Shown: positions 1 through 64,000 of the stretch, piece by piece
Layout of the letters: every line of letters starts with the position of its first letter
Position numbering within the stretch: the first letter of the stretch is position 1
From: an uncultured Thermoplasmata archaeon
GTDB taxonomy: Archaea > Thermoplasmatota > Thermoplasmata > Halarchaeoplasmatales > Halarchaeoplasmataceae
Assembly: GCA_964516805.1 (NCBI GenBank)
Contig: CAZEXI010000005.1
Span: 1,556 to 65,555, forward strand
DNA: 64,000 nucleotides
Direction of reading: 5' to 3'
Made by a program: the position numbers and the translations under genes
The notes under the pieces: model-generated
What the model was told of the DNA's origin: nothing
Databases searched by the model: none
What the model saw: only the letters and a program-made list of their open reading frames with translations

Positions 1-64
1 GGACCTACTTTCCTCTCTTTACTAAACATTCTAACCACAAGTTATACTAGATTCTTACTTTTAT

Positions 65-631
65 TTATACCTTGTTGATTCTAAGTAAAAATTTGTCTAA
101 ATCTTCTCTAACATCTTCTAACTCGATAATATTTCCAGAAATAGAATTCTCCCCATACTTATGACTCTGAAGCAGGAAAATTTCATCCAGATCATCTTCC
201 AACATTTCTACAATATTCACAGCATCTCCACCACCAGCTTCCTCATTACCTACGATGATGTAATTCTTATCTACATCCTTGTATCTCTCGTAAGATTTCC
301 CGTCAAAAACACACTGAGAACGCTCTCTGAAGGCGAAGTATTTGGAACATGGTGCGCCGCTGTAAACGGGTACTGCAAATATCACGGAATCGTATTTCAT
401 GATCTCTTCATACAGTTCAACAACATCGTCGTTTTTAGGACATCTAGAACTGAAACATTCGTAGCTGCAGTGATAGCAGCTCTGTATTTCGTAATCTGTT
501 ATCTCTATCAGTGAATTATCCACCTCATCCTCATCTAATCTATCAGAAATATACTCCAAAACGCCAACACAGTTACCTGGTTCTTCACGTCCACTAAAAG
601 AGATCAATAATACACTCATACGGACCGTCAA
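65..631 (-). CDS. flavodoxin-fold FMN reductase / iron-sulfur flavoprotein-like protein
   Basis: 188-aa ORF with a flavodoxin-like pattern (LLISFSGR, AVPVYSG) and a compact Cys cluster C-x2-C-x3-C-x4-C resembling ISF-type motifs. The ORF opens with TTG; the ATG at 619 is a more likely start. Confidence 0.5.
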   Translation of the reverse strand: MTVRMSVLLISFSGREEPGNCVGVLEYISDRLDEDEVDNSLIEITDYEIQSCYHCSYECFSSRCPKNDDVVELYEEIMKYDSVIFAVPVYSGAPCSKYFAFRERSQCVFDGKSYERYKDVDKNYIIVGNEEAGGGDAVNIVEMLEDDLDEIFLLQSHKYGENSISGNIIELEDVREDLDKFLLRINKV

Positions 632-702
632 TCCATTGAATGATTAAATACTTGTTCATAAAACTCCAAATGACCTTAATATTTTTCCAAATTTCCTATA
701 GC

Positions 703-2001
703 CTATCTCAACAACCATAACCATACTGGTAAAACTTCAATTTCTGTACCGTTTAATTCTATTAGGTCTTTTTCATCCTCTGTGAGAATAAAACCTTTAT
801 CTATATCGTATTTATCCATAGCCTTTTTCAATCCTTCTATCTCTCTTTCCTGAGTACCTTCTAAAGTCCATGTGACCTGAAAAGCCTCTTTAAGTTCATC
901 CTTAACTTGGACTAAAAAGTCACATTCAGCATCACTGTTTGAATAAAAAAGTTTTTTATTTCGTCGTTTCATCTCTAAAAACACCACTGTTTCTAGTGCT
1001 CTACCCAATTCTTTAGAAAAATTAAACCTGATCGCATTTACTAGACCAGTATCTATAGGATAAACTTTCCTAGGATTTCTTTTTCTTTTTTTTCTACTAT
1101 AGGAATATTTTTCCAAATCGAAAAGAAAGAAAACCTTCTTAGCGTAAGAAAAATAATTTGATAGCGTAGTTTTACCCACATTGTGACCCATGGATTTTAG
1201 ATTATTCCTTGACTGTGTGAAAGACATTAAACAACCAAAATTATCCATTCTCATCTTGATAAAATCCTCTAAAACTTGAATTTTATCGATATTAAAACTT
1301 TCTATGATATCCTTGTAAAATATTGTAGAGTAATATTCTCTCAATATCTCTTCCTTACGTTCTTCATTATCTTCTAAAACTACTTCTGGGAAGCCCCCAT
1401 GGAATAGATATTCATTAAAAGCATTTTTTAAAGATGATTTCTTTCTAGCGTTATAATAATCTCTTTCACCATCAAATGTGATATCTTTAGTTTTAAGGAA
1501 TTCTTTAAAAGAAAAGGGAAAAACTACCCGATTTAATGACCTACCTCTTAAACTTGTAGATAACTCTGAAGGCATGACTTTAGAGGATGATCCAGTTAAT
1601 ATTAATTTTATATCCTTTTCTCTTTCATCGATTCTCCTACACCACCTTTCCCAATTAGGTACAGACTGTATTTCATCTAAAAATAAATAAATCCTGCCTT
1701 CTGAAGGATCCATTATTTCGTAATAGATCTCAAGTAACTTTGATAATTCGTCACCATTTAATGGATATAATCTTTCATCTTCAAAATTTATATACAGTAA
1801 ATTATCTTCTGGTACATACCCTCGTAATTTTTTTATAATTTGATAACACAGATAAGTTTTTCCAGCTCTTCTAGGTCCTGAAATAGTTAATATTTTATCT
1901 GATTCGATCAATGATTCATCAAAATTTCTTTCGATTAAATCTGGTATTTTGAAGTTTGACCAATAAGAGATTATCTGTTTTAATTTCTCAGATGTTTTCA
2001 T
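703..2001 (-). CDS. AAA+ ATPase of the AAA_14/DUF4143 (COG1373-like) family
   Basis: 432 aa. Walker A is GPRRAGKTY and Walker B-like is LFLDEIQ. The C-terminal region is typical of DUF4143 archaeal ATPases. Confidence 0.75.
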   Translation of the reverse strand: MKTSEKLKQIISYWSNFKIPDLIERNFDESLIESDKILTISGPRRAGKTYLCYQIIKKLRGYVPEDNLLYINFEDERLYPLNGDELSKLLEIYYEIMDPSEGRIYLFLDEIQSVPNWERWCRRIDEREKDIKLILTGSSSKVMPSELSTSLRGRSLNRVVFPFSFKEFLKTKDITFDGERDYYNARKKSSLKNAFNEYLFHGGFPEVVLEDNEERKEEILREYYSTIFYKDIIESFNIDKIQVLEDFIKMRMDNFGCLMSFTQSRNNLKSMGHNVGKTTLSNYFSYAKKVFFLFDLEKYSYSRKKRKRNPRKVYPIDTGLVNAIRFNFSKELGRALETVVFLEMKRRNKKLFYSNSDAECDFLVQVKDELKEAFQVTWTLEGTQEREIEGLKKAMDKYDIDKGFILTEDEKDLIELNGTEIEVLPVWLWLLR

Positions 2002-2100
2002 ATTTTTACCTACTTTGTCTTATTGACATGACAAATATATATAATTTTGTACTATTTATAAGACAAATAACGCATATTACGTTTTATTGACAGGACATGT

Positions 2101-2844
2101 TCATAAACAAGTTATCAACCGATCTTTTTCAAAACATCTTGGTAGATATTCTAACGAAAATATCTTGAAATTATCGTCAACAAATTCGACCTCAACATCT
2201 AGTTCCCTATCTATCAGACACGCATACATACCAGCGTTATCAGCACCTACAAAATCAGCACCATAAGAATCACCAACATAAACACATTCATCGTGATCCA
2301 CACCCATTTTATCAACTATCTCATCGAAAACCGGTTTCTCTGGCTTAGCTATACCGATATCTCCTGATATGACCACTTCCTCAAAGTGATCTTCGATACC
2401 AGTATCTCTTAGTTTCTGCCTCTGCTGCGAAGAATCACCATTTGATAAAATAGCCAATCTATATCCATCCAAACTATCTAAACAATCTAAAACATCAGAA
2501 AACAGTTCCCAACCTCTTTCATAGGCATCCAAGTAAAAATCGAAGTATTCTCTAGCTGTCTTTTCATCGATTTTTCTACCAGCTCTCTCGAACACCCCTT
2601 TGACTCTCAGCACTCTCTGCTCTTCAAATGTGACATCACCATCCAAATACTTCTTCACATTCTAATTGTGTTCCTTTTCCCAGATCTCTTTGAATTTTTC
2701 TAAGGCCGCTTCACTATCACTAAAATGCTTTCCATAGAACTCCTCTATACCTTTTTCAATAGCTAATTGATGATCTACCAGTGTCCCATCTATATCGAAT
2801 ACAACAGCTTCTATCAACTGGTTCAACTCCTCAACCATATGCAA
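2101..2844 (-). pseudogene. HAD-IA family hydrolase interrupted by a single in-frame TAG
   Basis: The 60-aa ORF (2662..2844) carries HAD motif I (VVFDIDGTLVD). The 185-aa ORF (2101..2658) carries motifs II-IV (LSNG, KP, GDSYGAD). Both are in the same frame and are separated only by TAG (2662..2664) plus one codon. Confidence 0.6.
2662..2664 (-). other. in-frame amber (TAG) codon inside the HAD hydrolase reading frame
   Basis: The reverse complement of cta at 2662..2664 is TAG. The frame is continuous from 2844 to 2101. Confidence 0.9.
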
Positions 2845-2861
2845 TATAAACTATTTTAATA

Positions 2862-3983
2862 CTATCCAGGTCTTACACCAAGGATTACCTCTTTTTGTAT
2901 GTACTCTCCATCCCGATATACAGTAAAAACCACAGTGTCTCCAGGTGATCTCTTATCAAGATTACAGATAAGCTCATCATTACTCCGTATAGATTTGTTA
3001 TCCATACTGACTATAATATCACCGTTAACAAAGATAGACATTCCCTGATATTCAGTTCTCTCAGCGGCATCCATACTGGCATTATCTGCAGGACCATCTC
3101 CAACAACATCAATCACCATAACGCCTTTACTTGCATTACCGCTCAGTGCCATATAATCTGCCATCTCTTCATTTACCGGGAGCATGGTTATACCCAACCA
3201 CGGATGGTTGTATTCTCCATCGTCTATCAGGCTGTCTGCAACTTTCTTTACTTTGTTCGATGGTATAGCAAAACCAACATTATCTCCTTCTTTAGCACGG
3301 TTCACACCAACGACTTCACCTTTCATATTCAGCAAAGGGCCACCTGAATTCCCAGGATTCAGAGGCGCATCGGTCTGAACAACGTTAGGTATAGAATAAC
3401 CACCTTCTGTAGACACTAATCTTCCTGTTGCACTGACTATACCGTGAGTCACGCTCCCTGATAATCCAAACGGATTACCTATAGCTATGACCTGCTGACC
3501 AGGAACCAACTTGGATGAATCAGCCATTTCAAGAGGTTCAGCAGAAAAACCTTTTTCATCCGACATCTTGGACACCTTAAGAACAGCTATGTCTGAATAC
3601 TTGTCTGTACCCACCAGTGTAGACGATACCCTTGCACCGTTAGAGAACACTACATCTATGTCATTAGCACCTTTGATAACATGATGATTCGTTATGATAT
3701 GACCGTTTTCATCATATACAAAACCAGAACCTTGACCAGCTCCTGTAGCTGTGGTCACTTTAATAGATACTACTGAATCAGATACATTCAGGTACAGTCC
3801 CGAATAAACTTTTGAGGAGTTATCCAGTGAATCCGGTATCCTATATTCTGGACTTACTACTTTTACACCACCTAAATCAAATATATAGATCGCACTGCTT
3901 CCTACTGACGCACCAGCTAAAAAAGCGATCACCAGTAAAACTGATACTTTTTTCCAATAGCTATCACTATTCATCATATTCAA
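2862..3983 (-). CDS. htrA: HtrA/DegP-type serine protease with N-terminal membrane anchor and C-terminal PDZ domain
   Basis: 373 aa with a trypsin-like catalytic triad context (TNHHV, D, GNSGGPLLN). A PDZ-like C-terminus and an N-terminal TM helix are present. Confidence 0.85.
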   Translation of the reverse strand: MNMMNSDSYWKKVSVLLVIAFLAGASVGSSAIYIFDLGGVKVVSPEYRIPDSLDNSSKVYSGLYLNVSDSVVSIKVTTATGAGQGSGFVYDENGHIITNHHVIKGANDIDVVFSNGARVSSTLVGTDKYSDIAVLKVSKMSDEKGFSAEPLEMADSSKLVPGQQVIAIGNPFGLSGSVTHGIVSATGRLVSTEGGYSIPNVVQTDAPLNPGNSGGPLLNMKGEVVGVNRAKEGDNVGFAIPSNKVKKVADSLIDDGEYNHPWLGITMLPVNEEMADYMALSGNASKGVMVIDVVGDGPADNASMDAAERTEYQGMSIFVNGDIIVSMDNKSIRSNDELICNLDKRSPGDTVVFTVYRDGEYIQKEVILGVRPG

Positions 3984-4020
3984 ATTCCTCTCTCAAGCAT
4001 ATAAATTTTAGCTTTTTAAC

Positions 4021-4641
4021 TCATAGGTCATGCATATATGCAAAACTGAAAGTCAGGACTATTGAAAATCCAATAAATAACCACACGTTTACGAACCAGC
4101 TCAAAGCTATTATCCCGTAAAGCATACTCCTCCTGCCCATTGTATACTGCCGGTTTCCGGTTATGAACAGTTTCCTAAGATATAGAACAGCATCTAAACC
4201 TTCTATCTCTTTCAGTTTGCCTCGATCACTCCTCACAAGATAAGTAAGCTGGGTAAGATATCTCAAAGAAAGTAAGAAATTGAGTATAGAATATCCAAGA
4301 GTAAAAACTATCAACCATACAGGATAATCTCTCCTAGCTAGGTTCAGATGGAATTCGTTGATCACACTACCAACGTTTGCAAAATCTAAAAGAAAGCCCA
4401 TCAATATCGCAGCTATCGTTGCTAGAAAAGTGATAGCCATTATCATATTCCTAACCTGATGTACTACCAAAAGATAGTCACCATCCTCTATCGATCCTTC
4501 AAGCCAGCTTTCCACACATTTATCTATTCTTCCCTTCTTTGTATTATAACGTTCCTGAGCAGTGACCCAAAAGTAGATCTGATGATAACCGAATAAACAA
4601 GCTGCAAATACAATTAAAGCTGCAATAGTCGATACCTGCAT
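4021..4641 (-). CDS. DUF599-family integral membrane protein
   Basis: 206 aa with about 4 TM helices. The GYH...VRNMIMAITFLATIAAIL pattern matches the DUF599 signature as I remember it. Confidence 0.55.
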   Translation of the reverse strand: MQVSTIAALIVFAACLFGYHQIYFWVTAQERYNTKKGRIDKCVESWLEGSIEDGDYLLVVHQVRNMIMAITFLATIAAILMGFLLDFANVGSVINEFHLNLARRDYPVWLIVFTLGYSILNFLLSLRYLTQLTYLVRSDRGKLKEIEGLDAVLYLRKLFITGNRQYTMGRRSMLYGIIALSWFVNVWLFIGFSIVLTFSFAYMHDL

Positions 4642-4699
4642 CTATTCACCGATATATACAATATGCTCAACGTAATATTATATTTTTGCTAAAAATCAT

Positions 4700-5293
4700 T
4701 TATCTGCTGAAATTGTACTTCCTTCTTAACTTAGTTATTATCTGAGTTCTGGTCCATTTGTCATTTAAAAATTCACTTTCCTCGTCTATCGTTTCGATTA
4801 TCTCTTTAAAATTTTTGTAGTTCTCTAACCGGAGTGCAAATATGTAATCATTATTCATTTCTCTCATCAGATAATAACAATCTGACATGGCTATAGATAT
4901 ATACGAAGGCTTCCTACCAGACTGAGAACCCATGGTAGCTGCATAAGACGTTGAAAGGGTGGTATAATAAAAATCTGGGTCATCAGTATCTTCTTCTTTC
5001 ACTTCACCCATCAATTTGCCTTCCTTTTTAATCAAAGATACGTAAGTAACATTCTCAAAGTCCAAAAGTTGTTTTAAAGATCCAAGTAAAAGCTTGTCAA
5101 CTTCTTTATCTGCAGATGTTGATTTCTCTTCATTTTCTTCCTCCTCTTCTATCTCAACTTCTTCAGATTGCTCAATAGATTCTTCTTCAGCTTCTTCCTG
5201 GTCTCCAAATTTAAATTTGAAAAAATCTGGGTCTTCCTGCTCTTCTGAGATGTGTATTCCTCCTGAAGGGGATATCAAAAAAAGTAGGCACAA
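4700..5293 (-). CDS. Roadblock/LC7-like protein with poly-acidic N-terminal extension
   Basis: 197 aa. The C-terminal ~120 aa align with the Roadblock gene at 55315..55731, including the tail EFLNDKW.R..IITKLRRKY. The N-terminus is an E/D-rich tract. The start is uncertain (TTG; an AGGAGG lies inside the annotated 5' end). Confidence 0.5.
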   Translation of the reverse strand: MCLLFLISPSGGIHISEEQEDPDFFKFKFGDQEEAEEESIEQSEEVEIEEEEENEEKSTSADKEVDKLLLGSLKQLLDFENVTYVSLIKKEGKLMGEVKEEDTDDPDFYYTTLSTSYAATMGSQSGRKPSYISIAMSDCYYLMREMNNDYIFALRLENYKNFKEIIETIDEESEFLNDKWTRTQIITKLRRKYNFSR

Positions 5294-5348
5294 CCATATA
5301 TATATTTTTTAACTCTAAATTCTAAAATTTAAAAAAAAAGAAAAAGGT

Positions 5349-6176
5349 TTAGAGATCCTTCCTGTGGAACCAGATCATCCCTATGATAAGTGGTATCACT
5401 ATCCACAGCGCAAGTGCTACCAAAAGTACAGGATAAGTCATCAGCTGAGGTAGATCACCAGCATTGCCTGTCAATTTATTCATGGTCATGCTGAAGGACC
5501 CATTTGGATTTAACAAGGTACCAAAGTAATACCATGTTGGGTACGTTACTTCTGAAACACTTTGAGGCATCTCCCATCCTGTAGCCATAAGCCCACCTAT
5601 CATTATGAAGTCCCATACGAAATTGAACACGATCCATATGAATACTCCACCTGCCAAAGCCCTGCTCTTTCGTGATACAAGAGAAGACATGAACATGGAT
5701 ATAGAAAGGTACGCTAATCCGAAGAGTACTGCCATCACAATATACGACATATATAGGTCCACATTACTGAAGCCCTGATTTAAACCAACAACAATACCAC
5801 CTATACCCAATCCACCTACGATGGAAAGAGTGATAACAGCTGATAAACCGATCAGTTTTCCAGTAAGAACATCCTTTCTACTTAATTCAGATGTGAGTAA
5901 AAGACCGATGGACTTGGATTCGACCTCATTTACAACCGTTTTATAACCCATTATAATGGCTATGATAGATATCATAGTGATCACAAGTGAAGAATACATG
6001 GCTATCGATTTCAGACCTCCAGATGAACCTGGTTGAACAGTTTCATAGATGGATACCAGCAGTGTAACACCTATAAAAAGCAGGCTTACGAGTAGTACCC
6101 ATTTAGACCTGATATTGTCCATGAATTCTTTCTTAGCAAGATTCATGACCGCACCTTTTCTGTTTCCGTACATCAA
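5349..6176 (-). CDS. ABC-2 type transporter permease (NosY-like)
   Basis: 275 aa with 6 predicted TM helices and the KEFMDNIRSKW N-terminal motif. It overlaps the upstream ATPase gene by 4 nt. Confidence 0.7.
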   Translation of the reverse strand: MMYGNRKGAVMNLAKKEFMDNIRSKWVLLVSLLFIGVTLLVSIYETVQPGSSGGLKSIAMYSSLVITMISIIAIIMGYKTVVNEVESKSIGLLLTSELSRKDVLTGKLIGLSAVITLSIVGGLGIGGIVVGLNQGFSNVDLYMSYIVMAVLFGLAYLSISMFMSSLVSRKSRALAGGVFIWIVFNFVWDFIMIGGLMATGWEMPQSVSEVTYPTWYYFGTLLNPNGSFSMTMNKLTGNAGDLPQLMTYPVLLVALALWIVIPLIIGMIWFHRKDL

Positions 6177-7120
6177 TTTCCACTTCCGTTGGTGTATCTA
6201 AGGAAAATGTCTTCTAGGTCTCCTTCTTCAGTTTTAAAGTCCTGGACGGTCAGTCCATTATCCTCTATCTTCCTGAGTACAGCAGTTTTATATTCACTGT
6301 CACAAACCACCTCAAGTCTATTTCCTTTTCCTTTAAACGAACGTATCCTCTCATCTCTATCGAGCACTCCTGCTGCCTTTCTAAAGTTTCCAGATAATCT
6401 CAAACTCATCTTTGTAGGTATGTCCAACCTATCTCTCAAGTTATCTACTGAATCGATGGCTCTCAGTTTACCGTCGGATATTATACCGACTCTATCAGCC
6501 ACTTCCTGCACATTTGGCAATATATGTGAAGAAAAGAATACCGTTCCACCTTTGTCAGTGTAATACTTGACCAATCTCTTGACCATAGTGATCGCTGTTG
6601 GATCGAGTCCAGATGTTGGTTCGTCTAGTACTAATAAAGGAGGATCCCCCAATAGTGCCTGAGCCAATGCTATCTTCTGAGCCATTCCTTTGGAATATTC
6701 ACCTATCTTTTTATCAGCAGCTTCAGTCATACCGACCTGCTTCAGCAATCTATCTACCTCACCCTCCGGAGCGTTCCTCAATTTTGCGAAGAATTCTAAT
6801 GTCTCTCTGCCTGTCAGGTTGCTGTATAACTTCATGTATTCAGGTAAGTAACCAACTCCCAGGAGTGCTTTTCTTCTCTGTTTACGAACAGATTTACCCA
6901 TGATACGTATATTTCCTTCACTAGGTTTGATCAGACCAAGTATCGATTTGATCGTGGTAGTCTTCCCAGCACCATTGGGTCCAAGGAAACCGAACACTTC
7001 TCCCTTCTTGATCTCTAGATTGACGTCATCGACTGCCAAGAAGTTACCATATCTCTTCGTAAGTCCTTCTATCCTTATCAAAGAGCCATTATTTCTCATT
7101 CTTTTCCTCCTTCTTATCAA
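6173..7120 (-). CDS. ABC transporter ATP-binding protein (ABC-2 subfamily)
   Basis: Walker A GPNGAGKTT, signature YSKGMAQK, Walker B LLVLDEPTSGLD. The internal ATG at 7099 is a plausible true start. Confidence 0.9.
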   Translation of the reverse strand: MIRRRKRMRNNGSLIRIEGLTKRYGNFLAVDDVNLEIKKGEVFGFLGPNGAGKTTTIKSILGLIKPSEGNIRIMGKSVRKQRRKALLGVGYLPEYMKLYSNLTGRETLEFFAKLRNAPEGEVDRLLKQVGMTEAADKKIGEYSKGMAQKIALAQALLGDPPLLVLDEPTSGLDPTAITMVKRLVKYYTDKGGTVFFSSHILPNVQEVADRVGIISDGKLRAIDSVDNLRDRLDIPTKMSLRLSGNFRKAAGVLDRDERIRSFKGKGNRLEVVCDSEYKTAVLRKIEDNGLTVQDFKTEEGDLEDIFLRYTNGSGN

Positions 7121-7472
7121 GATTTTTTAAAATTTTCTTCAATCCTAAGAACTCATCTTCAAAATTCGATCCCTTGATCTTCTTCTCACAAGTGATAGAA
7201 TTATCGTCATCACACTTTGCTTCGTACCCCGAATTCATCAATTCATCTATAACATCGATCTTATCCTTCAATATGCTGAGGTCGACGTCTTCTCCATCAT
7301 CGCAGAGGATTATCACCACTTCGATGAAGAAATCAGACTCTTTAGGCTCCTTCATCCTTACCCCTGTACCGATCCTGAAGTCACCGTTCTGTTCGATGAT
7401 ATGATAGGTTTCGTTGTAATCACTCGCCTTCGCCTTTTCTTTCATACTCTCGATATTTATTTCGGCACTCAT
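7089..7472 (-). CDS. hypothetical small acidic protein, first gene of the ABC-2 operon
   Basis: 127-aa ORF on the same strand whose 3' end overlaps the ABC ATPase gene. I recognised no family. Confidence 0.4.
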   Translation of the reverse strand: MSAEINIESMKEKAKASDYNETYHIIEQNGDFRIGTGVRMKEPKESDFFIEVVIILCDDGEDVDLSILKDKIDVIDELMNSGYEAKCDDDNSITCEKKIKGSNFEDEFLGLKKILKNLDKKEEKNEK

Positions 7473-7630
7473 GTTTACACTTCAAAATAGTCTATCACTC
7501 TTAACTATATAATATCATGTTTAGAATAAAAATTAATAAACAGATATTATCAGGTCTATTATTTCCATTATCTTAATCAAGGAGTTAAAAAAACGGACAT
7601 CTAGAAGGGATATCAATACTCTGGATTCTT

Positions 7631-8536
7631 TTAATCAGTAGCTCTCTCTTTCAATACATCATCTCTCCAAGTATCGAAGGTTTCACCACCATAAAATATC
7701 TGAGATCGGATCGATTCGAAATAACCTTCATCTCTTAAGTCCTCCTTTAGTGAGTGTATCTCTTCCAAAGTTTTAGCCCAAGTGTTCACCAAACCCCTAT
7801 TGGGTTCATTGCTAGCCATATAAATGTCGTTGACATTTGGAAAGTATTTTTTTCTTATACTGTACAACACCTTCTTTCTATCATATACAGGTTTCACTTC
7901 CATTGAAAAGAAAGATATAAAATCACTAGACCTTGTAGGTTTCATTTTGATACCTAGCTCTATTGCTCCAGCATCTTCCATATGCTGCAATCTCCTTCTA
8001 ACGGTCTTAGCAGAAACTCCGATCTCGCTAGCTACTTCTGATAAGGCCTTTCTTGAATCCTTATGCAGAGCATATATTATTTTATAATCAATATTTGATA
8101 ACTTAAAATCATTTGGAATTTCTTCTCTCTCGTTAACGGGGATAAACACCTTAGGTTGTCTTATTTTAGCTTTTTCTCTCACTCTATTTGTATATTCATT
8201 GATCTCAGAAATATCTCTCAGCAGCCCTTCAACATACAGGTAATTACCACTAGCTGATACGACCTTGAAAATATTCTTATCTTCACCTAGTTTATCCAAT
8301 ATCTCATTTAAATTTTCAATCTCAGACTTACCCTCTACCCAAATCAAGGCACTACCCTTGAAAACTTTTAGACTGATTTTGGCATAAAATTCTTCTATTA
8401 TCCTTAGGTCTACCATATTTTGGACTCTAGAATGAACAGCATTAACTGACAAGTTGACTTCATCTGCCAATTTTCTGTATGGTGTTCTAGAATTTTCTGA
8501 TAATAGAATACTTAATTTAAGGTCTATATCGTCCAT
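7631..8536 (-). CDS. tandem Lrp/AsnC-type HTH transcriptional regulator
   Basis: 301 aa with two AsnC-type wHTH segments (SRTPYRKLADEVNLSVNAVHSRV and SRKALSEVASEIGVSAKTVRRRL). Each is followed by a RAM-like region. Confidence 0.75.
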   Translation of the reverse strand: MDDIDLKLSILLSENSRTPYRKLADEVNLSVNAVHSRVQNMVDLRIIEEFYAKISLKVFKGSALIWVEGKSEIENLNEILDKLGEDKNIFKVVSASGNYLYVEGLLRDISEINEYTNRVREKAKIRQPKVFIPVNEREEIPNDFKLSNIDYKIIYALHKDSRKALSEVASEIGVSAKTVRRRLQHMEDAGAIELGIKMKPTRSSDFISFFSMEVKPVYDRKKVLYSIRKKYFPNVNDIYMASNEPNRGLVNTWAKTLEEIHSLKEDLRDEGYFESIRSQIFYGGETFDTWRDDVLKERATD

Positions 8537-8574
8537 CGAAAGCTAAACTAAAAGTTCAGATTAAAACTTTACGA

Positions 8575-9243
8575 TTACCTACCCTTCAATAATCTCCAAG
8601 CTATCCTAAATCCATCCCAAAGGTGAAGTTTTGACTTTCCTTTCCTCTTTTCGTACTCGATAGGTATCTCTTTTATTCTTTTATCGCTCATCACCATGTG
8701 TATCCCAGCTTCTATCTCAAAACCTTCACCAGGTATAGAGTTCAATTCATCAGCTTTCAGACCTCTTAATCCAGTACATAAATCACTGACTGATGTTTCA
8801 TAAAATTTGTTCCCCATCCATGTCAAGATCTTATTACCAATCTTGTTTCTAAAACTCATAGCACCTTTATCTATCACACCAGCAAACCTACTTCCCAGGA
8901 CCATATCGTAACCTTCTCCAAATAATTCGACCATATCTACTATTCGTTCAGCGGGATATGATCCATCACCATCTATCAAAAAAAGATAATCACCGTCAGC
9001 AGCATCAAAACCTCTCCTAACGGCATTCGCCTTTCCGTCATCCTCTTCGATAACTTTTACATTCAAATCTTTCACTTCATTCACTGTTCCATCAGTAGAT
9101 CCACCATCAACTACAAGTACCTCAACTTGAAAACCTCTCTTTTTTAGTTCATTTGTAGGTATACCATCCACTACTTCTTTGATGGCTTCTGCTTCATTCA
9201 AAGTGGGTATTATGATGGAAACAGTTTTCATATCAATCTCCAA
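8575..9243 (-). CDS. family 2 glycosyltransferase (dolichyl-phosphate sugar synthase-like)
   Basis: 222 aa with VSIIIPTLNE, VVDGGSTDGT and a DGD motif, typical of GT2/DPM1-like enzymes. Confidence 0.85.
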   Translation of the reverse strand: MEIDMKTVSIIIPTLNEAEAIKEVVDGIPTNELKKRGFQVEVLVVDGGSTDGTVNEVKDLNVKVIEEDDGKANAVRRGFDAADGDYLFLIDGDGSYPAERIVDMVELFGEGYDMVLGSRFAGVIDKGAMSFRNKIGNKILTWMGNKFYETSVSDLCTGLRGLKADELNSIPGEGFEIEAGIHMVMSDKRIKEIPIEYEKRKGKSKLHLWDGFRIAWRLLKGR

Positions 9244-9388
9244 AAAGGGTATTCTATATAAATAACTGACCTTTATGGATGAATTGGATCAAGAAAACAA
9301 CCTCATCAGACTACTCTTTGATTTTTTTCCAAAACATATATAGCTAAGTTTACGAACTCAAAAATATCACAAACTGGAGTCAAATGCC

Positions 9389-11683
9389 ATGAAAGCTCTA
9401 TTGGTTGACGATGAGCATGATTTTCTGGAGCAGACAAAAATTTTCATAGAGAATAATCTAGAATCTCTGAAATTAGACACTGTTTCAAACGTCCAGGATG
9501 CTTTGCAAAAGCTAGAAAATCATGAGTATTCTGCGATTATCTCAGACTATCAGATGGGTGAAATCAACGGTTTAGAATTTTTAAAGATCATAAGAGAAGA
9601 AAAAAACAGCAATATACCTTTTATCATATTTACCGGTAGAGGAAGAGAAGATGTAGCAATAGAAGCCCTCAATCTAGGGGCGAACAGATACATCCACAAA
9701 GGCGGAGATCCAAGATCACAGTATGGTGTTTTGTCCAATGCTCTCATCAATGAAATTGACTCTTACAAGAAAGATAAAAGATTGAAAAATTCTAGATCAA
9801 AAAAGGAATCTATCGATGAGGTCGATCAGTCAGAAAAAGGGCCAAAGATCTCCGAACAAAACCGTAAAACTCTACAAAAAAGATACAAAGCTCTTTATGA
9901 AAGGTCCTTGGATGGAATATACTTATTCGATTTTGAAGGGGATTTTATAGACGCTAATCCTAAAGCATTAGAAATGATAGGTTATTCAAAGGAAGAATTG
10001 AGTTCTTTAAATTATAAAGACATATTTACTGACGAATCCATCAAAAAAATAGACAAGACTACTAAAAATATTATAGAAAACGGAGCACAAGACGATCCAA
10101 CAGAGCTAAAACTAATAAGAAAAGATGGAAACGAGATATGGGTAGAAACAAAAACACATGTTCTGTATAAGGATGATGAACCTTACGCATTCCAAGGGAT
10201 AGCTAGAGAGATAACTGAAAGGAAAAAGATAGAAAAAAAGATGAAGAAAAAAGAGAGGGCTATCCAAAATTCTCTTAATGGGATAACTATTGCGGACCTA
10301 AACGGTGATGTAACTTATGTAAACGACTCGTTGGTAAACATGTGGGGATTCGAAAACCAGGATGAAATACTTGGGAGAGATACACTAGAATTTTTCGAAA
10401 ATAAAGAAAAAACTCAAGAAGCTATTAACAAACTCCTTGAAAATGGAAGATGGAAGGGTGAATTGAGAGGAAAAAGAAAAGATGGATCGATCATAGATGT
10501 TTTCTTGTCGGCAAATCTCATTTATGACGATGAAGGAAATACTACGGATATTTTGGCTTCTATAATAGATATATCAGAAAATAAGTCCACAAATAGAAAA
10601 ATAGAAAAACTTCACGATATCACTCAAAAATTGGAACGTTGTGAAGAAGAAGACGAGGTCTATAATCTGGCTATTGAAGCTGCAGAAAGAATACTAGATT
10701 TTGAGATGTGTTCGATCGATTCTGTTGAAGGTAACAATTTTGTGGTCAAGGCTACTTCATCAAATGTTGATGCGGACGGTTCAAAAAACACTTCATTGGA
10801 TGAAGGCATAGCTGGGAGAACGTATAAAGAAGGCGATTCATTCATTGTAGATGATCTTAATAAAAATGAAAACGCCGAACCAGTAAAAGACAATTATCGT
10901 TCAGCATTGTCTGTTCCGATAGGTGATTTTGGTGTGTTTCAGGCAGTTTCAACAGGTAAAAAACAGTTTGACGAACAAGATGTCAACATGGCTGAGTTGC
11001 TGATGGACCATGTAGTAGAGACATTGAAACGGATCAAATCAAGTAAAAAACAAGATTTCTTACACTCCTTATTGAGGCATGATGTGAAAAATAAAACCCA
11101 GATCGTTGAAGGTTACTTACAACTATTGAAGGACTCAGAGCTCAATGACCTACAGTCTGATTTTACTGATAAAGCTCTTAAAGCAACAAGAGAAGGACAA
11201 TCTATACTTAAAAAGGTCAAAACACTTAGAGAAATAAAGGAAGAGGATGTCGAAGAGAAGAACATAAAAGTACCTTTAAAGAAAGCTATCAGGTCCAATA
11301 AAGAGCTGGTTGAAAAATCGAAAATAAGTATAAACTGGGATGAGAAAGACTGCATAGTAAAAGGTGGTGCACTGCTAGAAGAGCTTTTCTTCAATATCAT
11401 AAATAACGCTGTTAATCACTCAAATTGTGAAAATATAGATATCGCTGTAGAAAAAACAAAAAATGATTGTATTATACAGATCAAAGATGATGGTGTGGGT
11501 ATTCCAGAGGAAGAAAGGGATGCTATTTTTAAGAAGGGCTACAAAAAAGGAGATAAAGCAGGTACTGGACTTGGTCTGCATCTTGTCAAAACTATCGTAG
11601 AAAGTTACGATGGTAATATCGAGGTAAAAGATTCGAAATTAGGTGGTGCTAGATTCGATATTTATCTAAAAAAAGCTCAATAA
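9389..11683 (+). CDS. hybrid sensor histidine kinase: REC-PAS-PAS-GAF-HisKA-HATPase
   Basis: 764 aa. Receiver has SDYQMGEINGL and FTGRGRED. Two PAS blocks and a GAF with GVFQAVS are present. H-box LLRHDVKNK; G-boxes DDGVGI and GTGLGL. Confidence 0.9.
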   Translation: MKALLVDDEHDFLEQTKIFIENNLESLKLDTVSNVQDALQKLENHEYSAIISDYQMGEINGLEFLKIIREEKNSNIPFIIFTGRGREDVAIEALNLGANRYIHKGGDPRSQYGVLSNALINEIDSYKKDKRLKNSRSKKESIDEVDQSEKGPKISEQNRKTLQKRYKALYERSLDGIYLFDFEGDFIDANPKALEMIGYSKEELSSLNYKDIFTDESIKKIDKTTKNIIENGAQDDPTELKLIRKDGNEIWVETKTHVLYKDDEPYAFQGIAREITERKKIEKKMKKKERAIQNSLNGITIADLNGDVTYVNDSLVNMWGFENQDEILGRDTLEFFENKEKTQEAINKLLENGRWKGELRGKRKDGSIIDVFLSANLIYDDEGNTTDILASIIDISENKSTNRKIEKLHDITQKLERCEEEDEVYNLAIEAAERILDFEMCSIDSVEGNNFVVKATSSNVDADGSKNTSLDEGIAGRTYKEGDSFIVDDLNKNENAEPVKDNYRSALSVPIGDFGVFQAVSTGKKQFDEQDVNMAELLMDHVVETLKRIKSSKKQDFLHSLLRHDVKNKTQIVEGYLQLLKDSELNDLQSDFTDKALKATREGQSILKKVKTLREIKEEDVEEKNIKVPLKKAIRSNKELVEKSKISINWDEKDCIVKGGALLEELFFNIINNAVNHSNCENIDIAVEKTKNDCIIQIKDDGVGIPEEERDAIFKKGYKKGDKAGTGLGLHLVKTIVESYDGNIEVKDSKLGGARFDIYLKKAQ

Positions 11684-12102
11684 TCTAAATAATATTCAAT
11701 AACGCACTCTTTTATATCTGGTCTTACTTCCTGAACAATCTGGATGAATCTCTCTTCCTGTGTGCTGGCCATCACGCCGTATAGGTCGAAAAAGACTTCA
11801 TCATCCTGTATTTTTTTTACCATCAACCTTTTATGTGCCTCTGTTAACTTGTACTTTCCACCTTTATCATGTTCTTCTTTTAGATGTTTTTCAATCCTTG
11901 ATAGAACTTCCATGTAAAAACCGACTTTCCTAGGTCTGTCTGGACCAACATTCCTTACTAAACCACACTTCTCACAGTACGGATGTGGTGCTAATGTAAG
12001 CGATTCTTTTCTACTGAGCATTGGAAGCCAATCATGATCATGAGACTCATGTAGACATTCCGGCTCTTTTTCTTCTACAGCATCAGCATCTGAATCCTGC
12101 AT
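11677..12102 (-). CDS. hypothetical Cys/His-containing cytoplasmic protein
   Basis: 141-aa ORF divergent from metF-like. It contains ECLHESHDHD and HPYCEKCG motifs. I recognised no family. Confidence 0.45.
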   Translation of the reverse strand: MQDSDADAVEEKEPECLHESHDHDWLPMLSRKESLTLAPHPYCEKCGLVRNVGPDRPRKVGFYMEVLSRIEKHLKEEHDKGGKYKLTEAHKRLMVKKIQDDEVFFDLYGVMASTQEERFIQIVQEVRPDIKECVIEYYLDY

Positions 12103-12210
12103 TGAAATAAATGAGGAACTTTAGGTATTTATAAGTTTATCTAAAAATCTTAGTCTGATATCACCTACTTCCTCTTAAATTTTAAATAAATCTCGACCAA
12201 TCATTAGGTA

Positions 12211-13164
12211 ATGAAAGAATTTATGGAGAGGTTGAAGAAAGACTCGTTCCCCATCACTTATGAAGTCCCATCCCCACGGGGAGGGAATGTGGAAGATTAT
12301 ATCGATCATATAACAGAATACGAGTTTAAAGACCATATCGCTGGTTTCAATGTGTGTAATAATCCTGTGGGGCTGGTGAGGATAGACCCCGGTCCATATG
12401 CGGGAAAAATAAAAGAAAAGATAGGAATAGATACCATAGCTCATCTAACATGTAGAGATTCTACTATAGGTGGACTTCAAAGATGGCTTTTAGGAGCTCA
12501 ATCATTGGGCATAAAAAATATATTGGCGATGACTGGTGACTACGCAGTCGGTGATTATCCTGCTGAGGAAAAAGTAGATCATATCAACTCTCTAGAACTT
12601 ATCACTGGTATCAAAGATTATCTAAACCAGGGTAAATTGATGCCTGAGCTGTCAGCACGACCCCATAAAACCAGAAATAGGTACCTCAGCGAAATAGACG
12701 AAATAGAAGTTCCAACCGACTTTATAGTCGGTGGAGTTATACTACCTGGTAGGAAAAAAGAAGCTGGTTACGCTGCCAGGAAGGTTGATGCAGGTGCTGA
12801 TTTTTTCCAAACCCAGATAACATATGACCATGAAGAGATGCTTGACTTTTTAGAAAAATTAGAAGACCGTATAGAAAGATATCCTCCAATACTTATAGGA
12901 ACTACCCCTTTCCAGTCTCCAAAACAGATGATGGAACTCTCAGATACGATACCTCAGGTAAATATTCCTGATTACGTTCAAAAGCGGTTATCTAAGGCAG
13001 ATGACTTCAAATCAGAATCAATCGAATACACGATTGAGTTCTACGAAAAGATAAAAGATGGAGCAGAAGAAAGGGGTATCAATTGCAAATTGGGGGCGCA
13101 TATAATACCCATAAGGTATGAAGGTAGGGTGAATGAGATAATAAGGAGGATAAGTGAGATATGA
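12211..13164 (+). CDS. metF: methylenetetrahydrofolate/-methanopterin reductase-like protein (MetF/MTHFR family)
   Basis: 317 aa with the MTHFR-type TIM-barrel signature including IAHLTCRD and ILAMTGD. The stop overlaps the next start (ATGA). Confidence 0.8.
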   Translation: MKEFMERLKKDSFPITYEVPSPRGGNVEDYIDHITEYEFKDHIAGFNVCNNPVGLVRIDPGPYAGKIKEKIGIDTIAHLTCRDSTIGGLQRWLLGAQSLGIKNILAMTGDYAVGDYPAEEKVDHINSLELITGIKDYLNQGKLMPELSARPHKTRNRYLSEIDEIEVPTDFIVGGVILPGRKKEAGYAARKVDAGADFFQTQITYDHEEMLDFLEKLEDRIERYPPILIGTTPFQSPKQMMELSDTIPQVNIPDYVQKRLSKADDFKSESIEYTIEFYEKIKDGAEERGINCKLGAHIIPIRYEGRVNEIIRRISEI

Positions 13165-13733
13165 GTGATCTTTATCCATGGGGAGGAAAATACAGAACTG
13201 GCAGTGCAGAATCCCCTGTAGCTGTTGTTACTTTAAACACAGATTTTGATTTTCCAGAAGATAAAGTCGCTATTTGGGGAAAGATGAAAACAGAAAACCT
13301 TGGTATAGAAAAAGTGATAGCTAACGTGATCTCAAATCCAAATATCCGATTTCTTATTATCTGTGGTGAAGAGATAAGAGGGCATAACTCAGGTAATTCT
13401 TTGAAAGCGGTAATAAAGAATGGAATCGACGATAATGGTAAAATAATCGAAGCACCAGGTGCCGTTCCATATATAGAGAACATATCAAAAGAAGCTGTTG
13501 AAAGATTTCGGGATCAAATTTCTGTTATAGATAAAATAGATATTACTGAAAAAGAAAAAATATTAGATGTTATAAACTCAAAACTGGAAGAAAATCTAGG
13601 TCGTTTTGATGACCCCTTTATAGCAATAAGAATAAAAAACGAAGAAAAGTCAAAACTAGAAGCTGATCTAGCTCTGCATGCTTCTTTAAAGATCAGTCCG
13701 TGGGGGAAAATTTCTCCAGCTGAAAATGAATAA
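13161..13733 (+). CDS. mtrA: soluble MtrA-like corrinoid-binding protein
   Basis: 190 aa. YPWGGKY..SPVAVVTL and NPNIRFLIICGEEIRGHNSG match the MtrA cobamide-binding domain. There is no hydrophobic C-terminal anchor. Confidence 0.8.
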   Translation: MSDLYPWGGKYRTGSAESPVAVVTLNTDFDFPEDKVAIWGKMKTENLGIEKVIANVISNPNIRFLIICGEEIRGHNSGNSLKAVIKNGIDDNGKIIEAPGAVPYIENISKEAVERFRDQISVIDKIDITEKEKILDVINSKLEENLGRFDDPFIAIRIKNEEKSKLEADLALHASLKISPWGKISPAENE

Positions 13734-13788
13734 ATCCATTAGTATATAAGGAAAACTGTTATATTCTCCTAAGCATAACGTTCCGTAC

Positions 13789-16700
13789 ATGGATTTGATC
13801 CTGATAGACGATAATCCAGATCTTATCGAGCAGGCAAGTATTTACCTCCAGAGGGAAGATGAAAGGTTCAATATACATACCACCACATCACCTATCAACG
13901 CATTCAATAAAATTAAAGATCAAGACTTTGATGTGGTCGTCTCTGATTACCAGATGCCAGAGATGACTGGTTTAGATCTATTAAAAAAAATGAGAGACAA
14001 CGGCTATAATACTCCTTTCATCATATTTACAGGAAGAGGACGAGAGGAAGTTGCTATAAAAGCTCTAAATCTAGGAGCGGATCGGTATATCCAGAAAGGG
14101 TGTGATATTAAGACTCAATACAGTCTTTTAGCCAATAATATTAAACAAGTAGTCGATCTAGAAGAATCTAAACAAAGAATCAAAGAAAAGAAAAATAAAA
14201 TAAAGGCACTTCATAAAATAGGTTTCCAGTTAAACAAAACAGACAACGAAGAAGATATACTTGATTTGACTATAAAGGCTGCAAGCGATATACTAGAATT
14301 CAATGTATGTGATATCGATTTTTTAAAAGACGGGGAATTCATTCCAAAAAGAACTACAAGAGAAGATGGGATACCTGTCGAAAGCTATCCTTTCAAGGGT
14401 ACCTTGGCTAAGACCTACAAAACAAAAGAATCCTTCATTACTAACGATATCACTAATTCTGATACTGCAGATCCAATAGATAAAAATTACAAATCTGGTA
14501 TCAGTGTACCTATAGGTGGCTATGGAGTTTTTCAAGCTATATCATTCCAAAAAGACTACTTTGATGAAGAAGATCTTGAACTATCTGAAATTTTGATTTC
14601 ACACGTAAATCTAGCATTGAATAAAGTTAAATTTGATAAAAAAAGACAAAAAGAAAAAGATAAGATTGAAAAATTACACAAGATCACTTCAAAAATGGAA
14701 AATGTAGATGAGATGAAGGATGTATTCGATTTAGCGATAGAAGCAGTCGAAAATATTCTTGATTTCAATGTGTGCTCATTCAGCTTAGCTGATGATGATG
14801 AATTTGTAATAACCGCTAAAAGTTCAGCAGAGTATCTGCCGATAGGTTACAGATTTCCTATAAATACTGGTATCGCTGGAAAGTGTTATAAAACCGGGTC
14901 TAAAATCGTAACAAAGGATGTTGATAGAGATAATAGAGCACAACCTAATAAGGACTCTTACAAATCAGGTATCACTTTACCTATTTTAAATATCGGTATA
15001 TTTCAGATAATTTTCGATGAAAAAGAAGCTTTTGACGATCACGATGTAAGAGTAGTCGAATTACTGATAAATCATGTGAATGAAGCATTGAAAAGAATAA
15101 GATCTACTAGTTCTTTAAAAGAGTCAGAAGCAACATACAAAACAATTTACGAAAACACATTGAAACTCTCCAAAGAAAAAGATTTTGATAAGGTCATCAA
15201 AACTATCGCTGATAATGCCAAAAAGCTATTGAAAGCAAACGATTCAATAATATATTTATTAAATACCAATAAAAATAGTATAGAACCCATATATTCGAAC
15301 AACCCAGACTATAAAGAAGAAATAATGAACTATGACATTTCTTTAGGGGAAGGATTGACAGGAAATGTAGTAAAGAATGGAGAAGCTAAGATCATTAACT
15401 ACGATGATGAAAAAAACGGAATTTTAGTAATTCCAGGTACAGAAAAGAAGAAAGACCATGAACATGAATCCGTTATATCAACTCCTCTTTTTATAGATGA
15501 CAAGGTCCAAGGAGCTATTACAGTTACAAAATTTAAAGAAAAATTCAGTGAAGAGGACATTATAAAACTAAATACATTCGCTAGACAGGCAGAGATCGCC
15601 ATCAAAAGAGCTGAAGAGCTCGATAATCTTAAAAGATCTAAAAGGAAACTAAAAGAGAATAAGAATAAGATAGAAGAACTACACTACGCAGTAAATAGGA
15701 TAGAAAAAAGTAAAAATGAACAGGAAATTTATCACTTAGCTATCAAAATTGCGGAAAACATATTAGATTTTGATATAGCTGAATTCATGGTAAAAAGTAA
15801 AGATGAATTAGTTGTTAAAGCTAAATCCTATTCAGATCCTACTGAAGATGACAGCATAGGTATTGAAGAGGGCATAGCTGGAAGAACGTACAAACATGGA
15901 TCTTCCTATATAATAGGAGATATCCCGAACTATTTTAAATCAGAACCGACAAATGAAGATTATAAATCTGGCATATCCGTTCCTGTAGGGAAATATGGGG
16001 TCTTTCAAGCTATATCAACAGAGAAAGATAACTTTGATCAAAATGACCTAGATTTAGCTGAGATACTCATTTCTCACGTGACCGAGAAACTGAAAAATAT
16101 ATCTAATGAAAAAAAGATCAAAAGAGAATCAGAAAAAATAGAAAGACTACATAAATTCGCAGCAAACTTAGAAAGCTGCTTAGAAAAAGAAAGGGTCTTT
16201 GAATTGATAACTGAAGCTGGTGAAAATATATTGGATTTAGATATCTGTAAAACGTATATCTCTAAAGACGATGATTTATTAATCAAAAAACACTCATCCA
16301 TGTATACACAATCTTCCAGTTCTCTGGCTAAAAAATTAGCTGATAAAACCTACGATGAAGATAAAATCTTAACAGAAAATGACATTGAAAATATTGAAAG
16401 TACAGAGAATTTCAAATCAATAATAAGTATGCCGATAGCTTCTTATGGTGTGTTCCAAGCTATTTCAAAAGATAAAAAAGCTTTTGATCAGGAAGACACG
16501 AAACTATCTAAACTTTTGATAGACCACGCTGTAGAAGCCCTTAATAGAATACAGAGTGAAAGTAGAGAGGAATTCTTATTGACTCTTTTAAGACATGATC
16601 TTAAAAATAAAAATAACATAACTAGAGGCTATATATCAATAATACAGGATATGGACATTGATGATAAACAGAAAACATTCTTAGAAAAAGCATCAACATC

Positions 16701-17199
16701 ATGCGAAGAAAGTATGTCACTCATTAAAAAAGTGGGTATGCTTAGAAAGATCGATAAGGAAAAAGAAAAAAAGGAGATCAATATCCATCATTCCTTAAAT
16801 CAAGCCTTAGATAATCTATATAAGATCGCTGAAGAAAAAAATATCAAAATAGACTATGAGAAATGTTCAAACAAGGTAAGTGCTGGGCCTCTTTTGAAAG
16901 AAGCTTTCAGTAATATAATAGAAAATTGTTTAGAACATTCTGATGGTTCACATATAAAAATCTACTCTAATGACTATGATAGATCTATCGAGCTGATAAT
17001 TGAAGATGATGGTAAAGGCATATCAGACGATAAACTCAATAAAGTATTTAAGAGAGGTTTTAAAGGAAGAAATTCAGGTGGTCTGGGTATAGGGATGTAC
17101 ATCGTAAAAAGTATAATTGATAACTATGATGGTAATATAAACCTAGGAAAATCTGAACTGGGTGGAGCTAGGTTTGAAATAACATTAAATAAAACATAA
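13789..17199 (+). CDS. hybrid sensor histidine kinase: REC-(GAF)x5-HisKA-HATPase
   Basis: 1136 aa with an N-terminal receiver (SDYQMPEMTGL) and five GAF modules. H-box LLRHDLKNK; DDGKGI and GLGIGM boxes. Confidence 0.9.
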   Translation: MDLILIDDNPDLIEQASIYLQREDERFNIHTTTSPINAFNKIKDQDFDVVVSDYQMPEMTGLDLLKKMRDNGYNTPFIIFTGRGREEVAIKALNLGADRYIQKGCDIKTQYSLLANNIKQVVDLEESKQRIKEKKNKIKALHKIGFQLNKTDNEEDILDLTIKAASDILEFNVCDIDFLKDGEFIPKRTTREDGIPVESYPFKGTLAKTYKTKESFITNDITNSDTADPIDKNYKSGISVPIGGYGVFQAISFQKDYFDEEDLELSEILISHVNLALNKVKFDKKRQKEKDKIEKLHKITSKMENVDEMKDVFDLAIEAVENILDFNVCSFSLADDDEFVITAKSSAEYLPIGYRFPINTGIAGKCYKTGSKIVTKDVDRDNRAQPNKDSYKSGITLPILNIGIFQIIFDEKEAFDDHDVRVVELLINHVNEALKRIRSTSSLKESEATYKTIYENTLKLSKEKDFDKVIKTIADNAKKLLKANDSIIYLLNTNKNSIEPIYSNNPDYKEEIMNYDISLGEGLTGNVVKNGEAKIINYDDEKNGILVIPGTEKKKDHEHESVISTPLFIDDKVQGAITVTKFKEKFSEEDIIKLNTFARQAEIAIKRAEELDNLKRSKRKLKENKNKIEELHYAVNRIEKSKNEQEIYHLAIKIAENILDFDIAEFMVKSKDELVVKAKSYSDPTEDDSIGIEEGIAGRTYKHGSSYIIGDIPNYFKSEPTNEDYKSGISVPVGKYGVFQAISTEKDNFDQNDLDLAEILISHVTEKLKNISNEKKIKRESEKIERLHKFAANLESCLEKERVFELITEAGENILDLDICKTYISKDDDLLIKKHSSMYTQSSSSLAKKLADKTYDEDKILTENDIENIESTENFKSIISMPIASYGVFQAISKDKKAFDQEDTKLSKLLIDHAVEALNRIQSESREEFLLTLLRHDLKNKNNITRGYISIIQDMDIDDKQKTFLEKASTSCEESMSLIKKVGMLRKIDKEKEKKEINIHHSLNQALDNLYKIAEEKNIKIDYEKCSNKVSAGPLLKEAFSNIIENCLEHSDGSHIKIYSNDYDRSIELIIEDDGKGISDDKLNKVFKRGFKGRNSGGLGIGMYIVKSIIDNYDGNINLGKSELGGARFEITLNKT
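14194..16554 (+). repeat. tandem array of five GAF-encoding modules (four of one subtype, one divergent) inside the kinase gene
   Basis: A signature recurs at about aa 136, 291, 626 and 782: K-I-x-x-LH ... ENILDF(N/D)(V/I)C ... YKSGIS(V)P(I/V)G.YGVFQAIS ... L(A/S)E(I/L)LI.HV. Module 3 (about aa 448-607) is a different GAF type. Confidence 0.75.
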
Positions 17200-17272
17200 C
17201 AATCTATTTTGAAATTGATCAATCGAAATAATAATTTACAACATCGTACATTTATAATGGGAGGAATAGAAA

Positions 17273-18187
17273 ATGTTCAGTTATACCAAAGAACAAAAAA
17301 CTTACGAGCTTGGAGATATAAAAGTTGGCGGATTACCTGGACAATTTCCTACACTGATGGTCGGTACTGTTTTTTACAAAGGTCAGTTCAAAAATCAAAA
17401 AAGATCAAAGAGTAAAGTAAGTGCCCTTATCCAAAAACAAAAAGAATTCTCAGAAAAAACATCTATTCCCTCATTGGTGGATTTTTTTATATACGAGAAA
17501 GACGAAGTCGAATGGAAGATCGATTTTGCTATCGAAAATACGGACGGTTACTTTTCATTGGATATACCAGAATCGGAAGTTAGGATAAAGGCATTAGAAT
17601 ATCTAGATGAACAGGACGCCTTATCAAGAGTTGTGTACAATAGTTTTAATCTCGGTGTAACCGATAAAGAACTCGAAGTGCTTAAAGAAAAAACACCCTC
17701 TGCAGCAATAATACTGGCTTATAACCCTCAAAACAACAACACCCAGGGTCGTTTAGATATACTTACCGATGGTGGTAAATTATTAGAAAAGGGACTGCTG
17801 GATATGGCTAAAGAAGTTGGGATAGAAAAAACGCTATTGGACACTGCAGCGACACCTTTCGGCGAGGGTGCATGTGAAACTATAAGAGCTATACCAGTTT
17901 TTAAAAGTGAATTAGGTCTTCCTGTTGGATGTGCACTACACAACACCGTTGAATCATGGCAGTGGTTGGAAGAATATAGTGATAGAAAAAAGATTTTAGA
18001 TTCGATAGACACCGGGATTGATGGTTTACCTGTTCTTCTGGGAGCTGACTTCATTTATTATGGTCCAATTGAAAATTCTCGATATTCGTTCCCATACATA
18101 GCAATGGTCAATAAACTGATAGCTGAAGGAGCTGAAGATTATTTTGGACAGGATATAGATGAAGAACATCCATATTATAAATTATAA
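17273..18187 (+). CDS. mtrH: MtrH-like pterin:corrinoid methyltransferase
   Basis: 304 aa. The N-terminus MFSYTKEQKTYELGDIKVGGLPGQFPTLMVGTVFY closely follows the MtrH consensus. GGAGG lies 8 nt upstream of the ATG. Confidence 0.8.
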   Translation: MFSYTKEQKTYELGDIKVGGLPGQFPTLMVGTVFYKGQFKNQKRSKSKVSALIQKQKEFSEKTSIPSLVDFFIYEKDEVEWKIDFAIENTDGYFSLDIPESEVRIKALEYLDEQDALSRVVYNSFNLGVTDKELEVLKEKTPSAAIILAYNPQNNNTQGRLDILTDGGKLLEKGLLDMAKEVGIEKTLLDTAATPFGEGACETIRAIPVFKSELGLPVGCALHNTVESWQWLEEYSDRKKILDSIDTGIDGLPVLLGADFIYYGPIENSRYSFPYIAMVNKLIAEGAEDYFGQDIDEEHPYYKL

Positions 18188-18195
18188 TAGTCGTT

Positions 18196-18396
18196 TCATT
18201 CACCACTCAGTCTTTTAGCTAGTTCGTGTAGGTCTGGTCCTTCCTCTTCGATTTTTCTAATGACCAGCTTTCCATCTTCTAACTCAAGAGTTAATTTTTG
18301 TCCAGGTCTTATTCCAATCTTTTTCTGAAATTTAGATGGGATGGAAACCTTACCTTGTTCGTCTAGTCTTACTTTTTCTTTCATTATATAAATCAA
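18196..18396 (-). CDS. AbrB/SpoVT (MazE/VapB-like) DNA-binding protein
   Basis: 66 aa with the swapped-hairpin motif GKVSIPSKFQKKIGIRPGQKLTLELEDGKLVIRKI. No adjacent toxin ORF. Confidence 0.65.
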   Translation of the reverse strand: MIYIMKEKVRLDEQGKVSIPSKFQKKIGIRPGQKLTLELEDGKLVIRKIEEEGPDLHELAKRLSGE

Positions 18397-18492
18397 GATA
18401 ATAATATTATTTAAATTTGAGGAAAAGTGTTTGTGACATCCTCCTCTCCCTGAAGGAAGAGGTCTTAAATAGTTAGGTTAGATAATAATACG

Positions 18493-21129
18493 TCATACTT
18501 TCATCAGGTGGATATCGAATCTCGCTCCCCCTAGGCTTGATTCTTTTACATCTATCTGCCCACCATAATTTTCTACAATCTCTTTAGATAGATACATACC
18601 GAGACCTGTTCCAGCATTTTCGCCTGCACTGAAACTTTTTTTGAAGATTTTATTTTTATATCTATCATCTACACCTTTACCGTTATCTTCTATCTTTACT
18701 ATGATCTCCTCCGTTTCATCTTTCACATCTATTTCTATTTTATCAGCATCTGAGTGAATTATGGAGTTCTCTATAATATTGCCAAAGAGGTCCTCTAAAA
18801 GTACACCTCCCATAACGTCTAAACCACTTTTTTCAAATTTGATATCTATTCCCCTATCTATGCTGGTAGGCATAAACTCGCTTAAAACAGTATCAAGTAT
18901 TGAATCCAAATTCATTGGCTTTATTCCTTCGTCACCGATCTTACTTAAGGTACGTACCTTTTCTATGAGATTCATCTCTTTTTTAGTAGCATCTATAGCT
19001 TTCTTGATTATTTCCATATCACCAGGGTCATTTTCAAGAAGTTGAAGGTATCCATGAACGATATTAACTTTATTTTTCAGATCGTGTCTGAGTAAAGTGT
19101 GCAGGAACTTTTGTTTATCCTCCAGTTCCTTTCTTTCCGTAATATCCATTATCAAACCTTCAACTTCATCGATTTCAGCTTCGTTGGAATAGTCAGTTCT
19201 CCCCTGTTCCCATACCCATTTCTCATCACCACTCTTATCTATTATCTTATATATTATTTTAAAAGGCTTCTTTTCTTGAATCGCTCTGTTTACGCTATTC
19301 CATACATACTCTCTATATTCTGGATGTATTAATTCACCATAAGAGATCACTTCATTATCAATCAATTCCTCGGACTTATATCCTGTTAGTTTAAAGCTAC
19401 CCTCACTGACAAGCTCCATAGTCCAATTTCTATCATTTCTACACTTGTAAGCCATACCGGGAATATTTTTCAAAAGAACTTCCAGTCTTTCATTTAGATC
19501 CCGTAATTCATCCTCCTGTTTTTTTCTCTCTGATATGTCCTTAACACTAGCAAAATAAGTACTGTAATTACCTGATGTATCAGTTATTGCTTTTGGGCTT
19601 ATAATTGCGGGAAATTCAGTACTGTCCTTTCTTTTGAGATAAATTTCATGATCCTGAAACTTACCATCAGTTATCTGACTCAAGATATCTTGTATTTTCT
19701 CCGTTTTATTTTCAGGCCAGTACGGCATAGGGATTTTTTTATTTGTCAATTCAGATCTAGAAAAACCAGTCATCCTGCAGAATGCATCGTTGATATAAGT
19801 TTGAACTCCTTCAGAATCGAATACGATGAATCCATCAAGCATGGAATCGATTATCTTTTCTGACCTTTTTTTACCCTCCTCTATTTTCTCTTTCATTTCT
19901 ATACTGTAAAGAGCAAATGATATATCTCCTGCTACTTCCTCCAGTAAATTTATTTCATCTTCATCAACTGAAATATTTTTAGGTAATGCTACAATCAAAA
20001 CACCATACAAATTTTTCTCATATTCTAAACGTACAGCTAGGTTTTTATCTCTTTCACATCCTTGATAAGATATGCAATCATCACATATTTCTTTTTCAAA
20101 TATTCTGACACCACTTTCATCAATTCCTTTATGTACACACCTAGGAAGACTTTCTTTCTCAATCTCTTTTAAAAAATCAATACTTTTTTTATCTAAAGTA
20201 GAATAAGATAATATATCTAGTTCATCATTTTCATCAAATATAACTATCCAGCTGAATTTATACCCTCTGTTCTCTACTAAAATATCACAGATCTTGTCTA
20301 TTAAACGTTCTTTATCTGTCTCTCTTATTATTGTCTGATTTACATTTCTAATGCTGTCTAAAACAAGGTTGAGATGTAATATCCTATCCTCTGCTTCCTT
20401 TCTTTCAGTTATATCTTGAGCTATCGCTGATGCACCTATGACTGATCCTTCCTTGTTCTCTATAGGTGAAACCGTCAAAGAAATATGTATTTCTGTACCC
20501 TCTTTTGTCTTTCTTACAGTTTCGTAGGGCTTTACCTTCTTTCCTTTTCTAACTGTATCTAGGATATCATCTATCTCTTTCTCTGATTCCTCTGGAGTGA
20601 TTATCGAGATATGCTTCCCGATAACTTCATCCTCAGTATACCCATATATCTGTTCAGCACCTTTATTCCATGATTTGATGTACCCATCTAAGTCCTTGCT
20701 TATGATCGCATTCTGAGAAGATTCTACTATCGAGGCTAGATTAAATCTTGCCTTTTCTCCACGATATAATCTTACTTCCTGATCTATGACATCTGCTAGC
20801 AATTCGAACTGAACCCGAGGATTTCCACCTTTCTGAATATAATTATTTGCACCCAGGTTCAAAGCCTTAATTGCGACTTCTTCTCTTCCCCTACCTGTGA
20901 ACATTATAAAAGGTATATTTATCCCCCGATCTCTAATTTCTCTAAGAAAATCTAAACCATCCATACCTGACATTTGATAATCAGATATTATAGAATCATA
21001 ATCATTTTTATTTATCTCCATCAAACCATGTTCTGCAGAAGAAACTGTATTTATATTCATTTTCACATTTAAATCTTCAAGAAAAATCTTAGCTTGTTCT
21101 AAGATCCCAGGTTCATCATCAACGAACAA
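18493..21129 (-). CDS. hybrid sensor histidine kinase: REC-PAS-GAF-PAS-PAS-HisKA-HATPase
   Basis: 878 aa with a receiver (SDYQMSGMDGL), PAS blocks, H-box LLRHDLKNK, DNGKGV and GTGLGM. It opens at TTG; the paralogue-expected ATG position reads ACG (21136..21138). Confidence 0.85.
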   Translation of the reverse strand: MFVDDEPGILEQAKIFLEDLNVKMNINTVSSAEHGLMEINKNDYDSIISDYQMSGMDGLDFLREIRDRGINIPFIMFTGRGREEVAIKALNLGANNYIQKGGNPRVQFELLADVIDQEVRLYRGEKARFNLASIVESSQNAIISKDLDGYIKSWNKGAEQIYGYTEDEVIGKHISIITPEESEKEIDDILDTVRKGKKVKPYETVRKTKEGTEIHISLTVSPIENKEGSVIGASAIAQDITERKEAEDRILHLNLVLDSIRNVNQTIIRETDKERLIDKICDILVENRGYKFSWIVIFDENDELDILSYSTLDKKSIDFLKEIEKESLPRCVHKGIDESGVRIFEKEICDDCISYQGCERDKNLAVRLEYEKNLYGVLIVALPKNISVDEDEINLLEEVAGDISFALYSIEMKEKIEEGKKRSEKIIDSMLDGFIVFDSEGVQTYINDAFCRMTGFSRSELTNKKIPMPYWPENKTEKIQDILSQITDGKFQDHEIYLKRKDSTEFPAIISPKAITDTSGNYSTYFASVKDISERKKQEDELRDLNERLEVLLKNIPGMAYKCRNDRNWTMELVSEGSFKLTGYKSEELIDNEVISYGELIHPEYREYVWNSVNRAIQEKKPFKIIYKIIDKSGDEKWVWEQGRTDYSNEAEIDEVEGLIMDITERKELEDKQKFLHTLLRHDLKNKVNIVHGYLQLLENDPGDMEIIKKAIDATKKEMNLIEKVRTLSKIGDEGIKPMNLDSILDTVLSEFMPTSIDRGIDIKFEKSGLDVMGGVLLEDLFGNIIENSIIHSDADKIEIDVKDETEEIIVKIEDNGKGVDDRYKNKIFKKSFSAGENAGTGLGMYLSKEIVENYGGQIDVKESSLGGARFDIHLMKV

Positions 21130-21328
21130 AACTTCCGTATTATCGCCAAGAAGAATACCTTTACAATAGTAATTAAACCTTCTCTTTTATGCTTGAGAAA
21201 TATGAAACACAGCATATTTTTTTCAATGTATAGTAAAAAAGTTGAAAAACTGCAGAACCGTGATCTCATCGAGATAGATATTCAAAACAAACTCATCCAC
21301 AGGGAGATTTAAGAATTTACGAATAACA

Positions 21329-23068
21329 CTAAGCCTTTTTTAAATATACGTCAAATCTCGCTCCACCAAATTCCGAATCTTTTACTAATATATCGCCTTC
21401 CAAACTATTTGCTATTTTTCTGGCAATGTACATACCAAGACCAGTACCTGCAAATCTTCCTTTTCTAGAATTTTTCTCGAAAATTATTTTCTTTAATTCA
21501 TCATCTATGCCGATACCATCATCTTCAAAGATAATTATAACTTCATCATCTTCGATTTTAGATCTTATTCTAATCTTAGAACCTTGAGAATGCTTTATGG
21601 AATTTATGATTATGTTCAAAAATAGATCTTCCAATAAACTACCACCCATCACTTTAACATCATCCATATCCCAATCTATATCAATCCCTTCATCATTTGC
21701 TTTTGAATCGATCTCAGATACGATCGAATCAATGATGGGCTTCACTCTGATCTCTTCTTTTTTTATTTCTGGTATCTTCATCATGGTATCAACTTTATTC
21801 ACTAGGTCAACTGATTTTTCAAGGGCTTTACTGGATTTAGATATCAACTTTTTCTGTTGGTCATTCAAATCAGTATCTTTTATCAAGTCCAAATATCCTC
21901 TCATCACCTGAGCTTTATTTTTTATGTCATGGGTTAACATTGAATGCAAAAAATCCTCTCTCTCCTCTGCCTCGACCCTTTCAGTTATATCGCACGCTGT
22001 ACCAAATAACTTTTTTCGATCATCAATAGTCACGATATCCGTTTCAATTTTTATATAACGAACATTGCCATCCTTGTCTTTTACTTTTATACTAAAGGGC
22101 TCTATCTCTTTTTCAGTTCTAAATTTTTCTAACCCTTCTTCTAATAACTCTGAATTTTCAATTGATAATATATCTGATAAATTCTTGAAATCTCTTCCAA
22201 TTAACTCTTTTTTGGGTAAACCCATCGTTTTGCAGAATGTTTTACTGATATCTTCCAATATCCCGTTTTTGTTTACGATGAAGCCAACTTCAGGCACCTT
22301 CTCGAAAAATATCTTAAACCTATCTCTACTCCTTAATTCAGTTAGCTCCTCTACGAAATTGATGACAAATGTCCTTCCTTCGTCTCTCAGTTTTGTAACT
22401 TTTATTTTAACGTCCACATCTGTCATATCACTCCTGCTGTATGTTGAATACAAATAAATATGCTCATCGGTTTCCATCCTGTTCCAATAATACCCTTCTG
22501 TCGATTCTGCATTTAATATCAGGTCTAAATCGGTCATATTCATCAGAAATAGGTCCTCTTCAGAATAGCCTAGTAGATCAAAGATGAAATTATTAGCATA
22601 TAATATATTACCATATTCATCATTTATGATTATGCCTTCTGGTGCGTTCTTTAATAATAAATCTACTTTTCCTTCCAGATCTTTTCTTGCCTTTTTTCGA
22701 TTTATCACTCTTTCGATTGATTTACCGAGCTCTTCATACTGGGATTTTGGATCACCAGTCTTGGTCATATAAAAATCAGCACCCTCATTCAGAGCTTCCA
22801 TTGCTATACTCTCTCCGCCTCTTCCCGTTAAAATCACAAACGGTATGTCTTCTCCCTGATTCCTTAACTTTTCAAGAAAATCTAAACCATCCATATTCGG
22901 CATGAGATAATCAGAAACAACTGCATCATACCTTTTCATCCTGATCTTATCGATGGCATCTCTAGCGGAGTTGGATGTTTCAACTCTCATACCATCTTTT
23001 AGATCCTCTAAAAATAGCTTAGCCTGCTCAAGGACAGGTCTCTCATCATCTACGAATAAGACGTCCAT
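21329..23068 (-). CDS. hybrid sensor histidine kinase: REC-PAS-PAS-HisKA-HATPase
   Basis: 579 aa with a receiver (SDYLMPNMDGL), two PAS blocks, H-box MLTHDIKNK, DDGIGI and GTGLGM. A GGGGAG SD-like element lies upstream of the ATG. Confidence 0.9.
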   Translation of the reverse strand: MDVLFVDDERPVLEQAKLFLEDLKDGMRVETSNSARDAIDKIRMKRYDAVVSDYLMPNMDGLDFLEKLRNQGEDIPFVILTGRGGESIAMEALNEGADFYMTKTGDPKSQYEELGKSIERVINRKKARKDLEGKVDLLLKNAPEGIIINDEYGNILYANNFIFDLLGYSEEDLFLMNMTDLDLILNAESTEGYYWNRMETDEHIYLYSTYSRSDMTDVDVKIKVTKLRDEGRTFVINFVEELTELRSRDRFKIFFEKVPEVGFIVNKNGILEDISKTFCKTMGLPKKELIGRDFKNLSDILSIENSELLEEGLEKFRTEKEIEPFSIKVKDKDGNVRYIKIETDIVTIDDRKKLFGTACDITERVEAEEREDFLHSMLTHDIKNKAQVMRGYLDLIKDTDLNDQQKKLISKSSKALEKSVDLVNKVDTMMKIPEIKKEEIRVKPIIDSIVSEIDSKANDEGIDIDWDMDDVKVMGGSLLEDLFLNIIINSIKHSQGSKIRIRSKIEDDEVIIIFEDDGIGIDDELKKIIFEKNSRKGRFAGTGLGMYIARKIANSLEGDILVKDSEFGGARFDVYLKKA

Positions 23069-23197
23069 TTAATCAGTCACTCCCCAATTCCCCCAAATGT
23101 GAATATATAATTAGGAAATTATACCTTATAATCTTATCGGTAAAAATAAGCGATCACCCATTATCTTTTTAAGATATCAAGTACATATATTAAGGAT
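23069..23197. promoter_or_regulatory. divergent promoter region between the kinase gene and metE-like gene
   Basis: 129-nt AT-rich spacer with several TATA-like boxes (aatatataatt at 23102; tttttaagatat about 26 nt upstream of the 23198 ATG, compatible with a leaderless or short-leader mRNA). Confidence 0.3.
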
Positions 23198-24094
23198 ATG
23201 AATCTAAACAAAGAACTTCTCACAACAGTAGTAGGTAGTTTTCCTTCATCACCATCTAAAACGTCACTGTCAAAATCATACTTCACAGATACTGATCCAT
23301 ATTTTGAAAGTTTAAAGAATGCAGTATTAACCCAGGTCGATACTGGTCTAGAACTTATTTCAGATGGCCAAACAAGAGGAGGGATGGTTGAGATATTTGC
23401 AAGGGGGTTGAAAGGATACAGGATCAAAGATAAGATAGAGATCATTTCAGATATCAAATTCTTAAGCCCTATAACATTAGAAGATCAAAAATCAGCAAAA
23501 AATATTATTCCAGATGATATAGGCTTGAAAGGAATAATCACCGGTCCATTTACGATGGTAAAAAGTGCTGAAAACAAACATTATAGATCTGAGAAAGATG
23601 CTGTTCTAGATACTGCTGAGGCACTGAAAAACGAAGCAGAAAAATTAGCAGAGGTATGTGATGTTGTTCAGATAGACGAACCATTTCTTTCGACTGAATT
23701 CCCAGATTACGCTAAAGAGTGTGTTGAGACTGTTTTAGACATAGATGCAACTACTGCCTTACATATTTGTGGTAATGTTAATCCATTCGTAGAAGAAGTA
23801 ATCGAGATAGATGTAGATATACTGGACCATGAATTCGCTGATAATCCTTCTCTTTACGAAGTATACGAAGATACCGATTTTAACCAAAGGATGTCCGTAG
23901 GTGTAGTTACTACAAATCCCAGGGTTGAAAGTATAGATGAAATCAAAGAAAGAATACAAAGAGCGTACAATACTTTTGGATCTAGATGTATGATCGATCC
24001 AGACTGCGGCTTAAAGGATATAGGTTTTGAGAGTGCTAAAAGTAAATTAGAGAACATGGTTCAAGCACGGGATCACTTTTTAAAGAAAATATAA
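23198..24094 (+). CDS. metE: core (folate-domain-less) methionine synthase, MetE C-terminal-domain family
   Basis: 298 aa with TTVVGSFP, LISDGQTRGG and Zn-ligand contexts HICG and DPDCGL, typical of short archaeal MetE/Meth_synt_2 proteins. Confidence 0.75.
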   Translation: MNLNKELLTTVVGSFPSSPSKTSLSKSYFTDTDPYFESLKNAVLTQVDTGLELISDGQTRGGMVEIFARGLKGYRIKDKIEIISDIKFLSPITLEDQKSAKNIIPDDIGLKGIITGPFTMVKSAENKHYRSEKDAVLDTAEALKNEAEKLAEVCDVVQIDEPFLSTEFPDYAKECVETVLDIDATTALHICGNVNPFVEEVIEIDVDILDHEFADNPSLYEVYEDTDFNQRMSVGVVTTNPRVESIDEIKERIQRAYNTFGSRCMIDPDCGLKDIGFESAKSKLENMVQARDHFLKKI

Positions 24095-24133
24095 AAAAAT
24101 AGATTCATATACCACTGAAAAAATAGTATACTT

Positions 24134-24631
24134 ATGCTTAGGATAAGGGAATATTTCAAAAACAATGATTTGCAGAAGAGGGTGGCAAAGTTCCTTCTTG
24201 AGAGTGGGTTATCTATCGAAAAGGGTGAGATATATTGTAACGGGACTTGGATCTCTAAAAATAGTGTTGCAGAAAATTTAGATGTAGATGAATGGGTGGT
24301 GGAAGATACTATAGACCTTATCGAAGGACATATAGATCTAAAAGAGATCTTCAGAAACCTGAGATCCACTGCTTATTTTGGTAAGATAGCTGAACAGATC
24401 GATGCTGGTGTTATCATGATTACTCCTAAAGATCCGCATGGTATCGGAATTCTAGCGGGAATAACCAGAATAATAGCTGATTATGATATAAGCATAAGGC
24501 AGTGTTTGACCGAAGATTCAGAACTGAAGGAAGACCCAAAATTGATAGTAATAACTGAGGACACTATACCTATCGAAGCTCTGGAAAAGATCAGAGAAGT
24601 GGAAGGCATCGAAAATGTAAGTCTATACTAA
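24134..24631 (+). CDS. ACT-domain regulator of amino-acid metabolism (COG2150-like)
   Basis: 165 aa. The C-terminal ACT-like block is GIGILAGITRIIADYDISIRQC, preceded by an N-terminal HTH-like segment. Confidence 0.6.
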   Translation: MLRIREYFKNNDLQKRVAKFLLESGLSIEKGEIYCNGTWISKNSVAENLDVDEWVVEDTIDLIEGHIDLKEIFRNLRSTAYFGKIAEQIDAGVIMITPKDPHGIGILAGITRIIADYDISIRQCLTEDSELKEDPKLIVITEDTIPIEALEKIREVEGIENVSLY

Positions 24632-24679
24632 AAGCACGATAATTTTTTATCTTTAAGACACATAGATAAGTGATTTCAG

Positions 24680-25006
24680 ATGAAAGAGGTCGAAGAGATC
24701 GAGGCTGAAGAGAGTAAAGTCAAATTAGACCAGAAAGGGTTTTTTGTGATCTACCTAGATGAAAATAAAATCATTGCAGAGCATTATGAGAACGTCAATA
24801 AAGGCGGTAAACTAGAGGTAGAAACTGGGAGTATTGATTTTATCATCAAAGGAGAAAGTGCAAAGGCAATATGTGATACAATTATTAGAAAAGATCTTGT
24901 TTCTGATCCAGGTCATATAGCTTATCTGGCTAGAGAACTGGAGAAGGCAGAGATAGCTCTTAAAAACGGATTAGATTTTGAGCAGAGTGAAGAACTAGAA
25001 CTGTGA
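24680..25006 (+). CDS. DUF4346-like small protein
   Basis: 108 aa. The pattern LDQKGFFVI ... HIAYLARELEKAEIAL..G..F.Q resembles DUF4346, a domain elsewhere fused to MtrA-like domains. This is from memory and was not searched. Confidence 0.45.
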   Translation: MKEVEEIEAEESKVKLDQKGFFVIYLDENKIIAEHYENVNKGGKLEVETGSIDFIIKGESAKAICDTIIRKDLVSDPGHIAYLARELEKAEIALKNGLDFEQSEELEL

Positions 25007-25080
25007 TTGTCATTTTAAAGTTGATAAAAAGTAATAAATATGTCTTTCAACATTAACATACCGACCAGTCGGTATGTGAT

Positions 25081-25656
25081 ATGATGAGTAAGAATACCAA
25101 AGAGAAAATACTCGAAAAAGCATTTCACCTTTTCACAAATAGGTCTTATGAAGTCGTTACAATTGACAAAATAGCTGAAAAAGCAGATGTATCAAAAGGT
25201 GCAGTATTTCATTACTTCGATTCAAAACACGAGCTAGCAAATAGATCAATCTTTCACTACATGGAAAACAACTGGATGCCCATATATAAAGAATTGAATA
25301 AGATGGATGACCCAGATACTATGCTTAGGAAATCCATCGGATATTCTTTTGAATTTTTCTTTAAAAATCCAAAATTCATGCGCTTCTTTATGGATCTGTA
25401 CGAAAAAAACAAAGATGAAGATGTCATAGAAAAGCATCTAGACGATTTCTACAAAGAATTGTTGGAGATGGGAACAAAGATGTTCAAAGAGCTAGGTGCT
25501 GAGAAACCTAGATTAAAATCACATCTTTTTACGGCCTGCATAGACGGTATGGCACTGCAGTTCACATTCTTTGGAGAACTCGAAGATTTCCCTGATACTG
25601 AAGATTTAAAGAATGAGACCTACAATATTTTTACTGAGAGGAGGAACGATCCATGA
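25081..25656 (+). CDS. TetR/AcrR-family transcriptional regulator
   Basis: 191 aa. The N-terminal HTH is KILEKAFHLFTNRSYEVVTIDKIAEKADVSKGAVFHYF. The stop overlaps the next start. Confidence 0.8.
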   Translation: MMSKNTKEKILEKAFHLFTNRSYEVVTIDKIAEKADVSKGAVFHYFDSKHELANRSIFHYMENNWMPIYKELNKMDDPDTMLRKSIGYSFEFFFKNPKFMRFFMDLYEKNKDEDVIEKHLDDFYKELLEMGTKMFKELGAEKPRLKSHLFTACIDGMALQFTFFGELEDFPDTEDLKNETYNIFTERRNDP

Positions 25657-26327
25657 CCTTTTTAGAAGCGGAAGATATCTGTAAGTCCTATAAAAGTGGT
25701 GAAACAGAAAGAGTAGTTTTGAAAAACTTAGAACTGAATGTTGAGAAAGGAGATTTGACTCTCATAATGGGGCCTTCTGGGAGTGGAAAAACCACCTTTT
25801 TAAATCTGTTTGGAGGGATCGACAGACCTGATTCGGGAATCATACAAGTCGGGGATAAAACCATCTCTAATGCCTCGGATGAAGAACTCAGAAAACATCG
25901 GGCTGAGTATGTAGGTTTTATCTTTCAATTCTATAACCTTATGCCCACTCTGAGTGCAAGAGAAAACGTTGAATTGGGATGTGAGATCAGGGATTGGTCA
26001 AAAGAAAAGGTGAAGAAGGAATCTGAAAAATACCTTAAAAGAGTCGGTCTGAGAAAAGAATTAGAAAAATTCCCACAGCAGTTATCCGGTGGTCAGCAGC
26101 AGAGGGTGGCGATCGCAAGGGCATTGGCAAAGCATCCCAAGATCATTTTTGGAGATGAACCAACCGGCAATTTAGATGAAGAGACATCCATGCAGATAAT
26201 TGAATTGTTAAGAGATGTGAATCACAGATTTGGAACTACCATGGTGATCGTAAGTCACGATAGAGAACTCAGACAGTATGCTGACAATATCTACGAATTG
26301 AGAAAGGGCAAACTGAATGAAGTGTGA
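25653..26327 (+). CDS. ABC transporter ATP-binding protein (MacB/LolD-type)
   Basis: Walker A GPSGSGKTT, signature LSGGQQQRVAIARAL, Walker B IIFGDEPTGNLD. Confidence 0.9.
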   Translation: MTFLEAEDICKSYKSGETERVVLKNLELNVEKGDLTLIMGPSGSGKTTFLNLFGGIDRPDSGIIQVGDKTISNASDEELRKHRAEYVGFIFQFYNLMPTLSARENVELGCEIRDWSKEKVKKESEKYLKRVGLRKELEKFPQQLSGGQQQRVAIARALAKHPKIIFGDEPTGNLDEETSMQIIELLRDVNHRFGTTMVIVSHDRELRQYADNIYELRKGKLNEV

Positions 26328-28638
26328 TATCATGGTTTCAAAATTATTTCTGAAACCTTTCAAAGATGTCAAGGATATGAAAGGTAGGATGATCGCCATC
26401 GCCCTAGTTTTCATGGTAACTCTAGGTCTTACTATAGGGGGATTGTACGCAAAAGGTATGATGGTTGAAACTAGAAAACAGATGTTCGATGACGCTAATT
26501 ACGCTGATTTTGAGGTCAATGTAGACAATGCAAACAAAACTGTCCTGAACGAATTAAGGAACATAGATGATATAGACGATGTAGAAGGCAGGTTGATACT
26601 CCACGGCTTGATAAAAGAACCTGATGACATCAAACGTATAATTTTAGTAGGCATAAACCCAGAAGAATCTAGGATGAATACTTATTCTCTGAGAAAAGGC
26701 AGTAGTGACATATCAGGAAACAAAGTTTTACTGGCAGGTAAGAATCCATCATTTAACATAGGTGATAATTTTAAAGCTAGTATAGCAGGAAACGAGAGTG
26801 TTTTTTACGTAGAAGGATATGTGAACAGTGCAGAATATGCTGCTGTGCCCCCTGTTCCTGGTTCATCGATACCTACCCCTGGAGATACTGCTGCAGTTTA
26901 TATCGATATAGATCATCTTCAAAATATTTCTTCCATTCATCACAATAACATCTTGATCAACCATCATGATAACGTGGATAAAAGATCAGTAAAAAATGAA
27001 GTAAGAAAAGTAACAGATAAATCAGGTTTTAACGGTATCACCGAAAAGGAAGACGAGTACATATATCAGATATTTGAATCTGCTATAGAAGAGGAAGAAA
27101 AAGTCATCCCTATAATGTCTGCGATCTTTTCAGTGATCGGAGCAGTACTGATCATAGTCGTGATAAGTAAGATCATACTCAGTCAACAGAAAGAGATGGG
27201 AGTACTCATGGCAATGGGCTATTCTCAAAAAAAGATCATAGCTAGCTATCTTAATTTTGGAGCAATTTTTGGTCTTATCACTGGTGTATCAGGAGGTTTA
27301 TTAGGTATATTCGTCGGATACATGTGGGCTGTATATGGATTACAGATATTTATGAACGTGGATGTTGTTACTCAGTTCTCTCTTTTACCCTTCATTTTAT
27401 CCTTGGTGATGGGCGCTGGTCTTGTGATGTTGGCTGTTTTGATCTCGGTTTACAGGATAAACAAGATGACTGCAATGGAGGCGATGAGTTCAGAAGAATC
27501 TGAAAGTACGATAACGAGGATTCAATTGAGTGACAAAATCAAAAATATCAGTAAATTCTCTTTTAGAAACTTAATAAGAAAACCCAAACGTTTGATAGCT
27601 CTTATCGTAGTTCTTTCACTAACCATCGGTATATCTGGCTCATGGCTTATAATGATGGATTCCATGACAGGACAGGCAGATAACTGGGAGGATCATCAGC
27701 ACTGGGACCTCCAAGTGACTTTTTCACTTCCAGCTAAAGAGGAACATATTCAACAATTAGCGGCTAATTACAGTGGTGAGATAAAGAGTTATGAAACTTA
27801 CACAGTTGCACACGGAGAATCTGATGAGATAAATCTGAAGATGCTGGGTATTCCTCCTGACAGTGAGATGATAGATTTTATCAAACTTGATGGGGATACT
27901 GACTATGGAGCAAAAAGATGTGTGATCACCAGCAAGTTATCTAACGAACTCAACAAAGAAGTCGGTAATACATTAAAGGTTGATGCTGATAACAAAGAAG
28001 TTGAATTGAAGATCGTTGGAATAGTCAATGATCTAAGAGAAAACACGATATTCCTTTCACAGGAAGGTGTGCAAGAGATAACAAGTAGGGAAGGACTTTC
28101 AACAGGCGTATATATAAAAACAGGTTCTAACATACAAAATACAGAAAGGGAATTATATACTCTTAAAAGTGTTTCTTACGTTATCAGTTCAAGTGATTTT
28201 GACAATTCGATGGACAAGATGATAGATGATATGGGAGGACTGCTGTATTTCATGTTCTTGATGAATCTATCTCTTCTTATACTTACCATCATCACTGTTT
28301 CTCTGATAAACGTGCTTGAACGTAGGTCAGAATATGCTCTTTTAGAGATGCTAGGCTATAAGAAAAAGGATTCTTTGAAAGTGATTTTCCAAGAGATAAT
28401 CACAGTAGGTCTTTTCAGTATAATTATAGGGGTGCCTACAACCTATCTATTCAGTATAATCTTCAGAGATATTTACAGCGATCTCATATTCTACTATCCA
28501 TTGATAATAACTATTCCCACTGTAACTATAATAATTGCTTCCTGTATCACTTTTTTCCTAATCTCCATGATATCACCGGGTAGAGTGATACAGAAGTTGG
28601 ATATCGCTGATGCACTGAGAGAGAGAAGTATCGAATAA
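26317..28638 (+). CDS. FtsX/MacB-type ABC transporter permease (double FtsX domain)
   Basis: 773 aa with two blocks of 3-4 TM helices, each preceded by a large extracytoplasmic domain. It overlaps the upstream ATPase gene. Confidence 0.8.
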   Translation: MKCDIMVSKLFLKPFKDVKDMKGRMIAIALVFMVTLGLTIGGLYAKGMMVETRKQMFDDANYADFEVNVDNANKTVLNELRNIDDIDDVEGRLILHGLIKEPDDIKRIILVGINPEESRMNTYSLRKGSSDISGNKVLLAGKNPSFNIGDNFKASIAGNESVFYVEGYVNSAEYAAVPPVPGSSIPTPGDTAAVYIDIDHLQNISSIHHNNILINHHDNVDKRSVKNEVRKVTDKSGFNGITEKEDEYIYQIFESAIEEEEKVIPIMSAIFSVIGAVLIIVVISKIILSQQKEMGVLMAMGYSQKKIIASYLNFGAIFGLITGVSGGLLGIFVGYMWAVYGLQIFMNVDVVTQFSLLPFILSLVMGAGLVMLAVLISVYRINKMTAMEAMSSEESESTITRIQLSDKIKNISKFSFRNLIRKPKRLIALIVVLSLTIGISGSWLIMMDSMTGQADNWEDHQHWDLQVTFSLPAKEEHIQQLAANYSGEIKSYETYTVAHGESDEINLKMLGIPPDSEMIDFIKLDGDTDYGAKRCVITSKLSNELNKEVGNTLKVDADNKEVELKIVGIVNDLRENTIFLSQEGVQEITSREGLSTGVYIKTGSNIQNTERELYTLKSVSYVISSSDFDNSMDKMIDDMGGLLYFMFLMNLSLLILTIITVSLINVLERRSEYALLEMLGYKKKDSLKVIFQEIITVGLFSIIIGVPTTYLFSIIFRDIYSDLIFYYPLIITIPTVTIIIASCITFFLISMISPGRVIQKLDIADALRERSIE

Positions 28639-28701
28639 AAAATCTAAATAATAATTAATTAATATTACCATTCTATTTTCCTTATCTTAGGTGAAAATTG
28701 A

Positions 28702-29043
28702 ATGGACAAAAAAATTGCATATTGCGGATTGAATTGTTCGGAATGTCCTGCTTATGTCGCTACGATAGAAGATGATCATGAAAAAAGGAAGGACCTTGCG
28801 GAGAAATGGTCCACTGAGAATTTTCCTCTTGAACCAGAAGATATTAACTGTGAAGGATGTACTAAAAAGACTGACATCATGTCATTTTGTGGTAACTGTG
28901 ATGTTAGAGAATGTGCTTCTGAAAGAGGAGTGGAGAACTGTGCACACTGCAGCGAATATCCATGTGATAAATTAGACAAAATATTCAACATGGACCCTGG
29001 AGCGAAAGAAAGATTAGATGAGATGCAGAAGTCCTTAGCTTAG
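28702..29043 (+). CDS. DUF3795-family Cys-rich protein
   Basis: 113 aa. The N-terminus IAYCGLNCSECPAY and later CxxC motifs are characteristic of DUF3795. Confidence 0.7.
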   Translation: MDKKIAYCGLNCSECPAYVATIEDDHEKRKDLAEKWSTENFPLEPEDINCEGCTKKTDIMSFCGNCDVRECASERGVENCAHCSEYPCDKLDKIFNMDPGAKERLDEMQKSLA

Positions 29044-29852
29044 AACTTACCTACCAACACTTTGTATTCATCGATTTTATCAAACCCTATTCTTTCAGCT
29101 AACTTCACTGAAGGTTCGTTTGATCGGTAGCACTCCCAATACGGGATGATATCGTTTATTAAGCAGTATTTTACAAATTCAAGTGCTGTTTTAGTAGCTA
29201 TACCTCGATCACGATATCTCTCTAAAGTCTCTATACCTATCCCGCAAAAACCTTCACTAACATATTCAGAAGTACACCAACAGACTATCTCGTTATCAAG
29301 CAAACCTGCTTTACCAAATCCGTTTTCATAGTACTTATCAAATGAAGGCCACATCCATTTAATTTCGTTAATGACCTTTGCTAAATTCCTTAAACTCGTA
29401 TTTTTCAAGAACTGTTTATCGATATCAGCGACTCTAAGTCCTTCAACCGAACTCTGATACTTACCGATATCTTCCCTTCTGTATTCATAAAAATTTTTTC
29501 TAAAGCTTTTCAACTCTCTATCATCAAAAATAGTTCTGACTGACCTCTCAGAAATACTTGTCAAATTAGTGACTTTAAAATGAGAAAGACCTTCTTCATC
29601 AGCCTTTTTCTCGATCTCATCACAAAATAAAGAAGAGAGATCCGCCAAACATTCAGAAGTCGGTTCCTCACCAAATAAATAGAAAACTATATTCCCTTTG
29701 TCCCAAAGAAAATAAGATCCTTCCTCCTCACAGACCCACAAATAACCTTCGGTATTTTCCTCATAAATAGAGGATAAAATCATGTTTAATTGGGGATTTT
29801 CAGTTGATGATGATATTTTTTCTATCTCACTGGCATCTGATTTTTTCAACAT
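29040..29852 (-). CDS. GNAT-family N-acetyltransferase (C-terminal GNAT domain)
   Basis: 270 aa. The C-terminal block GIGIETLERYRDRGIATKTALEFV fits the acetyl-CoA-binding motif A. Confidence 0.65.
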   Translation of the reverse strand: MLKKSDASEIEKISSSTENPQLNMILSSIYEENTEGYLWVCEEEGSYFLWDKGNIVFYLFGEEPTSECLADLSSLFCDEIEKKADEEGLSHFKVTNLTSISERSVRTIFDDRELKSFRKNFYEYRREDIGKYQSSVEGLRVADIDKQFLKNTSLRNLAKVINEIKWMWPSFDKYYENGFGKAGLLDNEIVCWCTSEYVSEGFCGIGIETLERYRDRGIATKTALEFVKYCLINDIIPYWECYRSNEPSVKLAERIGFDKIDEYKVLVGKF

Positions 29853-29913
29853 GTGACCAGTTATTTTCCACTATATCATAAATCTTTTGAATGTAAATAA
29901 AAATGGAAAGAGT

Positions 29914-30651
29914 TTAACCGTAAAGTGGTGGTGTTGCTGAACTCCTATCCATCTTCTTTTGTGCCTGTTTTGCCTGTGAGACCATCTGGTTGTACATATC
30001 TTCCAATTCCTCTGCCCTCTCGATAAGACTCTCGGTTTCTATCTCGATATCTTTTATATCAGCAAATTTCTGTAATAGACTTACTGCGCCTCTGGGATCT
30101 GGTAGTTTTGGATTGGATTCGATGTACATCCCTATGGCTTTCATGTTCTTCTCATGTGCTGTAAGAATTAAAGAACTAGATATACCCGTTATCGCACCCC
30201 TATCAATCACATCCAAGTCTATCTCCACTGCTTCCTTTTCATAAGCATGTCCACTCAATACAGCCCAGATTTTGCTATCCTCATTTTCTTTCCTTTTTTG
30301 GACTCCATCTAAAACAAACATCTCTTTAACGCCTTTCTCTTCTGCCCATTCAATTATTTTTTCCGCAAGACTATTCGTCAATTCAGGAGGTATGACCATA
30401 TCAGCCTTTACCAAAAGAAATCCTTCTCCGTAAAAGAAACGTACGGGTCTCCTAGGAATCCCGTCAAATACAACTGCTGTAGGTGGAAACTGATCACAAT
30501 CTAACGATGCGACCTGTTCTAGTTCTAAAGTATTTATCAACTGTTCAGAAGCTATCCCACCGACTAAACCCACTCCAGGAAATCCTGCAAGTAAAGTGTC
30601 TACATTTGGAATCTCATCCTCTTCATTTATTTTATAACATGGTTTTGCCAT
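29914..30651 (-). CDS. PAC2-family proteasome assembly chaperone
   Basis: 245 aa. LLAGFPGVGLVGGIASEQLI is the PAC2 N-terminal signature. Confidence 0.75.
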   Translation of the reverse strand: MAKPCYKINEEDEIPNVDTLLAGFPGVGLVGGIASEQLINTLELEQVASLDCDQFPPTAVVFDGIPRRPVRFFYGEGFLLVKADMVIPPELTNSLAEKIIEWAEEKGVKEMFVLDGVQKRKENEDSKIWAVLSGHAYEKEAVEIDLDVIDRGAITGISSSLILTAHEKNMKAIGMYIESNPKLPDPRGAVSLLQKFADIKDIEIETESLIERAEELEDMYNQMVSQAKQAQKKMDRSSATPPLYG

Positions 30652-31102
30652 ATTCTATCCCTCAGTTATTACAGCACCTCTTTAGGATAAAAAATTTTTT
30701 AAAAATATGTGTTAGCATTACGGACCTATCTGTAAAAATTGAACTAACGTAGAAAAAATTCCGTATCAATCTTTTATCAATTCATCTCTCGATAATCAAC
30801 TACTCTATTTACCAGATCCCTCACAAATTCACAGTAACACATGACTTGGTTATCACACAGAATTCTATTACCGAAAACCATAACGCAAACTCCTGCTTCC
30901 ACTGGAAATCTAATATTCTTATCCGATTTACCTTGTGATCCCTGTATTTTTTGATATGATCTGTTTTTTTGTATGATTCTTGGCCTTCGAAACCATCTTC
31001 TTTTTTAAGTCTTTTCCATCATTTCTCCGCTCCACAATGAGTACATCCTTAAAATAATAAAAGATACTTCAAATTAGATAAACTTATCTTAGAGAGGTAC
31101 AA

Positions 31103-31852
31103 TCATCCTATTTTTTCAGCTATGTGTAAAAATCTATCTTTATCAAATTTGACTACTTCGAAACCGTTATTTTTAAGAAAATAATCTAACTCTGATTTTA
31201 AAAAGCTCCTTAAAATCTGTTCATCCCTGAACCTATCAACTATTTCACCATGTTGTTTTACGATATAATCACATTTCCAATTCCAGCTAATACCTGTACC
31301 TATATTCCATTCTACTGTATTTTTTCGCTTGATTGCCTTATCTTTCAATCTGACTTTATCAGTAGTCCTGCTGTATTTTTCAAATCCTTTGATAGTCTGC
31401 AAACCATCAAAATTATCAATAATCAATAGACCACCATCTTTCAAATGATCGTTAAAACATTCTAGAGCCTTGGTTATATCATCATCATTGACCATATGAG
31501 CGAACCCATGTCCTAACGAAACGATAGTATCAAACTCCTGCCCTATATCAAAATCTCTCATGTCATCAAGGATGAAATCAACTTCTGGTACTCTTTCCTT
31601 GGCAATCTTGAGCATCTCATCAGAAAAATCCAATCCTGTTACATCATATCCATTTTCGTACAATCTTTTGACAAGTCTACCGGTACCACAGGTCACTTCT
31701 AGAACTTTATTAAAGTTCCTCTCTTTCATGTATCTGTCCACAATCCTGAACTGCTCATCATAATCAAATATTACCTTATACATCTCATCATACAGTTCAG
31801 CATGTTCAAAGTAAAGCATAGATAGATCCCTTATCATATAAAATAATTCCAT
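31103..31852 (-). CDS. class I SAM-dependent methyltransferase
   Basis: 249 aa with motif I VLEVTCGTGRL, motif II-like LDFS and post-I acidic residues. Confidence 0.8.
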   Translation of the reverse strand: MELFYMIRDLSMLYFEHAELYDEMYKVIFDYDEQFRIVDRYMKERNFNKVLEVTCGTGRLVKRLYENGYDVTGLDFSDEMLKIAKERVPEVDFILDDMRDFDIGQEFDTIVSLGHGFAHMVNDDDITKALECFNDHLKDGGLLIIDNFDGLQTIKGFEKYSRTTDKVRLKDKAIKRKNTVEWNIGTGISWNWKCDYIVKQHGEIVDRFRDEQILRSFLKSELDYFLKNNGFEVVKFDKDRFLHIAEKIG

Positions 31853-31913
31853 ATAATATTATAAAGTTTCTCAGCTAAATCAGTCTGATAAAAGAACGAA
31901 TACAGTATATGTT

Positions 31914-32435
31914 TCAAACTTCATACACATGCCCTAAATAAAGAACTATAATTATCAAAATACGAAAAATTATACTCACATGTATTTTGTACAAATTATT
32001 ACTTACATCCTCATCAAAAAATTTAGAATAATACAGAAATCCTGGTAAAATATTAGTCCACACCATCATAAGACCGATCGTTAAAAATATATTCCAGTTC
32101 TCTAGAGCTAAATATGCGTGTAAAGATATAAAACCCAATGCTCCAACACCTATTATAAGATGTGAACTTTTGAAAGCTGGCTTAAAACTTCTAAATATTA
32201 TCATTGCTCTCGTATCCTTTTTAGCATTCTTTTTTATTGATTTATGAACATAAGTCAAGGGTAATATCAGGGTGGCTAGTCCAAATAAAATAAATGTTAG
32301 AATTCCGGTAAATTCAGTTATTTTTTCAGAACTATTCTCTTCTAGCCCATTATTTTCAGCACAGATACTAAATGAAAATACGATCGATGAAATCAGTACG
32401 AAAACTGTTAGTAACCAAATCTTTTCTCCTATCAT
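31914..32435 (-). CDS. hypothetical integral membrane protein
   Basis: 173 aa with an N-terminal signal/TM and about 4 more TM helices. I recognised no family. Confidence 0.4.
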   Translation of the reverse strand: MIGEKIWLLTVFVLISSIVFSFSICAENNGLEENSSEKITEFTGILTFILFGLATLILPLTYVHKSIKKNAKKDTRAMIIFRSFKPAFKSSHLIIGVGALGFISLHAYLALENWNIFLTIGLMMVWTNILPGFLYYSKFFDEDVSNNLYKIHVSIIFRILIIIVLYLGHVYEV

Positions 32436-32556
32436 TATCAGTTAATCATCGTTTTATATGTCTATAACTGTTTCCTAATCTTTTTGTTTTTAAGGTCATG
32501 TCTTACAATCAACGAAAAAAATAAATTCACAGAGCCATTAATAAGCTGTTGATTCT

Positions 32557-32748
32557 ATGAAAAGCGATGGTCTAACAAATAACAAAAAACCTAAGCCAAA
32601 AACTCTCTACATCCTAGGTTTTATTGTCATGTTAGTGGGTTTGATTTCATCCGTCTGGTTCCATTTTTATATTGGAATCGGTCTTTTCTTCGGTGGAGTG
32701 GGACTATACCTCATAGGAATGATGAGTAGAAACAGATGGAACATGTAA
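32557..32748 (+). CDS. hypothetical small two-TM membrane protein
   Basis: 63-aa ORF with a basic N-terminus followed by two hydrophobic helices. Confidence 0.35.
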   Translation: MKSDGLTNNKKPKPKTLYILGFIVMLVGLISSVWFHFYIGIGLFFGGVGLYLIGMMSRNRWNM

Positions 32749-33031
32749 AAATAAAGAAAACTTTTGCCCTTCCCCTTAGTTTAGTATACCAAACATTATC
32801 TTGGAGAAGGACATGTCCTTTGCACTTCTTTCCTGTGTGTTTATTATTTTTCTCATTTATATCACCTATCTTGTTATAACTAGGATGCGTGACCAATCTA
32901 TATTTAAAGAGCGGTAAAAAGTGCCCATCTATTGAGCACATTAGAAAATCCGGTCTCTACGATTATACTTATATATGAATTATATCTGATATCAGTCCTG
33001 TGATATCATCGAACCACTAGAAACAGAAAGA

Positions 33032-33562
33032 TTGATACTTAGAGAGTTCAAAGAAGACGATCTTGAAGAGATACATGATTATGCATCTGATCCTGAAGTT
33101 ACTGAATACATGGTATGGGGTGCAAATGATAAAAAACAGACCAAGGAATTTCTAGAAAAAGCATTAGAACAGCAAAAGAAGGATAACAGAAAAAATTATG
33201 ATTTTGCGATTATCCTCAAATCAGGAAAATTGATAGGTGCTTGTGGAATAGATGATATCAAACTTAGAACCAAAAAAGGAGAATTGGGATATTGTTTGAA
33301 TAGGGATCATTGGGGTAAAGGTTATGCAACTGAGACAGCTGGATCATTACTAGATTTTGGATTCAAAAAATTGGAACTGCACAGGATCTACGCCAAGTGT
33401 GATACAAGAAATAAACAATCTGCTAAAGTTCTTGAAAAGATAGGTATGGAAAGAGAAGGAAGACTTAGAGAACATAAAATAATAGATGGTGACTGGAGAG
33501 ATTCATACGTATATTCCATACTAGAACATGAATACAGAACCAGACAAGAAAACCATTTATAA
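33032..33562 (+). CDS. GNAT N-acetyltransferase, RimJ/RimL-like
   Basis: 176 aa with the motif-A region WGKGYATETAGSLLDFGF. The conserved (L)ETERLILREF N-terminal motif extends upstream of the TTG start, so the true start is unclear. Confidence 0.8.
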   Translation: MILREFKEDDLEEIHDYASDPEVTEYMVWGANDKKQTKEFLEKALEQQKKDNRKNYDFAIILKSGKLIGACGIDDIKLRTKKGELGYCLNRDHWGKGYATETAGSLLDFGFKKLELHRIYAKCDTRNKQSAKVLEKIGMEREGRLREHKIIDGDWRDSYVYSILEHEYRTRQENHL

Positions 33563-33599
33563 ACCATGAAATGTTTGGAAAATCAGAGGTGCAGTACTG

Positions 33600-34601
33600 T
33601 TGAAGATACAAATAAGAGAAAAACCATGGGACCTTGCCTTCATCGTAGTAGTGACAGCTTTACTATTAGCTGTTATAGCATTCAGTCCTAGCAGTACTGC
33701 GAGGACCATACTTGGACTTCCCTACATCCTGTTTTTCCCCGGATACGTGCTCATCTCTTTTCTGTTTCCAGAAGAGCAGCCTCTGGATAAGATAGAAAGG
33801 ATAGCTCTTTCATTCGGGCTGAGTATCGCTATAACCCCATTGATCGGGTTGCTCTTAAACTACATCTGGGAGATCAGTTTAGTTCCAATTCTTTATTCTC
33901 AATCGTTGTTCATATTTGCTTTTTCATTACTCGCGTACCTTCGAAGAGAGACAATCCCATTAGAAGAAAGATTCAGCATATATTTAGAGATAAATAAGCC
34001 GGACTGGGAAAATTACGATATCATCGATAAGGCACTGGTGATAGCTACCGTTGGCCTGCTGATAGCTTCCGGTGGTTTAGCCTATCATATAGCCACCACA
34101 CCAAGAACTGGAGAACAATTTACCGAGTACTATGTCTTAGGGCCGAACGGTATGGCTGATGATTATCCTACAAATCTAACCGTAAATGAATCTGGTCATG
34201 TTATACTCGGGGCGATTAATCGTGAGCATAAAGAGATGGAATATCTGATGGTAGTGAGGATGGCATCTACTAATCTAAATTCATCCCAAGAACTAGACAA
34301 TAAAATCAAATCTAAAGATAAAAACGAAACTATTGATGTAAAAACATATTTTGATTACCAGAATATGACCGTCAACCAGATGCCACAGGATTATAACATA
34401 ACTTTATCGAATTCTACAACTTATATACAGAATTTCAGTCTAAAAAATGATGAGAAATTTACTCATCATATGAACTATACTATAAATGAAACCGGGTTAT
34501 ATATGGTTCAGTTTTTACTAGTCAAACCAAACGAGTTCTCACCTCAAGAAAAGAATGGGTACAGAGAACTGCATTTATGGGTGACTGTCAGGGAGGGATA
34601 G
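33600..34601 (+). CDS. DUF1616-family archaeal membrane protein
   Basis: 333 aa. The N-terminal TM region with LGLPYILFFPGY and IERIALSFGLSI resembles DUF1616. A C-terminal extracytoplasmic domain carries several N-x-S/T sites. TTG start. Confidence 0.65.
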   Translation: MKIQIREKPWDLAFIVVVTALLLAVIAFSPSSTARTILGLPYILFFPGYVLISFLFPEEQPLDKIERIALSFGLSIAITPLIGLLLNYIWEISLVPILYSQSLFIFAFSLLAYLRRETIPLEERFSIYLEINKPDWENYDIIDKALVIATVGLLIASGGLAYHIATTPRTGEQFTEYYVLGPNGMADDYPTNLTVNESGHVILGAINREHKEMEYLMVVRMASTNLNSSQELDNKIKSKDKNETIDVKTYFDYQNMTVNQMPQDYNITLSNSTTYIQNFSLKNDEKFTHHMNYTINETGLYMVQFLLVKPNEFSPQEKNGYRELHLWVTVREG

Positions 34602-34602
34602 A

Positions 34603-36000
34603 GTGGCTGATACAAAGCTTACAAGACGAGGAAGATCTCTAATTCTGATACCAATATTCCTATTCATCACAGGGTTTCTGTTAGAACAACCATTCACTGT
34701 CCTTATAGGTATAGGATTGCTATCTCTAACTTTCTATTCAAGATATGTAATCAAAGAATTACCTGATTTGATAGTGACTGATCATATAATTGAAGATAAC
34801 AAACATGTGGATGAACCTTTTCAAGTCACTCATAAAATCAAAAGTGAACAACCAACTAGAACCAAAATTGATGTGAACTTAGAGGATAGTTTTAAGATTA
34901 ATTCATCACTAGATTTCAATTCAACGATCGAAAGCGAAGAATACATCCAGTACAAAGCTGTTCCAAAAAGCAGAGGATATCATCAATTGGGTCGTCTAAC
35001 CGGTTTTATTTACGATCCCTTGAAGATTTATAAAAGAAAATTCAAACATGACATCAGCAAGAAATTAAGTATACAGAGCTCAAAAGAAGCAATAAGAAGA
35101 GCTCAAACTTATACAAGAAGAAGACATGCAGAAGAATTCATAACGGATGAGATGAATTTAGCTCTACGTTCTAACGAGTTCGAAGGTATTAGAGAATATC
35201 AACCCGGAGATTCATTAAAAGACATACATTGGAAATCACTATCAAAATTTCAAAAATACATGACCAGAGTCTATGAAAATATAACTCCTATAAACTGCCA
35301 CATCCTCATAGACTGCTCACAATCAATGAGAAGAAAACTTTCTGATGGAACAACCAAGTTGGATCAAGCTGTTTATGTGGCAACTGAGATATTAAAAAAT
35401 TTCGAACTATTAGGTCACAATATAGGTATTACAGCCTATGATCATAAAAAGGTATTATTTCACCAGGAACCCGGACAGAAGAAAGAATCCTTCCAAAGAA
35501 TCTACAAAAAACTTCCAGAACTCCCAGGTCCAATCGATACAAAGCAAAAAGGTTTTGAAAGATATAATAGGAGGATAGAAAAGGAGACACTTGATAAGTT
35601 CGAAGAATTATTTTCTCGTCAGGTGAGTAAATTTATTTCGCCGACCAAGCAAAAAGAGCTTTCCGGGATTCTATCAGCAGTATCACAAATAAGGTCAACA
35701 AAGATAGAAAAATCGTTGATACTGGTATTTTCAGACCTGGAATCTTTCCCTTACGCAACGATTAAAGGGATCGAGAACCTAAAGATGTTGGAAAACAGAG
35801 TATGGACTATTGTACCGTTTTCCAGCTGGTATGAAGAAGATGATGTTGATAAAGAAGCATTAGAAAGAGCTTACAAAGACTACGAAAAACTAGAGCAAAT
35901 ATTTCACAGGTTGGAGAGATTGGATGTGTCTATATTCGAACTGCATCCAGAAAAAGAAGGCTTTATGATTTTGGAAGAAAGGGGGGCTAGAAAGAAATGA
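34603..36000 (+). CDS. DUF58 (vWA-like) protein
   Basis: 465 aa with an N-terminal TM hairpin, the DUF58 signature REYQPGDSLKDIHWKS and the MIDAS-like ILIDCSQSM. GTG start 1 nt after the upstream stop. Confidence 0.8.
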   Translation: MADTKLTRRGRSLILIPIFLFITGFLLEQPFTVLIGIGLLSLTFYSRYVIKELPDLIVTDHIIEDNKHVDEPFQVTHKIKSEQPTRTKIDVNLEDSFKINSSLDFNSTIESEEYIQYKAVPKSRGYHQLGRLTGFIYDPLKIYKRKFKHDISKKLSIQSSKEAIRRAQTYTRRRHAEEFITDEMNLALRSNEFEGIREYQPGDSLKDIHWKSLSKFQKYMTRVYENITPINCHILIDCSQSMRRKLSDGTTKLDQAVYVATEILKNFELLGHNIGITAYDHKKVLFHQEPGQKKESFQRIYKKLPELPGPIDTKQKGFERYNRRIEKETLDKFEELFSRQVSKFISPTKQKELSGILSAVSQIRSTKIEKSLILVFSDLESFPYATIKGIENLKMLENRVWTIVPFSSWYEEDDVDKEALERAYKDYEKLEQIFHRLERLDVSIFELHPEKEGFMILEERGARKK

Positions 36001-36497
36001 ATGAAAGAAATATATTGATACATTTACTAGGTATTATCCTATCTATATCAGCTATTTTACATTCCTTTGATAATTATTGGACTGTTATAATTGTCATTCC
36101 CTATATAATAGTCTCTATTTCAGTCAAATTGAACCTAGAAAAAATATCGGTAATCCCATTGACTGCTGGAACTTTGATAATACCGTTCTTTATTAGCCCA
36201 AATTCTATGAACGATTTTATCCCCATAACAATATTTATAATCACCTTTATCACCCCTCTGATGATCTACTGGATCCTTGTTCTGACACCAACGATAAATT
36301 TTAACCAAAAAGGTATTTTTCTTACAGCATCTTATTTTTGTTTATCGATAATCGTATTTTACAGTATGACATCTATTTTCAACATAACTGATTATATATT
36401 GGCGGAAGAAAATTCAGGCCCTCAAGCGCTGGTACTTATAGGTTCAGCTTTAATAGCTATGATACCTTATCATATCTGGCTGACATTCAAGGACTAA
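35997..36497 (+). CDS. hypothetical polytopic membrane protein
   Basis: 166 aa with about 5 TM helices. Its start overlaps the DUF58 stop (ATGA). Confidence 0.45.
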   Translation: MNERNILIHLLGIILSISAILHSFDNYWTVIIVIPYIIVSISVKLNLEKISVIPLTAGTLIIPFFISPNSMNDFIPITIFIITFITPLMIYWILVLTPTINFNQKGIFLTASYFCLSIIVFYSMTSIFNITDYILAEENSGPQALVLIGSALIAMIPYHIWLTFKD

Positions 36498-37465
36498 TCT
36501 TCTTTAAAATCACCTTTTGGTGTTTCCACCCTTTCTTCTATTATCTCTTTCATAACTTCTTTCTTGTTGATATCTTCTAGCTCAGCATCCACAGACAGTA
36601 ATATCCTGTGTGGAATTACCTTCATAGATATATTTTTAACATCATCTGGGATAAGATAATCCCTACCCTTTAGAACTGCATAGGCCTTGCTTGCATAAAG
36701 CAACTGTTCAGCTGCTCTTGGACTGGCACCTAGAACCAATTCTTCAACATTTCTAGTCTCTAAAATTATATCTCGTATATATCTTAGAATGGCTTCAGAA
36801 GCATATACATCTTTATGTAAACCGTTTATCGTATATCCAAATCCATCACTTATGGTCCTTACCTTTCCATAATCCACATCTTTTTGCTTCATCTTGAGCA
36901 TATCTAGCTCTTTTTCAGGTGATAGATAACCCATATCACTCTTTATCATGAACCTGTCAAGCTGAGCTTCTGGTAGAGGATAAACTCCTTCTGTTTCTAT
37001 GGGATTTCTAGTAGCGATCACCAGGAATGGATCGGGCAGTGTTAATGTTCTTCCTTCTATAGTTACCTGCTTCTCCTGCATCGCTTCAATGAGAGCTGAT
37101 TGAGTCTTTGGAGGAGCCCTGTTTATCTCATCAGCCATCAGAATCTGTGCAAATACAGGTCCTTTCCTTAATTCAAATTCGCTGTTCTTTTGATTATAAT
37201 AAAAATGTCCAGATATGTCTGCAGGAAGCATGTCCTGAGTAAATTGTATACGTTCGTAATCCAGTCCCATAACTTTAGTAAATACTTTGATCATAGTGGT
37301 TTTAGCGATACCTGGGACACCTTCAAGCAATATATGCCCCCCTGTCATCAAGCAGATCAAGAAATCATCAACTACATCATCATAACCAACTATTACTTTA
37401 CCTACTTCCTTTTTTACAGCCTCAAATTTTTTTCTATAATCTTTGAATTCGTTCAAATTTATCAA
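36494..37465 (-). CDS. moxR: MoxR-family AAA+ ATPase
   Basis: 323 aa. Walker A LLEGVPGIAKTT, Walker B ILMADEINRAPPKTQSALIEAMQE and the ATRNP motif. Confidence 0.9.
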   Translation of the reverse strand: MINLNEFKDYRKKFEAVKKEVGKVIVGYDDVVDDFLICLMTGGHILLEGVPGIAKTTMIKVFTKVMGLDYERIQFTQDMLPADISGHFYYNQKNSEFELRKGPVFAQILMADEINRAPPKTQSALIEAMQEKQVTIEGRTLTLPDPFLVIATRNPIETEGVYPLPEAQLDRFMIKSDMGYLSPEKELDMLKMKQKDVDYGKVRTISDGFGYTINGLHKDVYASEAILRYIRDIILETRNVEELVLGASPRAAEQLLYASKAYAVLKGRDYLIPDDVKNISMKVIPHRILLSVDAELEDINKKEVMKEIIEERVETPKGDFKED

Positions 37466-38568
37466 GCTCCTTCATCCTGTGGTTCTTTAAATTTATCATA
37501 AATCATCTTAAGTTTATCTCTATCCCATTGTGGATGTTCTTCCATCAAACCGTCAATAATATCGTCGTCTTCTTCATTATGTACAAATATCGATAACATA
37601 AACATTACAGCTTTTATTATAATGTTTTTGAAACCTGGTACTACTAGGAACAGAGATACACCCAACCCTATCACTACGATCAAAGATGTGATCAACTTAG
37701 AAGGATACTTACCTCTGTATACCATACCCTGGATAAGATTAACTTCTCTATGGCTTTCATCGAATATCACATTTTCTCTATCCGATGATGCATAATTCAA
37801 AATATTGTTTGTTAAAACTTTATTATCAAGTTCTTCACGCATCGAATTGATGAAGATACTGGGATCTGAAACCAATATCAATTCACCTTGACCATACTCT
37901 TCCATGGTAAGAAGAGGAACATTTCTTCTCTTTTCTCCCGGATCGTGCATTCCATTGTTATTTCTATCAATCCAAGATGCTTCTGAAGTGTTCAGGTAAG
38001 ATGTTGAATTTTTATCTGGAATTATACCAGTCGGTTTATTTAGAAGAACATGCGATACATTTTTAGTAATCTCACTATCACGTATGTTATAAGCTACACC
38101 AAAATCAGGTTTTTTCTCAAACGACAGGTCTAAAACTGGTTTTCCTATAAATCTAGAACTAGTATTCAATTTCTTTAACAAAGAATTGCCCTCACCAAAA
38201 TCGTCTGATAAAACAACTATACCTCCTTTACTAATAAAGGAATGTATATAATCAGCTTCGCTTTCAGTAAATCTTTCTTTGGGTCCTAGTATCACTAACG
38301 AAGAACTATTAGCATCTATTGAATACGAGGTTAACTCCTTCTGTGTGACCTCCATAGATTCTCCATTTTCAAGTTTTAAATTTCTGGTAAATTTCCCCAT
38401 CTCGTTAGTTTTTACAGCTAAATCACTACATCCATTCCAACCAGGATTATATACACTGAAATCTGCATCTGTTGTTAGTACAGGAGCAGACAAAGAAAAG
38501 AAGAGTATCAATAAAACTATAGATGCTACGATGATGTATAGTGTAACTTTCTTTAAGAAATCGTTCAC
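37462..38568 (-). CDS. DUF4350-like membrane-anchored protein
   Basis: 368 aa with an N-terminal TM, an extracytoplasmic domain (LVILGPKERFTESEADYIHSFISKGGIVVLSDDFG), a C-terminal TM and a short tail. It overlaps both neighbours by 4 nt. Confidence 0.55.
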   Translation of the reverse strand: MNDFLKKVTLYIIVASIVLLILFFSLSAPVLTTDADFSVYNPGWNGCSDLAVKTNEMGKFTRNLKLENGESMEVTQKELTSYSIDANSSSLVILGPKERFTESEADYIHSFISKGGIVVLSDDFGEGNSLLKKLNTSSRFIGKPVLDLSFEKKPDFGVAYNIRDSEITKNVSHVLLNKPTGIIPDKNSTSYLNTSEASWIDRNNNGMHDPGEKRRNVPLLTMEEYGQGELILVSDPSIFINSMREELDNKVLTNNILNYASSDRENVIFDESHREVNLIQGMVYRGKYPSKLITSLIVVIGLGVSLFLVVPGFKNIIIKAVMFMLSIFVHNEEDDDIIDGLMEEHPQWDRDKLKMIYDKFKEPQDEGA

Positions 38569-40634
38569 AATAACACCTCCTCTTCAACTTTATTCAATGA
38601 ACTATTAAATGATTCTATCTCAGAAGTGGATAAAGATTCCTGAGTGAAATAAGCCTTTTCGAATATATTTGTTATCTTTTTCAATTCTTCATCCAGCCCT
38701 ATCTTTCTAGAAAGGTCTTTCAACAGATCACGATGAGTAGTTCCTTTTTTGACATCCACTATACCGCGTTTTTCGAGTTTATTTATCAGATGTCCATAAA
38801 CATAAGGCACTTCATCCTTGTTTTTAACCTGGGTTAAAACAGGTTCTTCTTTACTATCTATTAAATCCCTCTCTGTGCCCTTCTCTTTTTTCTCGACATC
38901 TTCATTTTTCCTTCTCTTTAGATATAGATAAACCAATAAAGTAAATATGCCTGCTGATAAAACAAATATAAGGACTATCAATTCTTTAAATTTGAACAGT
39001 TCAAATATATTATCTTCATCACTATCCCTTTCATCTATAATAAATGAATCATCACCTATGAACAGTCGTATTGTGTTAGTTTCAGACCGCCTATATTTAT
39101 TGGTCCCTTCAAAAACTGCTTTTATTCTGTGATTACCCTTTTCTAAATCTAAATCATCGATATGCAATGATAAATTATAGGAACCGTTGGCAGTTGTATT
39201 TGCTCCATTAATCTTTTTTTCATCGATAAGGATTTCTACTTCAAAGCCTCCGATCCCCTCTTTTGAACTTCTATTGATTAGATTTCCAGTCAATGGTAAT
39301 GGCCTTTCTAGATCATGTTTTCCCGATATTTTTGCTTTAAGGTTCAATTCAGTCGGGATATCCCTCTTGAAACTAATAAGATCATTTGAATATGAAACAG
39401 TTTCATTGCCTGGATATTCCAGCGTAAGATTATGCATACCCCATCCGAAATCTTCTGAACTTAATTTGAATCTAAAAGATCCATTATTTTCAACATCAAT
39501 TTCACCATTAAAATCTGTTAACAGATCTATACCTGATTTATCTATTGGGGCTTTGCAATTGAATGAACCTTCAATCTCAATAATCTCTCTATGATAGTGG
39601 TTTCTGTCAGATTCAACGTAAATATCAGAAGGCCATTTTCTAATATCTACTGTAATATTGCTTGAGGAAACGTTTCTAGAAGGTGATTCAACTCTAAAAT
39701 TCTTTATACCAAGCTTGCTATCCCAGGGGATTTTCATCTCTGTTTGATAATGTCCTCTTTCATCTGTTTTAAGAGCATCTACCTTTTCCTCATCAATGTA
39801 CAATTCAACAGTTGTATTTTCTATATATTCACCGCCTTTGACCAGGAATCCCTGTAATCCATAGCTCTCGCCAGGATGTAAAATTTCCTGGACATACAAA
39901 GTAATGGATAACGGTAAATCTTTGTACTTATTTAATATATCATCTAAAATTTCTCTATAATCATCTATCAATCCATAACAACTGCTGATCCTTTCTTTCA
40001 AAGTTTCGATATCAAAAACTGAAGTATCAAGAGAACTATAACTTTCCCCTATACTTTGTAAGTATTTATTCATCCTTTCCAGATTATAAGATGCGTCGTT
40101 GAAACTCTCTGTGCCTTTAAAAGAATCTTCTGGAGAAGAGGGTCCCATGCTCTCATTATTGAAATGATCTATCACTACAGAAACATTTTCTATAAAATAA
40201 CTATGACTTTTAATAAAATTCGTGAGATTAACAGACATCAAGTAAAAAGGCTGATAATTTTTTCTAACATACTCGTAACTTGAAACTTCTCCTTTTATCT
40301 TTGACAATAGATCATGAGCATCTAACAAATTTTCTTCTATTTCTTTACTCAGATCAAAAGATTTATTCAATTCATCTTGACTATAGGTGCAATTAAAAGA
40401 ACCCATAGTTCCTTCTTTAGTATTATTTTCTACTGACAAATTGACTTTCAGAGTATTGTCCAAAGAATCGACCATCTGTTCTTTGGTTCTATTCAAAGAA
40501 GCATAAAGAGCTTTTAAATCAGTTCTTGCCTTTTCGAAATATTCATGACTATCTGAAGCTGATGCAAATCCAACAAATGAGGACAGAATCAAAATTAACA
40601 TTAAAGTTCCGGAAAATATTTTCTTAAATTCCAA
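38565..40634 (-). CDS. large secreted/membrane-anchored protein: signal peptide, helical region, Ig-like beta-sandwich repeats, TM, cytoplasmic DUF4129-like tail
   Basis: 689 aa. Signal peptide ends ...FASASD. At least two carboxypeptidase-regulatory-like repeats are present (NTTVELYIDEEKVDALKTDERGHY; FEVEILIDEKKINGANTTANGSY). TM is LIVLIFVLSAGIFTLLVYLYL. The tail ends ...NIFEKAYFTQESLS. Confidence 0.55.
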   Translation of the reverse strand: MEFKKIFSGTLMLILILSSFVGFASASDSHEYFEKARTDLKALYASLNRTKEQMVDSLDNTLKVNLSVENNTKEGTMGSFNCTYSQDELNKSFDLSKEIEENLLDAHDLLSKIKGEVSSYEYVRKNYQPFYLMSVNLTNFIKSHSYFIENVSVVIDHFNNESMGPSSPEDSFKGTESFNDASYNLERMNKYLQSIGESYSSLDTSVFDIETLKERISSCYGLIDDYREILDDILNKYKDLPLSITLYVQEILHPGESYGLQGFLVKGGEYIENTTVELYIDEEKVDALKTDERGHYQTEMKIPWDSKLGIKNFRVESPSRNVSSSNITVDIRKWPSDIYVESDRNHYHREIIEIEGSFNCKAPIDKSGIDLLTDFNGEIDVENNGSFRFKLSSEDFGWGMHNLTLEYPGNETVSYSNDLISFKRDIPTELNLKAKISGKHDLERPLPLTGNLINRSSKEGIGGFEVEILIDEKKINGANTTANGSYNLSLHIDDLDLEKGNHRIKAVFEGTNKYRRSETNTIRLFIGDDSFIIDERDSDEDNIFELFKFKELIVLIFVLSAGIFTLLVYLYLKRRKNEDVEKKEKGTERDLIDSKEEPVLTQVKNKDEVPYVYGHLINKLEKRGIVDVKKGTTHRDLLKDLSRKIGLDEELKKITNIFEKAYFTQESLSTSEIESFNSSLNKVEEEVLL

Positions 40635-40785
40635 CCATCTTCACCTCTTGCACAACTTTTTCTTCGTCTCCATGTTTGGTCTGTATCATCTACTTATCAA
40701 ACCAAATCCTCCTGATAATTAAAGTTATCCGGTTAAAAACTTTTGCGATACTTTTATTATCCATGGCCTAAATTCACCTGAAAAG

Positions 40786-41532
40786 ATGAAAGTATCTAAA
40801 GTGTTAAGGCCAGAATATATCTCCAAAGTTATAGGAGCAGTCTTCATCATCATCGCTCTATATCTCTTCTTTTATACCAGTTATACCAATGCAGCACTAG
40901 CATCCGCTTTTATAGGCATATTTACGATATTGATAGTAAACGAACCAACTGTTGATGAATCAACAGCAAAAGCAGGTTTATCAAGCGGTGTAAAACCAAT
41001 AAACGATCTATTAAAAGATTTAGAGGTCAAAGGCACTGGTGTTTTCGTTCCCCCGATACGAAATCTGACTCGATCAAGAACATACATCCCTGCAGGAGAA
41101 CTAAAAGAACTACCCGATCTTTATGATGACATGAATGTTGTTTCTGGAGGAAGAGGAAACATGGGGATCTCCATAGAACCTATTGGAAAAACATTATTGG
41201 ATGAAGCAAAGAGCAAGATGGAATATGATATAGAGGGTGAAGGAATAGAAGCTTCAAGAGAAATAATGGGTCATCTATCACAAGGGATGGAGCTGGCGAA
41301 ATCTTTTAGTATAAGAGATGAAGAAAATTTCAAAATAAGAATAACACACGGTAAATACCTCGATTACTGTGAGAAGTTAAGAGAAGAATCTGAAGACATC
41401 TGCAAAAGGACCTGTTGTCCTATATGCAGTGCCTACATAACTGCTGCCTCTGAAGGGATCTCCAAACCTCTGAAAATAACTAGTCTTGAAAAAGAAGAAA
41501 AACATATCAAGATAGAGCTGGAGGAAGTTTGA
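40786..41532 (+). CDS. hypothetical membrane-anchored protein with C-terminal Cys cluster
   Basis: 248 aa with two N-terminal TM helices and a soluble domain ending with C-x9-C-x3-CC-x2-C. I recognised no family. Confidence 0.4.
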   Translation: MKVSKVLRPEYISKVIGAVFIIIALYLFFYTSYTNAALASAFIGIFTILIVNEPTVDESTAKAGLSSGVKPINDLLKDLEVKGTGVFVPPIRNLTRSRTYIPAGELKELPDLYDDMNVVSGGRGNMGISIEPIGKTLLDEAKSKMEYDIEGEGIEASREIMGHLSQGMELAKSFSIRDEENFKIRITHGKYLDYCEKLREESEDICKRTCCPICSAYITAASEGISKPLKITSLEKEEKHIKIELEEV

Positions 41533-41783
41533 TGCATATCTCACAGAAGATAGCATTAGCGATGACTGTGTGGGTGTCTCTAGTTCTTTTGATGGTTGGG
41601 GATCAAGGCTTCGATCTTTTTAGTATATTGATTCTAATTGGGTTACTTATATCAAGAGAACTTTCAAGCGTTTATATCAAACCGTCGCTGGCAGATAAAC
41701 TAGATGTATTCATACAAATCGGAATCATAGTTTTTATCGCCATCGTAGCCAGGAAAATACTGAGCATCCTGGGAATTTTCTAA
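41529..41783 (+). CDS. hypothetical small membrane protein
   Basis: 84 aa with 3 TM helices. Its start overlaps the upstream stop by 4 nt. Confidence 0.35.
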   Translation: MMHISQKIALAMTVWVSLVLLMVGDQGFDLFSILILIGLLISRELSSVYIKPSLADKLDVFIQIGIIVFIAIVARKILSILGIF

Positions 41784-42787
41784 ATATATTCTTCAACTGC
41801 ATCTAGAAATATATCATTTATTTCTCTTGTAGCAACTGTAACTCTGATATAATTTTCCAACTTTTCATCATCAAATACCCGGATCCTGATACCTTCTTCT
41901 AAGAGGTCCTCGTACAATTTATGAGAATTAACTCCTGCTGGAACTCTTGCAAAAACAAAATTTGTTTCAGAAGACATGGGATTGAATCCCATCTTTTCAA
42001 GTTCAAACTCGATATATTCACGTTCGTCTACTGTCTTTTGAACAGCCTCATCGACCATTTCTTTCCTGTCCAAAGCAGAACAAGCTGCAGATAAAGAAAG
42101 AGAATTTACATTATAAGGTAACATATTTGAAAGAATCTCTACCCCTTTTTCGTCAGATGATATTGAATATCCAACCCTAGCACCAGCAAGTCCCCAAGCC
42201 TTTGAAAAAGTCTTTACGATTATCAGATTGGAATAATCCGAGATAAGATCGATATAGTTCTCTGATGAATACTCAGAATAAGCCTCGTCAACTATAATGG
42301 GTATTTCATGTTCTAATATTGAAATAAGATGTTTTCTATCGATGGATAACCCTGTTGGATTGTTTGGTGAACATAGGATGAGCCCATCTATTTCTTCTAA
42401 AAATTCAGTATGTGTAGGGACTGTGAAACTCGATGTCAAAGGTATTTCCATGATCTTCCTTTCATTCCTCCTTGCAAAAAAATTGTACATCTCATAAGAT
42501 GGTACGTATGTACCAATTATACCTTCCTGGGGTATTACTGTTTTATAGATCGTGTCCAGTATTGCATCAGAACCATTACCTACAACTATCTGATTTATAT
42601 GAACACCATAAAATTCTGCAAGTTTCTTTTTAAGTGATCTTGCACTTGGAGAAGGATACTCAGATAAACCAGAATCTAATTCACTCTTTATTTGTTCATA
42701 ATATTCCTCAGTAAGTAAGAAATTTTCATTCGAATCTAACGGAATCTCGTCTCCCTTTTCTGGATAAGTTACCTCTCTCTTAATCAT
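41780..42787 (-). CDS. hisC: histidinol-phosphate aminotransferase-like class II aminotransferase
   Basis: 335 aa. The PLP-lysine context is VKTFSKAWGLAGARVGY, with CSPNNPTG and VVDEAY motifs. Confidence 0.8.
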   Translation of the reverse strand: MIKREVTYPEKGDEIPLDSNENFLLTEEYYEQIKSELDSGLSEYPSPSARSLKKKLAEFYGVHINQIVVGNGSDAILDTIYKTVIPQEGIIGTYVPSYEMYNFFARRNERKIMEIPLTSSFTVPTHTEFLEEIDGLILCSPNNPTGLSIDRKHLISILEHEIPIIVDEAYSEYSSENYIDLISDYSNLIIVKTFSKAWGLAGARVGYSISSDEKGVEILSNMLPYNVNSLSLSAACSALDRKEMVDEAVQKTVDEREYIEFELEKMGFNPMSSETNFVFARVPAGVNSHKLYEDLLEEGIRIRVFDDEKLENYIRVTVATREINDIFLDAVEEYI

Positions 42788-42839
42788 CCCTTCAAGATTT
42801 TAGAAAACAGTTATAAATTTATTGTAAAAAATAAGGGTT

Positions 42840-45026
42840 TTAGAGGTAGGCTCTTTGAGCCTCTCTACCTTTTTCTTTTTCCTCGCGCTCTTCTATCTTC
42901 TTTTGTACTTTCTTCAATGCCTCATTGAAATGTCTTTTGTAAACTTTAGCGTCCTTTATACTTTCCTCTGTGAGCTCTTCACCTTCATCGACGAACTCTC
43001 TTATAGACAACATCACAGCCTCGTTGCAGATAGAAGCTATATCTGCACCACTCATATCATCTGTTTTATTTGCGAGCACATCCAGATTTACATCATCTGC
43101 TAGTGGTTTGTTTCTTGTATGAACTTTGAATATCTCTTTTCTTGCCTCTTTATCTGGTTTTTCTACCATGATATGTCTGTCGAACCTTCCTTGTCTCATA
43201 AGTGCTGGGTCAATAAGGTCTGGTCTGTTAGTAGCTGCTAGTACAACGACGTCATGTAGATCTTCCAACCCATCTAGTTCTGTAAGCAATTGTGATATCA
43301 CTCTTTCAGATACATTTGAATCAGATGATGCTCCTCTTCTAGGTGCCAATGCATCTATCTCGTCAAAGAATATTATCGTTGGTGCTGCTTGTCTTGCTTT
43401 CCTAAATGTTTCTCGTACTGCTTTTTCACTCTCGCCGACCCATTTAGAGAAGAACTCAGGTCCTTTCACCGATATAAAATTAGATTCACTTTCTCTTGCC
43501 ACTGCTTTAGCCATGAGTGTTTTACCTGTTCCTGGTGGACCGCTCATGAGTATCCCTTTTGGTACTTCAGCATCCATGTGTTCAAATACATCCGAGTACT
43601 TGATAGGCCATTCAACTGCTTCACGCAGTTCCTTTTTCGCTTCTTCCAATCCACCTACATTTTCCCATGTAACATCCGGTGTTTCTATAACAACTTCTCT
43701 CATCGCTGAAGGGTTCATCTCTCTTAAAGCTTTGTTGAAATGCTCTTCTCTGACCTCTAATTTCTCCAATATCTCCGGAGGTATCTGTTCAAGATCTAGA
43801 TCGATATCAGGCAATATCTCCCTTAGAGCGAGCATCGCTGCTTCCTTAGCTAGAGCTTCTATATCTGCACCGACGAAACCATGGGTATGAGATGATAATT
43901 CTTCTAGATTCACTTCGTCAGCCAATGGCATCCCTCTGGTATGGATCTCAAGTATCTCTTCTCTACCGTTTTTGTCAGGCATTCCGATCTCTATCTCTCT
44001 ATCGAATCTTCCTGGCCTTCTTAGTGCAGGATCCAGTGCATGGGACCTGTTGGTAGCACCTATGACTATTACCTTGCCTCTAGCCTCCAGACCATCCATC
44101 AGGGATAATAACTGAGCGACTATCCTTCTTTCTGTTTCTCCGGTAACTTCATCTCTTTTCGGTGCGATCGAGTCTATCTCATCTATGAATATTATCGAGG
44201 GTTGGTTCTCTTCTGCCTCCTCGAATATCTCTCTCAAACGTCCTTCACTTTCACCGTAGTACTTGGACATGATCTCTGGTCCGCCTATATTGTAGAAGTT
44301 AGCGTTTGTCTCACTGGCCACAGCTTTCGCCATCAGTGTTTTACCCGTGCCCGGTGGACCGTGAAGTAAAACTCCCTTTGGAGCTTCTATACCGACCTTA
44401 TCGAAAAGTTCTGGATGTCTTAATGGAAGCTCTACCATCTCTCTTACTTTCTCTATCTCTTTATCCAACCCACCGATATCTTCGTAAGAAACGCGTGGAA
44501 CTTTAGCTATCTCTTCTTTGCTGATCGGTTTCTCAGAAATGCTTACTTGTGTGACGTTTGGTTTGATTATCACAGCCTTAGAACCAGGTGAATAAGACTT
44601 GACAACTAGCTCGATCTTATTACCCATTATATTGAGTGTGATCGAATCTCCCTTTGTGATAGGCCGATCTCGTAATGCCTGCTGTCTGAGATACTCCTCC
44701 CCTCCCATCAGACGTATCGGTTGAGTAGGAGCAAAGGTTACCTTCTTAGCTGGTTTCGCATCAACTTTTTCTATACCCACCTTTTCATCTATCTTTACTC
44801 CAGCATTTCTTCTTGTCGGTCCATCTATCCTGATAACTCCGGTATTTCTATCTTTTTCCTCACCAGGCCATACTTTAGCTGCCGTCTGTTTTTCTCCATA
44901 AATCAGAATAATATCTCCGCTATTCAGACCAAGTTTTTCCTTAACTTCTGGATCTATCCTAGCTAAACCTCTCCCTACATCGCTTGATTTTGCCTCCGCA
45001 ACTTTCAATATTTTTTCCTTCGCCAT
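42840..45026 (-). CDS. cdc48: CDC48/VCP/p97 AAA+ ATPase
   Basis: 728 aa with an N-domain (LKVAEA...GRGLARID). Both the D1 and D2 cassettes have GPPGTGKT Walker A and DEID Walker B. The C-terminal ...RAYL is an HbYX-like tail. Confidence 0.95.
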
Positions 45027-45114
45027 AAATATCTACTCCAACAAACTTTACAACTCAAAGTTGTTATCTATTAGTTGTAAAACAATTACTAGAGGTTCTA
45101 TTTAAAAGTTTTCA

Positions 45115-48100
45115 TCATTCTAACAGATCGTCTAACTTTTCTTTCATCTTTTCTACCTTTTCCCTCTTTTCTTCTATCTCTTTCTCCCTATTTGATAGTT
45201 CCTTATCCCATTCTTGAAGTTCTTCCTCTCTTTTCTCAACCCTCTCAACCTTTTCAGACTCTTCTTTGATCTCATCCAATAAACCTGTTAAACGTTTTTC
45301 TTCTTCTTTTATCTCATCCCACTCTTCATCGAGCTTTTCTTTTTCTTCCTCTATAGAATTTTCTTTCTCCCTAAGTGTGGATTCTAGATCTTTTAATTCA
45401 TCTCTTTTCTTTTTAAGTTCCTTTTCTCTCGTAGAGATCTCTTTTTCCAGCTCATCCCTCTTTTCTTTGTACTTTTGTATCTCATCAGATAATTCTTTGT
45501 TCAATTCTTCCTCTTTTTCTTTTTTCTCCTTTGCATAATCTAGAAAATCTAAAGCCTGTTTTTTCAGATCTTTTATTTCTTCTCTTTCTTCTTTTAAACT
45601 CTCTTCCCTATCTTTTAAAGATTCTGATTTATCATCTAATCTACTGGCCTTTTCACTAAGTTTCTCCTCCCATTCAGCTACTTTAGCCTCTCTCATCTCA
45701 ACTCTAGAAATCTTAGCAGGGATCTTTTCCTCCATCTCTTTTAGTTCTTTTCTTTTACTTTTTAATCTATTTTCTAGATTTACCAGCTTTTCTCTTTTAT
45801 CAGCTAAACGTTTTTCTCTCTCTTCGATCTCATTCTTCTTCTTATAAGCTGCCTTACTCCATGATTTTGCTTTTTCCATCTCGTTTATAACTTCCTGGAT
45901 TTCCTTATCTACACGTTCTTCCTTATTTGCTATCTCTTTTTCTCTTTCCTCAATACTTCTAGCTCTCTTATCCAACTCTGATTTCCTCTCATCCAATTCT
46001 TCTTTTAACTCTGATAAATGCTTTTCTTTATCGCTTATTTCATCCTCCCTCTGCTCAATTTCTTTTAATCTACTGCCAATTTTGTTCCAATATTGAAGAA
46101 CTTCCTTCCGTTCACCCTCTATACTATCTTTTTGACTCTCAATATATTCTTTCTCTTGATCGATCCTTTCTTTTTTATTTTCAATTTCTCTTTCCTTATC
46201 ATTTAGAATCTTTTCACGCTCTAATAGTTTGTCTTTCTTCCTTTCTATCTCCTTCTCACGTTCATCTAATTTGCTTCTAAGATTCTCAAGTTCTTTTTCT
46301 TCATTTTCTATTCTTTCTTCTATCTTAGCTATTTTGTCTTTTTTCTCTTCGATGATCTCTTTATTCTTATCAAGCTGACCTCTTTCCTTTTCTAAATCTT
46401 TCTCGCGTTGGGTCAACTGTTCTTCTCTATCCTCCAGCAACTCTTCTCTATTATTAAGCTCAACTTTTTTATCTTCATACGCTGCTTTGATCGCTGCTTT
46501 CTCCTCTTCAAAGTTATTTCTCTCCTCTTGCAGTTTTTTCTCTCTTTCAGAAAGATCATCCTCCCATTTTTGGAGACTGACGTTTAATTCTTGTATCCTT
46601 CCCTTCTCTCTATCCAATTCCTCCCTTTTCTCTCTTATTTCCTTTTCAAACTCTTTTTCACGTTCTACTAATATATCCTCTCTAAAATACAATTCAATAC
46701 TTAATTTATCTAAAAATTCTTGTTTCTGGTTCAACTCTTTTTTACGACCATCTAAAATATTCTCTCTTTCAGCGAGTTTTTTCTCTTTCCTTACAAGACT
46801 GCCCTTTTTACCCGCCAATTTTCTTTGCTTTTTTTGTAAATCTTCTTCAAGTGACCTTAGCTCATTCCTTTTACTTTCGATCTCTTCCTCATCTTCTATT
46901 ATCTGTTCAGACCTATCATCTAGATTCTTCTTCTGTTTCTCAAGTATTTCCTCCCTTTTATCTAACTCCTGTTTCCTATTTTCAAGATCCTTTTCTAAAT
47001 TATCTATCTTCTCTCTTTTTACTTCTAAATCCTCTTCTAAAGAATTTAAATCTGTCTCCATTGACTCTAACCGCTCTTCCTTTTCTTGTAATTCTTCTTC
47101 CCATTTAGATATCTCCTCTTCCCGTTTATCGATCTCGGTACTTCTGTTATCTAGTTTCTCAGATTTCTTCTCTAACTGTTTTTCTTTATCATCCAATTTT
47201 GTTTTCCTATCTTCTAGCTCTTCCCTCGCTTTTTCAATCCTTTCATTTTCATCCTCTAGTTTTTGAGCTTTATTCTCAAGTTCTTCTTCAAGGTCTGCTA
47301 GTTCATCCTCTCTCTCTGCTAACGATCTTTTTTCTTCTTCTATCTGACTTTTCTCTTCAGAAATTTTCTCAAATTCTTTTTCTATCTCCTTTCCCTTATT
47401 CTCTAATTTATTAGACCACTTATCCAATGATTGTTCCCTTTCATCCAAATCATCTTCTAATTCATTCAATCGTTTCTCTTTTTTATCAATTATTTCCTCT
47501 CTTTTCTCCAACTCTTCTTCCTGTTCTTCGAGCTCTTCTTTTCTTTTGTCTAACTCACTTTTTATCTTATCCTGTTTAGATTCTGTTTTATCTAGATTTT
47601 CCTTTCTAACATCGAGCTCTTCTTCTCTGTTTTTCAGTTTTTCTTCTAAATTTGCAAGTTCTCTCTCCTTTTCAACTAAATCATCTTCTTTAGATTCTAA
47701 ATTTGCCTTGAGATCATCCAGTTCCTCTTCCTTCTCATCTAACTCTTCTACCCTCTCTTCGAGCTCCTCCTCTCTTTCTTTTATCTCTTGCTTTCTCTTT
47801 TCAAATTTCTCTCTCTGGTTGGCCAGTTCATCTGACTCTGTTGCTATATGGTCCTCACGAGATTTTATTTCTTTCTCACGCTGACTCAACTTATTCTCTT
47901 TTTGATTCAGATCAGATTCCTGAGAATCTAATTTTTCTTTCTTTGATTCTAAAAAGTCCTGCAATGATTCAAGGTCTTCTTTACGTTCATCTAATTTTTT
48001 CTCACGAGAATCAAGATTACCTTTTTGTTCTTCCAGGTCATCAGCAAGCTTGTTTAAACGATCAGCCTCACTTGATAAGTTTTCTTCTCTATCTGATAAT

Positions 48101-48867
48101 GTCTGTTTTCTTTCTTCAATATCTGCTTCCTTTTCTCTTAATTCTGATTCAAGTTCTTCCAATCCCTTCTTTTTATCTTCTAAATTTGAAGACTCCTTTT
48201 CTATTTTATCTTCCCTTTCTTGGAGATTATCTTCTTTTTCTTGTAACTCTTTTTCCCTCTCCACTATTTTTGATCGCTCTTTTTCTATCTGTTCCTTTTC
48301 TTTCTCTAATCTTGTCTCTAACTCTGATAATTCATCCTCTTTTGATTCAATAGATTCCTGCTTCTCATTCAATTCTCTCTTTAGTTTCTCTAATTTTGCC
48401 TCCTTCTCCCTTGTTCTTTCGCTCCAAAATCTTAAGCTTTCTTCAATCTCTTCTAAAGCCTCTTTCTTTTTAAGAAGCCTATTCTCCTCTTTTAATTCAG
48501 AACTGTCGTCTTTTAAGGCGTCTTTTCCTTCAGAATATTCATCTATAATATCTTCAATGGAATCTTCATCATCTTCTATATCAATCTTCAATTTTTCATC
48601 AGATGCTTTCATCTGAGATATATTAGTCTTCAATTTTGATATCTTTCTCTCAACCCTTTCTTTCTCTTCTCTTACAATCTCTAAATACAAACTTTCATTG
48701 CTTCTAACCTTATTTTCCTCTAAAAAATCATCTATTCTTTCCTGAAGTTTTTCTTTTTCTTCCTTGAGGTCCTTTAATTTTCCCTCAGCCTCCTTTAAAT
48801 TCATCTCATCTTTTTTGGATTCGGTGCTATCCCCTTTATCCTGGATATCTGAACCGGTTTTTTCCAT
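45115..48867 (-). CDS. giant E/K/R-rich coiled-coil / single-alpha-helix-like protein
   Basis: 1250-aa uninterrupted ORF made almost entirely of charged heptad-like repeats (REKEL, KEEEL). No globular domain, TM or signal peptide was seen. Nine Trp residues lie in a recurring [KE]W[EDS]..L context. Confidence 0.75.
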   Translation of the reverse strand: MEKTGSDIQDKGDSTESKKDEMNLKEAEGKLKDLKEEKEKLQERIDDFLEENKVRSNESLYLEIVREEKERVERKISKLKTNISQMKASDEKLKIDIEDDEDSIEDIIDEYSEGKDALKDDSSELKEENRLLKKKEALEEIEESLRFWSERTREKEAKLEKLKRELNEKQESIESKEDELSELETRLEKEKEQIEKERSKIVEREKELQEKEDNLQEREDKIEKESSNLEDKKKGLEELESELREKEADIEERKQTLSDREENLSSEADRLNKLADDLEEQKGNLDSREKKLDERKEDLESLQDFLESKKEKLDSQESDLNQKENKLSQREKEIKSREDHIATESDELANQREKFEKRKQEIKEREEELEERVEELDEKEEELDDLKANLESKEDDLVEKERELANLEEKLKNREEELDVRKENLDKTESKQDKIKSELDKRKEELEEQEEELEKREEIIDKKEKRLNELEDDLDEREQSLDKWSNKLENKGKEIEKEFEKISEEKSQIEEEKRSLAEREDELADLEEELENKAQKLEDENERIEKAREELEDRKTKLDDKEKQLEKKSEKLDNRSTEIDKREEEISKWEEELQEKEERLESMETDLNSLEEDLEVKREKIDNLEKDLENRKQELDKREEILEKQKKNLDDRSEQIIEDEEEIESKRNELRSLEEDLQKKQRKLAGKKGSLVRKEKKLAERENILDGRKKELNQKQEFLDKLSIELYFREDILVEREKEFEKEIREKREELDREKGRIQELNVSLQKWEDDLSEREKKLQEERNNFEEEKAAIKAAYEDKKVELNNREELLEDREEQLTQREKDLEKERGQLDKNKEIIEEKKDKIAKIEERIENEEKELENLRSKLDEREKEIERKKDKLLEREKILNDKEREIENKKERIDQEKEYIESQKDSIEGERKEVLQYWNKIGSRLKEIEQREDEISDKEKHLSELKEELDERKSELDKRARSIEEREKEIANKEERVDKEIQEVINEMEKAKSWSKAAYKKKNEIEEREKRLADKREKLVNLENRLKSKRKELKEMEEKIPAKISRVEMREAKVAEWEEKLSEKASRLDDKSESLKDREESLKEEREEIKDLKKQALDFLDYAKEKKEKEEELNKELSDEIQKYKEKRDELEKEISTREKELKKKRDELKDLESTLREKENSIEEEKEKLDEEWDEIKEEEKRLTGLLDEIKEESEKVERVEKREEELQEWDKELSNREKEIEEKREKVEKMKEKLDDLLE

Positions 48868-49031
48868 GGAGTTTCACGCAACCGTAACTTCTTTTATTAC
48901 ACTTAGGGTCTTTAATATTTTCTATAATTTAATAAACATCGATATCAATAGATGTAATCACTTTAGATAATTTGATGAAGAAACAAAAAATATAATTTAC
49001 TTTATTTTCATATACTTTTAGAGGAATCACT
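48868..49031. promoter_or_regulatory. divergent promoter region of the two coiled-coil genes
   Basis: 164-nt AT-rich spacer with TATA-like boxes on both strands (aaaatataattt; ttatagaaaatatt). GAGG lies 8 nt upstream of the 49032 ATG. Confidence 0.35.
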
Positions 49032-50894
49032 ATGAAGATACCTGCAGGGAAAACTCTCAAATCAAAATTTGGAGGCGAAGGGGAAATAGATACATACATG
49101 GAAGAAGCAAAAAATAATAATTTTATAGGGTTCATATATACTGAGCTAATAAAAAAAGACTCAATATCTAAAGGTTATATTGTTTTTAAGAATAACCAAG
49201 TTAAAGCTGCTTTTCACGAAGGGATAAAAGAGAGTTTTGGTAAAAAATCCATCAGATACATCATCAATGATTCATTGGATGAAGACTGCAGGATAGAACT
49301 CCATTCTTATAATTATGAATCCTCATCTATAACTTTAAAACAGGTTCTTAAAAGTAAAGATGATTGGTTGATAGAAGATGAAGAGGATATTTCTTTAGAA
49401 ATAAAACGTGGAAAAAATTTAGAGGATGAACATACAGTTTTAGATGATCTTGAAGACTCTATCAATAAATTGACTGAAGATGCAAGAACAGGAGAAATTG
49501 ACCTCGAGCTAGAACTGGATGAAATAACTGATATCAAAGAGATGGAAGAACTGATTGAATATCTGAAAGAAAGTGAAGATATCTTCGACGAGGCAGAACA
49601 GGAAATCGAGGAGTTCAAGAAAACTAAAAAGAGAGATGAACTGGAAAAAATAAGTAAAGACCTTGAAAATAAAAAGAGAAACCTGGAGGAGTACGAAGAA
49701 AAACTCAAAAAAAGATCAGATGAGATAAAGAAAAAAGAAGAAAAATTAAATGAAAAAGCTGCTGCTGTTGAAGATAGATTTGAAAGTGTCAAAAATCTAT
49801 GGGCTGAAGTTGAACAAGCTACTAAAAAGATCTCTTCTACCAAGGATGATCTAGAAAAAAGGATCGACGATCTTATTAAAAGAGAAAAACTTGTTTTAGA
49901 AGAAAAGAGTAAAATCGAGCAAAGAAAAGAGGAATTAGAAGACCGTGAGGACAGATTGAATAAATTATCATACAAATTAGAAGATAAAAAATCTGAATTA
50001 GATAAACGTGAGAGCAATATTAAGGAAGAACGTTCTGATGTCGACGATCTAAAAAACCGTTTAGAGGATAAAAAAGAAAGACTATCAGAAAAGGAAAAAG
50101 ATTTGGAACAACTTGAAGATCGTTTAAACAACAGAAGAGAAAATCTAGATAAAAAAAGACATGCCCTGGAAAATAAGGAAATGAAAATAGAGAGTAAAGA
50201 GGACGTTCTAGACGATAAATTAAACAACGTTGAAGAAAAAATATCAGACTTTGAGTCTAAAATCAAGGAGCTAGAAGATATTGAATCTGGAATGAAAGAG
50301 AAAAAAGAAGAACTCTTTAAGATTGAAGAGGAACTATCAGAGAGGGAGGAAAAGCTCGAAAAAATCGAAAAGGAATTGAATGAACGTAAAGAAGAATTGA
50401 AAAAGAAAGAGAAAGAAATCGAAAAAGGAAAAAATGAATTGCAAGAGAGGATAAATGACCTAGATAGACGGGAAAAAGAATTAGATAAAAAACAGGAAAA
50501 ATTAGATTCACGAAGAAAGCAGCTCGAAAATAATGAACAAGAACTTCAAAGGGAAAGACAAAAAATCAAAGACGAGTGGAAAGAAATCGAAGAGGAAAAA
50601 GAATATATTAAACAGCAAAATAAAAAGCTAGCTGGTAAGAAGGGAGCGTTGACAAAAAGAGAAAAGAGATTAGACCAGAATGAAAAAGAACTGAACGAAT
50701 TGAAGAAAGAAATAGATGAGAAAAGTAAAGAAATCAAAGAAAAGGAAGAAAACCTAAAAGAAAAAGAAGAAGAAATAAATAAAAATAAAGATAAATTAAA
50801 AAAGAGAAAAGAAAAGTTGGATGAAAAAGAGTCTGAACTCAAAGAAAAAGAAAAATCTTTAGAAGAATTGAAGAAAGGTCTGGATGAAATCTAA
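49032..50894 (+). CDS. PATAN/DUF4388-like N-terminal domain fused to E/K-rich coiled coil
   Basis: 620 aa. The first ~115 aa are globular (FIGFIYTEL...KGYIVFKNNQVKAAFHEG...GKKSIRYII...RIELHSY). The remainder resembles the 1250-aa neighbour and shares the motif KKLAGKKG(A/S)L.(K/R)(R/K)EK.L. Confidence 0.7.
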   Translation: MKIPAGKTLKSKFGGEGEIDTYMEEAKNNNFIGFIYTELIKKDSISKGYIVFKNNQVKAAFHEGIKESFGKKSIRYIINDSLDEDCRIELHSYNYESSSITLKQVLKSKDDWLIEDEEDISLEIKRGKNLEDEHTVLDDLEDSINKLTEDARTGEIDLELELDEITDIKEMEELIEYLKESEDIFDEAEQEIEEFKKTKKRDELEKISKDLENKKRNLEEYEEKLKKRSDEIKKKEEKLNEKAAAVEDRFESVKNLWAEVEQATKKISSTKDDLEKRIDDLIKREKLVLEEKSKIEQRKEELEDREDRLNKLSYKLEDKKSELDKRESNIKEERSDVDDLKNRLEDKKERLSEKEKDLEQLEDRLNNRRENLDKKRHALENKEMKIESKEDVLDDKLNNVEEKISDFESKIKELEDIESGMKEKKEELFKIEEELSEREEKLEKIEKELNERKEELKKKEKEIEKGKNELQERINDLDRREKELDKKQEKLDSRRKQLENNEQELQRERQKIKDEWKEIEEEKEYIKQQNKKLAGKKGALTKREKRLDQNEKELNELKKEIDEKSKEIKEKEENLKEKEEEINKNKDKLKKRKEKLDEKESELKEKEKSLEELKKGLDEI

Positions 50895-50952
50895 AAAAAT
50901 TTTTATGATTTTAGAAAAACTTATTATACTGATTTAAGCGATTATTTTCTTA

Positions 50953-52218
50953 ATGGGATTGATCTCAATAGATATATTTACGTTCATTATCGCTCTTTTA
51001 CTAGGTTTACTGATAGGTACTGAGAGAGAATACCATGCAATGTCGGAGGGGGTGCTGGTGATAGCAGGGATGAGGACATTCACATTAATATCTTTGCTGG
51101 GATTCTTTATTTCATTCAATTTTACTAAATCCGATCTTATCTATTTTGCTGGAATCGGAATAATTTTTTGCGTGTTCATATCTACTCTTATCATAAAACA
51201 AAAGATTGAAGATCCTGGTATGACGACTTCAGTATCACTTATTGTAATATTCTTGATCGGCCTATCAGTAGGTGCAGGTTATCTGATCGAACCGATTATA
51301 ATAGGACTTGCAGTTTTCTCGTTGAATTATTCTAAAAGAAAACTTCATTACTTTGCTGAATTGCTTGATGAAGAAGAGCTGATGAGTGCTGTTAGGTTTC
51401 TGTCTGTTATTGCAATATTTATCCCCTTAGCCTACACGATAGGTACTGTTCATCCTTTGATTGGACCCGGCAAGGTTTTTGACACTGTCAAATTTTTATT
51501 GATGATAGTTTTCGTTTCCACGATCTCATTTGTTAGTTATCTAGTTACTAAAATAATTGGCACTTCTAAAGGGCTTAAGATATCTGCTTTTTTCGGAGGT
51601 TTTGTAAGTTCTGCAGCCTCAACCGCATCCATGTCTGAAAAACTAAAAGGTAATCGCAAAATGATCAACACCATATTCAGTTCAATTTTAATCACTAACA
51701 TCTCGATGTTCTTGAAAAGTTTGATCATACTTTTTACGATAGCTGGAATCGGATTATCTTTAAAATTTTTCTGGCCTGTTTCTATATTTATTGCTGTTAC
51801 GCTTTTCTTTGTATTTTACAAGAAAAGTAAAAGAGCAAAAGATGCTGAAGAGCTCAAATTAGGAACACCTTTTGGTATCATACCTGCAGCAAAATTTGCA
51901 GCACTGTTTATCATCATCTCAGTTTTCACTTATTTTGCAAAAACCTACCTTGGTCCAGTAGGTATCTATGCCTCAGCTATCGGTGGTTTTGTATCAACAA
52001 CATCAGTAACTGCCTCGATGGCTAGTCTGTATTCTTCAGGAGAAATCTCTAGCAGTATCGCTTTGACCACCCTTTTACTTTCAGTTCTTTTTGGCACTAT
52101 TTCTAAAATTTTTATTGTAAGAACATACGATAAAGAATTATCTAAAAAAATCATCATCCCTTTTACAATAATCTCCTTGATCATACTTACAGCATCTATA
52201 ATTTCCATTTTAGGATAG
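50953..52218 (+). CDS. MgtC/SapB-family membrane protein with DUF4010 domain
   Basis: 421 aa and polytopic. The N-terminal LLLGLLIGTEREY is the MgtC signature, and the long C-terminal TM region is DUF4010-like. Confidence 0.7.
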   Translation: MGLISIDIFTFIIALLLGLLIGTEREYHAMSEGVLVIAGMRTFTLISLLGFFISFNFTKSDLIYFAGIGIIFCVFISTLIIKQKIEDPGMTTSVSLIVIFLIGLSVGAGYLIEPIIIGLAVFSLNYSKRKLHYFAELLDEEELMSAVRFLSVIAIFIPLAYTIGTVHPLIGPGKVFDTVKFLLMIVFVSTISFVSYLVTKIIGTSKGLKISAFFGGFVSSAASTASMSEKLKGNRKMINTIFSSILITNISMFLKSLIILFTIAGIGLSLKFFWPVSIFIAVTLFFVFYKKSKRAKDAEELKLGTPFGIIPAAKFAALFIIISVFTYFAKTYLGPVGIYASAIGGFVSTTSVTASMASLYSSGEISSSIALTTLLLSVLFGTISKIFIVRTYDKELSKKIIIPFTIISLIILTASIISILG

Positions 52219-52251
52219 GAAAATAAATAAACCTCTTTTAACTAGGGTACA

Positions 52252-53838
52252 TTGATGTTGATCAGCAGTGGAATCATATATGCTATAATATTGATAGGCA
52301 GTTTCATAGGTGTATTTGCAGTCTTAGATAAATTAGGAGTAATACAAAAATACGGTTTAGAACTTTCTGGCCCCTTCCTTATGTGGAAAACAGAAAGGGG
52401 TAAAAAACTGATCGATAGGATTGCTAAAAAAAAGAAATTTTGGGAAAGATATGGTAACTTCGCTTTGATCATCGTATCTATTTGTATGGCTATAATATTA
52501 TTATTAGTTATCTGGTCAGCATATGTTGCTACGACAATACCAGCTTCTCAAGCTCCTTCTCCTGAATATATCTTAGGTATACCGGGCATAAATCCATTGA
52601 TACCAATATGGTATGGTATATTAGGATTGGCTATAGCTATTATTATCCACGAATTCTCTCACGGTATACTGGCTAGAGCTGCTGATATCAAAGTTAAATC
52701 ACTCGGATTGATATTTTTAGTAGTTCCCATGGGGGCTTTTGTCGAACCTGATGAGGACGAATTAGAGAATGTAGAGCATATCAAAAGAGATAGAGTTTAC
52801 GCTGTTGGTCCTACTGCAAATATAGTACTAGCTGTTATCATGGTACTCTTATTTTCATCGGTTATGATGGGAGCTGTATCTGCAAAGGAAGACGGGGTTG
52901 TGGTGAATACCATCGTAAACGATTCTCCTATAGACAATACTGGAATAGAAAAAGGAGAACAGATCATAAAAATTGGAGATACAAAAATCAACGATTTCGA
53001 TGATGTCCATTCCCTTGAATATGAGCCACTGCAAAAAGTCAATGTGAGCAGTAAATATGATGGAAAACGGAAGTCTACTGAGGTTACAGCAGGTCTGGTT
53101 ATTTTAGCAACAACTAATAACTATCCTGCTGACGATGCAGGCCTGAAGAAGGGTGACATAATTTTAAGGATGAACGATGAACTTATCCATAATTATGATG
53201 ATTTCGATTCATTTTTATATAATACATCTGCAGAACAATCTATCACTGTAACTTATAAAAGATCAGGCCAAGAACTTGATAACACGACTCTCAAATTAAA
53301 GGATAAATACGAAAGTTACGAAGAACTTAATCCAACACAAAATAAAGAAGAATACAAAGGCAAAGGTTACATGGGCGTCTCAGTTTCATATATGGGTTTC
53401 GCTGGCTGGGATATTAACATGCTCCCAGACCTGCTTGCTCATCCATTCAAAGATGCTGATACCATAGGTGATTACTTCACTTCATCCATGAGATACATAG
53501 CACTACCTTTCAGTGGTTTAAGCCCAGTTCCTGAAGATATAGGAAGCCTGTATCAAATAAATGGAGTTTTGTCCTTCATGCCTAACAATGTATTTTGGAT
53601 CGTAGCTAATTCGATGTACTGGATATTTTGGCTCAATCTGATGGTAGGATTATTCAATGCACTGCCTGCGGTTCCACTGGACGGTGGATATATTTTCAAT
53701 GATGGAGTGACAAAACTGATGGAAAAAATCGGAGTTAAAAAGGAGACCGGAGAGAAGATCGCTAACAATCTCACATATGCAATCGCTCTGTTCATACTGT
53801 TCCTGATAATCTGGCAGCTGGTCGGACCTAGATTGTGA
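52252..53838 (+). CDS. site-2 protease (peptidase M50) with PDZ domains
   Basis: 528 aa with HEFSHG zinc motif in a TM helix and C-terminal NALPAVPLDGG. Two PDZ-like inserts are present (GIEKGEQIIKIGD; GLKKGDIILRMND). Confidence 0.85.
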   Translation: MMLISSGIIYAIILIGSFIGVFAVLDKLGVIQKYGLELSGPFLMWKTERGKKLIDRIAKKKKFWERYGNFALIIVSICMAIILLLVIWSAYVATTIPASQAPSPEYILGIPGINPLIPIWYGILGLAIAIIIHEFSHGILARAADIKVKSLGLIFLVVPMGAFVEPDEDELENVEHIKRDRVYAVGPTANIVLAVIMVLLFSSVMMGAVSAKEDGVVVNTIVNDSPIDNTGIEKGEQIIKIGDTKINDFDDVHSLEYEPLQKVNVSSKYDGKRKSTEVTAGLVILATTNNYPADDAGLKKGDIILRMNDELIHNYDDFDSFLYNTSAEQSITVTYKRSGQELDNTTLKLKDKYESYEELNPTQNKEEYKGKGYMGVSVSYMGFAGWDINMLPDLLAHPFKDADTIGDYFTSSMRYIALPFSGLSPVPEDIGSLYQINGVLSFMPNNVFWIVANSMYWIFWLNLMVGLFNALPAVPLDGGYIFNDGVTKLMEKIGVKKETGEKIANNLTYAIALFILFLIIWQLVGPRL

Positions 53839-53880
53839 CATCCGAAATAACTATTAGTTCATTTTCCTTTTATCATATCC

Positions 53881-55281
53881 ATGTTACCGTTCAAAGAAGT
53901 TGCGATCGCAGATAGAAACTCAGAGTTCAGAGGGGTTCCTCCGATAGAGTTGATGGAAAATGCTGGAAAAGGACTGGCAGAAGTTATTTACGAAAGATAT
54001 CCTGAACAAAAAGTTTTGTTTATCTGTGGTACTGGTAATAACGGTGGTGACGCTTATGTTGCAGCAAGATATCTAACTGAAAAGATAGGTGCAGACAAAA
54101 TAACTGTCTTTTTGATAAAGGGTGAAGAAAATATCAGAAGTGATATTTCTAGAAAAAATTTTGAAAAACTAAAATGTGAGATCGTTGAGGAATTGGATTG
54201 GAAAAGATATGATGATTATCTTTTGGTCGATGCTCTTCTTGGAACCGGCATCAAAGGAAAGATAAGAGAACCTTATAGAGAAGTGATGAAAAATATCAAC
54301 AACAGTGGGAGTCCGATAGTTTCAGTAGATGTTCCTTCTGGCCTGAGTGCTGATCTACAGGTCAAACCTGATCTAACTGTAACATTCCATGATGCAAAGA
54401 TCGGTATGAACGAAGAGAATTGTGGGGATATAATAATCAAAGATATTGGAATCCCAAAGAAAGCATTAGAATATACTGGACCTGGTGAGATGTTGCTGTA
54501 TCCAAAACCTAAAAAGGATTCTCATAAAGGTGATAATGGTAATTTATTGATAGTTGGCGGTGGACCATATACAGGGGCACCAGCTTTAGCAGCGAAAGCA
54601 GCTTTTAGAACTGGAGCTGATCTAGTTCATCTAGCTGTGCCCAGCGATATCAAGGATATCGTAGCAAGTTATTCTGAAAGCTTTATCGTGCATCATCTAG
54701 AAGGAAATAAAATAAAGAAAAGTCATAAAGAGACTATTTTAGAAATCGCTAAAAGATGTGATGCAGCTGTTATAGGACCAGGACTTGGTGATGAAGAAAA
54801 TACACTGAAAACTGTAAAACTGCTGACAGAACAGCTAGACATCCCTATATTGATAGATGCAGACGGCTTGAAAGCTGTGAGTAAATATGATATTGAATTT
54901 GAAAATTATGGTATATTAACTCCACATATGGGTGAATTCATGAAACTATGTGATGAAGGAGAGTTTCCAGAAAATGCAGTGGAATATTCTAATGGGCATA
55001 AAGTGAGCTTAGTAGTCAAGGGTAAGGAAGATTTTATTACAGACGGAATTCGAAAAAAATGGAATGATTTTGGTACTCCTGCGATGACAGTGGGTGGAAC
55101 AGGTGATACTTTATCTGGTGTTATCGGAGCACTGCTCTCTAAGGGTCTCGAACCATATGATGCAGGAAGATTGGGAAGTTATATAACATGCAGAGCGGGT
55201 GAGAAAGCCTTTGAGAGTAAAAAATGGGGATTGATGCCAGAAGATATCGCTGAAAATATCCCAAATATACTAAAGGGATAG
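53881..55281 (+). CDS. nnr: bifunctional NAD(P)H-hydrate repair enzyme (epimerase + ADP-dependent dehydratase)
   Basis: 466 aa. The YjeF_N part has CGTGNNGGDAYVAARYL and the C-terminal kinase-fold part has GGTGDTLSGVIGALL. Confidence 0.9.
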   Translation: MLPFKEVAIADRNSEFRGVPPIELMENAGKGLAEVIYERYPEQKVLFICGTGNNGGDAYVAARYLTEKIGADKITVFLIKGEENIRSDISRKNFEKLKCEIVEELDWKRYDDYLLVDALLGTGIKGKIREPYREVMKNINNSGSPIVSVDVPSGLSADLQVKPDLTVTFHDAKIGMNEENCGDIIIKDIGIPKKALEYTGPGEMLLYPKPKKDSHKGDNGNLLIVGGGPYTGAPALAAKAAFRTGADLVHLAVPSDIKDIVASYSESFIVHHLEGNKIKKSHKETILEIAKRCDAAVIGPGLGDEENTLKTVKLLTEQLDIPILIDADGLKAVSKYDIEFENYGILTPHMGEFMKLCDEGEFPENAVEYSNGHKVSLVVKGKEDFITDGIRKKWNDFGTPAMTVGGTGDTLSGVIGALLSKGLEPYDAGRLGSYITCRAGEKAFESKKWGLMPEDIAENIPNILKG

Positions 55282-55314
55282 AAAAATTAATTAAATATAT
55301 CTCATATACAACAG

Positions 55315-55731
55315 TTGGCGATAATTTTGAGTAGAAAGGACTTAGAGGATTCACTAAAAAGGCTTATCAAGAAGCCAGGGATAAGGTACTGCTCAATCGT
55401 CAAAATGAACGGGAACCTTATCGATTTTGAGGGTGAAATACGCAACATGAGCTTAGATACTTACAGTGCAATGTCAGCGACCATTTATGGTGCTGGTAAG
55501 ACTGCAAATGATCATATAAATACAGATGAACCTCACAACATCGTAATAAATGACGGTGGAGGCAGAACCATAATCGAGGGGGTTGGACGTTCACACATAA
55601 TAGTGGTAAGAGCAGAAGATGATGTTGAATTGAATAAACTTCTATCAGAGATAGAAGAGGAGACTGAATTCCTCTCAGAAAATTGGTTAAGAGGACATGT
55701 TATCTCCTCTCTCAAGGACAAGTATGGATGA
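55315..55731 (+). CDS. Roadblock/LC7 (MglB-like) domain protein
   Basis: 138 aa with GIRYCSIVKMNGNLIDFEG...YSAMSATIYGAG...IIVVRAED, typical of Roadblock. The C-terminal tail is EFLSENWLRGHVISSLKDKY. Confidence 0.65.
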   Translation: MAIILSRKDLEDSLKRLIKKPGIRYCSIVKMNGNLIDFEGEIRNMSLDTYSAMSATIYGAGKTANDHINTDEPHNIVINDGGGRTIIEGVGRSHIIVVRAEDDVELNKLLSEIEEETEFLSENWLRGHVISSLKDKYG

Positions 55732-55825
55732 CTTACCAGTAATATCGAAGTATCTTTTCCAATTTTTATCTTTATATTGATAGAAAACTTAATTTATTAT
55801 GTTCCTGTTAGTTTAATTTAAGCGA

Positions 55826-56209
55826 TTGCAGGAGGAAGACTTAATGAATAAAGATATACTATTAAAACCGTTAAAGAAAATATGTTCTAACTCGCAAGTT
55901 GAAATTTGTTGTATAGTAAAAACAAACGGAGATGTATCAGCCAGTGTAGGTGATGTAGATACTTTAGAATTAGAGACTTTTGGTATAATGTCAGCAACTA
56001 TCTTTGGCGCAGCTTCTACATCTAACGAACAACTGAAGAAAAAAGAACCTGATCGAATATTTATAGAATCACCGGATGGATATACTTCAGTTATAAATCT
56101 ATCTAAAGATCATCTTTTAGTTATCAGAACTAAATCAAACTTTGATATTAGAAAAATTGATAAAAAATTTAGTAAAAATATAGATGAGATAAAAAATAAT
56201 TTGAAGTGA
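55826..56209 (+). CDS. Roadblock/LC7 (MglB-like) domain protein
   Basis: 127 aa with VEICCIVKTNGDVSASVG...FGIMSATIFGAA...LLVIRTKS. It is a paralogue of the preceding gene. Confidence 0.6.
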   Translation: MQEEDLMNKDILLKPLKKICSNSQVEICCIVKTNGDVSASVGDVDTLELETFGIMSATIFGAASTSNEQLKKKEPDRIFIESPDGYTSVINLSKDHLLVIRTKSNFDIRKIDKKFSKNIDEIKNNLK

Positions 56210-57744
56210 TAATAATGAAATATTTACAGCTTCCTGAAGAATTGAATAATTTCTTCGATGGAGTGATGGGAAGATCCTTGATGATCAAAGGTAATGCGGG
56301 GACTGGTAAAACTATAATGAGTTTAAGTGTAATAGAGAAGATAGGGACTCTCGATAATTCGTTTTATCTTTCTACCAGGGTAACTAATGAAGCTTTGTAC
56401 AGCCAGTTCAATTGGTTAGAAGAGAAAGACTGGAGATCAAGTTTGATGGACGCTAGTATGGATTTTCTTAAATCTATATCAAAAGAAAAAAAGGTCTCAT
56501 ATGAATTCAAAGCACGTAAATCAGAGGAATTGGATAAACTGGATAAAGCCAGGGATGTCCTCAAAGAGATGAGAGGGAAGGAAGAAGTTGACAAACAATT
56601 ACCTGAACATATAAGCAGAACCATGCTCGTTTCTTTGGAGAAAGAGAATAAGATAACAGAGCTTGAAGAACTTTATGATAAAGTTGAAGGACGGCTACCC
56701 GAAAATTCATTCGTGGTAATAGATAGTATAGAGGCCATTGTAGAACGATATGATATCGATGCTAAACAACTGATAAAAACATTACAAAAAGACCTGGTTG
56801 AATGGTCAGGAGTCAAATTGATTCTGATCTCAGAGAAAAAGGAATCTATCGAATGGGATTACCTTGTTGATGGAGTCGTCACCTTAAATGAAGAAGAGTT
56901 CAAAGGAAGGCGATTTAGAAATATGTATTTGAACAAATTAAGGGGTGTTCGAATTGAAAGACCTTCCTACTTATTCAGTTTGGAGAATGGAAAATTCCAA
57001 TACTTCCCTCCTATTACATATCATACCAAGAAACCCATGCTACAACCAAATACAATACAGGAAGAAGACATAGAGGATCTACCCTCATCAGATGATGATT
57101 TTTATTCCTCTGGATCACGTAAATTAGATGAGATACTCAATGGTGGATATCCTAAAAATTCCATCGTATTGATAGAAGTTGATGATACTGTTCCTTTCTA
57201 CGGCCAAATGAATATTTTAGGCCTTGTAGGTAGAAACTTTTTGGTCCACGGAAACGGAGTTTTGAATATTTCTTCTGAAGCAAGACGTCCAGATAAAAGA
57301 GATATTTGCTCATGGTTCCGTGAGATGGTGCCAAATATCGGTGAAAAAGCTTGTCAAAATTTCAAGATCAAAGGTACCACAAGTCTAGAGAACCTCTCAG
57401 AAGCGTATAAAGAGGTTAAATATTTTGCTAATGAACCTATTCTTACAGTAACAAATTGGGAAGGTGTAGAGCATTCGGTCGCAAAACGTGAAGGCGAGAT
57501 TCCTAAAATAGCTAATAGATTGTTAGATCTGATGTCTACACACAGCGATTTAAATATTGGAATCGTTAGACCAGGCCTAGAGATCACACAAAAATTAAGG
57601 AATATTGCAGAAGTACATCTTAAATTGGTGACCAAACACAATACATTACTTATGTATGGTGAAAAACCGAACACTGTGATATACAACGTAAACATAAAAG
57701 AAGGAGAAAGGGGAGCTGAAGTGGTATTTGATCCTTTGGTCTGA
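56206..57744 (+). CDS. two-domain KaiC/RecA-superfamily ATPase (second domain lacks P-loop)
   Basis: 512 aa. Domain 1 has Walker A GNAGTGKT, Walker B SFVVIDSIE and the KaiC-like LNKLRGVRIERPSYLFSLENGKF. Domain 2 has LDEILNGGYPKNSIVLIEVDDTVPFYG where a P-loop is expected. The likely ATG is at 56215, 6 nt after the upstream stop. Confidence 0.75.
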   Translation: MIIMKYLQLPEELNNFFDGVMGRSLMIKGNAGTGKTIMSLSVIEKIGTLDNSFYLSTRVTNEALYSQFNWLEEKDWRSSLMDASMDFLKSISKEKKVSYEFKARKSEELDKLDKARDVLKEMRGKEEVDKQLPEHISRTMLVSLEKENKITELEELYDKVEGRLPENSFVVIDSIEAIVERYDIDAKQLIKTLQKDLVEWSGVKLILISEKKESIEWDYLVDGVVTLNEEEFKGRRFRNMYLNKLRGVRIERPSYLFSLENGKFQYFPPITYHTKKPMLQPNTIQEEDIEDLPSSDDDFYSSGSRKLDEILNGGYPKNSIVLIEVDDTVPFYGQMNILGLVGRNFLVHGNGVLNISSEARRPDKRDICSWFREMVPNIGEKACQNFKIKGTTSLENLSEAYKEVKYFANEPILTVTNWEGVEHSVAKREGEIPKIANRLLDLMSTHSDLNIGIVRPGLEITQKLRNIAEVHLKLVTKHNTLLMYGEKPNTVIYNVNIKEGERGAEVVFDPLV

Positions 57745-57817
57745 TTTATATAAAATCATTCTTAAAACTAAAGTTTTATAGTCAAGTCCATATTAACCCA
57801 ATTAAAGGTGTAATAAT

Positions 57818-59461
57818 ATGGTCGATATTAAAGCTCCAAGAGGTACAGAATTAAATTGTAAGGGATGGAAACAGGAAGCGATGTTAAGGCAGCTTAAGAA
57901 TAATCTAGAAAATGCGGAAGATCCAGATAATTTGATCGTATATGGTGGATCTGGTAAAGCTGCTAGAAATTGGGAATGTTATGAGAAAATTGTAGAGGCC
58001 TTAAAGCAATTAGAAGATGATGAAACTTTGATGATCCAAAGCGGTAAGCCAGTAGGTGTTTTTAAAACATTTGAAAGAGCTCCTAGAGTCATTATAGCAA
58101 ATTCAAACATCGTGCCTAAATGGTCTACCTGGGATAAATACTACGAGTTGGAAGATCTAGGATTGATGATGTATGGTCAGATGACCGCTGGAAGCTGGTG
58201 TTATATCGGAACACAAGGTATCATCCAAGGTACGTACGAGACTTTTGCAGCACTTGCTCGAAAACATTTCGATGGGACGTTAGAAGGTAAGCTTTGTTTA
58301 AGTGGTGGTCTCGGAGGAATGGGTGGTGCACAGCCATTGGCTATAAAGATGAATGGCGGTGTTGCACTTGTTGTTGAGATCAACCCAGAGATGGCACAAA
58401 AGAGATTAGATAATGGTTACTGCGATGTTATTGTAGAAGACCTAGATGAAGCTCTAGACCTAGCCCTAGAAGCTAAGGAAAATGGCGAGGCAAAATCTAT
58501 CGGATTGATAGGAAATACTGCTGAAACACATCCTAAAATATTAGAAAAAGGTATCATACCAGATGTAGTAACAGACCAAACAAGTGCTCACGATTCGATG
58601 ACTTATTTCCCTAAGGGACTAAGTTATGAAGAAGGACTTGAACTGAGAGAGAACGATCCTGAAGAATTCAAGAAAAGAGCGATGGAATCGATGAAGCTTC
58701 ATTGTGAAACCATGGTAAAGATGCAGGAAGAAGGTGCTATCGCGTTCGATTATGGTAACAATTTGAGAGGACAGGCTAAAGACGCTGGTTTCGATGATGC
58801 ATTCTCTTATCCTGGTTTCGTTCCTGCCTACATAAGACCTATGTTCTGTGAAGGAAGAGGACCATTCAGATGGATGGCATTGTCTGGTGACCCTGAAGAC
58901 ATATTGAAAACGGATGAAGTTGTGAAAGAGTTATTCCCAGAAAACGAACAGCTTAAGAATTGGATCGATCTAGCAGAAGAACACCTTCCATGGGAAGGAT
59001 TGCCTGCAAGAGTATGCTGGTTAGGATACGGAGAACGCCATAAATTTGCCAAGAAGATAAATGAGATGGTAGCCAGCGGAGAGATATCTGCACCGATATC
59101 TATCACAAGGGATCATCTAGACGCAGGTAGTGTTGCCAGTCCAAACAGAGAAACTGAAAGTATGAAAGATGGAAGTGATGCTGTAGCAGATTGGCCTTTA
59201 CTGAACGCGATGATGAATATCAGTGCTGGAGCAGACAGTGTTTCGATCCACAACGGTGGTGGAGTCGGTATTGGCCTATCTACACACGCAGGGATGGTCG
59301 TTGTCGCTGATGGTTCTAAAGAGGCTGAAGAAAACATCGAGAGAGTATTTAAGACAGATCCTGGCTCCGGTGTAGTAAGACATGCCGATGCAGGATATGA
59401 AAAGGCTATCGAATTTGCTAAGGAACAGGATATAAAGATGCCTATGCTCGAAGACGAGTAA
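57818..59461 (+). CDS. hutU: urocanate hydratase
   Basis: 547 aa with full-length similarity to HutU as I recognise it ([48 protein letters not shown]). Confidence 0.95.
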
Positions 59462-59528
59462 AAACTATTCTTCTTTTTTTCATTTCTTTGGAAAGGTTTA
59501 ATATAATCAATTTCTAGTCTGATGATCG

Positions 59529-60404
59529 ATGAGCGAAGAATTTACTGTAGAGAAGATCACACATGATGATAAGGAAGAAGTTCTCGAATTATCTTCTCAT
59601 ATATGGGAAGGTCATGATTACATCCCAGGAGTATTTGATGAATGGGTAGAAGATGGTGGTTTCTACTGTGGAAAATTAGACGGAAAGATCATTGCGGTAG
59701 ATAAATTTACAGACCAAGGAGATGGAGTTATCTGGTTAGAAGGACTGAGAGTTCATCCTGAATATCAGGGTAAAGGTTATGCTACCAAGATGGTAAACGG
59801 TCTGATGGAAAAGGTGAACGAACTCGATTACACTACTCTAAGATTCATGACGACTGCGAGTAAAGAGCCAGTTAAAAAGATGGCTGATGATAGAGGCTTC
59901 GATATTAAGCAGGTCTACAAGTATCTATTGATGGATAAAGAAAGATTATCAGAAATGGAAAAAAATGACCTACCTGAAGTAGAAAGAGCTAGAGTTGAGA
60001 ATTTAGATGATATCATGGATATGATCTACAGTTCAGACGAATACAGAGATAATAAGAATCAATATATGGCTCACTGGACTACATATGATATTACAGATGA
60101 TCTGATAAAAGAAGAGATAGAGAAAGGGAACGGATATACGATAAAAGAAAATGGAAATTTAAAAGCTGTAATCTTCTTTTATTACTATGAAGCACATGAT
60201 ACCCTAAGTATACCTCTCGCTGTTGGAGATAAAAATAAGATAGTAAAATTGATTAAAAAAGGAATATATCTTTGTTTAAACAACGATTATTCAAGCTATA
60301 CAATAAAGACAGCATCTGAAATGATTATAGATTGTTCTAAAAAGGCAGGTATGGAGCCTTCAGACCACTATGAAGTACTGCTTTTCGAAAAAAAGAAAAA
60401 TTAG
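59529..60404 (+). CDS. GNAT-family N-acetyltransferase with C-terminal extension
   Basis: 291 aa. The N-terminal GNAT has LEGLRVHPEYQGKGYATKMV (motif A). The WEGHDYIPGVFDEWV motif is reminiscent of the histidine N-acetyltransferase-like subfamily; this is from memory and unverified. Confidence 0.6.
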   Translation: MSEEFTVEKITHDDKEEVLELSSHIWEGHDYIPGVFDEWVEDGGFYCGKLDGKIIAVDKFTDQGDGVIWLEGLRVHPEYQGKGYATKMVNGLMEKVNELDYTTLRFMTTASKEPVKKMADDRGFDIKQVYKYLLMDKERLSEMEKNDLPEVERARVENLDDIMDMIYSSDEYRDNKNQYMAHWTTYDITDDLIKEEIEKGNGYTIKENGNLKAVIFFYYYEAHDTLSIPLAVGDKNKIVKLIKKGIYLCLNNDYSSYTIKTASEMIIDCSKKAGMEPSDHYEVLLFEKKKN

Positions 60405-60446
60405 AGATTTTTTTATTTAACTTTTTTAAAAAGTAGAAAAAAAGGT

Positions 60447-63338
60447 TTAATCGAACCGCAGTGCTTCAGCAGGTGCGACCTTACTAGCTTTTCTAGCACT
60501 TGGTATAGCTGTTAGAAGCATAGTGAAGTACGCCAATAGTGCAATTATCACTATTCTGGACCAAGGGATTGCGAATTCCCAACCCATTGGTTTGAAACCA
60601 TCTTCCCAAAGTACCCAGCCTATTCCGATTCCTAAAACGGTTCCGAGAATTATTCCTGTTAAGGTTATGAATGAATTCTCTATAAGGAATGCGTAAGATA
60701 TCATCCTTCTCTTGAAACCGATGGCTCTCATCATACCTATCTCTAATCTTCTTTCGTGCACTGCTCTTAGACTGATTATACCCAATCCTGCGATACCTAC
60801 TATAAGTCCAAGACCCATATAACCACTGAAAAGATCAAAGAACATGAACTGTGCATTCATACTCTCTCTGATTATAGTCCCAATGACGATGGGTTGAAAT
60901 CCGTTCTCTACAAATTCCTTTTTCAGCTCATTACCTACTTCATCTGCATCAACGCTATCTTTAGTATCCAAAAAGAACAATGTATTGGAAGTGATGTTGA
61001 ATTCATCTTCAGTAGTACTCTTAGACATGAAAAGTCCATTTATGACGCTCTGATCCATGAAACCAATTATCTTCTTCTGAACAGGACCACTTTCAGTGAT
61101 CAAAGTAACCGTGTCACCTAATTGGTCACCAGCACCCATTGGAGCAGTAAATTGAGACCCTTGGTTTTGAGTTATTACAAGTGATGAATTACTCATCACT
61201 GCGTCCCAGACTTCTTCTTCTGAATTATATTCATCCAGATGGTCTGATATTCCAAAGGTACTATTATCTATGAAATTTCGGTCAATTCCTATTATCGAAC
61301 GCCGTTGATTTCTGCCTTCAATCGTTTTATTGGTGGGAACCATACCTCTATAAGCTGAATCTATATGCTCAAAATCATTTGCACTTAGATTTTGACTGGC
61401 AGTTATATTCGCTTCTATATTATCGATCGGGCTGTTCACGTTTCCAACACCGATTATATCGTAACCACCAGATTCTTCAGCGATCATCTTATCTATATTA
61501 TGGTCGAATATACCAACTATCATACCCATTACAGTTATAGCAAATATGATCAGAGCAAATATGAAGATGGTCATACCAGTTCTAAATCTTTCTTTCATAG
61601 GATGTGAAACTGCAGACAGAATAACTGCTTTGAATCCTTTAGCAGAACCTACCATCTTTTCCATCCCCTTTGTGATCATAGAACCGTTGAGCATTATCAC
61701 CAATACACCAGCCGTAACAGAAAACAGACCAGAAAGAATGAACATCTCTAGATCGGAAGTATACCCTTCAAAGAATGGTAATACTGATGAAGGCGCCATC
61801 CACCATATCAGCAGAAATATACCTACTCCTGTGTAAGCTATCCTATCTCCTACCCACCGTCTAATTACAGTACCGATTCCAATGATTATCAATGATATCC
61901 CTGTTACTGGTAGCCATAGTTGCTTCATCGACATCCCAGCAAAAGTCATCAATCCACCTATTATCAGTCCAGCAATAGATGCATAGAGAATCTTTTTACT
62001 TTTCTTTGAAACAGGTGGTTCAGGTATTTCCCTGATAGCTCTAACTATATTTAATTTTGATATCCTTGTTACAGAGAAAATTATTGTGACCATGGTTAAA
62101 AGGAAACCAGCACTGAACGCCAATATCAAACTACTAGTTTCGATTCCAAAATATGAAAGTAAAGACATATCTCCTCCAAAGATCGAGAAGATATCTTCCA
62201 TGAAGAAAAATATCACATACGTTAAACCTACGCCTACTAAAGCACCTATAAACGATGAACCTAATGAGTAAAACAATCCTTCATAAGAGAACACTCTCCT
62301 TAGATGACCTCTTTTCATCCCGATGGCTCTGCTCATACCCATCTCTGACTTTCTTTCTTCACCCAGCATAACAAAGATATTGATAGCTAGGATGATACCG
62401 GCCACTATAGCAAAGGAACCGAATATGATGAACATATCAGAAAAAGCAGATATGTTCTGTTTGAAATCTTTTAAACTTTGTTTTTTATTTCCTTTGACTT
62501 CTAGATCACTGTACTCAGGATTATCCTTAATGATCTGTTCGATATCGTCAGCTATCTGTTGGCTGTGTTTGGTTCCCTCCTCTACACCTCCTACTGAAGT
62601 TACCCTTATGTAATTGATCTTATTGGTCAGGTTGAAGGCATTCTGAGATTCTTCAAGAGACATTATCATTTTATTGGATCCACCAAATGCAGCTCTGCCC
62701 TTATTTTCAATCACATCTTTAACTCTGTAATCTTTAATCCTTTTAGAAGTCGCATAAAGCCTTACTTTATCTCCTTTTTTAGCGCCTAAGTTATCTGATA
62801 GACCCTCATCGATATACACCTCTCCAGATGATAGTGAAGGTTCGATTTCATCACCATCTTTATAGAAGGGACCAAAACCGCTTTTTGATGTAAAGTTCAT
62901 ACCTATAACTTTAGTACTGGGCTCAGAAAGATCATTCTCCATATTCTTTAACGGAGCTGAAGCATGTATCTCACCTGATATCCCTCCAACATTGTTTACA
63001 GACTCGATATCGGATTTGAAGTCGGAAAAAGTTTTGTTGCTGATAGGTTTATAATCACCTTCAAAGGTAGTATTGTAGATAGTTACATCGGTTTCCTGCC
63101 ACTCCTTGTAGATCTCTCCTTCAACCATGTTATCCATGGTGTCTCCTACACCAAATGACGAAGATATTATAGCCGTAGCTATCATCAGACCTAGAATAAC
63201 TATAAGCGTGTTCGTTTTTCTCCTAAAGATGTTTCTTAACCCTATTTTAAATAATACTTTGTGTCGAATCGCATCGATGAGTATTATCCCGACTACCACC
63301 GCTATTATTATCAGCAGCGGATTGATCATCTGACTCAA
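60447..63338 (-). CDS. FtsX/MacB-type ABC transporter permease (double FtsX domain)
   Basis: 963 aa with two 4-TM FtsX-like bundles, large extracytoplasmic domains and extra central TM helices. It overlaps the upstream ATPase gene by 4 nt. Confidence 0.8.
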
Positions 63339-64000
63339 GCCTCCTTCACATGATCCCTTTCGATCACTCCACTTTCCATGTGAAGTGTTCTTTCAGCTCT
63401 ATGAGCTACTCTATCCTCATGAGTTACCAGAACCATAGTGTGTCCGTTCTTGTCATTCAACTTGCACAGTAGATCCATTATCTTTTGTGATGTTTTAGAA
63501 TCGAGATCTCCAGTCGGTTCATCAGCCCATACTATATCTGGTTCATTCACTATAGCACGAGCTATGGTTACACGCTGTCTTTCACCTCCAGATAATGCTG
63601 AAGGTCTGTGTTCTATCCTGTGTCCGAGACCCACCATCTTCAAAGCTTCTTCTGCTTTCTCTCTTGCACCATCTGACTTACCAGCTAGTAAAAGAGGAAG
63701 TTCTACATTTTCAACTGCAGATAGTACTGGAAGAAGATTATAGAACTGAAAAACAAATCCCATATTCAAGGCTCTCATCTCAGTCTTCTCGTTATCTGAT
63801 AAAGATTCAAGGTCTTTTCCACCTATCCATACTTTACCTTTAGAGATATCATCCAATCCAGATAAACAGTTCAACAAAGTTGTCTTTCCACAACCTGAAG
63901 GTCCCATTACTGCGACCATCTCTCCTTTATTAATCGATAGATTCACTCCTCGCAGAGCGTGAACTCTTACTTCTCCTTCGTAAAACTTATGCAGTCCTTT
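63335..64000 (-). CDS. ABC transporter ATP-binding protein (MacB/LolD-type), 5' end outside window
   Basis: Walker [10 protein letters not shown], signature [15 protein letters not shown], Walker [12 protein letters not shown]. The reading frame stays open to the window edge ([19 protein letters not shown]...). Confidence 0.9.

Follow-up and report, generated by a model that had tools for sequence, protein, structure and literature searches.

We analysed a window of 64,000 nt, positions 1,556–65,555 of the forward strand of contig CAZEXI010000005.1 (GCA_964516805.1), which comes from a halophilic Thermoplasmata archaeon (Ca. Halarchaeoplasmatales). A first-pass annotation had named six genes here as parts of a methyl-transfer route to methionine, and ORF calls together with Pfam and NCBIfam searches located all six and upheld every family assignment. 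With their neighbours, the genes are:

11677–12102, minus strand: conserved 141-aa gene, divergent from metF
12211–13164, plus strand: metF-like; PF02219, 103 bits, full-length match (4–285 of 287)
13161–13733, plus strand: mtrA-like, putative soluble cobamide carrier of 190 aa; PF04208, 176 bits
13789–17199, plus strand: receiver–GAFx5–histidine kinase (Pfam), between mtrA and mtrH
17273–18187, plus strand: mtrH-like; PF02007, 242 bits
18493–21129, minus strand: receiver–PAS–histidine kinase (Pfam), between mtrH and the MetE-core gene
21329–23068, minus strand: receiver–PAS–histidine kinase (Pfam), between mtrH and the MetE-core gene
23198–24094, plus strand: MetE-core, 298 aa; PF01717, 146 bits, residues 8–290
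24134–24631, plus strand: TrpY-family-like with weak ACT similarity; NF053754, 155 bits (cutoff 180); PF01842
24680–25006, plus strand: DUF4346; PF14251, 83 bits

It had also been claimed that mtrB–G, mcr and mer are absent from the 64 kb. Pfam scans of a non-overlapping set of ORFs of at least 70 aa agree: the window yielded no MtrB–G, Mcr or Mer and no protein with Meth_synt_1 only, although the smallest Mtr subunits might be short enough to slip under this cutoff. CoM-related genes were likewise not found within the 64 kb, and the mtrH-like gene has no mtr operon context in the window. The organism appears to be non-methanogenic.

The MetE-core protein consists of the catalytic barrel alone, without the folate-binding N-terminal domain; its match to Meth_synt_1 is below threshold (23.8 versus 27 bits) and falls on the same barrel. 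Its best NCBIfam model is NF002119 (255 bits, cutoff 258), compared to only 82–85 bits for full-length MetE models. Members of NF002119 scoring 379–412 bits include P0187 and P0195, both in metE-thyA-mch contexts, which are typical of H4MPT-using methanogens; methanogen-context members reach 404–412 bits. The split-MetE type prefers NF003317 over NF002119. For membership in MesA, Price et al. (2021, PMC7857596) set a phmmer score of 174 bits or more against METE_METTM; with NF002119 as a proxy for that comparison, the window protein is a borderline case. The nearest relatives of the window protein are found in Ca. Halarchaeoplasmatales and Thermoplasmata MAGs, and its clade is separate from the methanogen-type mesA genes. 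The MetE-core gene is widespread and housekeeping-like in Thermoplasmatota MAGs.

The zinc contexts reported for this protein hold up on alignment, with H189 and C191 (HICG), E212 (DHEF) and C270 (DPDCG) matching the zinc-ligand motifs of full-length C. albicans MetE. Residues S14, Q58 and D160 at the homocysteine site follow the MesA/MesC pattern, with Gln in the place of Glu484 (PMC7857596). Across MetE-core homologues, S14, Q58, D160, H189 and C270 are conserved in 91/91 and C191 in 90/91, and Glu212 is kept in the window's own clade. In the window protein, the DG(Q/E) position carries Gln instead of Glu. These features suggest a MesA-like methyl-cob(III)amide:homocysteine methyltransferase.

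For the MtrA-like protein, the best PDB match is 5laa (157 bits), a soluble M. fervidus MtrA homologue with cobalamin bound (PMC4915002). His75, in the motif EEIRGH, aligns with His84 of M. marburgensis MtrA, the cobalt ligand of that protein (PMC4915002), Glu45 corresponds to Glu54, and G100-AVPYIEN matches the meander motif GAIPF/Y-x-EN. Glu45 and His75 are invariant and the meander motif is kept in all 29 operon copies, which bears out the corrinoid-ligand His described earlier. The C-terminal anchor is missing, as had been claimed: hydropathy over 19 residues peaks at 0.37 within the last 60 residues, and the tail is hydrophilic. The protein scores below its equivalog cutoff (TIGR01111, 170 versus 249 bits). 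Its gene lies outside an mtrEDCBAFGH operon, being flanked by metF and by a kinase gene or mtrH, and the operons of relatives leave no space beside mtrA for mtrB, mtrF or mtrG. All proteins of the module are predicted to be soluble.

The MtrH-like protein reaches 262.8 bits on TIGR01114 (cutoff 271.4), residues 1–304 aligning with positions 1–313 of 314. In the PDB it matches methanogen MtrH (9qtp, 184 bits) and D. hafniense MtgA (6sj8, 144 bits), the latter a methylcorrinoid:THF methyltransferase, and it scores 167 bits on the NCBIfam model for MtgA. We take it to be a probable methyl-pterin:cob(I)amide methyltransferase. It scores higher as an H4MPT-type MtrH than as a THF-type MtgA, while MetF belongs to a folate-type family, and the sequences leave it ambiguous whether the pterin of the module is H4F or H4MPT.

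All MTHFR equivalog scores of the MetF-like protein fall far below cutoff (81 versus 294 bits; NCBIfam), a shortfall that counts against the relay model developed below, and its best NCBIfam model is the MTHFR half of a YitJ-type bifunctional model (138 bits). It carries the motif MTGD, the counterpart of LRGD, whose Asp is presumably the catalytic Asp of MTHFR. The GD of this motif aligns with that of LRGD in yeast MTHFR (6fnu). The protein is a candidate methylene-tetrahydropterin reductase and, as such, may be the source of the methyl-pterin donor. The ATGA overlap noted earlier was confirmed in the window, and the metF stop and mtrA start share the same 4 bp in all type A relatives except L013. 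On the other side of metF, the 141-aa gene is divergently oriented in the window and in nine type A relative loci. Its product has invariant residues C16, H18, H40, C43 and C46, no Pfam or NCBIfam match and, with an AF2 model of pLDDT 69.9, no match in a PDB fold search. It is possibly a regulator or accessory factor, and its place in the system is uncertain.

The first-pass annotation placed mtrH and the MetE-core gene correctly and needs to be corrected for three large response-regulator/histidine-kinase genes that break up this neighbourhood. These split the module in the window by 3.5 kb and 5 kb, which counts against the relay model in that co-expression would be uncertain there. The GAFx5 kinase gene occurs in the window and L007 and is absent from L008 and L010–L013, where mtrA and mtrH abut; the PAS-kinase genes are absent from L010–L013, where 23–57 bp separate mtrH from the MetE-core gene. 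L010–L013 and L024–L030 share the gene order metF-mtrA-mtrH-coreMetE-DUF4346, the genes overlapping or lying at most 65 bp apart except for a single 99-bp gap in L013. Because relatives have the compact operon without them, the kinase genes and the TrpY-like gene are lineage-specific insertions. The three kinase genes stand outside the conserved module, the gene separation in the window is secondary, and the compact five-gene operon is ancestral. The arrangement mtrA-mtrH-coreMetE(-DUF4346) is kept at 39–46% MetE-core identity, and L045, at 37%, has all five genes. Apart from the inserted genes, the neighbourhoods singled out earlier, metF-mtrA-(x)-mtrH and metE-ACT-DUF4346, do recur in relatives as a compact operon, and the mtrA-mtrH-coreMetE-DUF4346 core is kept down to about 40% MetE-core identity.

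The TrpY-like gene had been described as an ACT-domain regulator placing the route under amino-acid control. The gene is there, but its ACT score is below threshold (PF01842, 22 versus 27 bits) and a TrpY-family-like assignment fits better. Among all loci it occurs only in the window and L008; it is a lineage-specific insertion with weak domain evidence, a caveat on the proposed amino-acid control, and possibly a local regulator. In type A and type B operons, DUF4346 comes immediately 3' of the MetE-core gene, and it is present in 13/14 MtrA-type clusters versus 0/6 MtaC-type clusters. The reported fusion of this domain to MtrA-like domains elsewhere is supported, in that the MtrA-like and DUF4346 proteins match neighbouring parts (115–272 and 283–368) of one 390-residue model, NF002128. 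The AF2 model of DUF4346 (pLDDT 85.7) has three strands and two helices, a fold with no match in the PDB. We speculate that it serves as an accessory factor to carriers of the MtrA type only.

To survey gene linkage, metagenome loci were retrieved by the MetE-core motif alone, and 26 were fully flanked. Twenty of these 26 contain mtrH, which is joined by a carrier in 17. Dereplication left 22 clusters: mtrH lies beside the MetE-core gene in 17 of them and is accompanied by a corrinoid carrier in 15; none of the tested families was found in the other 5/22. Dozens of independent loci show this linkage, more than expected by chance. A link to methionine comes from a methionyl-tRNA-synthetase-type gene lying just 3' in L021 and L015.

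The carriers in the 15 clusters are of two kinds, nine MtrA-type and six MtaC/MetH-type B12 proteins, and according to Wagner et al. (PMC4915002) MtrA shares no homology with other proteins that bind B12. MtaC/MetH-type carriers are found in loci of Ca. Verstraetearchaeota (type D), a methanogen group in which the Mtr complex is reportedly missing. In these loci, a PF02607+PF02310 B12-binding protein gene overlaps the start of the MetE-core gene, mtrH comes next, and no mtrA was found within 8 kb. The MtaC-type carriers inspected retain the ligand His as well. That the carrier is swapped while MtrH and MetE-core stay constant argues strongly for a relay from pterin to cobalt to homocysteine. 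Type C loci (2/22 clusters) have overlapping genes in the order metF-coreMetE-mtrH and no corrinoid gene within 4–8 kb, suggesting that the carrier is not always local, and making a direct transfer conceivable.

We consider it likely that together these genes specify a soluble methionine synthase made of several components, dependent on a cobamide and independent of the membrane-bound Mtr complex. What we observed is that the genes are linked, that one carrier can stand in for another and that residues are conserved; all catalytic steps, and the direction in which the methyl group moves, are inferred. The MetF-like protein, judging from its family, would reduce methylene-tetrahydropterin to methyl-tetrahydropterin. 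The MtrH-like TIM barrel would then move the methyl group to cob(I)amide on the soluble MtrA-like carrier, presumably bound His-on through His75, as in the established MtrH/MtrA chemistry of methanogens. The zinc site of the MesA-like protein would activate homocysteine, and the methyl group of methyl-cob(III)amide-MtrA would pass to it, yielding methionine. This step is modelled on methanogen MesA, which in vitro transfers methyl groups from methylcobalamin to homocysteine and has a very high Km for methylcobalamin (PMC7857596); a corrinoid protein has long been proposed as the methyl donor (PMC7857596, PMC7005905). DUF4346 might, more speculatively, act as a cap, chaperone or docking factor for MtrA-type carriers. 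The route from MetF through MtrH and MtrA to core MetE, as first proposed from the window, is thus backed by comparative genomics: the neighbourhood is kept, the ligand His is present in every operon copy, and the zinc ligands are in place.

The same proteins could run in reverse, the MesA-like protein demethylating methionine or an S-methyl compound and the methyl group passing via MtrA and MtrH to the pterin, for oxidation by MetF. Methylated osmolytes are common in hypersaline habitats, and MetF is reversible in principle. A catabolic run would mirror three-component systems like MtgABC, whose MtrH-like enzyme methylates tetrahydrofolate, and the MtrH-like protein is homologous to MtgA (167 bits; 6sj8); moreover, CoP-MtrH pairs of Bathyarchaeia and Verstraetearchaeota have been interpreted as methylotrophy systems (PMC7886697). 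We nevertheless find this reading improbable. Each half-reaction of Mtr, from methyl-pterin to cobalt to thiolate, is exergonic by about –15 kJ/mol (PMC4915002), so thioether demethylation onto a pterin would be uphill. The S/Q/D alpha-amino-acid triad, invariant in 91/91, points to homocysteine or methionine rather than a catabolic methyl donor. Among characterised proteins the nearest relative is a methionine synthase, two loci have an adjoining MetRS-type gene, and the wide distribution of the MetE-core gene in Thermoplasmatota MAGs resembles that of a housekeeping gene. A different question is whether a corrinoid takes part at all, as MtrH might replace the folate-binding N-domain of MetE in a two-protein synthase with direct transfer from pterin to homocysteine, leaving the MtrA or MtaC-type protein dispensable or otherwise employed. 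The characterised MesA, however, used methylcobalamin and not methyl-pterins (PMC7857596), and a corrinoid protein is encoded in 15/17 MtrH-linked clusters by overlapping or abutting genes. That two non-homologous types fill the carrier role is hard to explain without a need for a carrier, and the ligand His is invariant in the MtrA-type (29/29) and kept in the MtaC-type carriers inspected. Against this, the link between MesA and MtrH extends to more clusters (17/22) than that to any single carrier, and the two type C clusters have no corrinoid gene nearby; on balance, we judge direct transfer just as improbable as a reverse run.

The identity of the MetE-core protein bears on two further readings. 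It might methylate another thiol, CoM-like or other, making the module a soluble analogue of Mtr/MtaA; CoM methylation is the usual job of MtrA and MtrH, and there is weak similarity to MtaA-type methylcobamide:CoM methyltransferases (E ~1e-4; 4ay7). Yet the methionine-synthase equivalog NF002119 outscores MtaA by 255 to 21 bits, the residues that bind the homocysteine amino and carboxylate groups are invariant, and the window lacks CoM-related and mcr genes, so that we regard this as quite improbable. It is most improbable that we are dealing with a split MetE, with the 298-aa protein as catalytic half, a folate-binding half encoded elsewhere and an incidental proximity to mtrA and mtrH. MesA is ~38% identical to split-MetE catalytic halves (PMC7857596) and the window protein does score 174 bits on NF003317, but the cutoff of that model is 406, and a genuine split-type representative scores 277–286 bits on full-length MetE models, compared to 82–85 here. 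The DG(Q/E) position holds Gln, not Glu, no Meth_synt_1-only gene was found in the window or beside homologues, and the linkage to mtrH and a carrier is far too recurrent for the proximity to be incidental.

A soluble cobamide-dependent synthase of this kind would have much in common with known systems. With MesA (METE_METTM / MTH775) the window protein shares the ~300-aa Meth_synt_2 barrel without a folate domain, the H-C-E-C zinc site, the Ser/Gln/Asp homocysteine site, NF002119 as best model, and the proposed type of donor, an MtrA-family corrinoid protein. MtrA was predicted as the MesA methyl donor by Price et al. (2021, PMC7857596) and Price & Arkin (2024, PMC11378808), and the corrinoid-donor idea is traced to Schroeder & Thauer, as cited by Deobald 2020 (PMC7005905). 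MesA was circumscribed as methanogen-only (PMC7857596), whereas the window version occurs in an apparently non-methanogenic Thermoplasmata archaeon, forms its own clade just below the NF002119 cutoff, and would draw on a dedicated soluble MtrA, encoded in one operon with MtrH, MetF and DUF4346 genes of its own. In the two methanogen-type cases examined, mesA adjoins thyA and mch instead. MesB, the Dehalococcoides core-MetE, belongs to a distantly related family (<30% identity; PMC7857596) with Wood-Ljungdahl CoFeSP as proposed donor and no involvement of MetF or MtrH (PMC7005905, PMC7857596).

The modular logic and the overall chemistry are those of MetH: one barrel binds the pterin and methylates Co(I), and methyl-Co(III) is demethylated by a homocysteine module of the zinc-thiolate type. 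MtrH and the pterin module of MetH are distantly related (PMC4632066). In the window, however, the modules are separate, mostly non-homologous polypeptides: the homocysteine module is MetE-type rather than MetH/BHMT, and the B12 module is MtrA-type, with another cobalamin-binding mode and no cap domain (PMC4915002). The window system has no AdoMet reactivation domain either, and no reductive activator (RamA/RACo-type or MetH-type activation domain) recurred in flanks of up to 8 kb among the cluster representatives scanned. In the MtrA-H membrane complex, MtrH and MtrA are homologous to the window proteins (the Glu54/His84 pair and meander motif are kept) and the first half-reaction, from methyl-pterin to cobalt, is presumably the same. 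That complex differs in its acceptor, CoM at MtrE, compared to the homocysteine proposed here via a MetE-type enzyme; with no MtrB–G genes in the 64 kb and no MtrA anchor, sodium pumping is not implied.

Short, anchor-less MtrA homologues, sometimes with an MtrH homologue, are known from methanogens such as M. fervidus, from the mtxXAH operon of Methanosarcinales and as 'group IV' MtrA of non-methanogens, and no established function is assigned to them in PMC4915002, PMC12978539 or PMC4632066. The window version has no mtxX-like gene, and its partners, MesA-like, DUF4346 and MetF, suggest a specific function. In the CoP-MtrH pairs of Ca. Methanomethylicus and Bathyarchaeia, MtrH sits beside a corrinoid protein, in Methanomethylicus also with a metE homologue (PMC7886697), and an anabolic role was raised as one possibility (Loh et al. 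2021, PMC7886697). Type D loci have the same arrangement, with an MtaC/MetH-type carrier that has its own cap domain and no MtrA, DUF4346 or MetF. Three-component corrinoid methyltransferase systems, which rely on an ATP-dependent activator, also group a corrinoid protein with two methyltransferases (MT-I and MT-II), as does the MtrA/MtrH/MesA-like operon of the relatives.

The relay concept itself is old (PMC7005905, PMC7857596, PMC11378808, PMC7886697), and isolated mentions of parts of the linkage exist. The soluble module of five genes, as found in non-methanogens, appears to be undescribed. The methyl donor of core methionine synthases has been in question since the late 1990s and so far answered by phylogenetic profiles alone; the module offers a concrete, testable answer to what feeds these enzymes, as a compact soluble set (MtrH, MtrA, MesA-like and DUF4346, with or without MetF) open to direct expression and reconstitution. 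A broader generalisation is tentative and, in our view, rather less likely to hold: that MtrH, a swappable carrier and a MesA-like synthase form the main methionine synthase of many Mtr-lacking archaea, which may comprise most Thermoplasmatota and the methyl-reducing Verstraetearchaeota, with DUF4346 serving the cap-less MtrA-type carrier.

If the relay is real, the 'orphan' soluble versions of MtrA and MtrH in non-methanogens would gain a function, and DUF4346 a first functional context. Caution is warranted when mtrH/corrinoid pairs in MAGs are read as signs of methylotrophy or vestigial methanogenesis. Should the broader generalisation hold, lone pairs of this kind, widely taken as genomic markers of methylotrophy or 'remnant methanogenesis', would in many cases be anabolic, and the energy-conserving Mtr complex may have its MtrA/MtrH pair from a biosynthetic methionine-synthase module or from an ancestor common to both.

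The six genes that the first-pass annotation had assigned to a methionine module are present, and ORF calls and Pfam/NCBIfam matches agree with the families it named. They are listed here together with the gene that diverges from metF.

11677-12102, minus strand: 141-aa protein with no family assignment, divergent from metF, found in the window and nine relative loci
12211-13164, plus strand: MetF-like protein (PF02219, 103 bits)
13161-13733, plus strand: MtrA-like protein (PF04208, 176 bits)
17273-18187, plus strand: MtrH-like protein (PF02007, 242 bits; TIGR01114, 262.8 versus a cutoff of 271.4)
23198-24094, plus strand: MetE-core, a MesA-like core methionine synthase (PF01717, 146 bits; NF002119, 255 versus a cutoff of 258)
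24134-24631, plus strand: TrpY-family-like protein with a weak ACT match (NF053754, 155 versus 180; PF01842, 22 bits versus a cutoff of 27)
24680-25006, plus strand: DUF4346 protein (PF14251, 83 bits)

The reported ATGA overlap of metF and mtrA is there, and the MtrA-like protein (190 aa) indeed lacks a hydrophobic C-terminal anchor; its tail is hydrophilic, with a maximum 19-residue hydropathy of 0.37 over the last 60 residues. All six module proteins look soluble. As claimed earlier, mtrB-G, mcr and mer are absent from the 64 kb: Pfam scans of the remaining ORFs of at least 70 aa recovered no MtrB-G, Mcr, Mer or Meth_synt_1-only protein. The gene described as an ACT-domain regulator exists, but its ACT score lies below the cutoff and it is TrpY-family-like instead. 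The window gave 0 tRNAs and 0 Rfam matches, cobalamin and SAM riboswitches included, and hence no riboswitch. TATA-like hexamers 5′ of metF (–30) and mtrH (–23) are expected by chance at ∼35% G+C and were not counted as evidence. Directly 3′ of mtrH, on the opposite strand, is a 62-aa ORF of the MazE/AbrB type (PF04014; 18196-18384, minus strand).

Catalytic residues are retained in both key proteins, as the first-pass annotation had anticipated. His75 of the MtrA-like protein aligns with His84 of Methanothermobacter marburgensis MtrA, the cobalt ligand (PMC4915002), and Glu54, the hydrogen-bond partner of that ligand, is conserved as Glu45. Both residues are kept in 29/29 collected MtrA homologues, and the GAIPF/Y-x-EN meander motif appears as G100-AVPYIEN. 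The top PDB match (157 bits) is 5laa, the cobalamin-bound structure of an M. fervidus MtrA homologue that lacks the anchor. In MetE-core, H189, C191, E212 and C270 line up with the zinc-ligand motifs of full-length MetE. Its homocysteine site (S14, Q58, D160) has the Ser/Gln/Asp pattern of MesA and MesC, as opposed to Glu in full-length MetE (Price et al., PMC7857596). Residues S14, Q58, D160, H189 and C270 occur in 91/91 homologues and C191 in 90/91. The window's clade and methanogen-type MesA both retain Glu212, the third zinc ligand (D-H/C/F-E-F); its position is Ala or Ser in the clades of metF-mesA-mtrH operons, of operons with an MtaC-type carrier and of stand-alone genes.

NF002119 is the best model for every gene architecture encountered (237-298 bits), and an exhaustive search of representatives returned only 31 clusters at E ≤ 1e-30, so the MetE-core family is compact. 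A neighbour-joining tree places the MtrA-type operons, the window included, in one clade; the other holds methanogen-type references, MtaC-type operons, the metF-mesA-mtrH type and most stand-alone genes. Because of indels, the exact residue positions of O26869 could not be used to find MTH775-type MesA, and NCBIfam scoring and genomic context were used instead.

We mapped the window proteins onto genome relatives and, later, onto metagenome loci. In eleven loci (L010-L013 and L024-L030), metF, mtrA, mtrH, the MetE-core gene and the DUF4346 gene form a single tight cluster with the 141-aa gene divergent, except that this last gene went undetected in L013 and L029-L030. The 4-bp metF/mtrA overlap is kept in all but L013, and the remaining junctions overlap or span ≤65 bp, apart from one 99-bp gap (L013). 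Deeper homologues (L014, L015, L016, L020; 39-46% MetE-core identity) have mtrA-mtrH-coreMetE(-DUF4346) with touching genes and without metF, while a locus at 37% identity (L045) has all five. The neighbourhood thus recurs, and the separation of its genes in the window, where kinase genes interrupt the module, is secondary. L013 is the most distant of the genome relatives; its MesA-like gene lies in two frames (5529-6435; two tblastn segments, two ORFs), reflecting either a frameshift/pseudogene or an assembly error. A methionyl-tRNA-synthetase-type gene (tRNA-synt_1g, anticodon and tRNA_bind domains) directly follows the MesA-like gene in L021 (975-3698) and lies 1.5 kb 3′ of the module in L015 (9865-12051).

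The 1136-aa kinase gene between mtrA and mtrH (13789-17199) has the orientation of its neighbours, with spacers of 55 and 73 bp. It is common to the window and relative L007 only and is absent in L008, and so looks like a recent insertion into the operon. Both minus-strand kinase genes are lineage-specific as well, and so is the TrpY/ACT-like gene. As the latter is confined to the window and L008, amino-acid control of the pathway, proposed from its position beside the module, is at most a local addition. Four paralogous hybrid receiver-PAS/GAF-histidine kinases in all cluster around and within the module (9389-11683 and 13789-17199, plus strand; 18493-21129 and 21329-23068, minus strand).

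Linkage was quantified in loci fetched from metagenomes by the MetE-core motif only (80 loci, 29-61% identity); loci fetched through MtrA similarity were left out. All ORFs were searched with iterated profiles seeded from window proteins, and counts were made for loci flanked by ≥2.5 kb on each side (n = 26, or 22 after dereplication at 85%). An mtrH gene lay within 3 kb on the same strand in 20/26 loci (17/22 dereplicated). It was accompanied by a corrinoid-protein gene in 17/26 (15/22) and found without one in 3/26 (2/22); none of the tested families was present in 6/26 (5/22). By our estimate, a genome carries at most a few MtrA and MtrH genes, too few for chance co-localisation to explain the linkage. 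Nor is the linked gene likely to be half of a split MetE. The catalytic half of such an enzyme (P0223; NF003317, 403 bits) scores 277-286 bits on full-length MetE models, versus 82-85 bits for the window protein.

The most informative result is a swap of the carrier. Among the 15 dereplicated clusters with a carrier gene, 9 have the MtrA type and 6 the MtaC type. In the latter clade, no mtrA was found within 8 kb; a B12-binding protein gene overlaps the MetE-core start by 4 bp, and mtrH comes after the MetE-core gene (L072, L079, L082, L091, L092, L094-L097, L100-L102; Ca. Verstraetearchaeota). This carrier consists of PF02607 and PF02310 and, among NCBIfam models, most resembles MtgC, MtaC and MetH's B12 domain. 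GPHDIG replaces its canonical DxHxxG, so that the His is retained; the partner MesA-like proteins have SFSF or SLAF where the window's clade has DHEF, without the Glu zinc ligand. Since MtrA is reported to be non-homologous to other B12-binding proteins (PMC4915002), the position next to an unchanging MtrH/MetE-core pair is filled by two unrelated carriers. This is the pattern predicted by a relay from methyl-pterin through cobalt to homocysteine, and it is hard to explain otherwise.

Public records list proteins identical to those of the MtaC-type loci under Ca. Verstraetearchaeota, Methanomethylicia or Methanosuratincola; these archaea are methyl-reducing methanogens and reportedly lack the Mtr complex (PMC7886697; PMC6421429). 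Where the context of methanogen-type MetE-core genes was examined (two genes; NF002119, 404 and 412 bits), each stands by itself next to thyA and mch. A reasonable reading is that mesA would do without a donor of its own wherever a membrane Mtr complex is present, and would be accompanied by its own MtrH and carrier where Mtr is missing. In a further type, metF-mesA-mtrH (L022, L047-L053; e.g. L048 7068-9835), the genes touch or overlap, and within 4-8 kb there is neither an MtrA-type nor an MtaC-type corrinoid gene; the operon is flanked by FAD-oxidase and CCG/Fe-S genes downstream and a DUF2148 gene upstream. In L085 (10336-10992, minus strand) and L093 (6002-6676, minus strand), a corrinoid protein with canonical DIHDLG is encoded opposite a stand-alone MesA-like gene, ∼1.45 kb off, possibly one more loose form of this association.

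MtrH methylates the MtrA corrinoid with methyl-H4MPT as donor. By analogy with the chemistry of each family, the most likely mechanism has three steps: the MetF-like enzyme would supply methyl-tetrahydropterin, MtrH would methylate the cob(I)amide on soluble MtrA, and the MesA-like enzyme would pass the methyl group to zinc-activated homocysteine. Methanogen MesA in vitro uses methylcobalamin (Km >20 mM) and not methyl-pterins (PMC7857596). The same proteins could in principle run in reverse, as a catabolic route, but the Mtr half-reactions, at about –15 kJ/mol each (PMC4915002), argue against that direction. For the anabolic relay, pterin signals conflict: MetF belongs to a folate-type family, whereas the MtrH-like protein resembles H4MPT-type MtrH (9qtp, 184 bits) more than THF-type MtgA (6sj8, 144 bits). 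No reductive activator was found near any locus (flanks up to 8 kb, cluster representatives scanned).

DUF4346 tracks the MtrA-type carrier. Its gene lies directly 3′ of the MetE-core gene in MtrA-type operons and occurs in 13/14 of these, 0/6 MtaC-type and 0/2 metF-mesA-mtrH clusters (dereplicated, fully flanked). Adjacent parts of one 390-residue model (NF002128) correspond to the MtrA-like and DUF4346 proteins of the window, and DUF4346 has a further match at the C-terminal end of a dihydropteroate-synthase-like model; the domain is thus fused elsewhere to MtrA domains, as had been noted, and to pterin-binding barrels. Its confident AF2 model (pLDDT 85.7), with three strands and two helices, matched no PDB entry significantly. 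With a single Cys, an iron-sulfur role is unlikely. A cap domain (PF02607) is built into MtaC-type carriers but missing from MtrA, which makes DUF4346 as a candidate cap, chaperone or docking factor an attractive hypothesis. The 141-aa protein has five invariant residues (C16, H18, H40, C43 and C46), suggestive of a zinc-finger-like site, and a helical bundle in its C-terminal half; its AF2 model (pLDDT 69.9) has no significant PDB fold match.

The reference-genome relatives are Thermoplasmata MAGs; they include Candidatus Saliniplasma, a member of the order Ca. Halarchaeoplasmatales. Contigs in both GCA_905333325.1 and GCA_905333765.1 encode an identical MtrA-like protein. Genes of heterotroph type, urocanase among them, are present in the window. 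The literature found on this halophilic order makes no mention of C1 metabolism. Elsewhere in the window, two very large, divergent coiled-coil-like proteins of 1250 aa (45115-48867, minus strand) and 620 aa (49032-50894, plus strand), with combined Glu+Lys of 44% and 41%, account for the extreme strand skews at 46-48 kb (GC –0.54, AT –0.45). A Roadblock/LC7 gene is followed by one for a GvpD-like/KaiC-like P-loop protein (56215-57744, plus strand), and the window showed no further gas-vesicle genes.

Deobald et al. 2020 (PMC7005905) credit Schroeder and Thauer with the proposal that a corrinoid protein is the donor, with the products of MTH124 or MTH1156 (MtrH) as candidates. Price et al. 2021 predicted from phylogenetic profiles that MtrA serves MesA, which they place in methanogens only (PMC7857596), and Price and Arkin 2024 noted mesA and mtrA adjacent in ‘a few genomes’ (PMC11378808). 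A supplementary figure of Loh et al. 2021 shows a CoP-MtrH pair of Ca. Methanomethylicus adjoining a metE homologue and possibly anabolic (PMC7886697). Wang et al. 2015 described a ‘group IV’ MtrA of non-methanogens and gave no function, and Berghuis et al. 2019 considered it unclear what a lone MtrH does in non-methanogens (PMC6421429). Our literature search, thin on subscription journals, found no earlier description of the metF-mtrA-mtrH-mesA-DUF4346 module or of DUF4346, and no precedent for carrier substitution as an argument. Comparative genomics, through linkage, the carrier swap and conserved residues, supports the soluble relay proposed at the outset: a putative dedicated route, independent of the Mtr complex, to a MesA-like core methionine synthase outside methanogens. 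One caution follows, in that mtrH/corrinoid pairs in MAGs are not safely markers of methylotrophy. The main value is that a 25-year-old hypothesis becomes a defined reconstitution experiment.

Follow-up and report, generated by a model that had tools for sequence, protein, structure and literature searches.

The bacterial coiled-coil-rich proteins crescentin, FilP and Scy are long rods with stutters and without enzymatic domains. Little is known of how archaeal cells are built beyond the known cytoskeletal systems, and coiled-coil proteins of great length are candidates for scaffolds. The N-terminal coiled coil of B. subtilis RNase Y uses an L-x-x-[KR]-E-x-x heptad with a sparse hydrophobic core, the grammar that is also found at the locus described here. 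SMC, Rad50 and ASRP proteins carry very long heptad arms. ER/K single-alpha-helix (SAH) domains, such as those of myosin lever extensions, are E/K/R-rich and helical and have no globular core (Waggawagga, PMC5812594). DUF2226 (PF09987) is annotated as an "uncharacterized protein conserved in archaea". No paper mentioning DUF2226 was found, which agrees with an earlier reading of this DNA, made from the sequence only, that proteins of this kind are essentially uncharacterised in archaea.

The locus lies in a 64,000-nt window of an uncultured Thermoplasmata archaeon (CAZEXI010000005.1:1556-65555), and all coordinates are counted from the first letter of this window. Two open reading frames of 1250 aa (minus strand) and 620 aa (plus strand) had been described as diverging from a 164-nt spacer, and their coordinates were verified. 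The long gene, L (45115..48867, minus strand), encodes a headless heptad-repeat protein of 1250 aa according to ORF and heptad statistics and terminates in a double stop, TGATGA. The short gene, S (49032..50894, plus strand), encodes 620 aa comprising a head domain, an acidic linker and a heptad stalk. The divergent spacer (48868..49031, no strand) is 164 nt long and AT-rich. Its S-proximal ~64 nt are conserved with the relative L081, its L-proximal ~100 nt are part of an indel, and GAGG stands 9-12 nt ahead of the S ATG. Co-expression of L and S from this common divergent spacer is plausible. An exact look-up of S, L and CDC48 in the assembly index returned no record.

S had been considered to consist almost entirely of repeats, which is not the case, since residues 1-115 (49032..49376, plus strand) form a predicted globular alpha/beta domain of the order beta-alpha-beta-beta-beta-alpha-beta. 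This head, modelled by AF2 with a pLDDT of 88.7, is related in divergent form to the N-terminal region of DUF2226. A word-indexed homology search with the head alone gave 0 matches, and an exhaustive HMMER search was required, which retrieved 41 homologues; in all of them the head is N-terminal and followed by a coiled coil of variable length. The head alignment (A1) has the invariants P4, G6, G14 and G33. The S head starts with M-x-[LIV]-P-x-G-[KR], as do the relatives that pass the DUF2226 threshold, and the GKT at aa 6-8 is this beta-strand start of the head family, not a P-loop. The S head matches P0005 with E 1.7e-12 and P0007 with E 3.2e-12 (phmmer, E ~1e-12, 35% identity), and these two proteins score 25.9 and 26.7 bits, respectively, against PF09987 (gathering cut-off 22). 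DUF2226 is matched by 9 of the 26 aligned heads. The S head is thus homologous to DUF2226 and takes the same extreme N-terminal position, but the S stalk is far longer than the 252-position model and S itself has no DUF2226 match in Pfam even at E <= 10. The head profile found nothing in NCBIfam, a fold search of the head against PDB and BFVD gave nothing significant (E at least 0.04, TM < 0.4), and a TBP match of the profile against PDB sequences (E 0.09) was taken as noise.

S contains 22% E and 19% K. Its acidic linker (aa 120-195; 49389..49616, plus strand) has an irregular register, low AF2 confidence and a net charge down to -12 per 30-aa window. The stalk (aa 196-620; 49617..50891, plus strand) extends over 425 residues, or 61 heptads, with the phase unbroken. 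The AF2 monomer of S (pTM 0.30) has an all-helical stalk with a low-confidence break at residues 366-397, for which the sequence gives no reason. Members of the S family occur mostly in Thermoplasmata-like MAGs, and their heptad stalks are fast-evolving and variable in length. S is a member of a conserved archaeal family with an N-terminal ~115-aa DUF2226-type head, an acidic linker and a stalk.

L is composed of 27% E, 17% K, 11% L, 8% D and 8% R; it lacks Cys altogether and has a single Pro, and a domain search with it returned nothing beyond coiled-coil-type matches. Register tracing revealed 615 residues (88 heptads) of unbroken phase at aa 126-740 (46648..48492, minus strand), with the glycine heptad KLAGKKG inside. 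A second unbroken run of 315 residues (45 heptads; aa 794-1108; 45544..46488, minus strand) is bordered by +4 register shifts, or stutters, and the register shifts of L are confined to its C-terminal half. The description of L and of the S stalk as charged helical repeats with no TM, signal peptide or enzymatic domain holds, and both are long, predicted cytoplasmic proteins.

The stalks of L and S have a common grammar, L-x-x-[KR]-E-x-x, with an autocorrelation of 0.54-0.58 at lag 7. Position a is 93-97% hydrophobic (Leu/Ile/Val), whereas position d is 24-27% hydrophobic and 49-52% K/R. The same a-only pattern is found in ten other S-family stalks. A canonical coiled coil has hydrophobic residues at both a and d; here the periodicity and position a are present and d is largely basic, so the coiled-coil pattern is atypical. 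The frequency of Lys/Arg at d argues against an in-register parallel homodimer. Charged residues occupy 62 of 87, 33 of 45 and 42 of 60 d positions (~70%) in the three runs, so that in-register parallel chains would stack like charges; the more probable pairing is antiparallel or staggered. For a parallel homodimer, the g-e' pairing is slightly repulsive. A recurrent W motif had been reported in both proteins; in L the regularity stood, with 7 of the 9 Trp at position d, but both stalk Trp of S lie at e. The long-range phase, the +4 stutters and the Trp at d suggest a supercoiled helical assembly and not a single alpha-helix.

The KLAGKKG heptad of L (aa 683-689; 46801..46821, minus strand) has Leu at a and Gly at c and f and is the centre of the sole strongly basic patch in L (+7 per 30 aa). 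In S, KLAGKKG (aa 532-538; 50625..50645, plus strand) is also in phase and lies within the most basic patch (+6). The S orthologue P0001 has ILAGRKG at the corresponding heptad, and among the retrieved family members the two-Gly 7-mer is limited to L, S and this orthologue. In 20,000 register-preserving double shuffles, a common 6- or 7-mer with at least two Gly arose 0 times and a 5-mer 7 times, which puts the chance of the two-Gly 7-mer at p below 5e-5. The glycine interruption common to L and S, as first pointed out, is therefore present beyond chance, and its earlier coordinates were right to a few nt. Synonymous sites of the motif differ between L and S; the motif, being non-random as well, is therefore of long standing and maintained by selection. 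Because of this codon difference, a recent gene conversion was rejected.

KLAGKKG also marks the exact midpoint of the regular region of L. A hairpin of L with its apex at KLAGKKG was considered and rejected, as neither charge complementarity nor mirrored stutters were found; the mirrored charge-profile correlation around the motif is ~0. A make-up of two S-like modules was also considered for L, but the similarity between its halves is no greater than that among generic stalks.

The preferred reading, to which a probability of roughly 0.4 is assigned, is that S and L are predicted cytoplasmic coiled-coil rods, S being anchored by its head and L being its headless partner. Fully extended, the S stalk would measure ~70 nm and L ~180 nm. 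The S head would localise or anchor the rod, and in antiparallel or staggered pairs Leu at a would pack on the aliphatic part of Lys/Arg at d'. L is inferred to descend from an S-type stalk or to have evolved together with one. It would co-assemble with S via the stalk and via the basic Gly heptad contacting acidic stretches, and would then serve as a scaffold, as a spacer or as part of a filament. Such an L-S interaction is purely conjectural. The architecture of rods with stutters, in a head-rod layout for S and a rod-only layout for L, is compatible with the intermediate-filament-like crescentin, FilP and Scy, and a scaffold role for L and S is plausible. No sequence homology to these three proteins was found, and L and S differ from them in that core position d is mostly Lys/Arg. 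A more ambitious version is an unlikely extension: the DUF2226-type head and the a-only stalk would define a cytoskeletal or tethering system of Thermoplasmata-like archaea, made of antiparallel coiled coils whose core mixes Leu with Lys/Arg and in which the basic Gly heptad serves as a node for assembly or ligand binding; L, a headless subunit evolved in this lineage, would co-polymerise with S into ~100-200 nm scaffolds.

L and S could instead be independent rods that do not interact, their grammar and Gly heptad being convergent or family-wide. L and S are 32% identical over 296 aa by BLASTP (E 5e-10 in a single comparison), but their global similarity barely exceeds shuffles that keep the heptad register (z = only 3.7 or 1.7), and the family stalks P0027 and P0010 match L nearly as well as S does (49-50 bits). 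When the motifs are aligned in register, only 1 of 12 sites has a hydrophobic d in both L and S. The a-only grammar extends across the family and occurs also in the Pfam RNase Y N-terminal model (PF12072), against which L scores 71.6 and S 49.6 bits (cut-off 32). L and S lack the membrane anchor, hydrophobic N-terminus, KH and HD domains of RNase Y, all of which were searched for, and they score only 38 and 32 bits (31.9) against the RNase Y equivalog TIGR03319 (cut-off 454). The RNase_Y_N match is thus apparently one of repeat grammar and not of an orthologous domain. The claim of the sequence-only reading that L and S are true paralogues is not supported, as its basis is the motif and the adjacency only and the global similarity is that expected from the common heptad consensus. 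Against independent rods stand the restriction of the two-Gly 7-mer to L, S and the S orthologue and the arrangement as a divergent pair on one 164-nt spacer, which leave this explanation doubtful.

L is unlikely to be a young, functionless orphan or an ORF in decay, left over from duplication and expansion of S-type stalk DNA and kept open only by the few stops of purine-rich E/K DNA. In L081, the closest relative, CDC48 is 96% identical and S is present at the site, but the L gene is missing. By blastn colinearity, L081 position 7819 corresponds to window position 45116 and 7864 to 48968; the indel (45115..48967, no strand) of ~3.85 kb comprises the L gene and ~100 nt upstream and is missing from the syntenic intergenic region of L081. 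The whole of L, searched at the strict threshold E <= 1e-10, found no homologue, weaker relatives (1e-10 to 1e-3) falling outside this threshold, and comparison with viral contigs, PDB sequences and plasmids gave nothing meaningful. S-type stalks change quickly, with 36% identity between S and P0001 where CDC48 has 96%, and antisense frames give long ORFs too. The absence of homologues in close relatives, earlier proposed as a sign of a rapidly evolving junk ORF, is thus true of L at the L081 site and at this search threshold. That the ORF is intact over 3.75 kb and that the motif is conserved nevertheless speak against junk. Single-nucleotide changes could create a stop in L in 870 ways and 0 stops are seen; the neutral expectation is ~290 x d stops, or ~14 at 5% divergence. 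The internal repeats are 60-80% identical at the DNA level with the protein register kept, KLAGKKG is written in different codons, and codon usage is native. Recent tandem or dispersed DNA expansion was rejected, as only 60-80% identical low-complexity matches were found, and foreign origin was ruled out by codon usage and GC3. L is apparently limited to this lineage, and it could be a young, dispensable gene because it is missing at the L081 site and no homologues were found. 

The stalks had also been said to fit ER/K single alpha-helices, which would make them monomeric spacers or springs. The ~60% charged residues of L and S and the all-helical AF2 stalk are in line with this. On a simplified SAH-style score modelled on PMC5812594, with own scoring and not the published matrices, the mean is 0.20-0.23, and the twilight cut-off of 0.25 is reached by 12% of the windows in L and by 39% of those in S. 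However, net opposite-charge pairs at i,i+3/i+4 amount to -0.02 to +0.04 per residue, against a computed 0.71 for EEEEKKK. L and S thus differ from SAH domains by having no net i,i+4 E-to-K/R network and by a continuous hydrophobic seam at a that stays in phase for up to 88 heptads, and the stutters of coiled-coil type (+4) and the placement of Trp at d also speak against the fit, which makes single helices quite improbable.

The suggestion that adjacency to CDC48 may be meaningful did not survive comparison with the relatives L081 and L002-L004. L adjoins CDC48, lying 88 nt upstream on the same strand, and S adjoins CDC48 in L081, as might be expected of a CDC48 substrate, adaptor or co-regulated module. 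In the more distant L002-L004, however, MgtC/DUF4010 abuts CDC48 and neither L nor S is there, and neighbours of family members elsewhere are unrelated. The stretch upstream of CDC48, with its TATA-like box, lies in the interval from the L stop to the start of CDC48 and is conserved in L081, a relative without the L gene. The adjacency is thus not conserved, a functional tie is highly improbable, and the position of L beside CDC48 is incidental. That L is the arm of an SMC-, Rad50- or ASRP-like protein with ATPase heads encoded elsewhere is barely credible and, having been named earlier as a finding that would speak against a new type of rod, was excluded: the partial NCBIfam matches to SMC, ASRP and Rad50 cover arm regions only, with scores that fall well short of the cut-offs (142.7 vs 567, 111.8 vs 300 and 62.8 vs 1000), L has no GK[ST], Walker A/B heads, signature, hinge, Cys for a zinc hook or fold-back signature with mirrored discontinuity or charge complementarity, and no head-only genes flank the pair.

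One gain from the locus is a family that can be defined by its DUF2226-type head plus stalk; the head model is confident, and the family has no precedent in structure or function. The headed S and headless L offer a natural test of rod assembly, and 88 unbroken heptads in which just one core position is hydrophobic and d carries Lys/Arg are an extreme case for coiled-coil rules. If the stalks were merely fast-evolving filler, the value would be limited to annotation correction. The RNase_Y_N and SMC-like matches of L and S reflect repeat grammar and not function.

A metagenome scan with the S head alone found nothing, and a scan with a sub-alignment of heads found 7 loci, all from high-GC relatives and with unrelated neighbours. 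No conserved gene neighbourhood of head-family members was found across the loci examined; a PIN-T2SSE-KH ATPase lies near head-family genes in two loci only.

The coiled-coil genes near CDC48 (42840..45026) are a divergent pair separated by an AT-rich spacer of 164 nt, with L encoded on the minus strand (1250 aa, 45115..48867) and S on the plus strand (620 aa, 49032..50894). The sequence-only reading, a divergent pair of long charged ORFs that share a KLAGKKG motif, was essentially correct as to ORFs, spacer and motif positions. L contains 27% Glu, 17% Lys, 11% Leu, 8% Asp and 8% Arg, a single Pro and no Cys, and carries a net charge of -128; the composition of S resembles that of L. The description of both proteins as almost entirely charged repeats applies to L and fails for S, whose N-terminus is a globular head. 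S adds a long new member to an uncharacterised family of archaeal proteins built from head and stalk, and L is a lineage-specific headless giant that shares the heptad grammar and a basic glycine heptad with S.

Residues 1-130 of S found no match in Pfam or in a word-indexed homology search. An exhaustive phmmer search with the head over 1.84 billion representatives retrieved 41 proteins, 12 of them with E ≤ 1e-10, and the match lay at the extreme N-terminus in all 41. These proteins span 93 to 1348 aa, and their remainder, where present, is helical, forming a coiled coil in S-like members and helical repeats in distant members. P4, G6, G14 and G33 are invariant in the head alignment, and a D-S-L-x-x-D-C-x-I-E-V-H-S-Y block is conserved. 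The AlphaFold2 head model built from this alignment is confident (pLDDT 88.7, pTM 0.83) and has the element order beta-alpha-beta-beta-beta-alpha-beta. Foldseek returned no significant fold match for it in PDB or BFVD, and head sequence profiles found nothing in PDB or NCBIfam. Two retrieved proteins, P0005 and P0007 (E ~1e-12 to the S head), exceed the Pfam threshold for DUF2226, which is matched by 9 of the 26 aligned heads, and these profile matches indicate that S is a divergent DUF2226-type protein. No mention of DUF2226 was found in the literature searched, and head-family members have no conserved gene neighbourhood. A PIN-T2SSE-KH ATPase lies 0.1-7 kb from a DUF2226-type stalk gene at two family-member loci, L082 (12391-14238) and L095 (1-1202); these are two unrelated MAG contigs, too few for a conserved neighbourhood. 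Three distant relatives of the S head (P0030, P0038 and P0041, at loci L096 and L097) have an unusual architecture, in which the head is joined to many W-x3-G-Y-x-V helical repeats, together with a bacterial-type DnaA AAA+ domain and zinc ribbons or DUF835.

The CDC48 of the window is 80-83% identical to that of uncultured Thermoplasmata MAGs, including one Candidatus Natronoplasma MAG. In three relatives (L002-L004), CDC48 is directly abutted by the MgtC/DUF4010, M50 protease and NAD(P)HX epimerase/dehydratase block that lies downstream of S in the window, and both coiled-coil genes are missing. In the locus of the closest relative, L081 (sequencing run SRR11308167), CDC48 and the S orthologue P0001 diverge from a 197-nt spacer, and MgtC and M50 follow P0001; L was sought at this syntenic site and was not there. 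The breakpoints relative to L081, located by blastn and alignment, fall at the stop codon of L and ~64 nt ahead of the start of S, and therefore L plus ~100 nt constitutes a 3.85-kb indel, either gained in the window lineage or lost in L081. Since L002-L004 have neither gene and L081 has no L, the adjacency of the pair to CDC48, which had been raised as perhaps meaningful, is incidental. S has diverged far more rapidly than the genes beside it: CDC48, M50 and MgtC of the two loci are 96%, 80% and 78% identical, whereas S and its orthologue share 62% identity in the head and 36% overall. Its length is also plastic, with 620 aa in S (49032-50894) and 435 aa in the L081 orthologue (7928-9235).

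L is terminated by two in-frame stops (TGATGA, 45112-45117), and a TATA-like box of CDC48 follows just 8 nt further. The stretch between this double stop and the CDC48 start (45027-45114, minus strand) contains the TATA-like TTTTAAATA (45099-45107), a perfect 8-nt inverted repeat (TTTACAAC at 45074-45081 and GTTGTAAA at 45047-45054) and a GGAG 13 nt ahead of the CDC48 ATG. Its conservation over the full length in L081, all three elements included, marks the stretch as a candidate CDC48 operator or hairpin in the CDC48 5'-UTR.

No homologue of L was found at E ≤ 1e-10 in 5.8 billion proteins, a strict threshold that weaker relatives could escape, and searches of viral contigs, plasmids and PDB likewise came back empty. 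Absence of homologues even in close relatives had been proposed as the mark of a junk ORF, and the absence of L from L081 agrees with that proposal. However, the ORF is intact despite 870 possible stop-creating single-nucleotide changes (~290 x d stops expected), its internal repeats have diverged to just 60-80% DNA identity with the register maintained, and its codon usage and GC3 agree with the host, all of which argues against junk.

In the stalks, the hydrophobic autocorrelation reaches 0.54-0.58 for a lag of 7 residues, and lags of 3 and 4 give ~0. Register tracing assigned Leu/Ile/Val-type residues to 93% (L) and 97% (S) of a positions; d positions are hydrophobic in 24-27% and Lys/Arg in 49-52%, and e positions are mostly Glu. 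The phase is unbroken over aa 126-740 of L (615 residues, 88 heptads), over a second run at aa 794-1108 (315 residues) and over aa 196-620 of S (425 residues). Discontinuities within the regular stalk of L are +4 and +3 shifts, and seven of its nine Trp occupy position d. The same a-only grammar occurs in ten other family stalks. RNase_Y_N scored above its Pfam cut-off for the stalks, and the NCBIfam SMC, ASRP (archaea-specific SMC-related protein) and Rad50 models gave partial matches far under theirs; all of these alignments cover repeat regions only and are therefore matches at the level of grammar. AlphaFold2 of full-length S as a monomer (pTM 0.30) predicted the head, a low-confidence acidic linker helix at 131-180, and helices at 185-365 and 398-619. 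The low-confidence segment between the last two contains no Gly or Pro and keeps its phase, and this predicted break was given no weight.

A single ER/K alpha-helix was also suggested for such a composition. Opposite charges spaced i,i+3 or i,i+4 pair at a net rate of about zero per residue (-0.02 to +0.04), where EEEEKKK gives 0.71. The mean of a simplified SAH-style score, based on the scheme of PMC5812594, is 0.20-0.23, and the hydrophobic seam is conserved with long-range phase; together these results argue against a single-helix spacer. Charged residues fill about 70% of d positions, and an in-register parallel homodimer would have slightly repulsive g-e' pairs, from which we infer an antiparallel or staggered stalk assembly.

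KLAGKKG lies at aa 683-689 of L (nt 46821-46801, minus) and aa 532-538 of S (nt 50625-50645, plus), in phase with L at a and G at c and f. Among all retrieved proteins it occurs only in L, S and the S orthologue, which has ILAGRKG. In both proteins, which are otherwise acidic, the motif falls within the 30-aa window of highest positive charge (+7 in L, +6 in S), and in 20,000 double shuffles the two proteins never shared a 6-mer or 7-mer with at least two Gly. BLASTP aligned 296 aa of L and S at 32% identity (E 5e-10, single pair), and the alignment stops at the motif. Register-preserving shuffles score nearly as high (z = 3.7 with L shuffled, 1.7 with S shuffled), the stalks of P0027 and P0010 match L almost as well as S does, and the two halves of L are about as similar to each other as L is to other stalks. 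Of the proposed true paralogy, the shared glycine heptad thus stands beyond shuffles, while whole-length kinship is not demonstrated. The simplest reading of the sequences is a common origin of at least the KLAGKKG segment, under selection. Recent gene conversion there is ruled out by differing synonymous codons. A hairpin was considered because KLAGKKG is the exact midpoint of the regular part of L, and was rejected on a mirrored charge profile of r ~ 0 and the lack of mirrored stutters. With the motifs of L and S aligned in register, hydrophobic d residues line up at just one site out of 12.

The pair most likely functions as a cytoplasmic coiled-coil rod or scaffold, in which the S stalk would extend perhaps ~70 nm and L ~180 nm. 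The S head would act as an anchoring module, and L may be a subunit that co-assembles with S. The pair is unusual both for its coiled-coil sequence and for combining a headed with a headless protein.

Over the whole window, no Rfam family, rRNA included, was found. Four hybrid REC-PAS/GAF-HATPase sensor kinases cluster at 9389-23068 (9389-11683 and 13789-17199, plus; 18493-21129 and 21329-23068, minus). Two Roadblock/LC7 genes (55315-55731 and 55826-56209, plus) precede a KaiC/GvpD-P-loop ATPase (56206-57744) with a 4-nt overlap, and the three (55315-57744) may form a small regulatory module. A minus-strand operon at 36494-40634 encodes a MoxR-type AAA protein (36494-37465), a DUF4350 protein (37462-38568) and a 689-aa Big_3_5/DUF4129 protein (38565-40634), and its synteny is kept in loci L081 and L001.

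Follow-up and report, generated by a model that had tools for sequence, protein, structure and literature searches.

The locus lies in a 64-kb window of DNA from an uncultured Thermoplasmata archaeon, the window being the whole stretch analyzed, and comprises three forward-strand ORFs. An initial annotation had proposed two Roadblock-fold genes followed by a two-domain KaiC-fold ATPase, and both the gene order and the ORFs are borne out. The distal Roadblock/LC7 paralogue, Rb1 (positions 55315 to 55731), encodes 138 amino acids from a TTG start. The proximal paralogue, Rb2, had been placed at 55826 to 56209; the gene is present, but its mechanical TTG start at 55826 is less likely than the ATG at 55844, which sits 8 nt past a GGAGG (55831 to 55835) and yields a protein of 121 amino acids (55844 to 56209). 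As annotated, the ATPase gene (56215 to 57744) would begin with an ATG some 6 nt past the upstream stop; this ATG, at 56215, lies 5 to 6 nt after the Rb2 stop and gives 509 amino acids, against 512 for the whole ORF. An alternative start, GTG at 56206, overlaps the Rb2 stop as GTGA.

Sequence inspection also revealed two TATA-like elements on the forward strand. The first, TTAAATATAT (55291 to 55300), is ~20 nt 5' of the Rb1 start and is possibly a promoter, from which the Rb1 transcript would be near-leaderless. The second, TTTATATT (55771 to 55778), lies within the 112 nt that separate Rb1 from Rb2 and is a possible internal promoter serving Rb2 and the ATPase gene. A search of the spacers for structured RNAs or riboswitches gave no Rfam match at E values up to 0.1. 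An anti-phage defense system was considered and ruled out, as PADLOC scores were only at chance level.

Rb1 passes the cutoff of Pfam Robl_LC7 (PF03259; 34.9 bits, cutoff 23), and Rb2 falls marginally below it (22.8 bits). A subfamily profile that includes both proteins matches solved Roadblock proteins (E values of 2e-13 and 9e-12). The AlphaFold model of Rb2, the paralogue that was modeled, has a pLDDT of 94.9 and adopts the Roadblock fold, with the topology alpha-beta-beta-alpha-beta-beta-beta-alpha. In Foldseek it superposes on the Asgard Roadblock homodimer 9jue with a TM score of 0.91 and on MglB with TM scores of 0.87 to 0.90, at a sequence identity to MglB of only 12 to 14%. Given the profile match and these superpositions, we consider Rb2 a Roadblock protein despite its borderline Pfam score. 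The solved relatives of the model are dimeric platforms without exception, one of them being MglB in complex with the NTPase MglA.

The two paralogues are 28% identical, and Rb1 carries a C-terminal extension of ~15 amino acids. The public call for Rb1 is a protein of 108 amino acids starting at Met31, which would cut off helix alpha-1 and strand beta-1. Rb1 is 90% identical to its orthologue at locus L001, with a dN/dS of ~0.03, and the single-copy orthologue at L011 is 41% identical to Rb1 and 46% identical to Rb2. Rb1 and the ATPase evolve at an equal, slow rate; Rb2 evolves 4 to 5 times faster than its neighbors, yet purifying selection acts on both Roadblock genes. The low GC content (27.9%) and fast evolution of Rb2 raised the question of a decaying pseudogene, which we rejected, as three genomes have the ORF intact, with a dN/dS of 0.06 to 0.22. 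Two Roadblock genes are confined to the closest relatives of the window, other members mostly having one, and a single gene is the ancestral state. The Roadblock heterodimer initially envisaged has its two paralogues here, but these stem from a recent lineage-specific duplication, and most members, with their single gene, presumably form a homodimer. Homo- and heterodimeric versions, such as MP1-p14, likewise occur among Ragulator/LC7 platforms.

The ATPase belongs to a family of at least 359 homologues of ~500 to 525 amino acids and consists of two tandem RecA-like domains, the hhalign match (97%) running across the junction of domains 1 and 2. The top 50 Foldseek matches to its model are all full-length KaiC, with ~530 aligned columns and a probability of 1.0. 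The Walker motifs of domain 1 had been described as intact (GNAGTGKT and VVIDSIE), and both are present family-wide. The Walker A motif (P-loop) GNAGTGKT spans residues 26 to 33 (56290 to 56313), with G26, G29, G31, and K32 invariant in 23 family members; it is the only P-loop in the protein, at residue 29 when the 512-amino-acid ORF is counted. The Walker B strand FVVIDSIE, at residues 166 to 173 (56710 to 56733), has an invariant D170 and S171 and is placed by hhalign opposite VSIDSV of KaiC-CI. Between the two, an S-T-R-V motif at residues 53 to 56 (56371 to 56382) occupies the position of KaiC-CI Glu77-Glu78. T54, R55, and V56 are invariant across the family, and GvpD also reads STRV. In a pairwise alignment to a KaiC reference sequence validated against 1u9i, R55-V56 stand opposite the catalytic E77-E78, which come after strand beta-2 in CI. 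As judged from the alignments, therefore, the catalytic Glu-Glu pair of KaiC is replaced by Arg-Val in domain 1, in GvpD itself as well.

A charged insertion in domain 1 had also been noted, with a length of ~70 amino acids. The insertion is present, but it measures ~45 amino acids relative to KaiC or GvpD (residues 81 to 126; 56455 to 56592). It is mostly disordered in the predicted model and has a single helix, its pLDDT being below 50 over residues 81 to 107 and 116 to 126. The insertion is variable but occurs family-wide and is followed by a conserved P..V(D/S)R..L motif. Farther on, an arginine-rich arm, GRRFRNMYLNKLRG, at residues 231 to 244 (56905 to 56946), contains invariant R235, K241, L242, and R243 and aligns with ERRRRTLEILKLRG of KaiC and RGRTRRQLRLEKLRG of GvpD.

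Domain 2 (residues 293 to 509; 57091 to 57741) is a P-loop-less pseudo-KaiC domain, as identified by hhalign and a weak GvpD_bR2 match, and its model is well folded, with a pLDDT mostly between 85 and 94. The degenerate P-loop site, IVLIEVDDTVPFYG, maps to 57163 to 57204 by hhalign to KaiC-CII, in which ILATGATGTGKT stands opposite VLIEVDDTVPFYG of domain 2 (97%). VDDTVPFYG thus occupies the KaiC-CII P-loop position, in agreement with the P-loop loss proposed earlier. With no P-loop in the CII-equivalent domain and no catalytic Glu pair in domain 1, KaiC-type autophosphorylation is unlikely.

These features bear on the label "KaiC-like" in the initial annotation, which is right as to the fold; the protein is more specifically a full-length homologue of GvpD and not a canonical KaiC. 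With KaiC it shares the two-domain RecA/KaiC fold and a gene for a small alpha/beta partner immediately upstream. In kaiBC, too, the small partner gene is immediately upstream, and the two are co-transcribed. However, Walker A is functional in both domains of KaiC, whereas the window ATPase has one active P-loop, Arg-Val in place of the catalytic Glu pair, and no active CII domain, hence no context for a KaiC-type Ser/Thr autophosphorylation site. It falls far short of the KaiC models NF006799 of NCBIfam (37.5 bits, cutoff 408) and TIGR02655 (20 bits, cutoff 546), and its partner has a Roadblock fold, whereas KaiB is thioredoxin-like.

The best Pfam match is instead GvpD_P-loop (PF07088), with 76.3 bits over profile positions 1 to 188 of 189 (cutoff 24), compared with 58.9 bits for Pfam KaiC. 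A tblastn search of plasmids recovered only annotated gvpD genes, aligned over residues 5 to 509 (E value of 2e-25) at 23 to 27% identity, and the reciprocal search from GvpD to the ATPase gave an E value of 2.7e-30. The architecture is also that of GvpD, in which a KaiC-like domain with a P-loop precedes a degenerate one, and the STRV, DGV, Arg-rich KLRG, and STG..LD..GG motifs are common to both. The two proteins differ in the C-terminal region: the ATPase scores 19.1 bits for GvpD_bR2 (PF20440) over residues 400 to 507, below the cutoff of 27.9, compared with 456 bits for true GvpD, and RPGLEITQKLRNIAEVHLKL, which corresponds to the 494-RRR-496 motif of GvpD, lacks the Arg triplet. Many relatives of the ATPase have PF20440 on record. 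The domain 1 insertion is longer than that of GvpD, and GvpD comes from haloarchaea, whereas the window belongs to a Thermoplasmata archaeon of low GC content.

The genomic setting differs as well. A gvp cluster next to gvpE and opposite gvpA, the arrangement that marks GvpD, is absent from the window, which has no gvpE. When 13 Gvp proteins of L071 were compared by tblastn with the window and 10 cassette loci, the GvpD homologue was the only match, apart from an HTH gene of L070 with a weak GvpE-like match (E value of 0.001). A gas-vesicle function was ruled out, there being no gvp gene besides the GvpD homologue.

As a check, the initial annotation had suggested looking for the Roadblock-ATPase linkage in other archaeal genomes; it proves to be conserved across Thermoplasmatota, in unrelated contexts. 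Among the 14 close-subfamily ATPase loci with upstream sequence, 10 have a Roadblock gene directly upstream (L001 to L005, L008/9, L010, L011/12, L016, and L018). An adjacent Roadblock gene is absent from the other four (L013, L014, L017, and L019), indicating that the ATPase can function without one. Starting from the Roadblock side, all three subfamily members are followed directly by a gene for a GvpD-like ATPase, and at least 23 Roadblock matches are on the same contig as an ATPase match. Overall, the searches yielded at least 159 Roadblock clusters and at least 359 ATPase clusters. Recurring as it does in >13 independent loci, the gene order is not due to chance. Furthermore, the flanking genes are entirely different among L008, L010, L011, L068, L069, and L070, so that the linkage is not residual synteny. 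The pair stays together at 30 to 35% protein identity across Thermoplasmatota orders while all flanking genes change, and one assembly contains two paralogous cassettes whose genes have diverged together, as units. Members of this Roadblock subfamily are almost exclusively neighbors of the ATPase, a linkage that is lost in more distant Roadblock relatives. In each of the seven annotated cases, the distance from the Roadblock stop to the ATPase start falls between -11 and +5 nt, with overlaps of 1 to 11 nt in several genomes; in loci with gene calls, the spacing, to judge from the coordinates, is of the translational-coupling type.

Complete genomes also carry the cassette, e.g., CP070739.1, which has a single Roadblock gene, and CP070672.1. 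No natural fusion of the two proteins was found among the best 150 of 1,885 Roadblock representatives or among the top 120 Roadblock-subfamily matches. A mirror-tree correlation between the partners (r = 0.91 for pairwise identity) was set aside, as it is expected from shared phylogeny alone. In more distant GvpD-like clades, the small neighbor is a winged-helix protein, a single-domain KaiC, or true GvpE, which points to a conserved slot in which the partner gene can be swapped.

Together, we favor, at a probability of roughly 0.55, a reading in which the Roadblock dimer is the cognate partner of the ATPase in a nucleotide-dependent switch, encoded as a self-contained, co-translated Thermoplasmatota module. 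A protein of Roadblock/MglB fold, usually from one gene and here from two diverged paralogues, would pair with a GvpD-type ATPase whose ATP-binding, KaiC-like N-terminal domain is without the usual catalytic glutamates and whose P-loop-less C-terminal domain is degenerate. The ATPase, probably oligomeric by analogy to GvpD and KaiC, would bind the Roadblock dimer encoded beside it, much as GvpD binds its neighbor GvpE and KaiC binds KaiB. The dimer would then play the part of MglB toward MglA, tuning or reading out the ATP/ADP state; alternatively, it might couple this state to downstream targets. Direct binding, the oligomeric state, the direction of regulation, and the output of the module are in this scheme what we infer. 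More tentatively, and with somewhat less than even odds in our view, the Roadblock/MglB fold may serve as a dedicated regulator, similar to a GAP, a nucleotide exchange factor, or KaiB, of a RecA/KaiC-class ATPase. Since this ATPase lacks catalytic glutamates of its own, turnover or the read-out of its state would then depend on the Roadblock dimer.

Because the ATPase is a GvpD homologue, the closest experimental precedent is the action of GvpD on its neighbor GvpE and not the KaiC clock. GvpD oligomerizes, binds GvpE, and depends on its Walker motif and an Arg-rich region, the latter being needed for the breakdown of GvpE (PMC4390858); both motifs are conserved in the window ATPase. The Roadblock protein might by this precedent be the target of the ATPase, its level or activity lowered in an ATP-dependent manner, with a separate effector role for the Roadblock dimer. 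We regard such control as unlikely, even though the ATPase is homologous to GvpD over its full length and retains both motifs on which GvpE breakdown depends, the Walker and the Arg-rich one, with core residues invariant family-wide. The small partner gene is also only a few nucleotides from the ATPase gene, as in gvpD-gvpE, and both GvpD and other GvpD-like clades adjoin a winged-helix regulator as their presumed target or output. However, GvpE is a PadR-like winged-helix activator encoded downstream, whereas the Roadblock gene is upstream. This reversed order is weak evidence either way, as the wHTH neighbor is itself upstream in some GvpD-like clades (L039/L041) and downstream in others (L022/L023). 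Weighing further against a target role, no autonomous output is known for Roadblock proteins, and tight translational coupling is more in keeping with a stoichiometric complex than with a substrate relation of the protease type.

To our knowledge, all characterized prokaryotic Roadblock/MglB proteins act on GTPases. The locus resembles MglB-MglA, Ragulator, and LC7 systems in the Roadblock fold (TM scores of 0.87 to 0.91) and in the side-by-side genes for a small platform, dimeric by analogy, and an NTPase. In contrast to MglA, a Ras-like GTPase of ~200 amino acids, the adjacent NTPase is a RecA/KaiC-class ATPase of 509 amino acids. The initial annotation had reported no GTPase in the window, and neither a motif scan nor Pfam detected one: no ORF of at least 90 amino acids in the 64 kb combines G1, G3, and G4 motifs, and none of 47 scanned ORFs, which are roughly three quarters of the real genes and include every ORF below 400 amino acids, matches a GTPase family. 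Nor was a small GTPase found within 4 to 5 kb in the six related cassette loci for which genes had been called, so that the adjacent or same-operon Ras-like GTPase of MglA-MglB systems is seen in neither setting. Conserved adjacency, coupling-type spacing, and the lack of a nearby GTPase support the earlier suggestion that the ATPase, and not a GTPase, is the working partner of the Roadblock protein, with the amendment that this ATPase is of the GvpD type.

That the Roadblock protein acts on a Ras-like GTPase encoded elsewhere, the ATPase being co-expressed in the same pathway without being a direct partner, seems to us quite improbable. The solved prokaryotic Roadblock complexes, e.g., MglA-MglB, are all with GTPases, and as a rule the Roadblock and GTPase genes of Asgard archaea do not share an operon (PMC10933270), which makes a GTPase partner compatible with none being nearby. 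Against this stand the search results above, the near-exclusive association of this Roadblock subfamily with the ATPase and its loss in distant relatives, and the coupling-type spacing, which favors a joint complex. It is highly improbable that the two proteins are functionally unrelated and merely share a transcript, as might be read from the four ATPase loci without a Roadblock gene, for the pair is retained across orders while every flank changes, duplicates as a unit, and overlaps in several genomes.

Small GTPases are the textbook partners of Roadblock/MglB proteins, which in eukaryotes provide platforms for dynein and for Rag and Rab regulators. Many archaea have Roadblock/MglB proteins with no accompanying GTPase gene. 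ATPases of the KaiC/GvpD family are abundant in archaea, and we know of a defined partner for almost none of them. They have been proposed as signaling hubs, an idea that Makarova, Galperin, and Koonin reportedly put forward for archaeal KaiC-like ATPases in mBio in 2017. The logic of KaiC-family ATPases pairing with variable adaptor or output proteins was stated by the same group in 2016 (PMC4858521), and the Roadblock-ATPase module is consistent with it. The module also agrees with a role in "NTPase regulation" that Koonin and Aravind predicted for Roadblock in 2000, as cited in PMC10933270. In the full-text literature we found only separate mentions of Roadblock/LC7 and KaiC/GvpD proteins and no description of their pairing, which Makarova et al. 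2017 or its supplements may mention.

The module is conserved and compact, comprising two or three proteins that are small and soluble, and is a directly testable system that could show whether a Roadblock platform controls an ATPase. It would carry the only characterized GvpD mechanism beyond gas vesicles, and the Arg-Val in place of the catalytic Glu pair across the GvpD family offers a source of hypotheses on ATPase activation. If the Roadblock dimer is indeed a dedicated regulator, the pair would represent the first Roadblock-ATPase switch in a prokaryote. Such a switch would connect MglB-GTPase systems to LC7-dynein, dynein being an AAA+ ATPase, under the hypothesis of Roadblock as an NTPase regulator, and would provide a concrete, tractable example, made of two proteins, for the archaeal "KaiC hub" proposal.

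Both small genes upstream of the ATPase encode Roadblock proteins, and the three ORFs are present as the initial annotation described. Rb1 (55315-55731, + strand; TTG start, 138 aa) scores 34.9 bits against Pfam Robl_LC7, which has a cut-off of 23 bits. Rb2 (55844-56209, + strand) is borderline at 22.8 bits, but a profile built from it and related sequences finds solved Roadblock proteins (E value of 2e-13). Its AlphaFold model (pLDDT 94.9) is a canonical alpha-beta-beta-alpha-beta-beta-beta-alpha sandwich that superposes on an Asgard Roadblock homodimer with a TM score of 0.91 and on MglB with 0.87-0.90. The probable Rb2 start is ATG 55844, with GGAGG 8 nt before it, the mechanical ORF opening at TTG 55826. 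In the public gene calls for this organism (locus L072), the Roadblock genes encode 108 and 121 aa and neither has a Pfam match, so the module is hidden in standard annotation. The 108-aa call (L072 4680-5006) begins at internal Met31, which removes helix alpha-1 and strand beta-1; the TTG start first proposed for Rb1 fits the modeled fold better. The ATPase gene (56215-57744, + strand) begins, as proposed, right after Rb2, its ATG lying 5 nt past the last base of the stop; an alternative GTG start at 56206 shares GTGA with that stop. The urocanase gene, 73 nt further on, has a TATA-like element of its own in the spacer, so the unit ends at 57744. There are no Rfam elements in or around the operon, and a defense system was rejected for lack of any signature there.

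We surveyed 67 ATPase loci, using gene calls or six-frame HMM scans, for conservation of the linkage, the check set beforehand. A Roadblock gene lies directly upstream of the ATPase at 10 of the 14 close-subfamily loci with upstream sequence (L001-L005, L008/9, L010, L011/12, L016, and L018) and is absent at L013, L014, L017, and L019. From the Roadblock side, all three subfamily members picked for contigs outside the ATPase list are followed directly by a GvpD-like ATPase gene, and at least 23 more share a contig with an ATPase match. The searches yielded at least 359 cluster representatives (~500-525 aa) for the ATPase family and at least 159 matches, all stand-alone proteins of ~120-130 aa, for the Roadblock subfamily; no natural fusion of the two occurs among the best matches listed in the Roadblock searches. 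The flanks of the cassettes are wholly different between contexts (ABC transporter and PKD-repeat proteins, isoprenoid genes, YjeF and urocanase, exosome subunits, or PCMT), and the spacing from Roadblock stop to ATPase start is -11 to +5 nt in 7/7 annotated cases. One Thermoplasmata assembly, GCA_041890195.1, carries two paralogous cassettes (L008 4627-6566 and L069 4001-5883) that have diverged as units, with 34% identity for Roadblock and 44% for the ATPase, which hints at partner specificity. More distant Roadblock relatives (E values of ~1e-20 and ~1e-16) have no GvpD-like ATPase next door. Adjacency from both sides, changed flanks, tight spacing, codivergence, and the unlinked distant relatives argue that the linkage is specific and ancient within Thermoplasmatota.

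The exhaustive Roadblock profile search also returned a 6,246-aa protein (P0292) matching profile positions 49-96 in 16 separate stretches (E value of 3e-20), which may be a repeat protein of half-Roadblock units or a compositional artifact. A further Roadblock-like ORF in the window, the third and a divergent one (197 aa; 4700-5293, - strand), matches the cassette Roadblock profile over residues 67-183 (hhalign 85%, E value of 6e-6; HMM E value of 3.9e-8). The ORF carries no 'SAT..GA' signature and has no Pfam match. It neighbors genes for a DUF599 protein and an ABC-2 transporter but none for a GvpD-type ATPase or a GTPase.

The Roadblock gene is duplicated only in the window and at L001 and L002, the most closely related loci (ATPases 85-90% identical); all others have one copy. 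Rb1 and Rb2 share 28% identity and are 41% and 46% identical, respectively, to the single-copy orthologue at L011, a locus with the same YjeF/urocanase flanks. This distribution, with the identities to L011, indicates a lineage-specific duplication. A homodimer is presumably the ancestral state, and MP1-p14 offers an analogy that makes an Rb1-Rb2 heterodimer plausible. Compared with L001/L002, dN is ~0.04-0.06 for Rb1, ~0.06-0.08 for the ATPase, and 0.21-0.29 for Rb2, with dN/dS of ~0.03, ~0.03, and 0.06-0.22, ratios that are rough because dS is close to saturation. Constraint on the copies is asymmetric, Rb2 having a dN 4-5 times that of its two neighbors, with an intact ORF and purifying selection still acting. 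At 27.9%, the GC content of Rb2 is unusually low (Rb1, 39.8%; ATPase, 36.5%).

The best Pfam match of the ATPase is GvpD_P-loop (76.3 bits, profile positions 1-188 of 189), above KaiC (58.9 bits), and the curated KaiC equivalog models are failed by a wide margin. Against 72,556 plasmids, tblastn returned only annotated gvpD genes, from Halobacterium and related haloarchaea (residues 5-509, 23-27% identity), and the reciprocal GvpD search recovers the window ATPase with an E value of 2.7e-30. In the AlphaFold model (pLDDT 78.4), the chain folds into two RecA-like domains, and each of the 50 best matches in Foldseek is a full-length KaiC, so the original KaiC-like designation holds for the two-domain fold and not for the closest family. 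In domain 1, Walker A and B are intact, as noted initially, and invariant in the family alignment; the charged insertion is likewise real and family-wide, with low model confidence, and spans ~45 residues rather than ~70. Alignment with KaiC (hhalign, 97%) matches Walker B, the Arg-rich 'KLRG' arm, and the domain 2 lead-in 'S-G..LD..GGG' and places 'VDDTVPFYG' opposite the KaiC-CII P-loop 'GATGTGKT'; domain 2, already described as lacking a P-loop, is therefore a pseudo-KaiC domain. A second difference from KaiC lies at 56371-56382 (+ strand), where an S-T-R-V motif occupies the site of the KaiC-CI catalytic pair, with R55-V56 aligned to E77-E78. T54-R55-V56 is invariant in 23/23 aligned members and GvpD itself reads 'STRV'; the whole GvpD-like family, bona fide GvpD included, carries this motif where KaiC and RecA have catalytic glutamates, a substitution not discussed in the GvpD literature covered. 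Despite this likeness, we reject a gas-vesicle GvpD: the C-terminal third has a sub-threshold Pfam match to GvpD_bR2 (basic region 2) and lacks its RRR motif, and no gvp gene other than the GvpD homologue is found in the window or ten related loci.

Roadblock dimers act as binding platforms for NTPases, whose nucleotide cycle they modulate (for example in the MglA-MglB structures). GvpD oligomerizes, binds GvpE, and lowers the amount of GvpE, for which its Walker motif and Arg-rich region are required (PMC4390858); both are kept in the window ATPase. Combining these precedents, the best-supported model (probability of about 0.55) is a nucleotide-dependent switch in which the Roadblock dimer would bind the GvpD-like ATPase as its cognate partner; Roadblock may regulate the ATP state, read it, or couple it to downstream targets. 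Because the canonical catalytic glutamates are absent, partner-dependent control of ATP turnover is an attractive speculation. Alternatively, Roadblock could be a GvpE-like target of the ATPase, though this seems unlikely. True gvpD is followed, 4 nt on, by gvpE, which encodes a PadR-like winged-helix activator; the Roadblock gene lies upstream, but gene order counts for little. That the true partner is an unlinked GTPase, as the MglA precedent might suggest, is doubtful. A P-loop, DxxG, and [NT]KxD occur together in no window ORF of 90 aa or longer, and a Pfam scan of 47 ORFs (about three quarters of the window's real genes, including every ORF under 400 aa; larger ORFs outside it had the motif scan only) found only ABC, AAA+, Cdc48-type, and other non-GTPase P-loop proteins, in agreement with the initial annotation. 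Nor does any GTPase occur among the flanking genes of other cassette contexts. Mere cotranscription is very improbable for a pair kept together across such different flanks.

Elsewhere in the window, a cluster at 12211-18187 (+ strand), in which genes for MTHFR and MtrA-like and MtrH-like methyltransferase subunits surround a 1,136-aa ORF (13789-17199), suggests that this uncultured Thermoplasmata archaeon has methyl-group (C1) metabolism. A 620-aa protein (49032-50894, + strand) has a short N-terminal globular part that precedes a K/E-rich coiled coil of ~450 residues with extreme charge, and its Pfam matches are compositional only (RNase_Y_N and similar).

Full-text searches found no paper linking Roadblock/LC7 to KaiC or GvpD ATPases, in line with the initial view of the pairing as undescribed, although tables of the 2017 'KaiC hubs' paper may mention it. 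The nearest published statements are broad: KaiC-like ATPases are expected to have second components that gene neighborhoods predict (PMC4858521), and Koonin and Aravind (2000), as cited in PMC10933270, connect Roadblock proteins with 'NTPase regulation'. A GvpD/KaiC-type ATPase with a small partner gene is thus known, and Roadblock as the partner is the new element, a pairing that a specialist would see as noteworthy and readily testable and that fits existing frameworks. GvpD-like clades at 21-30% identity have no Roadblock neighbor; other small genes adjoin, encoding an HTH_20-type winged-helix protein downstream (L022 4647-4991 and L023 3840-4184), an IclR/FaeA-like HTH protein upstream (L039 723-1199 and L041 2553-2978), a single-domain KaiC (L020 4445-5134), or, on a weak match, possibly a NitrOD5-like protein (L050 4359-4655). 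With these differing neighbors and gvpE beside gvpD, the family appears to be built on a conserved ATPase chassis whose small partner can be swapped, with Roadblock as the Thermoplasmatota version of that partner.
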